Assembly (NCBI GenBank): GCA_973895155.1
Contig: OZ316893.1
Span: forward strand, 3,206,490-3,270,489
Length of the DNA: 64,000 nt
Direction: 5' to 3'
From: Marsupella aquatica
Taxonomy: Eukaryota > Plantae > Marchantiophyta
In this document: one piece after another, positions 1 through 64,000 of the stretch
Layout: each line of letters opens with the position of its first letter
Position numbering within the stretch: the stretch's first letter is position 1
Notes under the pieces: generated by a model
Told to the model about the DNA's origin: nothing
Seen by the model: only the letters and a program-made list of their open reading frames with translations
The model's database searches: none
Made by a program: the position numbers and the translations under genes

Positions 1-1308
1 TTTGAACTCGTGACACAAGGATTTTCAGTCCTCTGCTTCACAAAAATACTTTACCCTTTATTGAAAAGGGTAAAGTTTTTTTCTTATTGCATTTTAATAA
101 GGATCACTTATTTGTATTGAAAAACCCTTTAGTATTATAAAGATGATCCTAATCCAAAATATCATCCATAGAAAAACATACCTACCAAACCAATCACGAT
201 GATACCAGGTTACAATATGGAAGGAGACATGCATAGCACTTGACCAGAGGGATAGCGCTTTACGATTAAAAGGGGGCAGCTCTACTCGTCAAGAAGAGAG
301 CTGCACCCTTTTAATTTGCTTTTGTTTGGTTCGTGTGCCAGCTTTAAAGAGACTTAATCCGAGATCATAGGCGTAAGTTCAAACGTTATTTTTTCTCCTC
401 CCCGAGATTATTATTGATTAAGAATGTTCACGATGCTGCAATCGTTTTCAATTGTTAAGTACACTATTTCTACAAAAAAAATCTGTTTATCCTAAAAAGA
501 TCATCATGGTGAAATGACCTTAAGCTCTTTCCTTTTTCTCTTGGTAAATTATTCCATCATAAAATAGTTAAATACTCCTTTTTCTTGACCTTTTAAGCTA
601 GAGTCTTTAAATCATAGATAAGATGATTTGTTATAACACGTGATAAGATTTTCTCCCATTTGCTTGGTGGTTTCGGGTTTTTAGCATATGGTGTAAAACC
701 GTTTCTGAAAGAAAATATTATTCCATCATAAGGAGATTATAGCTTATTCAATATTGGTCCCCTGGACATTGTGCAGCCTCCTCAGGTTCTTTCTCCATAT
801 TTTGGAGAACGGGTTGTATAGTAGGCACGGACTGAAATCTACGCTTGTATAAGGCTCCATAATTTATTATTATTTTTCTTATTCATTGATACTTAGCGAG
901 TAAAGTATAAAGTCTTCCATACAAAATAAAAATACACCTTAAAACAAAATTGTGACGCCGCCGGTACGGCGGTTAATGAGTGATTCAGTCTAACTGCGCT
1001 CGGCACGCGCGTTAGGTGGGTCTTAGGCCGCTATTATTAGCATAACGACAGTATTTAGGTAATCATTAGGGGTAGGACATCATTAGGCAATAAGGGGGAC
1101 TTCAGGTTCGGGCTGGCGGCGGGTCGCTATTCGCACACCCGGATTACGAGCGTGGAGGGGCCCCTCCCTCGGGTCCGTATAACGAACTTAAGGAAGCGGC
1201 CACTGACGCACGCTGACTCAGACCGGCGGAGTGGCCGGTACACCACAAGCGTGAGCGGTTCAACCTATGGGCGTCGAGGAGACGTCGGGGATCGACAAGC
1301 CCTCAAAG

Positions 1309-1315
1309 TATAAAA
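1309..1315 (+). promoter_or_regulatory. Putative LTR TATA box (TATAAAA); second copy at 10011-10017
   Basis: TATAAAAGGGG about 360 bp into each LTR and about 105 bp upstream of the ATG of the LTR-borne ORF. Confidence 0.6.
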
Positions 1316-1416
1316 GGGGAGCCAACCCTTTGTAGTGCACCAGTCCATCAGTCCGCGCGCCAGCTTCGACCCCAGCTCTCTCGTTCTCTCTAGGTCGCCA
1401 CTACTATCTCCTCTGA

Positions 1417-2667
1417 ATGTCGCACATGATCCTCTCCAGCTCGGCCATTCGATTCTGGACGCAGTTCCTATCTACCGGAAGGCACTTGGCCGATTCATTG
1501 AAACACGCCAACCCGCGCCGATACGAGATCGAACGCGAATACGAGAGAGCCATCCGCCTAGCAGGACGACACCACTACGTCCTTAACTTTGACTACCCGT
1601 CTCAGAGCGAGCTTTACCGACCAGCTGAGGTATCTGGGTACTTCTTCAACGGAGACAAATATATCGGGTTCTAGGAAGCATTGCTTCGGCTTCCGGACGA
1701 GGTCTTCAAAATCCCGGGTACAATCGACCTGCAGCGACATCACTTCGACCACATCCCTGCCCAGGTTCGGGCTGTCATTAACGGCGAGTCCAGTACCAAC
1801 CGTTCGACAGGGGCATCCGCACTCGCTTCGGAGAACTTCTACCAGCACCTGCAGAGCTTCATGGGAACTCGACCATCAACCAACATGACCAACTCAGCCG
1901 GACCCGTACCCGTACCCGTGCCCATGCAACCCCAGCCTCAACCTCAGCTTCAGCTTCAGCCTCAGCCTCAGCCTCAGCTTCAGGTACGTTTCTGAACGGG
2001 CTTCTGGGAGATTTCTCTCATCAAATTGCCCGGGATACCGGGGAGTTCATGGCCCGGAAGGTAGCCTGTTTCTTCAATCAGGAGTTGGTTGCCGCCGTAA
2101 AGGCAGGTCGGGCCCAGTCGGAGGCCCTTCAAAGGATAGAGCGGTACCGGGTGGAGTCCGTGTACCTAAAGAACGAAGTGGCGGCTCAAGAGGCTGAGCT
2201 TCTGCAACTACGACCCAAGGTTGCAGCCGCCGATGAGTTGTTAGCAAAGGCGTACGCTCTTACCGCCCTAGCCGAACAGGCCAAAGCTGGGAACGAGGCC
2301 GAGATTACACGACTCCGGAACCAGATTGACAGTTTGAAGAAACAAGCTGTCACCTGGCAGAAAGACCTGGAGGAGGCCGAGGAGCGAGCCCAGCGGGACG
2401 CGACGGAGATAGCCACGCTGCAGGCCGAGATGGCGCAGCTCCAAACCGAGGCCGAGAAGCAGGACCAGCTGGCGGGTAAACTGACGAGCGACGCCCAGCA
2501 GCTGGAGGAGGCATGTCAGGAGGCAGCAGAGGAGACGGACGCGGCGAGGCGAGAACGAATCTCTGCTGGACCAGGTCCAGCTCCTCAAAGCGGACAATGA
2601 TAGGCTTCGAAGGCAGCGGGATGGCCGTTCCCATTCGGGCGGCTCTGGCAAGCGTGCCAGGCATTAG
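1417..2667 (+). pseudogene. Internally deleted copy of the LTR-encoded gene in the 5' LTR
   Basis: ORF pieces 1417-1674, 1681-1995 and 2049-2600 match the 3' LTR ORF. TGG->TAG at 1672, the 1.4-kb deletion, and a 2-bp deletion near 2555. Confidence 0.85.
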
Positions 2668-3580
2668 CGGCGGAGTAGGAATAGATTAGGATTAGGATTG
2701 GCTTAGTCAGGCTCTTGGGACAGGCACCTGCCTTAGGTACAGCAGCGCTGCCCTGCTGTCCAGCCTGCGTAGATTAGGATCTTCTAATAAGACACAGCCG
2801 TTTTCCGGCCTGACTGTCAGCTTAGTTAGGACCTTAGTCAGCGAATCTTCGGCGAGAGGACACCCCGTCCCTCGGCTCTTAGTATTTAGTGCACCCCTCG
2901 GTAGAGGCGGGGGGGGGGGGGTTTTAGTTTCAGAGTCGGACATCCGCGGGACATGCGGGGAGTCCCGACCTCTGGGAATGACAGAGTACCAAGGGGAGGG
3001 GGTAGGACTAAGCTCGCCGGGCGAGTGCGGAGCCGGGCTCCGTTGCAGTGTGCACCCTCGGCCTTGAACCTGTGCATTCCAGGGCTGTCGTGTCAACTAA
3101 GTGTACGCATATGTTCCCTTTGTAGTAAAATCCTTTCCCATCATTTTCCTTTGTGTAAATCGAGATTGTATGCATGTGTGCGCATATGTGTGTGGGTTTC
3201 TCGTATATGGGTGGCAGCGCCAGGCCGAACGCACTACCCGAGACGTGCACAGGGTGCAGCCTGCGGGTAAGTGGTTGCAAGCACGGGTTGAGGACCTGTA
3301 TCATCGAATCCGGATCGAAGGCGGATAGCACGAAGGCTTAGAAGCCCTTAAGCCGGGGTCGATCCTGCTATCGACTAAGGTACGTTCCGGCGGCGGAACA
3401 CAAACCATACCTAGGAGGTGTCCGTATTTAGCAGTATGCGCACTTAGCGCTAGTTTACGAGAATAAGGTGCATTACGTGCTTCCCTTCCTGCCCGAACCC
3501 TCAGATTTACGAGGGATGTGCCCGTCTAAGCTGAAGTCTGAGTTAAGGCCGAAGCCTACGACGTGACATAGCCTTTGTTT

Positions 3581-3597
3581 TGGCGCTAGATGGAGGG
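3581..3597 (+). promoter_or_regulatory. Primer-binding site, probably tRNA-Asn
   Basis: TGGCGCTAGATGGAGGG lies 12 nt after the 5' LTR. It has one mismatch to the complement of the plant tRNA-Asn(GUU) 3' end (CCCUCCUUCUAGCGCCA) as I recall it. Confidence 0.7.
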
Positions 3598-3691
3598 GGC
3601 ACTCTACATATCGTAGAGGGGAGACATGTGCGTATTCACCTAGGCAGGATACATCAGGACGTAGTACCAACCATTGCATTTATATGAGTAA

Positions 3692-6600
3692 ATGCATGTC
3701 ACTCGTTCTCAAGCAACTTACTTGAGGAGATTGACCAGCGAACGAGAAAGTGCAACCACAACAAGCTCCGACTCGTCGGGCTCGGAGGACTCGCAATCGT
3801 CCCGACGTATGAACATACCCCCGGGATCTTTGGGGTCCGGTTCGACCGGCCCTGCTGCGGTTCCACCACCACCACCACCACCACCTATGGCAGCCGCTCC
3901 ACCGGTGGCCCGCGCTGCTCAGGCGCCTCCACAAATATCGCAACGATCGCGATTTCATTATCGACCTTTCAAAGGGCGTCATGGGGATGATCCAGATGAA
4001 TGGTTGGATGAGTTTGAAGCCACTGCTAAAGCTAATGGGGAAGACGCCATTAAGCTAACCGTCCTCCCAGGAGTGATGCGGGGAGAAGCTCGTCCATGGT
4101 ACAACTCGTTACCACCCGGGACTACCTGGGCACAATTCCAAGCTGCATTGCTGCAGGAGTTTCGTGCCATTGGATCAGAACAGCGTTCTCTATTAAAGAT
4201 TGGCCAGCTTCGCATGGGAAAAAAAGAGTCCCTACGGAAGTTCATTCAGAAGTTTCAGAAACTTGTGGCCAAGATCCGGCCCAGGCCAGGAGACGCGCTC
4301 CAGCTTACATGGTTCCTTCATGGTTTGCCCACGAATATGCAATTCTGGGTACGCCAGAATAATCCAATTTCAATGCAGGCGGCCATAGCGTGCGCTGAAA
4401 CTTACCGGGAGTCCACCCATAACTCCCGGCGGAGCCAGCGAGCACGCCGCAGGAAGGGTAAGTACGAAACCTTCAGTGACAGTGACTCCAAATTGGACGA
4501 CGAGAGGAAGAAGAAACGCAAGAAGAAGAAGAAACATCGTTCGACCTCGTCCAGCTCCGAGACAGAATCCAGTTTGGATTCAGCTTCAAGCATCGGATCC
4601 TCTACCTCCAGTTCATCAGGAAGTGACTTGGAGAGCGAAAGCCGGAGCAAAAAGAAGAAGAGACGAGTGAAGAAGGAGGGGAAGATTAAACCCCGGGCGG
4701 GAAGAACGATACCAGATCCAAAGGCTGCCGAAGCAGACAAGCTGAACGAAATCACGGATCGACTCAAAGCACTGTCAGTACATCTTGCGGAAAAGCCGGT
4801 GGAGAAGAAGAAGCCATCTGAGATTCGAGCCCATGCGTGGTGTTCAAAGTGCTTCCAATCCGGTCATGTGGTGCAGGAATGCCCAAGGTGGAAGAACCGA
4901 GTTCACCAAGTAGAGCTGGATGATGTTGACAACCCGAGCCCCGAATCGGAGTCCACGGAGTATTTCTTTGAGGACCCTCCTGATTCCGTGTACCAGATTT
5001 CAACGGTAGGTCCGCGTAATTTAGCGGGTAGAACTGCGTACCCCTACCCAAGTAATGGCCGGAGTTTCCAGGTTATCAGTAACCCGAGCATCCCTCCTAA
5101 GCCAGGGATTTGGCGGTCCCCGGTTTGTTACAACTGTGAAAAGCCAGGACACTTTGCGAGGGAATGCACCGAACCAAGACGTCAGGGAGATGGCCGAGGC
5201 ACCCCACTATGTCAAGTTTGCAAAACGGAGGCTCATTCCACGGCCAACTGTCCGTTGGTAATCGCTGCTCGAACGAGTGCGGCTAGACCGGCCCAGGCTG
5301 GACCAGTCACGAGCGATGCAGTCGTCCAAATGATTGCTGTAGAATGGCAAGATGACAACACCGAGTGGGTGAATCTGGTGGACGTGGCGGAACACCCTAA
5401 TCCATTGGATGAGGCCGAGTGCTACCGAGTGTCGACAAGGGCCGAACGGAAGGAAGAAAAGACGGAGGAGAAACGGAGGAAAAAGCAAGATACTACTCCG
5501 GTGCAGCCAGCGATAAATATACCCCCGGAAAAGGACGATGACTACCGACGGGACGACCCGAAGCTGTTTTTTCCCTGCATCGAAGAATTGGTAAAGAAAC
5601 AGCTGGAGGCTTACAAAGCTCGGGAATACCAGAAGGCAATCGATAAGGACATCAAAGCAGCCGAGACAGCCCGGCGTCAGGAGCAAGAAAAGCAAGATAA
5701 ACAAGAGGAAGCCAAGCAGCAGCCAACCAAAGAAACAAAGGAGGACTATGATATTAAGGAGGACGTGAAGAGTTGCCCGGTTACAGCGACGGTGGGGCAA
5801 CTGCTGCAGAACAACCCACAGTACAGACGACAACTGAGGGAGTTGCTCATCGGTCGCCGAAGGAGGAGACTACCCCGAGTTGGGAGTGCGGACTGCAACA
5901 TGATATGCGAGGACCTTGGAGCGCCGGACATCTCGATCGAAATTAATAACTGTACCATCAAGATGGTTCTTGTAGACGGAGGAGCGGGAGTCAACATCAT
6001 GACTGAAGAAACGTCAGTCAAGTTAGGATACCTCACGTATCAACCCACGGCCCGAGCTATCAGATTAGCAAACGGGGCAAGGGTCCTCCCATTAGGTACG
6101 CTCACACGAGTGCTCACTCTGGTGGGAGGGGTAGAGTTCTATCTCAACTTCTTAGTCATGAGGCCGGTTCGTCCCTCCTCTTATCCGGTTCTTCTGGGCA
6201 GGCCGTGGTTGTACGGTGGCCGCGTAGTCACGGATTGGGGAAAGAAGGAGCTACGGTTCGGGGAACCCACCGTACGGGTATCCTGGGCAATGAACGATTA
6301 TCAAGGAGAAACCCCACAAGGACCCGAGGAATATGATTCGGAGACCTCGGAGGAAGAGGAACTCAATATGATCAAACTCATCTCGTCCCTATCCGAGGAA
6401 GATGTCTTCGGAGTTGAAGCAACCCGAGAAACACATCTCCTAAATTACCCGAGGGCTGCCATTAAGTCCACCCCAAGCACATCTACTGTCGGGGATGAGG
6501 AAACGCACGAACAACTCGTTGAGACGGAGGACACGGCTCCAGCTAAGCAGGGAGCCGAGGCTGCTCCTTCCATTTCAGAGCCTCATAACCATGAACCAGC

Positions 6601-9600
6601 CCAACAACCGCCTGAGGCCGAAAACTTGAGACCGAGACATAAAAAGCGAGTCTCATGGGATCCGTCCATTCCGCAATTGGAGGACGTAAACCCCATCCCG
6701 AGACCAATCCCGGTCCCACCCATGTACGAAGGGGTTCGGTTAGCTGAGCTTGACGCGAGCCTGGACCCGAGTCTGCGAAACCAGGTTGAAGTCATCAGGA
6801 AGGAACACTACCGGAAGTACACTATTGGGATGGACAAATCTTTTAACCTGGGCCACGCTCTGACGGGGAAGGCTGAAAAATCCATCCAAGCTTTGCTCAA
6901 GGAATATGAAGATGTGTTTGCATGGAGTCATCATGATTTAACAGGCGTCTCCCCCGAGTTGGGAGAACACACAATCGATCTGAACCTAGGAGCCCATGCG
7001 GTACGACAGCGACAACGTCGCATGAATCCGAGGTACTCCATCTTAGTGAAGGAGGAAATTGATCGTCTCCTCGCCGCCGATATCATTTACCCGGTAATGG
7101 CCAGCGACTGGGTCTCTCCCATTGTCATTGTACCAAAGAAGGGAGGTACGGATGGAAAACCTAAGATTCGTATCTGTCAGGACTACCGTAAGCTGAATGA
7201 CGCAACCCGAAAAGACCATTACCCATTACCATTCACGGATATGGTTCTAGATATGGTGGCCCGAAATGAAATCTATACATTTCTTGACGGGTATTCAGGT
7301 TATAACCAAATCTGGATTCGTCTCGCGGATCAGCTCAAAACAACTTTCACTACGGAGTGGGGGACGTTCGCATTTCGGAGGATGCCTTTTGGTCTGTGTA
7401 ACGCCCCGGCTATGTTTCAGCGCCTTATGATGAATATCTTCCACGATTTCCTACGGGAATTTTTGGAGATATTTATCGATGACTTTGCCATCTTCGGAAC
7501 CATTGCCATGCACCCCGAACACCTACGACGAACGTTGCAACGATGCCGAGATGTTAACCTCAAACTACATCCCGCCAAATGCTTCTTTGGGGTAGAGGAG
7601 GGGGTGTTACTCGAGCATCGTGTGTCCAAACGGGGCATTGAGGTGGACCAAGAGAAAGTTGTGGCCTGGATGGCGGTGGTGTTCCCCTTGGATCAAAAAG
7701 CAGTACGATCCTTCTTGGGCTGCGTAGGGTATTACCGCCGGTTCATTAAAGACTTTGCTAAAATTGCGTTGCCCTTAACTGAGATGATGAAGAAGGACGC
7801 AGTTGTCGAGGAGACACCCCGTAGACGGATTGCTTTTGAGGAACTCCGTAAACGACTCACCACCACGCCTATCATGGTCACCCCAGACTGGAATAAGGAG
7901 TTCCACGTGTATGTCGATGTGTCAGGGTTCTGTATCAGATCCGTACTTAGTCAGCTAGATGAGGATGGACGTGATCACCCCATCTATTTTGCTAGCCGTC
8001 AACTATTTGCAGCCGAAAAGAATTATTCCCCCACTGATCAAGAAGCTTTGGGAATAATCTACTCGTGTAAAAAGTTCCGACACTATCTGCTAGGCTACAA
8101 AATCATTTTCCACACGGATCATGATAGCCTGAAGTACATGGTCAACAAAGCGGATGTGACAGGACGGATAGCCCGGTGGGTGCTACTTCTCCAGGAATTT
8201 AATTATGAAGTTCGGGTTCGGCCAGGAAGGGTACACCTCAATGCCGATTTCTTTTCACGACTGGACGGCGTACCAGTCGATCAGCCAATTGATGATATTT
8301 TTCCGGATGAGGAGTTGTTCCACGTGGGGGAAGGGACACCAACGTGGTACGGCTCAATAATCACCTTCCTTTTAACGGGCCGCATCCCTGACGGCATCAA
8401 TCAGGAGGCCGCCGCTGTGTTTTTACGGAAGGCCGGGCCTTACGTCATGATACAGGGTCACCTACATAAGGAAGGTATTAACGGAAAGTTACGACGCTGC
8501 TTAGAGTATAAGGAGACACTTATCGTGATACGGGCCCTGCATGAAGAAGAAGCTGGAGGCCATTTCGCGGCAGTTACGACAGCCTGAAAGATTCTGGACT
8601 CGGGGTATTGGTGGCCTACGTTGCATCGGGATGTACAGCGCTTCATTAAGGGCTGTGACTTGTGTCAGCGAGCGGGGGCCCCGAGGCGGGCTCATCATCA
8701 CCCGCTCACATCTGTGCTTCCATTGGCACCATTCGAAAAATGGGGAATTGATTATATCAGACCATTCACTCCCGTTACCCAAAGGCGAAGGTGCAGGTAC
8801 ATCCTATTAGCTATTGATTACTCCACCAAATGGGTCAAAGCGCGGGCTACGGTAAAGGACGACGCCGCAACCAGTGCCAGATTCTTATACGAACAGATTT
8901 TCACCCGATTCGGACTGCCCTTAGAATTGGTAAGCGACTATGGAACCCACTTCCTCAATGACACCGTAGCCCAGCTTACGGAGCGTTACCTAGTCAAGCA
9001 CCGCAAGACTACCCCATATCATCCTAAAGCCAACGGGATGGCGGAGAGAGCAAATGGTATCATTGGGAAGATCCTCAACAAAACTGTAGCTATGCACAAA
9101 ACGGATTGGGATGATAAGTTGTACGCGGCGGTGTACTCGTATAATCTAGCTTACAAAACTACTACGAGTCACAGCCCGTACTTTCTGGTGTTCGGCCAAC
9201 ATTCGTTGGTGCCCGTCGAATTTGAAGTGCACACTCCACGGGTCAGCATTCGGGATCGCTTACCTGAATCTGAAAGTCTGTCAGACCGAGCTTATCAGAT
9301 TGAAGCCTTGGAAGAAGCACGGCTACTGGCAGCTCGACACACCGTGAAGAAACAGGCAACTTCGAAGAAGCAGCACGACAAAGGACTACGGAGGGTCGAC
9401 GTCGTGGCAGGCGATCTAGTCCTTCTGTACGATAGTAGGTACATGCAGTTTCCAGGGAAGCTGCATACCCGGTGGTTGGGGCCCTTCCTTGTCAATCAGA
9501 TCTACCGAAACGGATCTTTGGAGCTTGCGACGTATGCCGGCGATTTACTCCCCACGCGAATCAGCTACGATCGTGTAAAAAAGTACCACCATCAAGATGA

Positions 9601-9685
9601 CGACGCCGATAGCGATGTTCGCGAGGACGCTTCACAATTAAGCAGGGAGCTATGTGACACCGCCGGTACGGCGGTTAATGAGTGA
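3692..9685 (+). pseudogene. gag-pol polyprotein (Gag, 3 CCHC knuckles, protease, RT, RNase H, integrase) with one in-frame stop at 8585-8587
   Basis: Motifs DPDEWLDEFE (capsid); CSKCFQSGHVVQEC, CYNCEKPGHFAREC and CQVCKTEAHSTANC; LVDGGAGVN (protease); RMPFGLCNAP and FIDD (RT); FEKWGIDY and TTPYHPKANG (integrase); WLGPF. ORF 8621-9685 is in frame with 3692-8587. Confidence 0.95.
9640..9652 (+). promoter_or_regulatory. Polypurine tract
   Basis: AAGCAGGGAGCTA immediately before the 3' LTR TG at 9653. Confidence 0.6.
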
Positions 9686-12600
9686 TTCAGTCTAACTGCG
9701 CTCGGCACGCGCGTTAGGTGGGTCTTAGGCCGCTATTATTAGCATAACGACAGTATTTAGGTAATCATTAGGGGTAGGACATCATTAGGCAATAAGGGGG
9801 ACTTCAGGTTCGGGCTGGCGGCGGGTCGCTATTCGCACACCCGGATTACGAGCGTGGAGGGGCCCCTCCCTCGGGTCCGTATAACGAACTTAAGGAAGCG
9901 GCCACTGACGCACGCTGACTCAGACCGGCGGAGTGGCCGGTACACCACAAGCGTGAGCGGTTCAACCTATGGGCGTCGAGGAGACGTCGGGGATCGACAA
10001 GCCCTCAAAGTATAAAAGGGGAGCCAACCCTTTGTAGTGCACCAGTCCATCAGTCCGCGCGCCAGCTTCGACCCCAGCTCTCTCGTTCTCTCTAGGTCGC
10101 CACTACTATCTCCTCTGAATGTCGCACACGATCCTCTCCAGCTCGGCCATTCGATTCTGGACGTAGTTCCTATCTACCGGAAGGCACTTGGCCGATTCAT
10201 TGAAACACGCCAACCCGCACCGATACGAGATCGAACGCGAATACGAGAGAGCTATCCGCCTAGCAGGACGACACCACTACGTCCTTAACTTTGACTACCC
10301 GTCTCAGAGCGAGCTTTACCGACCAGCTGAGGTATCTGGGTACTTCTTCAACGGAGACAAATATATCGGGTTCTGGGAAGCATTGCTTCGGCTTCCGGAC
10401 GAGGTCTTCAAAATCCCGGGTACAATCGACCTGCAGCGACATCACTTCGACCACATCCCTGCCCAGGTTCGGGCTATCATTAACGGCGAGTCCAGTACCA
10501 ACCGTTCGACAGGGGCGTCCGCACTCGCTTCGGAGAACTTCTACCAGCACCTGCAGAGCTTCATGGGAACTCGACCATCAACCAACATGACCAACTTAGT
10601 CGGACCCGTACCCGTACCCGTGCCCATGCAACCCCAGCCTCAACCTCAGCTTCAGCTTCAGCCTCAGCCTCAGCCGCAGCCTAGCCAAACCCCACCACCT
10701 ATCACCCAGCCAGCACAGGTACGCTCCGTCATCAACGTTGTGGATCTTAGCGATGACGACAAGGCTACCCCACCCTTGACCAGGCGGCCCAGAGGAACAA
10801 GCGCTCGGGGGGCCGACACTATATCGTCCCCACCCCCTGCTCTGACCCCAGGAGCGGCCCCAGCAGACAACATAGTGACCGTGGCCGCCCCGGGCCTGTT
10901 ACCAACCGCAGTGGCACTCCCCAGGCCCGATCGGGAGGATGGGGAAGTATCACCTTCCCCGAGTCAGTCACGGGGAAAGAAGAGGAAGGAATCCGCCACT
11001 GCATCCGGGTTAGCGTTGGCCACGGTAGCCGTAGCCAAGGTGACGATGCATCGCATGGGGGAAAACGTTCATAGCAACATCCTCCATCCCAAGCATGCGG
11101 TGTACCTGAAGACTCAGGGATTTGAGCACCTCACCTCTCTCCCCTGGAACACTTGCAGGTACTACGGGGAGGACATGACAGAATTCGTCAAGAATTATGA
11201 CGACGTACGTCAACAGACTCGGCTGTGGGGAAGGAATATGTCCCTCACAGAAGAACGGCTCAAGATGATCTTCGGGTTACCCGAAGGTGACCATCGAGTC
11301 GAATCACGGGCTCCCGGGGGCAAGGGGGCCAAGTACCAATCTTCAAGTTTTCCCTCAGAGGGATCAGTAGACAACGGGTTCGTGATGAGGACCTGCCTCA
11401 TGCCCGAGATAGCTGAGCGGCTGGAGTTCCAGAGGTACGCTCTCCACATGATGGAACCCCGGGGGGAGATCTCCACCGCCCAGGTTATCCAGGTCGAGAA
11501 CTATCGACCTAGGAAATGGGCATCGTACTTCGCTAAGAAATTCCATGAAGAGATGGAGCGGCGAAGGAAGACGTTGTACATTGGCGGGAAGGCGTATTTC
11601 GCTAGCCACATCGAAATCATTCTTGAGTGGTACGCCCGGTTTGATCGACGAACCCTTCCCCGCATCAACGTTACAAAGCTGGTCCCAACTAGGTGGGTTT
11701 TTCCGGCATTGGAGAGACGGCCCCAACCCGAGGCCCGAAGTCCAGTGGACACGCCAGCTTCACCCACCCCACCTCCACAATTAGCTGTAATCGTAACCGA
11801 GGAGGCGCCGGAGGGGTCGGTCATCGCAACCGTTGATGCGACCCAACTAGTCGGGCTAAGTACAGAAGTTGGTACGGCAGAGGTCTTACCCGAACCCGGG
11901 TCTCCCAAGGACCCGCCGGTGGCAATTCCGGAGAACCGGACATCGCTGTAGGAGGACACTCCAGCCCCTTCCAACGTTATGTCCCCAGGGCTGGACGTCA
12001 CTGCCCCGGCCCCTGCGCGTGTTGATGTCTGCCCGTGCCCAAATCCGGATAGGCACAACTTGGACCACCCGGAACTCTTCGTACAGGGTACGTTTCTGAA
12101 CGGGCTTCTGGGAGATTTCTCTCATCAAATTGCCCGGGATACCGGGGAGTTCATGGCCCGGAAGGTAGCCTGTTTCTTCAATCAGGAGTTGGTTGCCGCC
12201 GTAAAGGCAGGTCGGGCCCAGTCGGAGGCCCTTCAAAGGATAGAGCGGTACCGGGTGGAGTCCGTGTACCTAAAGAACGAAGTGGCGGCTCAAGAGGCTG
12301 AGCTTCTGCAACTACGACCCAAGGTTGCAGCCGCCGATGAGTTGTTAGCAAAGGCGTACGCTCTTACAGCCCTAGCCGAACAGGCCAAAGCTGGGAACGA
12401 GGCCGAGATTACACGACTCCGGAACCAGATTGACAGTTTGAAGAAACAAGTTGTCACCTGGCAGAAAGACCTGGAGGAGGCCGAGGAGCGAGCCCAGCGG
12501 GACGCGACGGAGATAGCCACGCTGCAGGCCGAGATGGCGCGGCTCCAAACCGAGGCCGAGAAGCAGGACCAGCTGGCGGGTAAACTGACGAGCGACGCCC

Positions 12601-13670
12601 ATCAGCTGGAGGAGGCATGTCAGGAGGCAGCAGAGGAGACGGACGTGGCAAGGCGAGAGAACGAATCTCTGCTGGACCAGGTCCAGCTCCTCAAAGCGGA
12701 CAATGATAGGCTTCGAAGGCAGCGGGATGGCCGTTCCCATTCGGGCGGCTCTGGCAAGCGTGCCAGGCATTAGCGGCGGAGTAGGAATAGATTAGGATTA
12801 GGATTGGCTTAGTCAGGCTCTTGGGACAGGCACCTGCCTTAGGTACAGCAGCGCTGCCCTGCTGTCCAGCCTGCGTAGATTAGGATCTTCTAATAAGACA
12901 CAGCCGTTTTCCGGCCTGACTGTCAGCTTAGTTAGGACCTTAGTCAGCAAATCTTTGGCGAGAGGACACCCCGTCCCTCGGCTCTTAGTATTTAGTGCAC
13001 CCCTCGGTAGAGGCGGGGGGGGGTTTTAGTTTCAGAGTCGGACATCCGCGGGACATGCGGGGAGTCCCGACCTCTGGGAATGACAGAGTACCAAGGGGAG
13101 GGGGTAGGACTAAGCTCGCCGGGCGAGTGCGGAGCCGGGCTCCGTTGTAGTGTGCACCCTCGGCCTTGAACCTGTGCATTCCAGGGCTGTCGTGTCAACT
13201 AAGTGTACGCATATGTTCCCTTTGTAGTAAAATCCTTTCCCATCATTTTCCTTCGTGTAAATCGAGATTGTATGCATGTGTGCGCATATGTGTGTGGGTT
13301 TCTCGTATATGGGTGGCAGCGCCAGGCCGAACGCACTACCCGAGATGTGCACAAGGTGCAGCCTGCGGGTAAGTGGTTGCAAGCACGGGTTGAGGACCTG
13401 TATCATCGAATCCGGATCGAAGGCGGATAGCACGAAGGCTTAGAAGCCCTTAAGCCGGGGTCGATCCTGCTATCGACTAAGGTACGTTCCGGCGGCGGAA
13501 CACAAACCATACCTAGGAGGTGTCCGTATTTAGCAGTATGCGCACTTAGCGCTAGTTTACGAGAATAAGGTGCATTACGTGCTTCCCTTCCTGCCCGAAC
13601 CCTCAGATTTACGAGGGATGTGCCCGTCTAAGCTGAAGTCTGAGTTAAGGCCGAAGCCTACGATGTGACA
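9653..13670 (+). repeat. 3' LTR of family A (4018 bp)
   Basis: TG...CA termini, preceded by the PPT and followed by the TSD; repeat of 951-3568. Confidence 0.95.
10119..12773 (+). pseudogene. LTR-encoded ~880-aa protein: Q/P-rich linker, plant-transposon/PMD-like core, C-terminal coiled coil; two in-frame TAG stops in this copy
   Basis: ATG 10119 (equivalent to 1417 in the other LTR), ORF 10188-11951 and ORF 11979-12773 are all in one frame. The first TAG reads CAG in the 5' LTR. Core GFEHLTSLPW...EFVKNYD...TRLWGRNMSLTEERLKMIFGLPEG; the C-terminus is E/Q/A heptad-rich. Confidence 0.8.
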
Positions 13671-13974
13671 AAAATAGCTAGGGGTATACCAACTAAAACC
13701 CTTTACTGTTTTTGTCTGGACATGTTGCTCCACCAGTTTGCGTTCTAAGCACCTTTTATGGGCTTCACAATTAAACCACCACTCGGGGTATAAAGGCCCC
13801 TGCCCGCGCGTACGGGCCACTATGCCCAGGTCAGGCAGAGTGTCGGGTGCCCTGGCATCACCCGGAGCTCACAGGGCCCAGCAGCGCTCCCCCCTCCCCG
13901 TAGCCCCCCTCCCAGCCCTAGCACTTGGGCAACAGCGGCCGCTGCTGCAAGGAGCCAAGACTGGCTGGCTGCCA

Positions 13975-14540
13975 TAGCCAGCTGCGAGCAACAACCTCGC
14001 TGATACGAGATGCTGCTCGACTTGCTCGCCTCCTGCTCGAGTTGCGCGCCTCCTGATTGCCGACATGCTGCCTCCGCTCCAAGCTCCCAAGATTTCATGG
14101 CTGCCATAGCCAACTGCTCGCCTTCTCCTCGACCTGCTGCCAACCTTGCTCCCGACATCATTGCTGCTTGACCTCGCTGCTGCTCGCCTGTTGCTCACCT
14201 GTTGCTCGACTCGCTGCCACCGCTTTGAGCTCCCAAGAGTTTGTTTCCACCATAGCCAGCTGCTCGCCTGCTGCTCGCCTGCTGCTCGCCTGCTGCTTGA
14301 CTTGATGCCAACCTCGTCGCTCCCCTACTCCTCGCCTGCCTCTTGCTTGACTCGCTGCCAACCTCACTACTTGCCAGCTGCTGAACTTGCTCGCTTGCTG
14401 CTCGCGTGTCCCAACCTTGTTGCTGCTCCAACCTCGATCGTTGCTGCTCTGACCTCGTTGCTGCTCCCGACCTCGCTGCCATAGCATGGGGAAAGAAAGC
14501 TACTGTCACTGCCAAGCTCGCCTTGTTGCCATAGCTTCTT
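13975..14540. repeat. Degenerate GCTGCTCGCCT/GCCATAGC low-complexity repeat tract
   Basis: Many imperfect copies of ctgctcgcc, ctcgctgcca and gccatagc; these generate spurious ORFs in several frames. Confidence 0.7.
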
Positions 14541-15269
14541 GTTTGCTCATCGTTTTACGACTTCATTTCTCCTCATTGTTAGGTCTCAATTTCTTCTGAT
14601 CACATTGGCTCAAATCGTGCAAAGAAGTGCTGCTGTGTTTTGCCCTTCAGCTCGACTGGAAGTTGTAGAGCCTGTGCTGCCGTTTGTGAGCCTTGCTTGT
14701 GTTCATTCGGATCTACTGTGGCCTGGGTGGAGTTCCCTTTCAATATACTACTCAGATTTTGGCTCGAGTTGAGGCTGCGGTTTGGATGCTCTTGCTGCGA
14801 GTGTGTGAGCTTTTTGCCAGAGCTTTGTTCGAGTTTGAGATCACGATTGGTCCTTATCATTCTTTGCTCAGGTTTGTGCTTCCTTTCTTCTGCTATTGCT
14901 GCCATTTGTGTTCAGAGAATTTCAGCATTCCCTCTGTTGTTGCAGCGATTCAATTGTGAGCATTGCAGGTCTTATTGCTGCAATTGGTGTTGTGGATTTG
15001 TGTTCGTTGCTCCTTGGTTTTCAGCAGCAAGGTAGTGCAACCAGGAGTTCTGATCTTGGTGCTCGGATTTCGGTTGTGAGGTTTCTTTGAGGATTTCATT
15101 CCACTGTGTTGCTGCCATTTTAGTTGTTGCAAGTGCTGTGAGCTTTTTTGGTGACGATCAGGCTATTTTTGCAGTGACAACAGGGTCTGATTTTCAATGT
15201 ACATCCTTTGCTAATGTTGTGCAAGAGCAGCAAGTGACATGTGAATGTGATTGGTTTTGTGTCAGGAAG

Positions 15270-15669
15270 ATGGCGCCGACTAGAAAATTGAGAGCCATGT
15301 TGACTGAAAATGGCAATGGGATCTACAATTTGACCTGGCAGGATCCTAGTCATGTTGAGGGCACTCCACCCACTGTCCAGACTGTCACTGTGCAGGAGGT
15401 CCAGGCTGATTTTCCAGATTTTTGTACTGCAATTACAGAGTGTCACAGTGATCTCAACCCTGTAGTCCCAAATTGAGCAGCTGATCATGTGCGCTGCATA
15501 TAGTTATGTTGAAACTGTCATGAGAAGGAAGAGATACCAAGTCTACACTCACTTGGCCTACGTAGCAGGGTATGCCGAGAGAACTAAGTTTCCTGAACTG
15601 GTTGAAGCTTCTGTGAAAGCTACTTGGCATGATGAAGGAGAGGAATTCGTAGGATTCCTTGCTAATTAG
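15270..15669 (+). pseudogene. KolX-like (P2X7 cytoplasmic-ballast-like) accessory protein, frameshifted
   Basis: MAPTRKLRAML... followed by RRKRYQVYTHLAYVAGYAERTKFPELVEASVKATWHDEGEEFVGF, which resembles the RYxxY...G...R..xPxxV...I....xx.....F/YxGF ballast/KolX pattern. Convergent with the transposase. Confidence 0.55.
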
Positions 15670-17918
15670 GGATAGAGAGACTTCTGCCACACTTCATGTT
15701 TATGTTTCAATGTTTGATATGACTAATAAAGCTGTTTGCAGAATACAACTCCTGCTGGTTGGCAGCATAAGGGGTTCAATTCCCCTTGGGAGTACATGTT
15801 ACAGCAACACAAAAACATATTTGCATGAGAAGCACATTGTTCTATCTTGTTTACATTCTCCCTTGTATATTATCGTCGTTTCTTCCTTCCCATTGCACTT
15901 GTCAAAGTTGGTAGTATATGCTATCTATTGCAACTCTAGTGTGTGAAGTACTGTGCATTCAGACCAAACAACTTTTATCACCAAACACTATTATCACCAA
16001 ACATTGTTTCATGTCCAAACTGCAATATTCCTTGTAATGATGGCTCATTGGAGTCGGCACTCTCAAAATTTCCAATGTTCTTAGCTATCATATGAGAGTC
16101 AAAAGCTCCATCTATAGCTCTTGCCTTGAGTCACATTACTACTGATGTGAGGTGATCATTTTTCTAGTCAGGTCCCGGCCCTCCTCAAGAGAATCACCCC
16201 TACAACAATGACAACCATTTTAGAGTAAGTTACACAATGACAACCATTTTACAGCAAAATAAAACCTATTTCAATGAACTAATTTTATTGCCTATACTCA
16301 CATAAAGTATGTTAGCCGAGGTCTTTTACGGAGGCCTGGCACCACTCCATAAGTACACTGATAGCTATGTTCACCCCTCCTGCATAAAATCACCCACAAA
16401 ATTGTACCTTATAATAATTGTCATCAACATTGATATAGCAATATGCTTACATTGCCACTTGTAAAAAATATTTAGCTCATCTCATTACTTTACCTTGGTT
16501 CTAAGATGGAGGTGGCACTCCATAAATACGCTCACTCCTTCGGTCTTTCCAATTAGTGGTCCGGTCCACCAACACTCGGGTTCGACCAGGACGCTGTCCT
16601 GGGAATAGTGAGCTCTCAAGAACACGTCGGGTGCCTGGCTGCATGTGCTAATTATGCTACTTATCACTTGTAAGAGACCTCATGCTTAGAACCAATTCCC
16701 TTGAGAGCCTTGTCCCCTCCCGACCATTTCTCAAGTTTTTTGGGTTCCCCTGTGCCTCTTGCGGTTTTCTCCAGATAAACTGGGTGGGAAGGGCGTACCC
16801 TTTTCCGCAAGGACTCCTAAGCACTTTTGGTACCAAGAGATATGTGTGATCTACTCCAGATAATGACAATAACACCAGAGTAGTCGGGGCCAGGCCCACA
16901 CTCCACAAATCTCTCCTCCAAGTGATAATCTTCTCTACTTGCTTCTATCAACTCTCGGCTATGATCTTTCTTCTATTACACTATTATGAACACTCACATC
17001 CCCATCTGTACATCTATATAGTATTAATGGATCTGACGATGCGATAATTGCAGTGTATCCTTCTTCCCCAAACTTCTGTGTAAGAACCTGCCTAATATCT
17101 ACCTTCCTCTTTACTATCAACTTGATGCTCACCGTAGAATGCAAATTCAGAATCTGCGGACTCTCATTCAAATCAATATTGACATTCATACTTCCTATTA
17201 TGCTTACTAACTAAGAGAGGTTCAGCGGCAGAGCCGTCCCTACTTGATCACAGGTTCGTGGATATTATATCTATGGTATTGGCGGCATAGCCGACCTTGC
17301 CAGATTCAAAGCTCCATCTTCAAGGTACTCGAGTGATGGCAGTGCCTTCCATGACCAAGAATCAAGAAACTTAGAACCCTTTCACCATAGAAACCGACGG
17401 CATAGCCATTCTGTTAGTCCTAGAACCAATGTTCAAACATTCATCTAATGCAAATGCACATAATATGCGCTCTATGCACTCTCTATCCTCACACTCATAC
17501 ACTTGAAATGCTGGAAAATGGACTCCCTTAGGGGGGCAAACCTCCCTCTTATTTATAATTAGAGCCAAACCACGCTGGTCCCTTTACAAGAGTATCCTAG
17601 AAGATACTAGAATTAACTAGAACTTACTAGAACTTACTTTTTATCACGGTAAATTCTAGAACTCACTTTTTACCATGGTAAACTCTAGAACTTACCGGAA
17701 TTTACCGTTTTACTATAGTAAATACAAGAAATTACTATTTACTAAGGTAGATTCTAGAAGTTACTGAAATTTATCTTTTTACTATGGTCAATTCTAGAAG
17801 TTACTATTTACTATGGTAGACCTTGAAAATTACCAAGACTTATAATTTTACTTGGTAAAACCCAAAATCTCTTTTTTACCATAAAACCTCTATTTTTATA
17901 TTTTCACACAAAATCAAG

Positions 17919-20900
17919 CTATTCTCCATATAATCTAATTCCCTTACGACAACGCTCTCTAATAGCAGTATTCACGGGCGTGCGATGGTAGACCTTCCAC
18001 ACATGTCGGCGGATATTCTCGTTCCAATCAAGGGCAGCACAACACAAGCGAGCCTCATGAGTAGCTGAGAAATGAATACGCTTGATGGCATACTTGCCCA
18101 TCACAGAGTGATAGGTCTCCGACATGAAGTTCTCCCGAGCCATGGTATAAAACCTCATCTTGGAAGGAGTAATATACTTCTTCATGAACTTTTGCATGGC
18201 TAAGTGAGTCTCACCACCTGCATGCACATAACCCACATTGTGAATAATGTGACCCAACAATAACACCCAAATGATTTTTGGACAACTATAGTAAGTAACA
18301 TATATTGATTTGTACCTCGCTCATAATAATGGTCAACCTGGATGGCTCCAGGGTCTCCAAGATGCTGACAAGGTCTATCCGATAGTGTTGCACATAACGC
18401 ATGATCGCCAGCCCAATGATCAGCACAGTTTCCCAACTCAAAGGCCAACGACTCTGCATCTCCCCCACTGCCAAACAAAAAAATTGTCAAAACTCTATTA
18501 TATATGCTACTAGACCTCAACCCATATTACAACATTTACACATAAAATGCAAAATCAAAGAAGTCACACGGACCATGCATAAAAAAATTCACATACTTGG
18601 TCCTACAGCGTCGACAACATACATAGAACCATGTCTTCAATTTTGTGGCCAAGTTATGCTGAGACAACTCTGGATACTTTGGACCACGAGTCTGAATGTG
18701 TACTAGCTCCTCATCAGGTAACCCACGCATGTCAGCAACTTTATGGACTAGTGCCTCCTTCCTGAGGGTTGAGTACCCTCTCACTCCTTGTGTTTTCAAC
18801 CAATCCTACAACCTTTTAGTAGTAACTGCTTGGAGCTCAGAACGAGACGTGGCAGTATCAATGTCAATAGTAATAGTGTATGTCACGCTCACCATCTTCT
18901 CCACAAACTTTTTGACCAAGCTCTTTGCCTTATGCCATAGGTCTTTCTGGTTCCTAATCCCCATATCCTCCACAATAGTATCGATAGTGGCTTTATCATC
19001 ATGGATAATCTCTGTGATAGATATCCCTACCTCTCTCAAACTATCCAATGCCTTTTTGGTACCCCTGTCCTCCATATACCAGGCATTTCTCTCCTCTCGC
19101 CTTGTAATTGTGACCATCTCAATTACTCTATTATCTTCAGTGTTGAGGATAGAGGTGGTACCATGAAAACCACTCCGAGAAGAATCCCAACGAGTATCAA
19201 GATACACCACCAACCCTGGATCTGTGTCAAACCACACAAAAGTACTAAGAATCAAAATTTAGGATAAATTGTATCATGATACTATCAATCTATGACTGGT
19301 CTTCTAACTAACTTGCTAACCTGTCTCAGTCCTCCGTCGATGCTGAAGCTGCTCCCTCTGCTGCTCCCATAGATGATTTTTGTCCTCCTTCCACTCTTGC
19401 TTCATAGCTACTATCCATCCACCTTGGGGTCGCCTACGACCACTCTGAAAGTCGTGCCAATGACCCGCAGTAGGGACATGTAATCCTAGGTGCGAGGTAA
19501 CAGAAGCCAAGGATGTGTATGTCAATCCGGAGCAAAGAGTAGAATGATATAACTTGGGAGTAATCATGGGGGAACTCCTGCCTGGCTCGTTGTCACCTGT
19601 AACAAAAGTCCAACCATGTCCATCCACACCACAACCAATGCGAATTGACCATAACTGATGCAACTCCCTAACACGCTCAACTATCAGAGTCCTCAAACAT
19701 CCCTGTACATGACATCGAGGGAGTAGCCGATCAACAAACGTAACCAGCAAATGACGATAAAAAAACCCCACTGTAGCTGGCCGACGGGGTGGTGCTCTAC
19801 GAGTCGGCAAAGTGTCCGAAACTGGAGCCGGCTGAGAGTCTGGAACTAGAGTGGGGTGAGAGTCCAAATCTGGAGCTGGCTGAGAGTCCGGAACTGGAGC
19901 CGACTGAGCGTCCGGAATGGGAGATGGCTGAACGTCGGGAACTCTCAATGCCTCCTGATACAATAAATCCACAATCTTATGTCAAGAATTATTTTTGAAT
20001 TTTCTACAAAGTTTTTGAAAAGGTGATGGTCATGAAACATCTCATACCTGAAAGGTATCCCCATCCACAATGTCCAAGGCCCCTAAAGCTGCAAGAGCAA
20101 CTGGGTCATCATCTTGACAAAGAGAGTCATCCTCCGCATCTGAGGCATATTGCTCCGCAATATGTTCCTCCAAGACCTCATCCTCTACTCTATCTGAATC
20201 CCATGCCTCGTGTTGGGCAGTCTGCAAATAGTACAAAGATGAAGTTTAGCAATGAATAGAACCCTAAAATGTTACTAAACCCTAAAGTTGTAAAGTACCA
20301 AATTATGAGCACCACCCATATTTTATAGTTGTGAAAAATATTGTAGTAATAAGGTATGCCTCACATGATATATGACTTTAGTAACCCTAAAACATATGAA
20401 AGTTTTTTATTCGTGTGTTGGGGTGAAAAATATAGGGGCTCATTACAAAACAGAATTAAAACTTAGCAAAAGAATGCTCAATTGTCATAACAAAACCCTA
20501 AACCCTAAAAATGGTGAAATTGAAGAAAGGGGACAACTGGCCAAAATAAGATAGTAACACATAGACACATATATGAATGACACCATAAAAGAGACAAATG
20601 TACCTGAAGTGGTGGGCCAGAAGGCTGGCTACTGTCGTGCTCAGGTGCGGCTGGAGGTGCTTCGTCCCCCATCAATTGAGTGGCCTCCGCTATCCGCCAT
20701 GCACGGAGTTCCTCAACCCCAGGTCGCGAGTGATCTAGTAACCATGTGACCACAGTAGAATGTGTGGTATCTGGTCCAAGCAAAGCTCTAAGGTCCTCCC
20801 ACTCATCCCACCGCTCAAGTGGGACCCGGATTTCTGGCTTGGCATCCGGTCTCCGTCTCTTCTTATAATCTATATCATCACTCAGATACCGTCGCCTGGG

Positions 20901-20972
20901 TGGACCACCCCCTCGTTGGGGACGTTTCCGCCTCCCATCCAGAAGATTGGGGGGGCGCCCCCCTCTGCTCAT
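17919..20972 (-). pseudogene. Multi-exon Kolobok-type (Mutator-like fold) DDE transposase with a SAP-like insert
   Basis: Exon-like ORFs 20505-20972, 20042-20236, 19316-19972, 18806-19255, 18536-18799, ~18300-18470 and 17919-18266. Motifs YLDTRWDS, AWYMEDRG, EIIHDD, QKDLWHKAK, HWAGDHALC, MSETYHSVMGKYAIKR, RLCCAALDWNEN. In-frame stop at 18806. Confidence 0.8.
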
Positions 20973-22311
20973 ACTGTCCTATCCTAACACCACCCTGTGA
21001 AAATGTACCTAAAATCTAAAAATAAAACCTTACATATGAGAACTAGAGACTGGATGCCAAGCCCAACCCGGTGAACAAACACAAAATTACACAAAACAAT
21101 GCAAAGTCAAAAATGGAGAGGAAGAAAAGGAAGGAGCACTAGACCTCTTGGAGTCCACTTGTGACTATGACAGCCCAACCCTCCCCCCCCCCCTACCAAG
21201 ACCCCCTCCTCCCTCCTGCGTTGTCCTCCCCACCTCCCCTCCACGGCTGATCACCTTGGCTGGAACAGAAACCCTAATCCCATGCTGTGGCCGCCACATT
21301 TTTGACCCCATAGAGGGGACTTTCCCAAAAATCAATGTCATATGAACTGCAAGGATTCTAACTCAGGACCTCCTGGGTGGGAGGCAGGGGTTTGGACCAT
21401 CATGCTAAGGGAGATGTTCAAAGTTGTAGATTCCTAAACTGTATATGAGCTATTAGGCTGCGCCTCAGCCCTGGCCACTTCCCTGTTCTCCCGGCCTGCA
21501 CCCCGCTTTCTCCCCTGGCACCCTACACTTTATCACACCAGGTGTCCCCTGCCCGGCCTGCCCGTAAATTTGAATTTCAAATTTACCTCTCCACCCAATC
21601 AGAAGCCCCCGTTTGTTTTTCAGTATTTTCTCGTTCATTTTGGATCATTTTCTAGTGCGGATTTGTCTGGGACGTAGATCTCAGCGAGATCTTCAAAATG
21701 AGCCGTAGATCGTTCAGTTTCATGGGCGGATGAGATTATGGCAGCGGTTGTTCGGAGGGTTACCGATGGGCGCCCGTCCGCACTCGCGAGCATGCGGTTT
21801 CTGGAGTGAGTACTCCGGGTCACCCTGAGTACTTATATTACGAATTGTGGTTTAAGAGCATCGGGTCTTGTTGAAAGTTGAGGACTCACCACGTGTTGAG
21901 CTAAGCTATGCTGCTCCTCCTCGGTGCCCACTTTCTTTTTAATTCTTCCATTTGAATTCAAACGGCTTCCACTTGGTTCACGAAAACACTTTCCACATGT
22001 ACTTTTGTACACAGAGTAAGCTCGGTGAGATCAGAGAGCAATAATCAATTCAGGAATGTCACCTCTCACGTCGACAATTCACTATATGTACAGTGTTTTT
22101 GCGTTTCCATATTACAATATGTCTGCGATGAGTGTTCACGTTAAGATTCCGTAACATTTTGATAACTACTGATGACATGCTTCCCCTCCAGAGCTGTCGA
22201 AAATTACAATTTCTATTCCAAAAAGCATCACATCTGGAACCTTTTTAAAAGGTGTGGCATGGAATCTGGGCAGATGAACCTGGATGTGGGCGACTATGTC
22301 AGACATTGAAT

Positions 22312-25300
22312 TCAGCCTTCTTGACTATCAGTTGCCTGAGCAGAGTTAGCCTTCTGAGGAAGGTACAGCTTGTAATTGTACTGGTAGAAGTACGCTGCGA
22401 CTAGGAAGACTAGACAGTTTACTCCACAAATGATGGCCAGAACCCAGTAGTAACTTTCGAGACCACCGTCGTTGAAGCGCTCGATCAACCAACGTCCGCC
22501 TTTCTGATGCTTGGTCACACTGTTGGTGACATTCACCACCACAGAGCTGAAGTAGTAGCCCAACGATAAGGCTGCGAACGAAAAAGAAATCCCGATGCTG
22601 CGAGTGTTGTCCGACACCTCATGGTAGAAGAACTCGTAACTCGCCAACAGGGTCCCAAACTCCGCCATGGAAGTGAAGAAGAACTGCAGAAGGAGCCAAT
22701 ACATCTTCATCGGGAGCTGGAAGAAGGGGGAGTGCGTGTATCCCAGATCGCGAACGTATCCCAGCCGCTTTCGCTCGACCAGTGCGGCGACGACCATGGC
22801 CAAGGACGCTGAAATCAGCCCCAGTCCAATACGCATCAAAGGGGTAATGCCGAACGGATTCTTCGTCACCTTCCTCAAAATTGGGCGGATGATAAAGTCG
22901 AAGAGAAGTACAATAATAATGGACATCAAAATTCCAGCCGCAGCTAGAGATTGCGGGGGAAGAACGAAGTGTTTGGTCAGAGACCGGTTGAGAGTTTGGC
23001 CCTGCTGTGCCGTGAAGGTATTTGCCTGGGAGTACACAAGGGAAACATACCACGTGCACATCCAGACCGGCACGATAAAGAGAATTCTCTTCGTTTCTTC
23101 GACCTGCGTCACACCAGCTAGCCTCCACCGATTTCCTGTGCCTCCTTCATTCTCTATGATGGCCGCCCTGTCCAGAAACCTGCATTGGTTGGGGTTGAAT
23201 CCAACGAACTCATGAGTGGCCGTTTGAATTGTCTTTGGAATATATCGGTGCGTTAATGTGCGCACCTTTGTACTTTTAGATTCGTTCTACAACCCCACTG
23301 TGGCTTCTACATACCTTCAAATCGATTTGCTTCATTTGATCATTTGCTGCAGATCTCTACATTAGTTGCTTGGACACAGTACAATCCCTGAACAGACTTC
23401 GGCTTAGATTAATCAAGTGATATTTACATTTCCCCAACCTCAATTCAAAGGACGAATCAAGACGAGAATTGCGTATTACCTTAGCTTTCTTGATCGTTCC
23501 AGCCAATCTCCAGAAAGGGGAGCGTCGTAGAGACTGCTGGTGGCTTCCGGAATGGCCAACCTCCTCTTTCGAAAGGCCGCAACTGCTACCTGGACCATAC
23601 GCGTGATGAAGCTTCCCGAGGGTTTCTTGTGTCGATACTTGGGCGTACCGACGAGGAAGATTAAGAACGCCACTACGAACAATATCAGCAGCCAAGCAAA
23701 TCCCCAATCTTTGCTCACGTAACTGAGAATGTAGACGGAGAGGGAGAACGCGGTCAGCAGACCAAGGTTCTGCGCAAAGTAGAACCAAGTGAAGTAATGT
23801 ACGCTTTGCTTCTTCTCTACTGGGTCCGATTCATCAAATTGCTGAGCCCCAAGCGCAGCTAAACCTGCTTTGACGAAGCCAGATCCCAGAGCTATGGTAT
23901 ACAGAGCAACATAAATTGGTGCCATGTATTTCGTTCCTGCCTGTGGGCACGGTGCCGTCGGCGTTGGCGTACAGGCTGGGGGCTGCAGCCCCGAATAATC
24001 GGAGGTGACGATGAGAACCCCCAGTCCCTGGATTGCCAGTTCAAGATTTGAGTCAACAAGTCGTCTCTGAGTACACATTCTCCACGCCACGCATTCCGGG
24101 AGAGTATTTAGCAAATGCTCAATCTCTTAGAAGGTTTGTTCAGCAAAGCACTATGTGCCAAGACTTGAAACTGAGCATGTCAGTTTGAACATGGAACAAA
24201 ACACTACAGGTCTGGACTTTCGAAAAGATAAAATTTCTAGCTCTTTAAGAGTAAATTATGGACAAATGTACTACGATGGAACCTCCAAAATCATATATAC
24301 TTAAATTTGAATCATTATTTCTGCACAAACTTGACGGTAATGAAACGTGAAGTGTGCACTAAGAAGTTTTGCTGGTTTTAATCGTGCATGACACTGAAAG
24401 ACTTGGCTTGTAGAATGCATTCATTAGAGTTGAACTTACAAGTATTTCGATGACTGCGCCAATGAGAGTCGTAACGTAGTACCCTAGATAGCTGTCTGCC
24501 AGGAAGCCCCCTAGCACAGGGACGAGAAAAAAGGTGCCTGCGAAGTCGTTGGCGATCGTTCCAGCATTGGGAAAGCTCTGGTGGAGATACTTGTTAAGGT
24601 AAAACAACAGACCGACTAGGATGGAAATTGAACAGACCGAGTCCGCAGTGGTTAAAGCTGCAGCAAGACCAAAAAGGCCCAAATCAGCCACTGTGCGTCA
24701 TACCACAACACGCTACACTAACTAGAATCCTACTGTAGGTATTGTACATAAAGCTAGAATCGTGAAAGTGCGCTGTTAAGATAGGGGTTGTGATAGGCAA
24801 TGATGATCCTGCATTATTTTGCAGATCGGCAATTGCACGTATTTTCTAACTTTCTGACGTCGGGTCGAAGGTCTGATCAACTCAGGCACATACCATAAAC
24901 ATATATTGCGGCACTCATTCGCCCAGTTCTTGATTTGTCGCTTGGACGGCCCCTCAAAGTCACTGCATCTGAATGTGTGCCGTCTACATATTTTTTGCTA
25001 GTATTTCCAGGATCCTCCACGTCCTGCTGGCCTGGAGGAACAGGAGAAGGTGCGGAATGGATTTGTTGAGACGTCTGCAAGGAAGCATGATTGAAGATTT
25101 CCAACAAAAGAAACATCATTAGAAACATTCTGCTGAAACGGGAAACATATCCGTGAAACGAGTATACTTGAAATTCGATTCCTTGCAGAGAAAATCCAGT
25201 ACTATCATGCATGGTTAAAAAATCCGGAGTGAATCACGGATGCAAATGTTTGCCATGGCACGTAAGCAAGTCTTCAGAATAGTTACGCCGAGGATTACGC

Positions 25301-25658
25301 AGGAACCCAAGCTCCAACCCCATTCAGAGTCATGACCAGACATGCTCTCTCCCCCTTTCTAAGTTTACGCTTGAAGTGGCTCACATTTACACTCAAAAAG
25401 ATCGAAATTGCAGGTGATTCCGGGTCTCGAATCAGTTTTGAACGTCAGGGCTGACAATAAGTCAGTGCTGTTCTTCTAATTACAATTTCTCCGGACTTGC
25501 AGAGAGAAACTTGAAGAATGGATGAGAAAGTTAAACAGACCATGAATTTACATATCTAATCCCAGACTCCCGTCTTAAGATGACCTACTCCTTTCTGATA
25601 GTCGAAGTTTACCCAAAATCGGACACCTAGACAGCTGAAGGGCGTAAGCACCTACCAT
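22312..25658 (-). CDS. NPF: NRT1/PTR family (NPF) transporter, ~605 aa
   Basis: Exons 25656-25658 (ATG only, least certain), 24894-25074, 24440-24657, 23480-24027 and 22312-23179 total 1818 nt, all GT-AG and in phase. Motifs LGGFLADSYLG, ALGSGFVKAGLAALGAQQFDE, YFTWFYF, RFLDRAA, QVEETK, QQGQTLNR, RIGLG, EFFYHE. Confidence 0.95.
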
Positions 25659-27924
25659 TGAAGATTCCAAATATCAGTACTCCAGATGAAAAATATCGAT
25701 CGGACTGCCTACTCTGAACGATGTCAGTGCATTCTCTCCTGCATATCGCAACCTCCTTGCCTATTGTCAAAGCTCCATATATGTTAGGAGAATGTGGCCT
25801 TGAGGCAGGTTTTACAGCTCAGAGGGCGAGGAATCGATGCAGCCCTTATATAGGTTGCCAGACTACGTACTGTACTTGCCTTCAAACAGGTTTTCGACTG
25901 TACAGCCTGTTGCGTTCGTCCTTTCATGTGCTTGGCCAGAACTACAGGTCTGTGGAATGATCAAAGATATATCGATCCCTAGTAGCTGAACATACTATGC
26001 TGAGTACGTGTTTTTTTTTGTGTTTGGCCTGCTTCTTTATAGGCAAGAGGCGGGATGAGTCTGAGTCCACTAGGGTACTCTTCTCCTCTAACTTACTGGA
26101 CAGTACACCATTTAAGTATCATTCATGCAAATCCCAGTTAGGCAACTTTTTACATTAGAATGGGATCGAAATGGCCGGCTAAATATATATATGTTTTTTT
26201 GTAAAATATCTCAGACAAACTTCAACGGCGATGACTTCACCGACTCAAGTGACAGCACACTCTGCTTCGCATTGGGATTCTCAAGCCTAACAATTGCAGT
26301 AACAGCTAGGATGAAATCTTGCAGCCACAACCTTGAAGCCAGACCTGAAACTACGGAGGGAATCACGTCCACCTCATGTAGATGCAGACTGTGAGTAACT
26401 ACAATATACACAGTGGCTAATGAGTATACAGCTAGCTATGTAAGAAGAGCAAATGGCCGTATTCCCTTGCTCCAACTTCAAGTAATCTTCCCCAAATAGC
26501 AATGAAAAGTTTTTAGGAGTATTATATCTAGATAAATAAATGAGAGGAAAAATATTTATGTAATTAAGATAGTGTAGTATACTAGAAAAAACAGTAAAAT
26601 AGTTCTTCCTCAAATGGTAATATAAAGCTTTTTGGATTATCATATCTAGGTAAATGAGAAAAAAATAGTATTTAGGATACCTAAAAGGAGTGAGGATCCC
26701 CAATAATAAAGTAAAATAGTTTGACTGTAGTCTTTTTCACTCAAAACGATTCTCATCTCATGTTGAGGAAAATAATTAATCAATCCTTTTAGAGTTTGGG
26801 ATCGATCTTTTTGTAACCACTTCAAAGCAAGGATAATTTAGTTTTGGGTGTCTTGGTACTTGTGCCTCAATGTTTATTCCTTTACAAAGTGTCTTCTCTT
26901 CAAAGATGATTCCTTTACAAAGTGATGGCCCCTCGTCTATCCTCACATGTGATCTTTCTAGAATACAACTCTTTAGCTTCTAAACTATTGAAAATCACTT
27001 TCAAAAAAATGGTGGGCCTCATGTTTTTCTCATAATGACTTAGGTGAGATAAACATAAATCTCTCAAAATCATAAACTTAGTAAACAGAACTCTGAGTTG
27101 TAGTTAAGATGGGAGGGTTGACATTATCTTGAAATGTATATTTCTCACTCACCCCTTGGATTCCATGACACTCTTGGGACAACCTAGCTTAGTTATGCTT
27201 TAGGTATCATAGTGTATGAAAACTCATTTTAATAATATGGCTTGAATCTAAGGATAAAAATAACATATATAGACCTAAAGAAGGGAATAAAAACAAAAAT
27301 TACAACCATTATTTGGAAAAAATAATTTCAAAGTCCAAAAATACAGAGATACACCTTGTCTAAACTAAATGGAAACAAAAATACATCTCAAAATTAATGT
27401 TGAAAGTTGACTCACTACCAGACATGCAGATTAATATGTTCTATTGGTCTGGTCCAAAAGCTGATCTGATCAATAAGTATAATTAATCACATGTACCGGT
27501 CAGATATATAATATTAGATTAGTGCAGATATAGTATCTCCTACTAAAGTGATAATAACTACTTTGCCTAGCAATTCAGATTATATCAGGTATACTTAGTA
27601 GTAGGTAGATAAGACAGTGGCAGCCTAACAATATGCCATGTGTACAATTCCAGTTTTGTTTGTATTTGGCTCTTTGTATATAGCTGCCTTGAGGGGTTTT
27701 GTCAGTAGAGCATAGTTTACATAGCTGACATAAATATTCCAACATGTTATGCATGGGCCCACATCACGGCCGTAGCCTAAGTCTCACTTAGTTTGATGTT
27801 CCGGACACTGAATATATAGTACTTTTGTAAGTTGAGCTATAAAGAGAGAGAGAGAGAGTAGCAAACCCAAGATCAAACTCAAATGTTTCTCACATAACCA
27901 AGTTTTTAGGATCAATTTCATTTC

Positions 27925-28290
27925 CAGTATGGAAATTTCAGATTCAATTAGTTTTCAATGCAAGGAGTTGATGGTAGTAGTTGACGGTTGTGAAGCAAAG
28001 CCTGCTCGGGGTGCTCCAACAGCTAGTAAGTACTAGAGAGTGGAAGACCAAGGACAAGGCAGCAAAGAGGTACATTTGTGCAACACTTCATGATCTCACA
28101 TTTCAGGATGTTTGGATGTGAGGCGGCCTACACTCTTGTGCCCCAGCAGTTCAGGATGAAACTTGAACAGATGAGTGGCAAGAGAATATATGTTGGGTAT
28201 TGTAAAATACCTCAACGACCGGCTATCGATTACGGGATTCTATATCAAATAGGATCAAATGACTCACAGTCATGAAATAATCTTTCATGA
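27925..28290 (+). pseudogene. Highly degenerate Ty1/copia relic (gag N-terminus joined to the post-integrase SH3-like segment)
   Basis: WKFQIQLVF...ELMVVVDG...W..KD is gag-like, followed by HFRMFGCEAAYTLVPQQFRMKLEQMSGKRIYVGY. Confidence 0.6.
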
Positions 28291-29259
28291 AACCTTGCCT
28301 AATCACAAGATACACCCTTTAGTGATAGAGGGGGATGAGAATTAATCAAGTCCAATTACTAGTCTATCTAGCGCTGATCAAGAAACTATATCCCATGAAG
28401 CTGGGAGTTTGTAGGTTGTACTCACTGGGAGCCCAAGCTATTGGATTGGTAAGATGTCTGCAGACAAAAACAAGTCAAGCAGAAAATATCTCCAAACCTG
28501 GAAAAGATCTCAAGCAAAAATGCTCTCATGCGGGTAAATGGCAAACTAAAAACACATCAAGTGGAAACATATCATGCAAAAAAGAATCTCAAAGAAACAA
28601 GAGATCATAGAGAGCCAAACAAACTGGAAGGTCAACGAAAAATATATGCAAGATTGTGGGCAATCCAGGGGAGGAATTTAAGCCAGCTAGGATGAGTGAA
28701 AAGATAGATAATCCCTCCCCAGGCCTACACCTCTCCCATTCATGATTGAATCTCTTCCCAACAGATTTTTTTATAACAAATGAAGGGTGTTTTAAATCCT
28801 CAAATCTATCTGATTATAATAACATAGGTAAATTTTATATAGGACTGAAAATTCTTTTTAGAACGAACAAGATACATTTTAATGTTCTTCCAAAATATAA
28901 CAAGGGGTACCTGGGGGGCCTTCGGTCACAAGTATGTCTCATTACATTTCCCTTAGTGAGGGCCCAAGGCTTATTTCTCTTTTCAAAATCTTCATGATAT
29001 TCAAAAATGTGTACCAAAAAACCACCAAAAAATGGTATGTATTTTCCAAACTAGACTCAAGAGAATTTTACCACCAAAATCTAAGCATATCTTATATGAT
29101 ATTCTCACAATTGTATAAACCTTGAAATATGCACTTTATAAAAGTAGTCAAAATCAAACTCATCGATCAGAGTTTAAGTCAAACTCAATGTTTTACAGAA
29201 TAGAACCCAACTTAACCCCAAGTGGTTTCACATGCTACAAGCCCCCCTATTTACCTAGT

Positions 29260-32200
29260 CTAATCCAAAGGGACCGCTTCCCCTTCCTCGGTTCCGGAAG
29301 TCCCTGCCGTCAATTCTGGAACAATTGTGGCATCGTCAACCACGCTATCCTCTCCGGCCTGAGGAATGTCTTCCTCACTATCCTCATCTGTCTCCCCTTG
29401 TCTGTCTTCCTCTTCAATGTTATCTGCAAGGTTAAGAATCCTCCCTTTCAACACACTGCTCTGTCGCTCGTCAATCTCAATGGCAACGCAATGTCTCCCC
29501 ATGGCCAAGGAGGAGGTTGTCCCAGTCCCTGATCCTAAACAAATATCCAAAACCCAGTCTCCAACCTGACTAAAATGACTCACTTCCCAATCTAACAATG
29601 CACGTGGTTTCTGATAGACATTCACTGCCTTGTTATCCCCGTTGGGTTTCAGCTTCTTAGTCACAGCTGCGCATACAACCACATTGTTCCTGGATTCATT
29701 TGTGTCAAAATTGAAGTGCTCCAATGACCGTTTACCATCTTGGCTGTGAAAGCCAATTGTAAAGCACTCAAAGTTGCTGTTCAATCTTGGCCCACCAGCA
29801 TTCTTCACATTATCCTTCACCCTGAAAAGTCACAAAAAGTCAAGGAGTCATTTAAACTTAGAAACATGGATCATGAAATCATGAACAACTAATAATTGTT
29901 TTTTTCAAAAACAAATATTTCTTACCACACACAATTCTGGAACCCTCCATTACACTCCGCTTTCAAAATGGTCTTGATGGCCTCATATTGGTCAAGGCTG
30001 TGGTGAATGATAATACGCCACAACTTCGCAGTAGTAGCCACCTTGAAAGATTGGACCATTTTTGTGATCTCCTCAATTCCCCATCCAGTAGTGTCCTCAT
30101 GAAGACATCCAGGCAATGCAAACCCGTAGGGGATATCCACTAAAGCTAATGTGTAAGCCCGACCAGGAACCACCTCGTGTAATTGCTGAGCATCATGAGT
30201 AAAAATATCATAATGCACATCACCAAACTCTGGATGCTCAAAAGAATTTGGATGAAGTTCCCCTCTTGGGTTTGTCGACTAGAAGTCTTCATGGATAGCC
30301 AATTTTGCGCTTGCACAATATGCGCATTGAATTTGTCTGGGAATGACTTGAGATCTTTGCCTTCCTCATCTCCCTTCTTTTTCCGGGAGGTGGTATCTTT
30401 CTACAAAAGAGAACCTTACAATTAGAAACAAGGATTCCAAATATTCAATGAATACAAACAAGCATTTGAAGAAAGGTGACAGAATCTTATCCATGTCTGG
30501 AAAACAGGTACAAAATTCTTAAGCACATTGTCTGTGCAATGCTCAGGGTACTTGGTTTTACAACCTGACCAACTCTCCTTGTGTAAACACGTGAGGAAGG
30601 CCTTCTGCACCTGCATCTGGAATTTGTGTCGAGTAAATTCGTGAGCCATTTCCTGTAAAGAGAGTTCTTTAGTAAGAACTCTCTGTAACACTGGGCAAAT
30701 CATATCAGGATCTTTCAAGGCCTGCATGTGTCTCCACTCTGTTAATTTCATGTCCTCATAAGGCAATTTGGCATCTCCAGACTTAGAGACTTTCTTCTTG
30801 CCCTTGTCTCCTTTTTGACCTTTGATCTCACACATCTCCCACTTGTCACAAATCTACCTCACAAATGACCACACAGGATCTTGTCGGAATGCCAACTGAA
30901 ATAGGTTATCGTTGGCATTAAGAACCTCAGCATCTTTTTGCACACCCCAATCCTTGAGATTGATTTCAGTAGCACACTCTTTCTTGAAATCCTGGTTGGA
31001 CGACAATCCATTCTCCACAAATCTCATGTGAATATAATTTACTCTCTGGATTGTCGTCATTTGTTGTCGAAATTCAGAATCAATATTGTGACTCCACGCC
31101 AAGTTTCTTGCCTCTTGCACACTCAATCCCGCAAATATCCAAGATTGCACTCTCCAAAATGCCTTGTTGTTAGGGAACTAAAGAGCAAGGTCTGCTTTGG
31201 CACAGGCTGAATGGTTGCCCCCAATCACATAATAATGGTAATCAGATTTCCTTGAAAAATCAAAGTCTTGCCTAGTAGCACACTCCTTCGGATCCACCAA
31301 GAGGACAAACGGAGCTGCAAGTGGACTGGCACCTACAGTCTTCATCCGCAAGGTCAATTGGGTCAAGAAATATGGTTGGATGTGTCGAACCTGGTAAATG
31401 GGCAAGCCCACATCCTTCTCTCTCACTGGAGGGTAAAGTTGACCAATGTCAACCGTCACAGTCTCCTCTTGAACACCACATCTTCCCAGAATCTCCTCCT
31501 GGTAAATACCCGTGCATCCTTTGACATTGATTGAGCCTTTTGCTCCAAATGCGTCGGAATTTTCTCCAAAGTTTTCTTTTTTGACTTTGGAGCACTGGGC
31601 TCGGCAGGCTCAGGAGTCATAGCAGGTCGCTTCTTTGAAGAAGTACGAGTTCCAGTCGTACCTTGTGCCGACCCACCAGTCAAAGCCGTTCCCTAGGATG
31701 ATCTGCCAACTTGAGATCCCCCTCCAGATGCTGCTGCTTCACGGGAGGTTGCAGGCGCTACCACGGTCAAAATGTCATTGGGTAAAATGCTAGGCCTGGA
31801 TCGAGATGGAACATCGGAAGCCCCAGATTTGAGTGGATGACTTACTCCCTTCTCTGCCGATCTTTTCCGGAGAATCTCTCGCGATTTTTGGATTGCACTC
31901 TTTAAAGTGCTAGCGTGAAATTTGAACACAAAACCAGAAATCTTTCCCGCGACGTCGTGGTAACGTTCCTCACTCGAAAGAGACTTGACAGTCTCAATGA
32001 TGCTATCGATGTCCTCATCGAGATAGCAGGTGGCAGCCATTCCAGAAAACCTCTCCACATCCATGACAATCAAAGTCGATGTTTCCTTCGTTGTGATCAA
32101 CATGTTCACAACTTTGTCGCCCAGTCAAAATACATCAATACGGCCGTAATTGACCCACCCTAATGCCCCCGATGGAAGCCCCTCAAATACACACAACATT

Positions 32201-32319
32201 AGGAAGGGCTTCTTCCATGTTTCTGTCCCTAAGGAAATCATCCAGGATGAGTTGTGGAAGTCCGTCAAAGGATGGCGCGAAAAGATGTCATCCACCAGCT
32301 CTTCCTGCGATATTGTCAT
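29260..32319 (-). pseudogene. ParB/Srx-like domain + beta-class DNA amino-methyltransferase (N4-cytosine/N6-adenine), spliced, decayed
   Basis: Consecutive minus-strand ORFs linked by in-frame stops and two frameshifts. ParB-like YYVIGGNHS (~31210-31235); motif IV LVDIPYG (~30123-30143); NCVWVK rebuilt across GT-AG intron 29822-29925; motifs X/I YQKPRALLDWEVSHFSQVGDWVLDICLGSGTG...GRHCVAIEIDE. A second intron 30401-30490 has an AT (probably mutated GT) donor. Confidence 0.85.
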
Positions 32320-32540
32320 GTTTCCGCCTGATCTTTAAAACCTAAAAACATACCACAAAATCAGTCCACTTCAAACCCAACCTGCGACACAAAGTGCCAC
32401 AGAACCAAAGAATGTGCCAACAAATGGATACTAAAGCCGTGTCCTTACGGATCTAACAACGCTCTCGGCTTCAGGACTCCTATCATGAATTCATGAAGGG
32501 AGTCTCCCTCTCGCACTGACCTTCATGAATTCATGCAGGG

Positions 32541-35500
32541 TGTGGTGAGTCCCATGCCTCCCCAAACCCAAGAAACCCCCTTGCTCAAGCCGATTCCTAC
32601 AGGTTTCATCCTTGGCGAGGCTGTTTCCGCGGCTTAGCGGCATGGGACACTGCTAATTCTCCTTCTACTACTTTTATTAACATTTTACACACATATACTG
32701 GACAGATCCTTCATCGGGTCATGAGATACGCAGTCGGCCTAATCTAGGCCTTCTCTTGTCTTTCCCTCCTGTTGGTTAGGTATATTTGGATTCCGCCGCC
32801 GGAATGATCCCCAATTGGTTTGGTTAAGCCGCTAAGACCTCTCTCAGCTCGACACATCCAACTCTCACTCCCTTGCTTACTTCCCTTCTACTTGTTGATG
32901 TGGGCACTCTTCACACAAGTTAATGCGACACACAAATAGCAAAATGACTCCTTCTGACTGAGTTATACCTATGCACTTGCAATACAAACAGTACATCTCA
33001 TACACAAGCTCTACGAACTAAGCCGTGAGGCCAACTCTATTCAGTTCTTAGGTATGAGGAAACATGAATATAGACAAGGGTCACTGTATAACTAACCGAG
33101 AGCTTCTCTTACTACTTGATCCCAGCCCTGCTGGTGCAACTAAAAACTTGCTAAAGAAGAGGCCCTGAACTCCCCGCAGCCCAGGTACTTATCCTGGTTG
33201 TGGATCCGCCTGATTCCTTGCAGCGTAAGCCTAATCTACCTACTGTAATCTACCTAACTGTAATCTACCTATGTACAGCAAGGCAGGAGCACAAGTGTCG
33301 TCCTCACCCGTGGATCCAAAATCCCACTAATCTAAGTGTCAGGGCCGTCTCCTGGTCCTGATCCTAAGTCTAAACTTGGAGATCAGCGCCCGCCCTGCCC
33401 ACTCACGCCTCCTACCTCCACGTCCGCCTTCCCTAAAAGGGACGGCGCCCTTACACCGTCACGACACCGGTGGCTGGTCCTCAATGGACGCCCCCAATGC
33501 TTCCTCCGCAACCACTGCCATTGGTCCGTCTTTTGACAGATTACCTGCCCCTGGCCGAGTCAACTCTTCATCGGCCTGACTGGGTCCACCCTCGGCTTCG
33601 GCCTCAGCATCGGTCACGGCCTCTGCGGCATGTTCTAGTGGAGGATCCGGTACCTCGGCAGCATTACTGGTTCTCCCGGCCTCGGCCTTGCCATCTCCAC
33701 TTCCTAGGACTGGTGGATCCACCGCCGTGCCGATGCCGGAGGTTGGTGCCGGGTTTATCTTCTCGGTCACAACGGCTTGAGAAGCCGTATAATTCCCAGA
33801 CCTAGAAGGTTTCCGCTTCTTCTTCTTCCCTATTTCGACAGCCGGTTCCTTCCCCTTGCCACTTACCTCCGGTACCGGGGTGAGTGTTTCGGCTTGTCCT
33901 TCGGCCAATACTACCCCTGGTAACTGGGTTCCCCCAATTGGAGTTGGACCTGATGAAGCCAAGCATTTAAATACTGCGGCTGGTGTCTTCAGTCGCTCCG
34001 TTTGGTTGTCGGCCCGCCGCTGTAGGTTCTCCATCTTCCTCGTGATTTCCTCCAACTCCTCCTGGGTCTCGTCCAGGTCCTTGCGCGCCTCCTCCAGCTC
34101 CTTATTGGCTTCCTCCAATTCTTTCTTTAAGGTAGCCCTCTCCTCCTGGGTTGCTCTTAGCTCCTTGTCGAGCTCTGCTACGACCACAGACTCCATCTTA
34201 TTCATCTTGGCATAAGTCTGGTCGAGCTAGTCATCCTTTTCACACAGGTCGGCCTTGAAGCTGGCCATTAGGGACGCAAGCTCCTGCTGCAGCGCAATAA
34301 TCCCTTGATAGGATTTCCCTAACTCTGCTTCCTTCTGCTCAAGGGCTCCACGGATATCTTTGAGCTCTCCTTTCAACGCCCTCTCCCTTCTCTGGTTCTC
34401 CGCCATGGCCCGATTGTTGGTTGCTAAGTGGGCCTCCTCTGCATCCCTTAGCTCCCACTTCCATTTCTCTCTTTCCTTGACTGCGCCGGCCAACTCTCCT
34501 TGGGTCCGAGTCAGTTTATCTTTGATAATCTGATTGTCAGACTGAGCGGTATCCAACTGCCCCTGCATGATGTTTTGCTCATGCCGCTTAATCCGCAGCT
34601 CATCTTGGGCTTCTTGGCCACCTGCAGGACTTCCACCTTGGCTTCCTTCTCCCTAAGCCGCCGGATGACCTCGTCCTTGTTGCTTCTCTCCAAAGCCACC
34701 GCTTCTTCTAATCGGTGCTTTTCCAACATCTCCCTCTGGAAAAAGGGTCCCTGCTCCAACTCCTCCCCAAAGATGCTGAGCGCCAGGTCCCCACACATCT
34801 CCTCGTACTCCATGGCTCTATCCTTAGCATAGGTGGAGTAACTAGAAGTCATCGGCATCAACCACCGCGGCCTCTGCTCCCAAGCCGCCTTGCGGATTTC
34901 TTCTATGGTGGCAAAAGGGTTGCTTCTTTTTTCGGCAAGCCGCCTGATGTCCTCTGGCCAATCTCCTCCTGGTAAATCTTTCTCCCTAGCCAGGGCTGCT
35001 TTCTCTTCCTCCCTAAGTCACTCCTGAAATTCTTGTGCCATCTACTTTATGCCGTCAAAGCTTGGGGGAGCAACCTCTGGTGGGGGAGACTCGGGGCTAC
35101 TCTGCTGGGTGGGGTCGCCTCGAACTACTCTTGGAAGCGTGGGGATAAATCGGCCACAGGTCCTTACTCCTGGAACATGATGATCCGACCCATAGCCGGA
35201 GTTATCATTGCTGTAGTCCTCCACCGCCTCCTCCACTACTTGGACTCCCGGCTTCTCCCTTTGTTTCCCTGGTCTTGTCATGAAAATGACCTTATAGATC
35301 ACGGGCTCTGGTTCCTCTAGTTTCCAGGTTGTCGTCTCCCTCTGCTCTCCGCGGGAAGGAGCCTTAGGTTGCTCTGCCTCTGATTCGGGGCTTGAGGCTC
35401 CCATGTACATTCACACTCCCAACTTGTGTTCCGGCCTAAATCTCTCCTTGGTTCCGGTAAAGGGGTCTTCCCTTCTGAGTCGGCTTAGGCCAACCTCTAG

Positions 35501-37262
35501 GGCAGCGTCCTGTATCGGTGCCGTTGCCGTTGCCGGAACCAGTGTGGGTGCCGTTCTCTTTTCTTTCTCCAGCAATTTCAGCAGATTTTGCATGCCTGGT
35601 TGCTGCATCGGCAAGTCTTCTTTCCTTGTCCGAAACACCTGCTCGATCGTCGGACTGTCGGGCTGGTTGGGCTTCTTTGGTGCCGGCCCCTACTCCGGAA
35701 CCTCCTCCGGTGCCCTTGCCGATAGGGGAAGTACTGGGGCAAAGATTTGACTTCTGGCATACCGGCACAACAGCGGCATGTGATAGCCAAGCCGGGACAC
35801 GCTTTCCACGCCGATCACCTGCTGTTCCTCCTTCAAGATCTTCTTCAGCTGGTTGAGGAGGTACCCATTGTAATCCCGGCTTGGGTCTGGCCTTTCTGCT
35901 AGGTAGACCTGAGCCTTGCCGATCTCTGGCCTCGACAAGTTACAATGCATGGTCACCCGCAAGAAATCGATCATCTCTCCGATGTGTGGGTTGGTGCAGG
36001 TGTTCCGAAAGAAGCCATTCTTTGTTGATGGTCCTGGGAATGACCGAAACTCCTTGTCAGGTAAGGTCTTCTTGGTATCAACCTTGGTCTTATTACCCAT
36101 CGGCAAGCCAAACACCTCAGCAATCACCCGGGGAGTGAGATAGAAATCCTTCCCATACACCCTCGTGGAATTGGTCTTGGGTTCCCATGATCCCACAAAT
36201 TCTAATAAGTCTGAGTCTGGCACCTCCGGCTTCAGCCATGGTAATCTTATGAAGGCTTCCAAGCCGGATCCGGCCATGAAGCCTTGGTACTTCTTGGTCT
36301 GCATGGCCGTAAAGCATGCATCCTCCTCCCGTGCAAAGTGTAATTGCACTTCCTCCGGTAGGGTCGCCGCCCAGCCTTTCCAGGTGTCATCGTTTGTTGG
36401 AATGGCATTGATGGGGTCGACCTCTTCCTCTTCGGCTTCTCCCCTTGTCCTGCTCTGCTGGCTTCCTAGGTGCTGCCGACCTCGTTCTTTTTGCCGGGGT
36501 GGCCTCTTCGTTGTTGTTTCCTTTCCTCTTCATCTCGGCTGCCGTGGATGTTTCTCCTAGCAAGGTTGCCTTCGTCCACCCCTCCGTGTTACCCTTCAAC
36601 TCCCAGTGTAGGTCGTTGCAGCGATTGATGGCTTCCCTGATGCCGACGATTCTATTTTCGCAAAACAGAAGGTCATCGAGCTGATTGGCAGTAGGAGTCC
36701 ACAAGAACTCGGCCTTGATAAGTTCTCCTCCTAAGAAAGTCATCTTTTGTAGTTCCCAGAGCCAAGCAAGCTCCTGCCGTTCTTGAGCTGCTCTCTCCGA
36801 TTCTTCATCCTCGTAAGTCCTGACGTACTCACCTGCTCGTTCGAACAGGCATCCCAAAAAATGTGCTGCTTGATTGACGTTGCTCATACCCTCCTTGAGT
36901 CGATCGTTGGTATCTATTCCCCCCGAGTGCTTGCCTAAGCAGCTGACAGTATTTGGCCTCCCGTAGTCGTCTGCCCAGTTCGTTCTTGCAAATGAGCCAC
37001 TGATCCTTGCGAGCGGGTTTTACCCCTCTCCTCCTCTGGTCTTCCCTCCCGTTGGTCATCCCTAGTCGCCGACGCTTAGCGCGCCCTAACCCTAATCGTG
37101 TTCTCTCCCCCGACGTCTTTACTTCCGGCCTCGGCCCGGGTTCCATAGTCACCCTTAATTGTTTATATTTTCCTTGTTTTTGTTCCTATACTAAGGTGTT
37201 TCCAGGGTACACTCCTGCTTTACTGTGTAAACCGGGCTAGTGATTCCTGGCTAGGCATCACA
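32541..37262 (-). mobile_element. 4722-bp solo LTR (family B) carrying a long gene
   Basis: Minus strand reads TGTGATGCCTAG...CCACA. Flanks are CAGGG and AAGGG (TSD with 1 mismatch); the uninterrupted host motif TCATGAATTCATGAAGGGAGTCTC is preserved at ~32483-32506. No gag/pol inside. Same terminus and ORF as the element starting at 61890. Confidence 0.82.
33459..37146 (-). pseudogene. Family-B LTR-encoded protein (~1200 codons, frameshifted): PMD-like core plus coiled coil
   Basis: ORF pieces 36829-37152, 36387-36887, 35690-36349, 35411-35638, 35042-35410, 34511-34861, 34227-34568 and 33459-34205. Core GLEAFIRLPW...EFVGSWE...TRVYGKDFYLTPRVIAEVFGLPMG. Confidence 0.78.
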
Positions 37263-37358
37263 AAGGGAGTCTCTTCTCTCTTTGCAAGTACACCTCGGAC
37301 ATTCCTGGCTAGGCATCACAAAGGGAGTCTCTTCTCTCTTTGCAAGTACACCTCGGAC
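37243..37358. repeat. Perfect 58-bp tandem duplication spanning the LTR end and its flank
   Basis: ATTCCTGGCTAGGCATCACAAAGGGAGTCTCTTCTCTCTTTGCAAGTACACCTCGGAC occurs twice (37243-37300, 37301-37358). Confidence 0.9.
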
Positions 37359-37882
37359 ATTTAGAAGGGTATTGAAAATGGGGTTCAGAGGGAGGGTGAT
37401 GTGAAGAAATCACCCAGGGTCTAAATAACTACCTAAAATAGGGTCAAAATGAAGCGCGACCACGACAACTCGCGACACGTCGCCGATGAGTGCTGAAAAC
37501 GGCACAAAATTGGATAGCGAGATTGTTTTTCACTCTTTTACAAAGGAAATCCAAATGACATCTAGTGAAAATGAATGGGTTGCCCCGTGTTACTTGGTTA
37601 TACATACTAATCACAGATAAGGCGCGACTTAGTAAAATTAACACCAAATCATGATAAATCAATGTTTTCGGGCCAATTATTCATGAATATTTTGGGGTAA
37701 TAACGAGAAAAAGTTCGTAAATTTCATGAATATCTGATATTTTTGAAGTTAAGAAGTCACAACAACCCGTGAAAAACTATAAATAGGCTTGTTTATTCAT
37801 GACTCTTGGTCATTATTTTGAGGAGATTTGTTAGATTTTACTAATTTTCTAAGTTTCTTGTCAATTTGCACTAGTTTTTCCA

Positions 37883-40280
37883 ATGGCGGCATGTTACGAA
37901 TCAAATGATTATTCAGATGGAGTTTCTGATGATGTTTCATTGTCAGATGGGCCCTGCACAGTGGTTGGCCCAGATATCCCTGGAATAACTACTATTTTAG
38001 ATATGCCACCCCCACCCCTATGAGCAAGTTAAAACGTACTCCTTTACGACTTGCAATTAGTGGGAAGAAATCATTGGTCGGTGGTAAGGAGAGGTCAGGG
38101 AGCTCCTCTGACTCCTTGGAGAGTATCGGTCCCCCTGGACATCAAGTTGTGTCTCCTTTGTCACCAACAAAGGACAATTTGGGTAGTAATGTGGAAGGTT
38201 CAATGTCTATTGGGATGTCTGGGAAACGGTCTCATGAATTCATGAAGACTGAATTTGGGAAGACGAAGAAGGCACTAAGTGGGCCAAATGACAGAGATTT
38301 TTGCAGTCTCCAAAGTGTTCAACGGCTGAAGCAAATGCCAAAAAGTAAAACCTTTGGTAAGCCAACGTCGGAAACATTTCACAGGGGAATGAGGGAAGAA
38401 ACTAGACGACCAGTGTTATTGAAAAGTATTCTAGAAAAGAATTCTAATGTGCGTTCCTCATTTTTACCTAGGAGTCATGGTGTTGGGGCAGGGAGCGGAT
38501 CAAGTCACGGAAACTCAAACAGGGAAACCAACTTGGTGGAGAGGGCCCCTAGAAAAATATTGAAAGGGTCCTTACACGGTAATGGAGGGATTTCTGAAAT
38601 ATGCCCAGGTATTCCAAGGCTGCATAGAGTGAAGGAAGAGCCTCCATCTCCGAAGGCTGCAGGTCTGGAATCTCAGGATGTTCAGAAGAAAATGTTGGTG
38701 ACCATTTCATCATCGAATGATAGCGAGTCTTCGGAGAGTGAGGAGGATGATGATGTTCCAGTGGCATCTAGTCGTTACAAACGTACGAGCAACGCCACTT
38801 TGTGTGAAACAAAGTTGAAAGAGGAGGATATCAAGAAAACAAATAGTAAGTACTATTGTCAGAGTCATTGTCTCCTAAGTCTATCTCCAAAAGAAATTCG
38901 TGAGGCGCGTTCTAAATTTTTGAGGCAGAAATCTCAGGATCGATCTTTATCTTTGCAGTGGCTTATAAAGCAAGACGGAAATGAAGGAGGGAGGCAGACT
39001 ATATCTTACATGTTTGGTCAAAAGAGTATTTGTCGGAAAGCTTTCAAGCTTATATTTTGCGTTGGCAATCAGAGATTAAATAGAATTTTGAAATTAGACA
39101 ACCAAGACTTAGGATATTCTAAACCAGTTGGACGCCCTCCATCTGTTAAAAGATTAGTCTTGGTCAATTGGCTTAGGTCGATCATTTTTTGAGACACGCG
39201 TGGAAACATTGCCAAATAAAGAAGTTTCACATTTACCGGATAATTATTCAAAGCTGGAGGTATGGAAGATCTACGATTCCAACTATGCCAAGATTGATGA
39301 GTCATCAAAAAATCCTATCGACAATTCTTGAAAGTTTGGGTTCAAGAATTTGGTCATGTTAAGATTCCTCCAGTCAATCGATTCAGTGCTTGCGCGGATT
39401 GCAAGGAGTTCAAATCAATTCGGGACAAAGCTATCTCGGAGACCGAAAAAAGTAAGTTACTTACAAGTTTGACAAGTTTTCTGTTTCAAGAATATGGCTT
39501 AGCACATTATTTCTATTTTTTTTTAAGAAACTAACACGTTGTTTTACCAGGGCGAGGGGAGATTATGTTACAAAAACATAGAGACCAACAATCCAAAGAA
39601 CGTGAGAAACTCGCGAAGCATCGTAAGAAATGTTTTTCAAATCCTGATAAATATTTGGGAGTTGTCATTGATGGGATGGATCAGAAGAAGACAAGGTTGC
39701 CTCATTGGCCGCGTCCCCCAAAATCGGTGGACGAAACATGTTTGATCCAAATGCACGTTGTCGGATGCCTGGTTTTCAATGGTGCACTATTTTCAAGAGT
39801 ATTTCTTAATTATCCCGTATTGCATAATGATGGAAACTTGACAGTCACAATCCTGCAAAGGGTGTTTCACGAATGGGAAGAAAAGCCTGGTGGCTTGCCG
39901 CCTGTTCTCTATCTTCAACTTGATAATACCAGTAGAGAAAATAAAAATAATTTACTCTTTGCCTATCTTCATATGTTAATTCGAAGAAAGGTTTTTTGGA
40001 ATATCAAACCAAAAAATAAAATAAAATAGGATTCTTGTTGGTTGGACACACACACGACCAAATAGATCAAATGTTCAGTCGATTTTCTAAACGACTAGCA
40101 AGGTTTAAGGCATTCACATACGAAAGCCTATGTGATATTATTTGCGAATCATATCAACCCCAACCAAATATCACTCTTTTAAAGGAAACATATGATTTCC
40201 GTCAATATGCATTCTCAGATCCACCTTTAGTCATTGAAAGGATTCGAAATGTTACCTTCCACCACCAGTACAAATTTGCA
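37883..40280 (+). pseudogene. DUF7869/Sola-like RNase H-fold DDE transposase, frameshifted and C-terminally truncated
   Basis: ATG at 37883; Cys-rich YCQSHC...ICRKAFKLIF; RFSACADC; intron ~39452-39550; catalytic-type motifs IDGMDQKK, LYLQLDNTSRENKN and LLVGHTHDQIDQMFSRFS. Confidence 0.78.
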
Positions 40281-40679
40281 CTGCAATGGGAAGAAGCAGA
40301 GGAATATGCCCGAACACCTATCTATGAGGGTGCTCGTTTGAGTCGTCTTTCAGCCATCTTGGGGTTGATGAACCTACAAGCCAAACACAAGGCAAGCAAT
40401 GCCTTGTTATCTGATATGTTTGCACTTTGCCATGACCTTATGTTACCCACTGAGAATGTGTTGCCAGCAACTTGGAAGGAGGCAAAGAGTGTTCTCTCAT
40501 CTATTGGCATGGAATATCATATTGTTCATGCATGTGTGAATGATTGCATGTTATTTCATGGGGCCAATGCAAACATGACACAATGTACAACATGTGATGA
40601 GCCTCGCTATGACCCCAACATGCTAACAAAGAAGGTGCCAAGGAAGGTTGTTCGTTGGTTTCCCATCATTCCTCGGTTG

Positions 40680-41082
40680 TGTTGAGCATAGACGACGATC
40701 GCAACGGCAAGCCCATGAACCATCCAACGCACAATAGTCGACACAAGAGATACGTGGTTCACCTCCTTGAGGCTACGTCCACGGGAACACACAAGAGAGC
40801 TTTACTGAACTCTAAGCCCGTCGGCTATACCGAGTCTCCACAGTGTAAGCTCTCCCTATCTCTCAAGTGGCTCCATAACAATGAGCCTTGGTTCTACCTC
40901 TCCAAGCACACATGCCTCTTATGATATAGTGTGCAACTTAGTTGTACCTAACCACATAGTTGTACCTAACCACATAGTTGTACCTAATCACGTAGTTGTA
41001 CCTAACCACATAGTTGTACCAACCCACATTGTTGTACCAACCACGTCATACCTAACCTAGACGTAAGAGTAAATACCCAACA
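40680..41082 (-). repeat. Copia 3' LTR with 18-bp TAGTTGTACCTAACCACA tandem repeats
   Basis: Direct repeat of 46736-47138 (offset 6056); about 6 copies of the 18-mer in the U3 part. Confidence 0.95.
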
Positions 41083-41273
41083 ATCTTCCCCTTGACTCTG
41101 GTCTAGGGGAGAGTAATACTGCCAATGTATATGATCCCTCAGCGGGAAGTTCTGGACAGAAACCAAACCGGTTTCCCTCTCTAACTAGAGCAAACCAGAA
41201 CTAAGCCGTAGCCTAATACATAGGAATGAGGAAGAGCATATATCAGTAATTACAATGAATGTTTAAGAAAACT

Positions 41274-44200
41274 CTACTTGTGATGCAATTGCAAAACCTG
41301 CAATACGTCACGGTGTCTAGAGAAACTCTCCAAAGGAATCACTTTGGTAAATGCGTCAGCCGGGTTGAGTTTACCATCAATCTTGACTAGCTCAAACAAT
41401 TTATCAGACACAGCCTGCCTGATAAAATGGTACCTGACGTCAATGTGCTTCACTCTGCTGTCCATCACCTGGTTCACAGCAAGGTGGAGCGCACTTTGAC
41501 TATCACAATGGAGCTTCACATTCCCCTGTGGCAATCCCATTTCAGTGATAAGTCTATCCAACCAAATCGCTTCCTTTGCTGCTTCCGCAGCTGCAACATA
41601 CTCCGCTTCTGTAGTAGACTGAGCAATACACTTCTGCAAAGTAGACCTCCAACTTATGCATCCACCGCCAAGTGTGAACACGTATCCTGTTGTTGATCTC
41701 CTTCGGTCCAAATCTTGTCCATAGTCAGAATCTACATAGCCAATCAATGATCTAGCATTCTTTGCATTCGCATCAAATAAAAGACCATGATCCACGGTAC
41801 CCTTCAAGTACCTGATAATCCACTTCACTGCTTCCCAGTGTACCTTCCCTGGATTCGACATGTACCTGCTCACCTTGCCCATAGCCATGGCAAGATCAGG
41901 TCTAGTGCAAGTCATCAAATACATGAGACTCCCCACTGCCTTGTCATATGGAACCTTTGACATCAACCCCTTCTCTGTGTCATCCGTAGGACAGAACGCT
42001 GATGATAACTTGAAGTGTGGAGCCAACGGGGTACTTACTGGCTTGCTATTCTCCATGTTGAACCTTGCAATTACCTTCCTCGCATAACTGCTCTGCGTCA
42101 ACCATAGCTTGCCAGCCTCCAAGTCCCTAGTGATCTCCATACCCAAAATCCTCTTAGCTGGCCCTAAGTCCTTCATCTTAAACTCTGCACTAAGCAGTGC
42201 CTTGAGCTTAACAATCTCAGACCTATCCTTGGCTGCAATTAGCATGTCATCCACATAAAGTACTAAAACAATGAACCCAAAGACAACATTCTTCACCGGT
42301 TTCAAATACACACAAGGGTCAAATACACTTCTGTGAAAACCTTGTGACCGAATCCAATCGTCAAACCGCTTGTTCCACTGTCTTGGTGACTGCTTCAATC
42401 CATACAAGGATTTCAGCAATCTGCAAACCAATTCCTCCTGTCCTCTCTTCACAAAACCTAGCGGTTGTCTCATGAAGATCACCTCTTCCAATGTGCCATA
42501 GAGGAAAGCTGTGACAACATCCATCTGATCTAGGAGCAGACCAAACATTACAACAAGTACACACAATAGTCGTATTGTAGAGTACTTAGCAACTGGTGAG
42601 AAGACCTCATTGTAATCCACACCTTTCTCTTGTGTGAATCCCTTTGCTACCAATCTAGCCTTGTAGACCTTCGATCCACCTCCTATGGAATTATCCTTCA
42701 GCTTGTAAATCCACTTGCTGTCCACCACTTGCTGACCCTTAGGCAGCTTAACAAGCTCCCAAGTTTTGTTGTCCTTTAGTGACTGCATCTCTGTTTGCAT
42801 TGCTGCAGTCCACTTTTGCTTCTCCTTTGAAGCACTTGCCTCATGAAATGAAGAAGGTTCTCCTTCTTCCAAAATTAACGCATCACCCTCATCATCAGTT
42901 GTAAAATCATCCTCTTGCAGTTGAGATGAATCAACCCACTGTCCATACCTTGATGGAGCGCGTACAGTGCGACCAGATGTTCTTCTAGCCGATGACTCCG
43001 GTTGATCTGTGTGTGCTGGTACAATTTGAAGCTCAACAGCATCCACTTGCTGCTCACCAGCATCAACAAACTCCTCTGGTTCCTCTGGCACAGGAACCAG
43101 CTCCATAATTGGAGCAACTCCTTCTCTCCGGTCATGCACCTCATAACCAATCTCCCCCTCAACGAGATCCGGGATAGGAGATTTTCTTTTGTCAGTACGG
43201 GAGACCTGAGTATTCTCCCCCTCCTTCAATAATCTGGATTCATTGAAGGAAACATCCCTACTGACAACGAGCTTACAGGCAATAGGATCCCATAGCCTAT
43301 AGGCTTTCACACCACTCTGGTACCCAAGAAAAACACATTTCCTGGAGGTAGGATCCAACTTGGTCCTATTCTGCTTTGGTGTGAGAGCATATGCATCACT
43401 TCCAAAAATTACCAAGCCATGATAGTCTGCTTGCCGCTTATAGCGCATCTCAAACGGCGTTTTGAAATTGATAGCACTAGAAGGAGAAAGATTTACCAAA
43501 TAAGCTGCGGTATTGACAGCTTCTGCCCAAAATTCTTGTGGTAAACCTGATTGGCTCAACATACTCCGTGACCGCTCCAACAGTGTCCGATTGAGCCTCT
43601 CAGCGACACCATTCTGCTGCGGAGTATAAACTGTGGTGAGATGGCGAGTTATCCCCTGTTCTGAACAGTACTCTTCAAATTCCATTGAAGTGTACTCCCC
43701 GCCGTTGTCTGACCTCAAACTCTTCACCCTTGTATCCAAACACTTGATCGTGTTTCCAGTCTGATTCTCCACCTGGGCCTTCCATTTCTTAAAAATGGAC
43801 AAGACATCAGACTTATGCGTCATGAAATAAATCCACACAAATCTTGAGTAATCATCAATAAATGATACATAGTACAACTTTCCAGAGTGTGAGGGAGTCG
43901 GGGATGGACCCCACACGTCACTATGTATGTACTCAAGAACCGCTTTGGAACGATGAGTTCCAACACCAAAAGCACGACGATGCTGCTTTCCAAGAATGCA
44001 ATGCTCACAAAACTCTAATTTACAAGATTGCAAATCAGAAATGAGTCCATTCTTCCGTAAGATAGCCAAACCCTTCTCACTCATGTGGCCTAGCCGTGAA
44101 TGCCACAGTTGAGTCATCTCCTCGTGAGACTTGGTTACATTGGCCTCTCCACATACAGTATTGCCCTGTAACACATACAAATTCTTTTGTCTACTCCCCT

Positions 44201-44501
44201 TCAAAATCACTGTCTCTCCCGACCTGACTTGAAGTTCACCATCAATAACGCTCCATTGATGACCATTTGAATCCAACACACCGAGTGAAATCAGATTCTT
44301 ACGCATGCCAGGTACATACCTGACTCCGGACACTGTGCGCACAGCGCCATCAAACATTTGAATCTTCACAAACCCAATTCCCTCAATTTGACAGGAGTGA
44401 TCATTTCCCATCAGAACTGAACCGTTTGAAATAGAGTAAGAACTGAAAAACTCACGAATGTAACAAATATGAAAAGAGCAAGCACAATCAAGAATCCACA
44501 C
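41274..44501 (-). CDS. Copia Pol (protease, GAG-pre-integrase, integrase, RT, RNase H)
   Basis: WILDCACSFH, LWHSRLGH, IHSDVWGP, LRSDNGGEY, PQQNGVAER, YKARLVAKGF, LYVDDML, STTEAEY, KHIDVRYHF. Confidence 0.96.
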   Translation of the reverse strand: MWILDCACSFHICYIREFFSSYSISNGSVLMGNDHSCQIEGIGFVKIQMFDGAVRTVSGVRYVPGMRKNLISLGVLDSNGHQWSVIDGELQVRSGETVILKGSRQKNLYVLQGNTVCGEANVTKSHEEMTQLWHSRLGHMSEKGLAILRKNGLISDLQSCKLEFCEHCILGKQHRRAFGVGTHRSKAVLEYIHSDVWGPSPTPSHSGKLYYVSFIDDYSRFVWIYFMTHKSDVLSIFKKWKAQVENQTGNTIKCLDTRVKSLRSDNGGEYTSMEFEEYCSEQGITRHLTTVYTPQQNGVAERLNRTLLERSRSMLSQSGLPQEFWAEAVNTAAYLVNLSPSSAINFKTPFEMRYKRQADYHGLVIFGSDAYALTPKQNRTKLDPTSRKCVFLGYQSGVKAYRLWDPIACKLVVSRDVSFNESRLLKEGENTQVSRTDKRKSPIPDLVEGEIGYEVHDRREGVAPIMELVPVPEEPEEFVDAGEQQVDAVELQIVPAHTDQPESSARRTSGRTVRAPSRYGQWVDSSQLQEDDFTTDDEGDALILEEGEPSSFHEASASKEKQKWTAAMQTEMQSLKDNKTWELVKLPKGQQVVDSKWIYKLKDNSIGGGSKVYKARLVAKGFTQEKGVDYNEVFSPVAKYSTIRLLCVLVVMFGLLLDQMDVVTAFLYGTLEEVIFMRQPLGFVKRGQEELVCRLLKSLYGLKQSPRQWNKRFDDWIRSQGFHRSVFDPCVYLKPVKNVVFGFIVLVLYVDDMLIAAKDRSEIVKLKALLSAEFKMKDLGPAKRILGMEITRDLEAGKLWLTQSSYARKVIARFNMENSKPVSTPLAPHFKLSSAFCPTDDTEKGLMSKVPYDKAVGSLMYLMTCTRPDLAMAMGKVSRYMSNPGKVHWEAVKWIIRYLKGTVDHGLLFDANAKNARSLIGYVDSDYGQDLDRRRSTTGYVFTLGGGCISWRSTLQKCIAQSTTEAEYVAAAEAAKEAIWLDRLITEMGLPQGNVKLHCDSQSALHLAVNQVMDSRVKHIDVRYHFIRQAVSDKLFELVKIDGKLNPADAFTKVIPLESFSRHRDVLQVLQLHHK

Positions 44502-44546
44502 ATCATCTGCTCTCCTAGATGACGTGCACAGGGCATACCCCCGGCT

Positions 44547-45581
44547 TCATAAAACATACTCATCATTGAGTAAATCAGCTTCTCCATCAGCCCTAGCCAC
44601 ATTTGCCGATGAAGTTTCCGCTGCCTTTCCCTTACAGTCTCGCTTGAAGTGTCCAACTTGGTTGCACTTCCAACATGTCACCTGCCTCCTCTGAGGGGAT
44701 TTACCCTTGGACTTAGATCTGGATTTAGATCTAAACTGGGTTCTACGGTCCCCAGTTGGTCGCTGCATACTCCTCCCACGGTTAACATTGAGGGCAGCAC
44801 CAGATGATGAAGGCTGTGACGTGATGTGCATCTTCTGCTGAAGATCATCACTAAGCAGAGAACTTACCACGTCATTGTATGAAATGGTATCCCTATCACG
44901 ATGCAACAACACTCGTGATAGGGACTGGTAAGATGGAGGCAATGAACTAAGAAGCTGCAGAGCCTTCGTCTCATCATTCAAAGTCTCCCCAAGGTTTTCC
45001 AAGTCAACGACCATGTCGTTGAAAGCATCCACATGGTCTTGCAACTTCGTACCAGATTCCTTCATCCTGAAACTCATCAGTTTGTAGGAAGTGTAGAGCC
45101 GGTTCGACAACTCCTTGCGGTGATACTTGCTCTGCAATTCCGCAAATAAGGACATGCAATCCTTATGTGCACCCAACTGCTTGATGATGGGAGGCATGAG
45201 ATAGAGTGTAACACACCACACTCCCTGCTCCTGCATGCGGTCCCATTGTTTCTCATCAACATCGTCTTCACGAGGGCTCAGCAGTTGGCCCATCCCTGAC
45301 GCATAAAGCACTCCCTTCACCTGCTTCTCCCATAGCAAGTAGTCAGAGCGCCCATCATACTTTGTCACTTCATACTTGGGTCCCCCAAGCTTGAAAGTCC
45401 CCATCTTCTTCTTTACCGTGAGCTCCGGTAGTAGTACTGCTTCCTCCACCACACGCCGCACCGGTGATGGTATCGGTGTCACGTGCTCTTCCTCCTGCTC
45501 CTCTCTCTGCCCCTGAAACCTCCGCGGTGACCCTCGTGCTTCAAGTTCCACGTCTTCGAAAAACTCCTCCGAATCACTCAT
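44547..45581 (-). CDS. Copia Gag (UBN2-type, CCHC knuckle)
   Basis: KYDGRSDYLLW, LLSSLPPSY, CWKCNQVGHFKRDC. Confidence 0.93.
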   Translation of the reverse strand: MSDSEEFFEDVELEARGSPRRFQGQREEQEEEHVTPIPSPVRRVVEEAVLLPELTVKKKMGTFKLGGPKYEVTKYDGRSDYLLWEKQVKGVLYASGMGQLLSPREDDVDEKQWDRMQEQGVWCVTLYLMPPIIKQLGAHKDCMSLFAELQSKYHRKELSNRLYTSYKLMSFRMKESGTKLQDHVDAFNDMVVDLENLGETLNDETKALQLLSSLPPSYQSLSRVLLHRDRDTISYNDVVSSLLSDDLQQKMHITSQPSSSGAALNVNRGRSMQRPTGDRRTQFRSKSRSKSKGKSPQRRQVTCWKCNQVGHFKRDCKGKAAETSSANVARADGEADLLNDEYVL

Positions 45582-46735
45582 ATGAGAAAGTCACAAAAAA
45601 TGTTGTTTTTCACAACTTCTCAAAAAACTCGAAACTCAACACCGCCGCGTAGCCCACAAAGCTAGGAGTCCAATACTGAAAACCGAAATCAAAATCGAAA
45701 TTTGACGGAAAAGTTATTCAAATTTCGGTCGAGGTGGGTAAAACCTTGGGAAACTCCCCCGTTTTGACCACCTCAGGGAATAACCGAAATACCAAGTACA
45801 ACCCGTTGTCGGAATTGCGATGTGATTGGTGCGCTGCATTGCCAACTTCAATGGCTACGACCTCGCCGAAAAATAACCAAAAAAGTTACCGTTCGGCGGA
45901 TGAAATCTTTGTCGGACGGTCAAAAAATAGCTCTCTGGTTTTTTGGAATATTCTATGACCCTTGTACAGGCCCTGTGGGAATTTTGGAAGAACAATCGAG
46001 GGGCTGACATGTGTCCTCGAACCCCCAAAACCCCCTACCACCCTTCGTCGTCGAAATCTGGTCGCGCGCGCAGAAAATACACACGGCAGAATGTACCCCT
46101 CGACACCAAACGCAAGATATCTCACTCGGGTTTTGACTAAATCAAGATCCGATTTCAGATTTGGAAACTAGACTCCGAGGCGATGAAGATCGATATAAGA
46201 AGCACCCAAAACGAGGAAAGAACGAGGGAGAAAAAAATTGGTAAAGATGACAGATTTCTCTCAATTGCCATAGCCAATTTCGAATCAGTTTTTCAAAGAG
46301 AAAAAAATGGTACCTTGTCAACAACGAATGTTGATCAATTGCACTTGGTGTCGTCACCAAGTCCAACAAGGTAATTGATTTTGCTTAGCCTTCCTCTTTG
46401 CATCAAAGAGCCAATCCCGGACTCAAAAACAATCGTCTTGCCTCAATCTCTCCGTTGAGTCAAAACACTTGACGCTTCTCCCTCCGAGTCGATTGCCAAC
46501 TTTCTTCACAAAATCCAGAACGACGAAAACTTAGATCTCTCTGCACCACGAGCTCCGTTCAACGATTTCTTCACACCGTTAGAAAGCTCTTGCCCTGATC
46601 TATCCGTTGAGCCCATAAACTCCAAGTTCCATGCGATGGAACTCTGGAAAATCCACCAACACTCAACGCTGGAAAAACCGTCATGAAATCCCGTCACGAA
46701 CACACGTCACCTCCCAAGCATGCTCTGATACCAAT

Positions 46736-47138
46736 TGTTGAGCATAGACGACGATCGCAACGGCAAGCCCATGAACCATCCAACGCACAATAGTCGACAC
46801 AAGAGATACGTGGTTCACCTCCTTGAGGCTACGTCCACGGGAACACACAAGAGAGCTTTACTGAACTCTAAGCCCGTCGGCTATACCGAGTCTCCACAGT
46901 GTAAGCTCTCCCTATCTCTCAAGTGGCTCCATAACAATGAGCCTTGGTTCTACCTCTCCAAGCACACATGCCTCTTATGATATAGTGTGCAACTTAGTTG
47001 TACCTAACCACATAGTTGTACCTAACCACATAGTTGTACCTAATCACGTAGTTGTACCTAACCACATAGTTGTACCAACCCACATTGTTGTACCAACCAC
47101 GTCATACCTAACCTAGACGTAAGAGTAAATACCCAACA
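46736..47138 (-). repeat. Copia 5' LTR
   Basis: Followed on the minus strand by a tRNA-iMet PBS, TGGTATCAGAGC. Confidence 0.95.
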
Positions 47139-50100
47139 GGTTGTTGCACATGTATCGGTGTTCTGACTTGGCAGAGTTGATGGTATGGCATAAGACTCAT
47201 CGATCAGAGTCTGGTGTCATGCGGTTGCCAGTTGACTCCCCTGCTCACAAACATATTGAGGCAACATGGCCAGACTTTGCACATGATCCTCGCCATGTGA
47301 GGCTAGGATTGGCATCTGATGGAGTTAGCCCTCATTCACTTGGAGGAAAGGGGCAACCTACATCAGTTTGGCCTGTGGTTGTCATGAATTATAACCTCCC
47401 ACCATGGCTATCCATGAAGAAGGGGTTCCTTTTATTGTCTTTGATTATTCCAGGTCCAAAAAAGGTGAAGAACTTTGACACTTATTTGGCACTATTGGTT
47501 GGAGAACTTCAAAAATTATGGGATGGAGTGTGGGCATATGATGGCAGGAAAATTACAGGAGGTTTTCCACGTGTCTTTCAATTGAGAGGGATCATTTGTT
47601 GGACAATGCATGACTATCCTGGTAAGATGACTTCCATGCCATTTGCAACCCTTCAATAATGTGTAGTTCCTATTGTTGTTTCTCATGTGACAACCCTAAC
47701 ATAACGTTTGCATGGTTTGATTTCTTTTGTGTAAGCAGGGTTTGGTTTTGTCTCTGGATTGCAAACTCAGGGGTACAAAGCTTGCTCTACTTGTGGCCCA
47801 AGCTTAGAGGACATGGCCACATATTGTTCATGGATTAGAAAGATTGTTTATATTGGGCATACAAAGTTTCTTCCCATGGGGCATGAGATGAGGTTTGACC
47901 CACTTCTATTGTCCTCCTTTGACATGCCATTTGGTGATGAGCGTGAAATTCCTGATGCAACAAGTTTTGCACATTGGAAGTCACTAGCTGATAGGGTGGC
48001 AGACCCAAATGATTCCTTCACCTTTGATAGGACAGGTTTGACCAGGTGGACTATACTAGCCACTTTGCCCTATTGGTCTGAGTTGAAGATCCGCCATCTC
48101 TTAGACCCCATGCACATAGAGGGCAATGTGGGGAAGGCTTTGATAAAGCATTTTTATGGGGAGAAGGACACTAATTTTAGGGAGGCATGCAAGGAGATGG
48201 AAATGCATCCAGATGTTTGGGTGACAACTGATCCTATCACAGGTGTGGAGAATCGTCCTTCTGCTCCTTGGGTGTTGAGTGTTGGCCAAAGACGTGAATT
48301 TTGGAACCGTATAGGAGAGATGCGGTTTCCTACAGGCTATGGTGCCAACCTTCGAAAAGCTTTTGGGATGGAGGACAATCACAAGTGGCCACGATATCTG
48401 AAGACACACGACTATCATCGCCTATTGCAGCATATATTGCCAGTGGCAATTATAGGTATAGGGAGTGAAGAAGTGCAAGATGCCATCTGGTCATTGGGTC
48501 GTTTGTTGAGATGGATATGCTCAAAGGAGATATATGTAAAAGAGATCCCTGGGATGGAGGTATTGGCAGCTGAGGTGGTATGCAAGTTGGAGAAAGCCCT
48601 TCCTCCTTCCTTCTTTGATTGTCAGGTTTATTTACTTGTGCATCTTGTGCGGTAGGTTGCCATTGCTGGTCCAGTGCATTGTAGATGGATGTATTGGCTT
48701 GAGCGTTACATGGCGGTGTTGAAGGCTTATGTACGTAACCGTGCACGGGTGGAGGGAAGCATAGCTACAGGATACTTGGCAGCAGAGAGTATGTTTTATT
48801 GTAGTAACATCTTGGCCACCATTGATCCTACTTGTCCACGTACTTGGATGGAGGAAAGAGAAGAGGAGGACCGTTTAACAGGTGCCACAAAAACACGCAT
48901 GTTGACATCAACAGAGTGGTCACAGTTGACAACATTTATGTTGAGTAATAGTAATATCATGGAGAAATGAAGAGAGTTTTATGAGAATGCCAAGAGAACA
49001 AGTCAAAGAGCAAGAATTTTTCCTAAGATGCATGAGTATATGAAGCAAAAGTTGTTTGAGTTGGATGACAAGGTGACACAAGGAGGAGATGTGTCCCACT
49101 TTCCTACCATCACAGATGACGTTCGGACCATTGTTCATGGCCCTTTGAGAGTGGTGACATCCAAGACGGCTATGTGGACACAAGGGAGACACTTCAGGTC
49201 CACTAGTACCTAACCTTTCTTCCTCTATTAATTCATGTAGACCTTATTTTGATTAGTTATTTTTATTATTTAAAAACTTTCTATTATCATTAATGACATC
49301 CATAACTCTAATGTTGGCTTTTATATTTATGCCATAGGCCATGTGGGTTTTGGCTATTTAGGGATGGGTGTCATATTTTGATGATTATTACATTAATGGT
49401 ATCTTTTGTGTAATAAAAATTTGTGGGTTTTGTTAATTTCAGGGTTTCTTCCCTTGATGAGAAGAGGGGTCGTACTTTTGATTGTGGAGTTCAAGGGGAA
49501 TTTTCTCAAGACTCCAGAAGCAGCCGCCATGATAGGAACATTGTTAGAGATGTTGTGCCACACTATGGGAAGATAGAGGAGATCTTGGTGGTATCATATG
49601 ACAACCATTCAAAGTTTGAGGAATATGTCTTCAAGTGCAAGTGGCTCAAAGTGAACCTTGTTGGTCAAAATTGCACTGTACTTCAAGATGAGAGTGGGTT
49701 TACACGGTTGAAGACAAGTGCCACTAGTGTTCAAGCATCTCATTGGCAAACATCATAACCATTTGCTTTCCCATCACACTTGGAGCAATGTTTCTACATT
49801 CCATACCCCTTAGACACCGAGTGGTCAATTGTCATCACCTATGTGCCACGTTCTCATTCCATTATTTCTGAGAAGCCAGATGTTATTGTATCAGACCTAG
49901 ATGACCTTGAGGCCGATGAGGACCAAGTGTGAGGGACATATTTATATGCACTTGGGTCCAGCCTAGACATTTGTTCATGTTATATTTGATTTGTTCATGT
50001 TTGGTGATATACAAAAAGTATTGTCTATATTTATATTTGCCATTCATTTTTGAATGAGTCATACTCATGACATATGTATTGTATTGTTTTATTGTGATCA

Positions 50101-51319
50101 CTTGTGAATTTTACATGCAACTTTCTATCTAACCTCTGTTGCTCAATATAACTTTATTTCCTACTTTTCCATAATTTTCATTGTCACCCTCATGTTTCCC
50201 TCCTCCATGGTACGTCTGTCCCTCCTCCTCCCTTCCTCTTTCTCCTCCCTCCTTCCTCTTCCATTGTACTCCCTCCCTTTTCCATCCTTCATTGTACCTC
50301 CCTCCATCCTCCCTTCCTCTTCCCTCCTGCCCCATCCATATATTGGACCATCCACCCTCTTCATTGTCTCACCTCATAATAATCTTAATTTTTAGTTTGC
50401 AAACAATTTGCGAAGCTCACAAAATCTCACCCGACTCGCAATTTATATGAAGCTCCTCGTTTCTCAATATTTCCATACTATACTATTCGCAAACTTGTGA
50501 TTCAAAATCAATCACAAATTTCATATTCTCACCGTTTCGCAAATCTTCCATCCTCCGACATTCTTAAACTTGTCAAACAACTACTATCGCAAAAAAATTT
50601 CAATCCAACCTTCTTCACAAATATTTACATCAGTTAGTTTCGGAGTCGGCGAGCGATTTTGGCGTCTTCAGAAAGCGCCTTTCCATTCGGCGCATTTTGG
50701 TAAAAATTGCAAAATAAGTTACTTCGCAATGTATTAGTGATATAATGCGCTTCAAGTATTATCTTTGCGATAGGGATAGAATTGCAAATTGTGATGCGGG
50801 TTGATTCACAAATTATGCCAAGCGCCGCCCATTGGAAATACAAGAGCGTCGACAAAAATACCTTCGCAAAAGTGTCAAATATGTTGTAGTGAACGTGCAA
50901 TTCTCCCCGACAAGTCTGGCTTGTTGACCATGTACTTCAAACTATTGTGATCCGTGTGGAACACCACAAGGAGGATATGCATGGTCGAGGAGTTGGGGAT
51001 TTCCCCACCTAACTTGGTGAATCAGTGTACCATAACAAAGAAGTGGGGATTTCGGACATCTTAGGGAATTTAGTTGAAAATACCCATGCTTTCCCATACA
51101 TAACGAGGGATTTGATACTTCTAGCAGTTTGACGTTTCCCTGGGGTAATTTGCCTATGTGTCCCACAAGTGTGACATTTGGGGCGTTTCCCATAATATAC
51201 CCAACTACAGAAGGGTTTAGCGCCTCCACATTTCCCCACATTTGCGTGTTTATTTGTATAAGCCGGAGGCAGTTGGCATAATCCAGGTCCTTGGATGGTC
51301 GCGCTCTCCGCAACATCTG

Positions 51320-51990
51320 TGTGCATATTACCCGCATACCGTGGGGTATCGCTGGGGTATTTGGGATGTTAGCGTCCAATTGCCGCTCTCCAAGTGGCTT
51401 CGCTGAGGTGTGCAGGATGATATTCATATCCACCATCCAATTTTGTTGTGGTAAAGTGGGGATTCCGTGTGCATATTACCCGCATACCGTGGGGTATCTC
51501 TGGGGTATTTGGGTTGTCAGCGTCCAATTTCCGCTCTCCAAGTGGCTTCGCTGGTAGCCCTGGAGGTGCGCAGGATGATATGCATCTCCACCGTCCAATT
51601 TTGCTGTGGCTAAGTGGGGATTCCGTGTGCATATTACCCGCATACATTAGTGTATCTCTGGGGTATTTGGGTTGTCAGCGTCCAATGGCCGCTCTCCAGG
51701 TGGCCTTGCTGGCAGCCCTGGAGGTGTGCAAGACGATATGCATCTCCACCATCCAAATTTCCTGTTGTAAAGTGGGGGTTCTGTGTGCATATTACCCGCA
51801 TACCCTGGGGTATCGTTGGGGTATTTGGTATGCCACTTCCAATTGCCACTCTCCAGGTGGCTTCGCTAACAGCCCTAGAGGTTTGCAAGATGATATGCAT
51901 CTTCACCGTCCAGATTTCCTATGTCGAAGCGGGGATTACTTGTGCATTTTACCTGCATACCGTGGGGTATTTGTAGGGTATTTTTGATTC
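51320..51990. repeat. Diverged tandem array, ~150-158-bp unit, about 4.5 copies
   Basis: GTGCATATTACCCGCATACCGTGGGGTATC-like anchor at ~51321, 51469, 51627, 51785 and 51942. Whole units are homologous. Confidence 0.85.
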
Positions 51991-52387
51991 CAGGCTTCTT
52001 GCTGCGTCAAATTGCATCCGCATTGTCAAATTCCAGGATAATGTGCATCCGCATCGTCCAAATTGCCTACGATGAAGTGGGGATTCACGATGTAACGCCT
52101 ATGTATTGTGGGGTATTGGGGGATCCTCACATATTACCAATGGGGTATTAAAAATGTCTGGCGTCACCAGATGAATTGCATCGAAAACCATCCAGTCATA
52201 TTGCCAATGAATACCATGAAATGTCGATGGGTATCGTGAATGTAAGGTTCTTTATTGGGCCCAGCTTACGCAAATCAAATTTCTAATATGGTTTTGAATC
52301 ATTTCCTCATAGCGTTGTAAATAAGATCACAGTGAGTTAAGTAGCATTCATTTGTACATTAGAAACTAAGTACGTTAGCAACTCCCA

Positions 52388-52419
<32 letters not shown>

Positions 52420-52499
52420 TGTGAAACACGAAGCAAGTAGTGGTGGCCCTTGGTCAATATATAATGCAATCATATTCATAACCTGTCTAGCTTGTGCCA

Positions 52500-55400
52500 T
52501 TCATAGAGCGATGCAGGTATGCTATCTATGTAGTGAGTACTATACCTCTTCCTTGGCTTTCTTCATAGCATTTTCAGGGAAGATCCTTTGTTGGCCATCG
52601 GCATTTAGTCGGAAGATGTGTAACGATCACTACATTCTGCTCTACAATCCACCTGGCCACCATGTCCAATAACTCTGATGCATTTTTCTGAGCGTGTTTG
52701 GTGAATGGCTTGGGGGTAGTCTTTGACCGCTTGTTCGTATCTGCTACAAACGTGCGCAATTTGGCCTCCACTTCGCAGGTCTTCATCAAACCCATGGCTC
52801 TCATGCACAATACTAGTTTGGCGTCTTTGGTGAGCTTTTCAAAATTCTGCAAAAGTTACAGTCTTTGGTGAGCTTTTTAAAATATGATAGTACACCAATG
52901 ACAAGCTATAAATGATTATTTACAGAATCGTGCAAAACTTCTCAGTATATGCTTACTATATTGGAGTCTCCAGAAGCCTGGGACTTGTTACTTCTCGTCG
53001 ACCGGGTTCCTTGAGCACACAAAACTTCTTCCTGGTTTGCCTATACATATATAATGACCACATAATGAGACCACAAGAGTACATTCCACACATACAATTT
53101 CTGTCTACACATTGTACACAATGATCGCTGCAACCTAATAAAGGCTGTTGGCTTACAATGGATGGAAATAAGAAATCATACCATGTTTTTGCCGGTCAAC
53201 AACCGTTCCCTTGCATCCTCCTGTACCTTTGTTGAAATAGCTCTAAATGAAGGTACGTTTTCTTTGCCTGGGTTCGGACCCTTGCCTCTTCGTGCTCTAC
53301 TCAATGGTTGATTTAGGTCCCGAATGCTTGCAAGGACTCCACCTTGTTCCTTCTCGGTCTTAACCTGCCATGCATATGTGGATGTGCAAATCATTGTATA
53401 TATTGGTGAACCTAGGCTCAAAGTAGAATGAATTGCAAAGTCATATACATCACTTACAATAGAACTTTTAGGCCATTATAATAATTGCAATATACAAAAC
53501 TTATACATACAATGATATATGATATATACCTTGGACAGTAGCGGGTTGTTTCCCCCTATAGGACTGCTCTCAATCTTTTGTCTTTTTACCTGAAAAATAA
53601 GTATAAAGCAAACTCGGTGTCTTAATTTTAATTACGTATGTATGATATATAAGAACGCAACTAGCATGACAAAATACTCGTACCTTCGGTTCTGGTTGAT
53701 CGTTAGGCCTTATATTAGTGTCTTCATCATCCTCGTTAGATTCAATGTAAAGTTGGGTGGATGTAGTGAAGAAATCAACTTGCAAGTTGATAGTTGATGT
53801 TGACGATGTTTTCTCCTGGCTGCATGTAGTGGTATCCAGTACTTCAGTATCCTCGCTTGGCTCTCCATCGCTGGACCTGACCGCATCATCTGCTTTGCTT
53901 TCCTCTCTATGCTCTACTTCCGCCCCTCCCTCTGCATCTTCTTCATGGCCAGCTAATGCCAACACTTGCTTCTTCGGTTTTGAAAGAGGGTTTTCCTCAA
54001 CGTCAGGCATCTCCGGTAACCCCGCTCCATTGGAGGCCTTTCTTGAGACAGCAGAACCCTCAGGAGAGGGACCTATCTCCGGTAACCCCGCTCTCTTGGA
54101 GGTCTTTCCTGAGACAGCAGAACCCTTAGGAGAGGGACTTGAATACGATTGGCATACTTTATGAGCCAGATTGGGACTCATGGAACAATATGCTCTCGGA
54201 ACAAAAATGGACATGTCTTGCAATATGTACATGCACATCAATAGTGACGGTGCATGAGTGCTAGGGAATCTTGCAATATAAATATATTGTAGAAAACCAC
54301 ATTCATTCAACATCTCTACCTCTCGATACATATCGACTGGGCAACATGAAAAAACCTGCAGAACCCAGAGAAGCAGATTCATTCCGATGCAATGAACCTA
54401 GGGTTGGTAAATGCATATATATATTTATATATGTATATGGCACCATACTTACTGGTTTTAAGTGCCCAAACTGTACCATCTGTAGACCCTTTGAAGGTGT
54501 CATTAATGGCACCCAGTAAGGCACCAGCAATGACGGATTACCATCAGACAAGGCCTTCATGAACTTAATCTTCCACCATCTCACTTTCTTAATAACATGG
54601 ACGCTCTCTGGTATTCCACGACCAACGACCTCTCCACTGTACTGCCCCCTATACCTTACAGACTTATCGGCGTCTCTCATTTGCAGTTCTACCAAGGTCA
54701 CCTTGAATGCATACGCACGAAGTTCCACAAAAATCTCTGGGTATGATTGTCCATGTCCAATGGCAATCACTTCATCTGCATCTGGTTCTACCTTCATATG
54801 GTCAATTGCAAGATTGAGGAGGGCAAAAGGACGCAAAAAGGATTAGCTCAAAAAGGAGAGAAAAAGGACTCAAAGATCATAAAGATTTAGTTGAACACCA
54901 CTTCCATAAAGGTTTGACACACTTCCAAAATTGTTGTGCACACTTCCAAGAAGATTGGGACTTCCTAAAAGCCTGGACACACTTCCAAAGACTTGGCATG
55001 CAAGATCTCACCATCCAATCTCAACAAACTAATCCTAGCCATTTGGTGTTACACCTTGTCCACCCCTTGTAAATTGGGAAGGACTAGAATCCTTTTGGTG
55101 GAGAAATTGGATATCCTTTTTGCCCCCCTCAAGCTTGCAATTGACCATATCTGCAAAATCAGTCGGCTCCTTTTTCCGGGCCGTAGGGATGGCACCTGCA
55201 ATGAAATTCAGTGCAAGTATTTGAGGTTAATTCCAGGGTATTTCCAGGTTATTTCCAAGTTGCGAAAGATAGAACACAGTTCATTGCCAAAATCAATGGC
55301 ACTACGCTAACTAATGAATGGGAATCTGTCAGTACGTACCTTCTTTGATTTTTGCATTTGCTTTCCTCCATTCATGCTTTCTGTTCTTGACGACCTCAAA

Positions 55401-56326
55401 CAGGAAGCTTTCTGGCCAAGGCATCTCATGTTTAGATCCGGTTTCTGGACACTCAAATTTGAGAGGTGAAAGTTCGTGCATTCTACTATGAACATACAAT
55501 CGACAATTCTTTTTTGTCTTTGTGTCAGACTTGAAATCTGCACTGAGGTATTCGTATATCTCCTTGTCGGCGGCAAAATTCGCAAACCAATTCCTCACCA
55601 TTCTGTAATTTGCCTTGTGAGCTTGGTGCACTTCTACATGCTTAGAAGCCAGAATGGACCGTCCTCCAGATTTGTTGGTCACATTGAAGATGTCCTCTAC
55701 CGAAGGATAGAACTGTGCACATCAGCGTCGAAACACACATCAGCGTGTATTCAATCAAACAAAGAAACTACCATTGTGCACTGCATTAGATGCCTTCGCG
55801 TGATTATCAGAAGAGGTCCTTGTCGTGGTCGCAATGGATTTAAATATATAGGCTAATTTAATGTCACGGGAGACAAACAACTTACTTGATGATGCTTGGT
55901 AGAACCAATCATAGACGTCTCTCTCTCCGGCGCATCAGGAGTGCGGGTATTTTCAGCAGGCCTGATAGACTTGTGCTCTTCTTCACCAGAGCTCTCCTTT
56001 TGATTTGTATCACGTTCAGATAGTGTCTTCATTGGCGGCAACGGTGATGGCTGCAGCGGTGATGGTTGTAGCTGTGATGGCTGTGTGACTCCGGTATTGC
56101 TGCTCCCGTTGCATTCATTCACCCATCTCCTCAACTTCTTCCTGTGCACCCATGTCTTCATCCCCACACTGTCAAAGAAAAGTTGCCAATCATCCCCATC
56201 CATACAGAAGAAGCTTTCCCTAGTAAGATCCAACTCCTCAATTTTGGGAGTGTACATTGTCGATTCTAAACATTGATCAATGTTTTCACACAATTCCTTA
56301 CACATAAGCCTGCTCCATTCATGCAT
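52500..56326 (-). other. Probable multi-exon gene (or pseudogene) of unknown function with an N-terminal SAM-like domain; likely transposon cargo
   Basis: Co-oriented exon-like ORFs 55853-56326, 55329-55682, 54303-54836, 53570-54382, 53176-53421 and 52574-52852 with GT/AG-type borders. IEELDLTRESFFCMDGDDWQLFFDSVGMKTWVHRKKLRRWV resembles the SAM fold. Confidence 0.45.
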
Positions 56327-59300
56327 TGCAACTCTATTTCAATCAACGTCGATCAAGTGTAGGAAACTCTGAAGATCGACTTCACTCCAGGCGTACGCGT
56401 AGCAAAAATAGTGAAACACAGAGGGGGACTTAAAACGAAAAGGGAGTATTACACCAAGCGCACTCACTGCCTCTCTCGTTCATCGTTCGTTTGAATCGCC
56501 CGCCCGCGCGTGTTCAAGGTAAAGGCTGCGGGTTCATCATCCGTTTGAATCACCCACCCGCGCGTGTTCAAGGTAAAGGCTGCAAGGCAAGTAGTGCATG
56601 CGTTGCCCGCCTCAAAGCTGGTCCAAATTAATAATGTCACTCTTCAAAATGCGATATATCCGCAGTCCATTGCGTCAACCGCATCGCTGATTTTGTTTCT
56701 ATCCAGCCGATTTAGGCCAGGGATTTAGGAGTTGCGGTCATGATTATACAGCTGGGAAATTTTCCCTCACTCTACTATTCTAGGCCTAACTCAAAAGTCC
56801 ACGCAGTTTGGATTACTATGACAAGTTAGGACAAGATACAAACTATTCCCATGGAGACTAGCGCAGCCTGCGCTTTGGGAAAGTAAAGCCGCCAACTGCG
56901 ATGACCTTCTGATCAATGAGAAGCCTATGTGGCAAATACCCTACATAGGATACCAAGAAGATAAGGCTGGCCTCAGTTTCCCTCCAGTTTCAGAGGGATC
57001 GTTTCCTCGGGAATGATTCCAAAGGTACTAAAGAGTGGAGGTCATTGACCGTAGCTCACACCTCCCACTCTAAGTGTTCGATCCTCCTCTGTGCGAGCTC
57101 AGACAACTTCAGAATAAGTTTTACACGTTCGCGCCCGATAACATCATCCAAAACATGGAAGTCCATAGGCCACCTGCGGATCTTCGTACTACGTGGGAGA
57201 ATTCTCTGTCAAATCCCATGCCACCTTGTGCGATATCCTGTAATGTGTTTTGGATTTGGTAGAAATTATTGGCAGCACTCGGAGTCAATTCTTTTGATTG
57301 CAATAGTTTTTGCTTATGATTTGAGTTTGAAATGTGCTCGCAGGTCAAATACAGGGTTCTCGTATACTTCAAAGCAAAAGCAGATCTTACCTAACCCTTT
57401 ACCACCCACTTCTTCCTTAGCCTGGGCTTACTAGTAAATATCCTACAGTACCATTTACGCATCCTTGAAACTCGTCATCGATTTCACCGATCCCAAGGCT
57501 GGCCAGCCACCCCCTATACACCGATCCTTAGAAACCAACTAAACCATATATCTTCTTCGTGTCCGGTGCGCTCTGATCGATGGAACAGGTATGAATCTGG
57601 ATGTTCAATGATACAGACTCCGCGATCTATTTTCATGCAACATGCATCATTAATTATATATGGTATGTGGAATGTTTTGCAGGCTACGCAGGTCATATGA
57701 AACAGGTAGAGCATTAATATCAGAGGAAGTGAAGAAGCGGATGTGACGTAGTTTGTTCTGCCGGTGCGAGGTATGTGCAAGGTATGTGAGGGGTATGTTT
57801 GGGGTATTTGTGGTTATGCTCATTCCAACATTAATGTTACAAGGTTAGTATGAGAATGAACTCGGATATTTAGAACAGACCACACTTTTTGAGTCTTTGA
57901 GATTACAATTGAAGCAATATACATCATGAGCGCCATGCTGACAAAGGTGTTGTGGCATCATCCGAGGCCGATGCCTGTTTTGTGGCAACCGCCTGGGTTG
58001 CCTTGACAGGTAATCGGGTTGCCAGTATGCTATCCACCCCCCTTGCCAACCGGTATGCAGTGGTAAGTTGTCGCAAAAGATAATTTTATGACCTATTTTA
58101 TGCATATGGAAGTTGTCGTCTATTTTTTCATGATTACTTACTTCTTCATTGAGTTGCAGGCGTTGCCCCGGCCTTCAAAGTGCGAACTCCATTATTCATT
58201 TACATACATTACCCATCAATTCTCCATAAGTATAATGAACACCTACTGGAACAAGAACACATCTGCCATAAATGTATTGTTTGGGGTCACGTTGTTTTTA
58301 CGGTTGTCTGTATGCTTGTGTTTTTTTTCCCTTCCTGGTCGTTGGGATCGATGGAGCCGCGGATCCGCCCAATGAGTTTCAGGTGTTTCTCTGTTTTTTT
58401 GGTCTGTTGATGTCCGGAGATTGGGGAGGGGCCCTTACCCAATTCTCCGTGAACTATGATGACCCACTACATGATGTCGCTGCAATCCGCAAAAGCGCTA
58501 TAGTGGCTGAGTTCAATTTGCTGTCCTATATCAGAGTTTGAAGTTGGAAGTTTTCCTTGAGAAATTGCGCACAAATTGCAAAATGAAAAATTGCCGAGAC
58601 CCATTCATCGATTAAACACTAGCCGAGACCCATTCATCGATTAAACACCAGCTGATTAACACCCATTCAATTACTTTCTGGTACATTTTAACAAACGCAT
58701 TGTGGACATCACAACCTTCATTTAACAGATGCAGGTCCGAGCCCCCCTTTATTGCACATTGAAAATAAGTCGACCATTCACATACATACATTCTGGTCCC
58801 ACTTGCCCCACAAACCAAGCATACACGTTATGCCATATCAAACCAAAATGGCAGGTCATTGCATGGCATGTAGGAACCTTACAAACTAAAAGACTCCTGC
58901 CCAAAATGCCAAACCGTCGTACGTTGTGCTTGCATCTGGTCACATCAGATATGAGTTGCATCCAAACTATCAAGCAGGTCCTGCAATCTACATCTAACAG
59001 AACTAAGCTGCGACGCCGTGGCCGGGTCTGAAGCATTAATAGATGATCTTGAAGATTCTGCTGTCAGTATGCCTCCCTTGTGCAGTATGATAACTTGAAG
59101 GTACACTGTCCGTCTCGGGGGCCTCAATCCAAGGGGTGTCCCATATCACGCTCGAAGTTTTGGGGGAATAAACACCCTAAAAGTTAAGTCAATAAAGTTT
59201 TTTTTAGGAATTGTTTTACCCCTAACTTAATGGAATATTCCAAGAATATTCCCATATTTGATTTTAAAAAACCCTATGATTCTTATAATTCTGAAAATTG

Positions 59301-59374
59301 GATTAAAATAACCCTAATGTTCTTCAACAAAAATTTAAAAGTATTTCACTAAACCCAATAAAAAAACCCTATAC

Positions 59375-59968
59375 TTATTCGTGCGTGATGGGTTGGAAGA
59401 AAAGAAGTGAGGACCCCGGGCTGTCCGTCTTCAACTTTGTCTTCCGTGGAGTGACAGAAGTAGGCACCACAGAATGCAAGATCTCACAGTCATCATCGCT
59501 TACAGGTGACAAGGAATTAATAATGGCCTCACCGTCTTTGCAGCGGATCACTACGTCCACACATTCCATCTTTGTTGTAGCTCTATGGACAGTAGCAAAC
59601 TGGACAAAGTCTTCCTTCTCGCTAAAATCCTGCGGAGGCATCCCTATGAGATCAGTCGCTGCATCAAAAATCTTAGCTTGCACTGGAGGGAAGTGTGGCC
59701 CGATAGTAGAGTCAACCAGGAACACCTCAAAATGATACCTTTCTGTCCAGGTCCCAGCAGCAACCGAATTATGGGGACATCGACTTGACCCTTCAACAGT
59801 GCGATTACACATCCACCCAGGTGTCACGAAGCGAGTGCATCCATGGTATAGAAACTTCCATGGAAAATCGATTGGAGCATCAAAATTGACCACAAAAACC
59901 CTCATCGATGGGAAGGTCCTCATTTCTCCAGCATTGCAGCAGCCAACGACATCTTTAAGTGTGGCCAT
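59375..59968 (-). CDS. RPA1/RPA70 C-terminal OB-fold-like (Rep_fac-A_C-like) protein
   Basis: FLYHGC...MCNRTV...RCPH...RYHFEVFLVDST...KIFDAATDLIGMPPQDF matches the Zn-ribbon OB-fold pattern YxxC..C.K.V...C...RY.l.v.l.D.T....F..A..l.G. Confidence 0.6.
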   Translation of the reverse strand: MATLKDVVGCCNAGEMRTFPSMRVFVVNFDAPIDFPWKFLYHGCTRFVTPGWMCNRTVEGSSRCPHNSVAAGTWTERYHFEVFLVDSTIGPHFPPVQAKIFDAATDLIGMPPQDFSEKEDFVQFATVHRATTKMECVDVVIRCKDGEAIINSLSPVSDDDCEILHSVVPTSVTPRKTKLKTDSPGSSLLFFQPITHE

Positions 59969-60975
59969 GTTTCTGAAAAGAGCCGCCCAGCAGAAATCCA
60001 AACAATAGTGGCAAAGGGCAGGCACTCAGCCGAGCGCAAGCACTACTCAAGAAGGGACGAATAAACTCAGCACTACTCATTTGATCTGCAATGGTTGCGA
60101 ATCAAATGACAAGCCGGACTGCAGAACACTCGACAAATTGTGCAGAGTTGTCACTAGATAAGTACATTATCGTGGGGCGCAAAGTGAATGCAAGTAGAGG
60201 ATCCAGAAGGGAGACCCGGAGTTTAGGGCCGAGTTTTGGGAGACGTTGATTTTACGGGGACGTTGACTTTACGGGAGCGGAGCTTTGGGAGACATTCATT
60301 TTAGAGAGACGCGGAGTTTTTCTCTTGGGAGACATGGCGGACACTTCGTGTACTTGGGCACGTTTAAATGGAGTAAATATGCGGCAAAATAAATCAAATA
60401 AAAAAAGACTTTGTCTCCTTCCGTTCTAAATTTCTCACCCTTCCCCTAACATAAATCTGAGTTTTCATTTTCTGAAGGCATTGGCTGAACTTGTGGGAGC
60501 TTTCCTTACATACATTGAATCTTATAGAGGTTGCTATATGGCTGAACTTGTGATGAGGGGCCTAAAACAGGGCCCATAATAATGTCTACAATACTTTGTC
60601 AGTGCCATGTGCCACATGTTTCAAATGTTGGATCTAGGCCCTTATATTGCCAGTTATATGGACCATTGGCACACTTTATGTCACATCATGATGACTTACA
60701 AGGGGAGAGTTTTTAACACATTTTCCTGCTTTTAAGGTGAAGTTATAAGGGTTTTTGAAGAGGAGGGACACAAAAGCATTGGGTGAGGCAGGGGTCATTT
60801 TGCTTTTTAAAACTCTATTTTCTTTTCTTTAGGGGGGGGGCGGGGGGGGGGTCATCACGCACTTAGTATATATTATTACATAAATATGAGAAACATAAAA
60901 ATAAGATTGGAAATGATTATCATTTCCTTGCCAAGTCCTGTGAAACGCGACCAAACATACAGCTAGGCAGGCGTA

Positions 60976-61452
60976 TTAATTAATTTAAGGATGAAACATG
61001 GAGGTAGCTCAGGGTGTGTGGGGGTGGGGGTCACTTCCACCCATTAAATGTTCACATCATGTGCAAATGATCGAAGTAAGGGGCCTTTTATTCATTACCC
61101 TAACCCTAAACCCTAAACCCTAAGACTTGCGCACATATATGCATGCATGCATATGTGGAAGGTTAATTAATTTAAGGATGAAGTATGGAGGTAGCTCAGG
61201 GTGGGTGGGGGTGCGGGTCACTTCCACAAATTAAATGTTCATATCATGTGCAAATGATCGAAGTAAGGGGCCTTTTATTCATTACCCTAACCCTAAACCC
61301 TAAACCCTTACCCTAAACCCTAAGACTTGCGCACATATATGCATGCATGCATATGTGGAAGGTTAATTAATTTAAGGATGAAGTATGGAGGTAGCTCAGG
61401 GTGGGTGGGGGTGCGGGTCACTTCCACAAATTAAATGTTCACATCATGTGCA
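60976..61452. repeat. ~187-200-bp tandem repeat (2.5 copies) containing telomere-like CCCTAA(A) tracts
   Basis: TTAATTAATTTAAGGATGAA...GGAGGTAGCTCAGGGTG at 60976, 61163 and 61363. CCCTAACCCTAAACCCTAAA runs at ~61098-61123 and ~61285-61323. Confidence 0.88.
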
Positions 61453-61889
61453 CCAAAGTATGGGGCGTTTCAGTCATTATTAATTTGTAAGGAAGTGCTT
61501 AGAAGTAGGGATGAAGTAAGGGGGTAACAATTCAAAAAGTCTCACTTTTCATCACACAATTCATTGGTTGCCACATGTCAATAAATGATTGGTGGGTTTT
61601 GTGACCTTCCTATTCCTTTTTGAGAGAGTGATTAAATCAAACATGCATGTTCGCAGATGCATGTATAACAACTTCTGTGATCCTAAGGTGAACTTGGGAG
61701 GTAGCTAGGTAGGTACCAATTGTCTCAGTCCCTTAACAATATAACTTATAAAGCGCCAACTACAAGGTAGATCGAGTGAAACCTCTTAATTAAACTGGAA
61801 CTCCATGGCTCATCATGTGGATGAGAAAACTCACGACCAGTATGTCAAATAATAAGCATGTATGCCATTTGTCATGATTTATACGTACT

Positions 61890-63973
61890 TGTGATGCCTA
61901 GACAGGAATCACTCGGCCAGTTAAGTGGGTAAAGCAGGAAGGCACCCTAGGAACACCTTAGTATAGGGACAAAACAAGGAAAATATAAACCATTAGGGGC
62001 AACCATGGAACCCGGGCCGAGGCCGGAGGTAAGGACACTGAGGGTGAAAACTCGATTAGGGTTAGGGCGCGTTAAGCGTCGGCGGCTAAGAAGGATCAAC
62101 GGGAAGAAGGATCGGCAGAGGAGAGGGGTAAGGAGCGCTTGCAGGAGATGGTGGCTCATTTGCGAGCACAAACTAGGCAGACGACTACGGGAGGCCAACT
62201 ACTGTCAACTGCTTAGGCAAGCACTCGGGGAGAGAGTAGATACCGACGATCGACCTAAGGAGGGTATGAGCAACGTCAATCAAGCGGCACATTTCTGGGG
62301 ATGCCTGTTCGAACGGGCAACTAAGTACATCAAGACTTACGAGGACGAGGAATCAGAAAGGGCAGCTCGCTCGATTGTGGGAGCTGCAGAAGACGGCTTT
62401 CTTAGGAGGCGAACTCATCAAGGACGAGTTCCTGTGGACGCCTACTTCCAATCAACTCGACGATCTTTTGTTTTGCAAAGACAGCGTCGTCGGCATCCGA
62501 GAGGCCATCAAGAACTGCAACGACATACACTGGGAATTAAAGGGTAGCACGGAAAGGTGGACCCAGGCAACGGTGCTAGGAGAAACCTCCACGGCAGCAA
62601 AGATGAAGAGGAAGGGAGCTGTCAACGATGAAGCCACCCCGGCAAAAAGAACGAGGTCGGCGGCACCAAAGAAGCCAGCCGAGCAGCAGAGCAGGAGGCA
62701 GGGAGAAGCCGAAGAGGAGGAGGTCGATCCCATCAAGGCCATTCCAACCAGGGATGACACCTGGAAGGGCTGGGCGGCAACCCTACCGGTGGAGGTGCAA
62801 CTACATTTTGCACGGGAGGAGGATGCATGCTTCACGGCCATGTAGACCAAGAAGTACCAAGGCTTCATGGCCGGATTTGGCTTAGAGGCCTTTGTAAGAT
62901 TACCATGGCTGAAGCCAGAGGTACCGGAGTCAGACCTATTAGAATTCGTGGGGTCATGGGAACCCGAGACCAATTGCACGAGGATATATGGGAAGGATTT
63001 CTATCTTACTCCCAAGGTAATTGCTGAAGTGTTTGGCTTGCCGATAGGCAATAAGACCAAAGTTGATACCAAGAAGACCTTGCCTGACAAGGAGTTCCGG
63101 TCGTTCCCTGGGCCATCAACGAAGAATGGCTTCTTCCGGAACACCTGCACCAACCCGCACATAGGAGAGATGATCGACTTCTTGCGGGTGACCATGCATT
63201 GTAACTTGCCAAGGGCAGAGATTGGCAAGGCACAGGTCTATCTGGCAGAAAGGCCAGACCCAAGCCGGGACTACAACGGGTACCTCCTCAACCAATTGAA
63301 GAAGATCTTAAAGGAGGAGCAGCAGGTAATCGGCATGGGGAGCGTGTCGCGGCTTGGCTATCACATGCCGCTGTTGTGCCGGTATGCCAGAGGTCAGACT
63401 TTTGCCCCGGTACTTCCCCTGCAGGTAAGGGCACCCGAGGAAGCTCCAACGCCGAGGCCGTTGGCTGAGAAGCCTCAACCACCTGTTAGCCCTACGATCG
63501 AGCAGGTGTTTAGGCCCAGGAAGGAGGACTTGCCGATGCAGCAACCAGGCATGTAGAGTCTGCTGAAACTACTGGAGAAAGAAAAGAAATCGGCATCGGC
63601 AACAACAACGGCAACGGCAACAATGCAGGACACTACTACAGAGGTAGGCCTACACCGGCTCACAAGAGAAAACCCCTTTGCTGGAGACAAGGAGAGAATC
63701 AAGCCTGAATCCAAGCCAGGTGTTCGAATGTATGTGGGAATCTCAAGCTCCGAATCTGAGGCAGAATTGCCTGAAGCTCCTACCGACGAAGAGGAGAGGG
63801 AGAAGCCGGACGACCAAGAAGTAGAGGAGGCAGTGGAGGACTGCAGCCATGATAATTCCGGCTATGGGTCGGACCATCACGTCCCAAGAGTAAGGACCTG
63901 TGGCCGGTTTGTCCCCACACTTCCAAGGGTAGTGTGAGGGGACCCCAACCAGCAGAGTAGCCCTGAGTCTCCC
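61890..63973 (+). mobile_element. Second family-B LTR copy (5' part) with ORF from ATG 62005
   Basis: Starts TGTGATGCCTAGACAGGAATCACTCGG. Clearly homologous to 37262->35090 (e.g. GLEAFVRLPWLKPEVP...). Confidence 0.88.
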
Positions 63974-64000
63974 TGTGATGCCTAGACAGGAATCACTCGG
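63974..64000 (+). mobile_element. Start of a third family-B LTR inserted inside the second
   Basis: 27/27 identity to 61890-61916. It interrupts the QQSSPESP(PPEV) coding sequence that is intact in the 32541-37262 copy. Confidence 0.75.

What the first reader, a model, noticed from the sequence alone, without database searches (positions are those of the whole stretch)
29260..40280. Candidate DNA transposon carrying its own bacterial-type DNA amino-methyltransferase (ParB-like + N4C/N6A MTase) head-to-head with a DUF7869/Sola-like transposase
Seen: the minus-strand gene has motif IV (DIPY) before motifs X/I (QKP...GDWVLDICLGSGT...GR..VAIEID), a WxK rebuilt across a clean GT-AG intron, and an upstream ParB-like YYVIGGNHS domain. 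Removing the solo LTR at 32541-37262 leaves its start only ~0.8 kb from the ATG of a divergently transcribed transposase (DGMDQ / QLDNTSRENKN / VGHTHDQIDQMF). Established: the IV-before-I order defines beta-class N4C/N6A MTases of prokaryotic restriction-modification and phage systems. ParB+MTase fusions are typical of prokaryotic mobile elements. Eukaryotic 4mC writers of bacterial origin are known in bdelloid rotifers (N4CMT) and Marchantia sperm. Inference: a two-gene eukaryotic transposon that writes a non-5mC DNA mark, possibly to mark or protect itself or counter host silencing, and a possible vehicle for plant 4mC/6mA writers. This copy is dead (stops, frameshifts).
Basis: partly seen in the sequence, partly recalled or inferred. 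Interest (0 to 1): 0.9.

Follow-up and report, generated by a model that had tools for sequence, protein, structure and literature searches.

The report
Plant transposon carrying own DNA methylase
This is a broken copy of a repeated plant jumping gene that carries, back to back with its transposase, a bacterial-type ParB-fold plus DNA-methyltransferase gene and a recurring 14-letter palindrome; the protein likely binds that palindrome and is predicted to put adenine methyl marks on the element's own DNA, a design reported in algae in 2025 and still untested.

Summary
All motifs lie where stated. The minus-strand gene joins an unknown N-terminal domain, a ParB-fold domain (AF2 model; Foldseek ParB/Noc E about 1e-5) and a beta-class amino-methyltransferase (PF01555). 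The partner DUF7869 protein folds as a DDE transposase.

The two genes are not chance neighbours. They share one elevated depth plateau in 3 sequencing runs, recur head-to-head in a 65%-identical element, and have adjacent locus tags in Riccia. The family spans Chara, liverworts, ferns and Ginkgo and is under purifying selection.

New here: a palindrome, TCATG-N4-CATGA, sits at equivalent non-coding sites in three elements whose synonymous sites are saturated. It is a parS-like candidate binding site.

Corrections: motif IV is D-x-P-Y, never SPPY, and the closest solved enzymes are 6mA writers, so a link to the Marchantia or rotifer 4mC enzymes is unsupported. The design is already in print for Ectocarpus Sola1-1 and red-algal Plavaka elements. 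The termini and the Sola assignment were not established. This copy is dead.

Verdict: a land-plant member of a recently described, functionally untested kind.

The parts
28660..40283 (.). Decayed two-gene DNA transposon, about 6.9 kb once the nested insert is removed. Left end approximate (+/- about 20 bp); right end deleted.
   Evidence: Depth rises from about 27 to 745 at the 28669/28670 bin edge in run X1 and stays high over both genes. The transposase C-terminal half and any inverted copy of the left end are absent from the window.
30491..32319 (-). Exon 1 of the accessory gene: N-terminal domain of unknown fold (about 32319-31873), low-complexity linker, ParB/Srx-fold domain (about 31504-31000; Box I QVR, GGNHS in place of GxxR), helical domains. 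Four stops (32127 TGA; 31695, 31180, 30856 TAG) and a frameshift near 31507.
   Evidence: tblastn with P0007, P0018, P0019; stops; AF2 pLDDT 79.7; Foldseek ParB/Noc E 1.5e-5 to 5e-4; PadC Z 9.1, rmsd 2.8 over 96 residues
30401..30490 (-). Intron A; donor reads AT instead of GT in this copy
   Evidence: the spliced Calypogeia protein P0002 reads W-K-D across it; many unspliced relatives end at the same W
29926..30400 (-). Exon 2: start of the beta-class MTase with motif IV DIPY (30137-30126); frameshift near 30263
29822..29925 (-). Intron B (GT-AG), containing one palindrome TCATGAAATCATGA at 29871-29884
   Evidence: the same intron carries the palindrome in L001 (4375) and L002 (3215)
29260..29821 (-). 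Exon 3: MTase motifs X and I (QKP, DICLGSGT, VAIEID) and an acidic tail
   Evidence: PF01555 E=3.5e-8
32483..32536 (.). Pair of palindromes TCATG-N4-CATGA, 40 bp apart, 164 and 204 bp upstream of the accessory ATG; candidate parS-like sites in the shared promoter
   Evidence: pairs 40 bp apart in L001 (1233/1273) and 42 bp apart in L002 (316/358)
32541..37262 (.). Nested high-copy LTR-type insertion (TG...CA, 5-bp duplication with one mismatch), landed next to the second palindrome; not part of the element
   Evidence: depth 25,000-51,000 in X1; an 83% identical partial copy at 61889-63803
37883..40283 (+). DUF7869 DDE-type transposase gene (MAACYE start; intron 39452-39550; three conserved Asp in DGMDQ, QLDN and HDQID), frameshifted and cut off at the 3' end
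   Evidence: the model of the close relative P0181 matches Mos1 Z 8.6 (rmsd 3.5, 164 residues), Metnase Z 8.3 and integrases
38232..38245 (.). Fourth palindrome, 349 bp into the transposase ORF
   Evidence: L001 has copies at 346 and 283, a similar distance into its divergent ORF
40284..49900 (+). CACTA transposase fragment abutting the break, itself split by a Copia element (40680-47138); not part of the element
   Evidence: Transposase_21 and DUF4218, RVT_2; 403-bp identical LTRs

Best explanation
This is a dead copy of a repeated two-gene DNA transposon whose accessory protein likely binds the element's own TCATG-N4-CATGA palindromes through its ParB-fold half and is predicted to methylate adenines (6mA) nearby, which would keep the shared promoter open against host 5mC silencing. 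Shown: the gene anatomy, both folds, linkage of the two genes in other elements, purifying selection, and conserved palindrome positions. Inferred: (1) a ParB-like dimer loads at the palindromes as ParB does at parS; (2) the fused beta-class MTase writes 6mA in cis, with CATG in the half-sites as one candidate target; (3) the mark helps expression or transposition. The family appears old in streptophytes rather than freshly taken from bacteria.
For: Same depth plateau on both genes: ratio 1.16, 1.10 and 0.85 in runs X1, X2 and X4, 59-125 times the unique-flank contig depth. L001 (65% nucleotide identity) has the same gene and a divergent ORF starting MAACYE..SDDVSL, 75% identical over 20 aa to window 37883. 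Riccia R1sor_010795 (DUF7869) and R1sor_010796 (ParB+MTase) are adjacent tags. L003 has DUF7869 directly upstream of a ParB-like relative. dN is 0.11-0.31 and dS is 1.7 to saturated in 9 of 9 comparisons. Palindrome: 3 exact matches in the window, all inside the element, against 0.12 expected; 6 and 3 matches in L001 and L002 against 0.36 and 0.17 expected. 6mA lean; the SPPY/DPPY distinction is in PMC8885841 (passages). The same self-binding hypothesis is stated for algal elements.
Against: No activity, binding or methylome data. The ParB Box II GxxR arginine, whose loss abolishes NTP binding (PMC12704722), is replaced by GGxH in 24 of 26 aligned relatives and by GGxN or a truncated motif in the rest, so clamp-like loading is doubtful. 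Motif IV is canonical DPPY in only 5 of 67. No TIR or TSD was found. L003 lacks the palindrome, has the genes in tandem, and shows no MTase domain. The Chara (5), Adiantum (2), Ginkgo (1) and second Riccia tags looked up have no adjacent tag among the 120 of 159 DUF7869 hits listed. Contig depth is not a copy number, the three runs come from two studies, and one may be the window's source. The L001 contig ends before the DUF7869 domain. This copy was silenced or decayed despite the cargo.
Confidence: 0.55

Rival explanations
1. Same element and enzyme, but the mark is self-limiting. Methylation of the palindromes in the shared promoter would restrain or time transposase expression, as Dam does for bacterial IS10 and Tn5 (recalled, no call).
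For: Two of the four palindromes flank the accessory-gene start inside the 841-bp intergenic region, and one lies in the transposase 5' ORF, an operator-like layout.
Against: Passages in PMC4738411 tie eukaryotic 6mA to active transcription, including on transposons. A site in the last intron is not explained by a simple operator.
Confidence: 0.2
2. The MTase domain is a weak or non-catalytic DNA binder. The protein acts by occupying and spreading over the element, like an anti-silencing coat.
For: Motif IV varies at position 2 (DIPY, DVPY, DFPY, DAPY), with some eroded forms such as DLPR and DIPS. Earlier notes on other genomes report dead MTase halves (unchecked).
Against: D, P, the W-x-K, QKP and the SAM-binding GSG loop are kept across Chara to Ginkgo, and both MTase exons are under purifying selection.
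Confidence: 0.15
3. The enzyme writes 4mC and is the source or a relative of Marchantia DN4MT1 and rotifer N4CMT.
For: Same Pfam family and motif order. N6_N4_MTases have switched specificity repeatedly (PMC8885841). The family occurs in liverworts.
Against: DN4MT1 has TSPPY and N4CMT has SPPY; 0 of 67 family members do. Rotifer N4CMT scores 35 bits against 58-70 for 6mA enzymes. DN4MT1 itself could not be placed in a tree.
Confidence: 0.08
4. Chance neighbours: a host or orphan MTase pseudogene beside an unrelated transposase.
For: No termini were found, and 4.7 kb of foreign DNA separates the genes here.
Against: Shared depth plateau, the same arrangement in L001, adjacent Riccia tags, two contig-length matches, and the palindrome on both sides of the insert.
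Confidence: 0.02

Closest known systems
Sola1-1_Ec32 of Ectocarpus and its 1104-aa accessory gene (PMC12477816; passages and supplement rows seen)
   Same: One gene with a ParB-like domain fused to an N4/N6 DNA MTase, transcribed on the strand opposite to a DDE transposase. The authors propose that such proteins bind and modify their own transposon.
   Different: Brown alga versus land plant; 21.5 kb versus about 7-8 kb; classed Sola-1 with 282-bp TIRs and a 4-bp TSD, whereas termini here are unresolved. No binding site is named in the passages seen. The sequence files were unreadable, so homology was not tested.
Plavaka (EnSpm) accessory genes PAG2 and PAG3 of Bostrychia (10.1101/2025.02.11.637652; passages)
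   Same: DNA-transposon cargo with a PF01555 MTase and a ParB-like domain; inverted-repeat arrays beside the ParB gene.
   Different: There the MTase is fused to SET and the ParB domain to a 2OG oxygenase, in two genes, on a different transposase superfamily.
Phage and prophage ParB-fold + N6_N4_Mtase fusions (PMC12704722, passages); beta-class 6mA enzymes CcrM, M1.HpyAVI, MboIIA, RsrI
   Same: Domain order and MTase class.
   Different: Intron-bearing eukaryotic gene with an extra N-terminal domain and a long helical region; GxxR arginine absent; D-x-P-Y rather than DPPY in most members.
Marchantia DN4MT1 and rotifer N4CMT
   Same: PF01555 beta-class MTases in eukaryotes.
   Different: They have (T)SPPY, write 4mC and are host genes. 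This family has D-x-P-Y, a ParB fusion and transposon linkage.
VANDAL/VANC anti-silencing proteins; KDZ elements with TET/JBP; DNMT-bearing retrotransposons
   Same: Transposons carrying a protein that alters chromatin or DNA marks (mentioned in passages).
   Different: Different enzymes and elements. VANC removes 5mC rather than adding an amino-methyl mark.

Membership tests
Beta-class amino-MTase (PF01555) | Pfam score above the gathering cut-off | tested here: met
   34.1 bits against 26.7 on exon 3; 32.7 on the spliced relative P0002
Beta-class amino-MTase (PF01555) | Motif IV before motifs X and I | tested here: met
   DIPY 30137, then QKP 29613, then DICLGSGT 29562 on the minus strand
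Beta-class amino-MTase (PF01555) | Canonical [DNS]PP[YF] motif | tested here: inconclusive
   DIPY here; DPPY in 5 of 67 relatives, D-x-P-aromatic in most
Beta-class amino-MTase (PF01555) | Methyl transfer to DNA | not testable with these tools
   needs an assay
N4C writers (DN4MT1, N4CMT type) | SPPY catalytic motif | tested here: not met
   0 of 67; motif stated
ParB/Srx fold | Structural match to the ParB N-terminal domain | tested here: met
   Foldseek: 15 matches at E<=0.001, the 11 of them listed all ParB or Noc; PadC Z 9.1, SerK Z 7.7
ParB CTPase clamp | Box II GxxR arginine | tested here: not met
   GGNH in the window; no GGxR among the 26 proteins shown
ParB CTPase clamp | HTH domain and a parS-like palindrome | tested here: inconclusive
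   Helical domain 184-251 matches three-helix binders only at Z about 4. The palindrome is present and enriched; binding is untested.
DDE/D transposase | RNase H fold with three conserved acidic residues | tested here: met
   Model of relative P0181: Mos1 Z 8.6, Metnase Z 8.3, integrases; Foldseek had no match at E<=0.001 but its top rows are RNase H folds; D47 near-invariant, D131 and D173 invariant in 45 sequences
TIR DNA transposon | Terminal inverted repeats and target-site duplication | tested here: inconclusive
   Right end deleted in this copy; no inverted match to 28600-28800 in the window; no genome held
TIR DNA transposon | Many copies in which both genes travel together | tested here: met
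   Equal depth plateau in 3 runs; linkage in L001 and Riccia. No single record spanning both whole genes was seen.
Sola superfamily | Transposase homology to Repbase Sola1/2/3, 4-bp TSD, characteristic termini | not testable with these tools
   No Sola sequences or profiles on hand; DUF7869 appears in 0 papers. The Sola resemblance is recalled only.

The most novel reading that the evidence does not exclude
A streptophyte-wide transposon lineage, from Chara to liverworts, ferns and Ginkgo, runs a miniature parS/ParB-like self-recognition system: its accessory protein loads on an element-specific 14-bp palindrome and writes 6mA in cis. This would make it a sequence-targeted DNA adenine methylase of land plants and an anti-silencing device with an identified binding site.
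Probability: 0.4. Interest if true: 0.85.

Novelty: new member of a known kind. Interest (0 to 1): 0.6.

Why it matters
ParB-MTase transposon cargo has been proposed in algae to bind and mark its own element, but nothing is tested and no site is named in the passages I saw. This family supplies a candidate site conserved at fixed non-coding positions, near-intact relatives, and members in tractable plants (Riccia, Ceratopteris). That turns the proposal into a direct binding and methylation experiment. If active, it is a source of localized 6mA in land plants, a second mode of transposon anti-silencing beside VANC, and possibly a targetable methylase.

Tried and rejected
No whole genome is held, so there was no copy-by-copy survey. 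Termini: the self-comparison and repeat searches found no TIR; the left end rests on depth bins only; no contig joining 32540 to 37263 was among the joints listed (15 shown, 288 not shown). Run X5 gave erratic depth and was left out of the ratios. No RNA holder was listed. Pfam, PHROGs and a PDB profile search do not detect the ParB part; only structure does. Searches for prokaryotic relatives in viral and genome contigs could not run because the alignment lacked a conserved stretch, so the bacterial donor is unidentified. The N-terminal domain stayed unassigned (one search gave no result). Literature searches found no description of this element in land plants. The library lacks most subscription papers; Iyer 2011 (cited for green-algal cases) and the Cell 2025 version of the Marchantia paper were not seen, and the FASTA supplements of PMC12477816 and all bioRxiv supplements were unreadable. 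Rejected: bacterial contamination (spliceosomal introns, nested plant retroelements, plant relatives); recent transfer from bacteria (the tree groups Chara, fern/Ginkgo and liverwort-type members roughly by host, with several long branches and a midpoint root).


Full report
Observation. The minus-strand gene has three exons: 32319-30491, 30400-29926 and 29821-29260. Intron B is a clean GT-AG that rebuilds W-V-K; intron A has lost its GT donor. Exon 3 passes the Pfam cut-off for PF01555, and two plus-strand pieces match DUF7869. The 4,722-bp insert has TG...CA ends and a 5-bp duplication with one mismatch; without it the ATGs are 841 bp apart. The copy is dead: four stops in exon 1, three of them TAG, of which at least two stand where relatives have Gln; frameshifts in both genes; and a transposase cut at about 40283, where a CACTA transposase fragment begins. 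C-to-T stops in CAG codons fit host 5mC decay (inference).

The accessory protein. Pfam does not see the middle part. An AF2 model from a 24-sequence alignment (pLDDT 79.7) matches ParB and Noc by Foldseek (E 1.5e-5 onwards) and PadC, SerK, KorB and Srx by VIA-align (PadC Z 9.1, rmsd 2.8, 96 residues). The Box I arginine is kept in most relatives, but Box II reads GGxH instead of GxxR. PMC12704722 reports that this arginine is needed for NTP binding (passages), so a CTP clamp is not established. Spliced plant gene models join the ParB and MTase parts in one protein (P0002, P0023, P0031, P0041, P0052). For the MTase, 67 of 154 relatives cover motif IV: 62 start with D, 5 are DPPY and none is SPPY. 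A family profile ranks solved 6mA enzymes first (entries 5hek, CcrM, MboIIA, RsrI; 58-70 bits) and the 4mC enzymes lower (8s9m 35 bits, PvuII 29 bits). Marchantia DN4MT1 has TSPPY (bioRxiv 2021.02.12.428880, passages) and rotifer N4CMT has SPPY (PMC8885841, passages). The 4mC reading is therefore unsupported, and 6mA is the better prediction.

The partner. DUF7869 appears in no paper in the library. A model of the 82%-identical relative P0181 (pLDDT 89) matches Mos1 (Z 8.6), Metnase and integrases. Foldseek gave only weak rows, mostly RNase H folds. Three aspartates are conserved across 45 sequences. It is a DDE-type transposase; 'Sola' could not be tested.

Are the genes one unit? In runs X1, X2 and X4, depth is flat and high over 28670-32400 and 37750-39880, with ratios between the genes of 1.16, 1.10 and 0.85, against low flanks. 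The fourth run, X5, was erratic and left out. Contig depth is not a copy number, but the main X1 contigs lie at 44-56 times the unique flank. One X1 contig runs 539 letters past 40280 on non-window sequence, so other copies keep the 3' end. Of 5 metagenome loci, L001 (65% identical) has the same gene and a divergent ORF with the same start peptide, though it ends before the DUF7869 domain; L003 has DUF7869 in tandem upstream of a distant ParB-like gene; L002, L004 and L005 are too short to tell. Riccia R1sor_010795 (DUF7869) and R1sor_010796 (ParB-MTase) are adjacent tags. Of 5 ParB/MTase hits on contigs of 6-70 kb, 2 share an exact contig length with a DUF7869 hit; I infer, but did not see, that these are the same contigs. 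Against: the Chara, Adiantum, Ginkgo and second Riccia tags I looked up have no adjacent DUF7869 tag among the 120 of 159 hits listed, and no termini were found.

Range and selection. Named relatives come from Chara, Calypogeia, Riccia, Adiantum, Ceratopteris and Ginkgo. A tree of the ParB part groups the window with Calypogeia and metagenome members (98/99), Riccia next, then ferns and Ginkgo, with Chara apart (midpoint root, long branches). This fits long residence in streptophytes. Between the window, L001 and L002, dN is 0.11-0.31 while dS is 1.7 to saturated in the ParB part and both MTase exons.

A candidate binding site, not in the original finding. TCATG-N4-CATGA occurs exactly 3 times in 64 kb, all inside the element (0.12 expected), with a fourth one-mismatch copy beside the insert. 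L001 has 6 matches and L002 has 3 at up to one mismatch (0.36 and 0.17 expected). The positions correspond: a pair 40-42 bp apart upstream of the accessory gene and one in its last intron in all three elements, and one or two in the 5' transposase ORF in the window and L001. The 4-bp core varies and the half-sites do not. An unbiased count ranks this gapped palindrome at or near the top in all three elements and not in the rest of the window. L003 lacks it. Conservation of a non-coding palindrome across saturated dS points to a dimeric binder encoded by the element.

Mechanism. Most likely, the ParB-fold half recognizes these sites and the fused MTase writes 6mA in cis, helping the bidirectional promoter resist 5mC silencing (0.55). 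Binding, catalysis and effect are all inferred. Rivals are self-restraint by methylation (0.2), a non-catalytic coat (0.15), 4mC (0.08) and chance (0.02).

What is known. PMC12477816 (passages and supplement rows) describes Ectocarpus Sola1-1_Ec32 with a 1104-aa ParB-like plus N4/N6 MTase gene on the strand opposite to the transposase, and proposes a class of self-modifying accessory proteins. The Bostrychia preprint (passages) describes Plavaka cargo with PF01555-SET and ParB-2OG genes beside inverted-repeat arrays. PMC4738411 (passages) lists ParB-HTH-fused MTases of another class in chlorophytes and chytrids. My ten searches found no land-plant case, within the library's limits. Also seen as passages: PMC12973397, PMC4455052, PMC12344493, bioRxiv 2021.12.13.472469.

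Verdict. Real, linked and conserved; a new land-plant member of a kind described in 2025 and still untested. Its added value is the conserved palindrome and the 6mA-type signature, which make the self-marking idea directly testable. Interest 0.6.

Noticed in passing
P0007 residues 300-658 (relative of window 31504-30491): The ESM Atlas feature search gave fungal DUF3723 clusters at 0.95-0.96. DUF3723 is conserved Starship cargo, so it may be a ParB-fold relative of this domain. A lead only.
   Followed up: partly
window 37243-37361: A 58-bp tandem duplication spans the right end of the insert and its flank, so it arose after insertion.
   Followed up: partly
window 32541-37262 and 61889-64000: Very high-copy LTR-type family with several minus-strand ORFs (coiled coil, no retroelement Pfam match in 4 scanned). 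The second copy repeats the terminal sequence again near 63974. Solo LTR or another structure is unresolved.
   Followed up: partly
window 40680-47138: Copia element with 403-bp LTRs that are 100% identical, so a very recent insertion into the CACTA transposase.
   Followed up: partly
window 951-13670: Gypsy element with about 99% identical long repeats, each split in two (951-1978 / 9653-10680 and 1983-3568 / 12087-13670), and an extra 594-codon ORF at 10167-11948 between the halves of the second.
   Followed up: no
window 22315-24697 (-): NPF/PTR (POT family) transporter gene pieces, the only host-type gene seen.
   Followed up: no
window 53573-56338 (-) and 59378-60025 (-): Several 130-275 aa ORFs with no Pfam match, downstream of the CACTA fragment and of a roughly 158-bp tandem array at 51316-51983; possibly a second CACTA gene or another element.
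   Followed up: no
P0031 (Chara braunii CBR_g41648): One 1825-aa gene model holds two ParB-MTase units in tandem.
   Followed up: no
P0060, P0081, P0163, P0180 (unnamed metagenome proteins): Distant single-ORF ParB-like plus MTase proteins, some with canonical DPPY, on long branches; possible algal or protist members linking to the published algal cases.
   Followed up: partly
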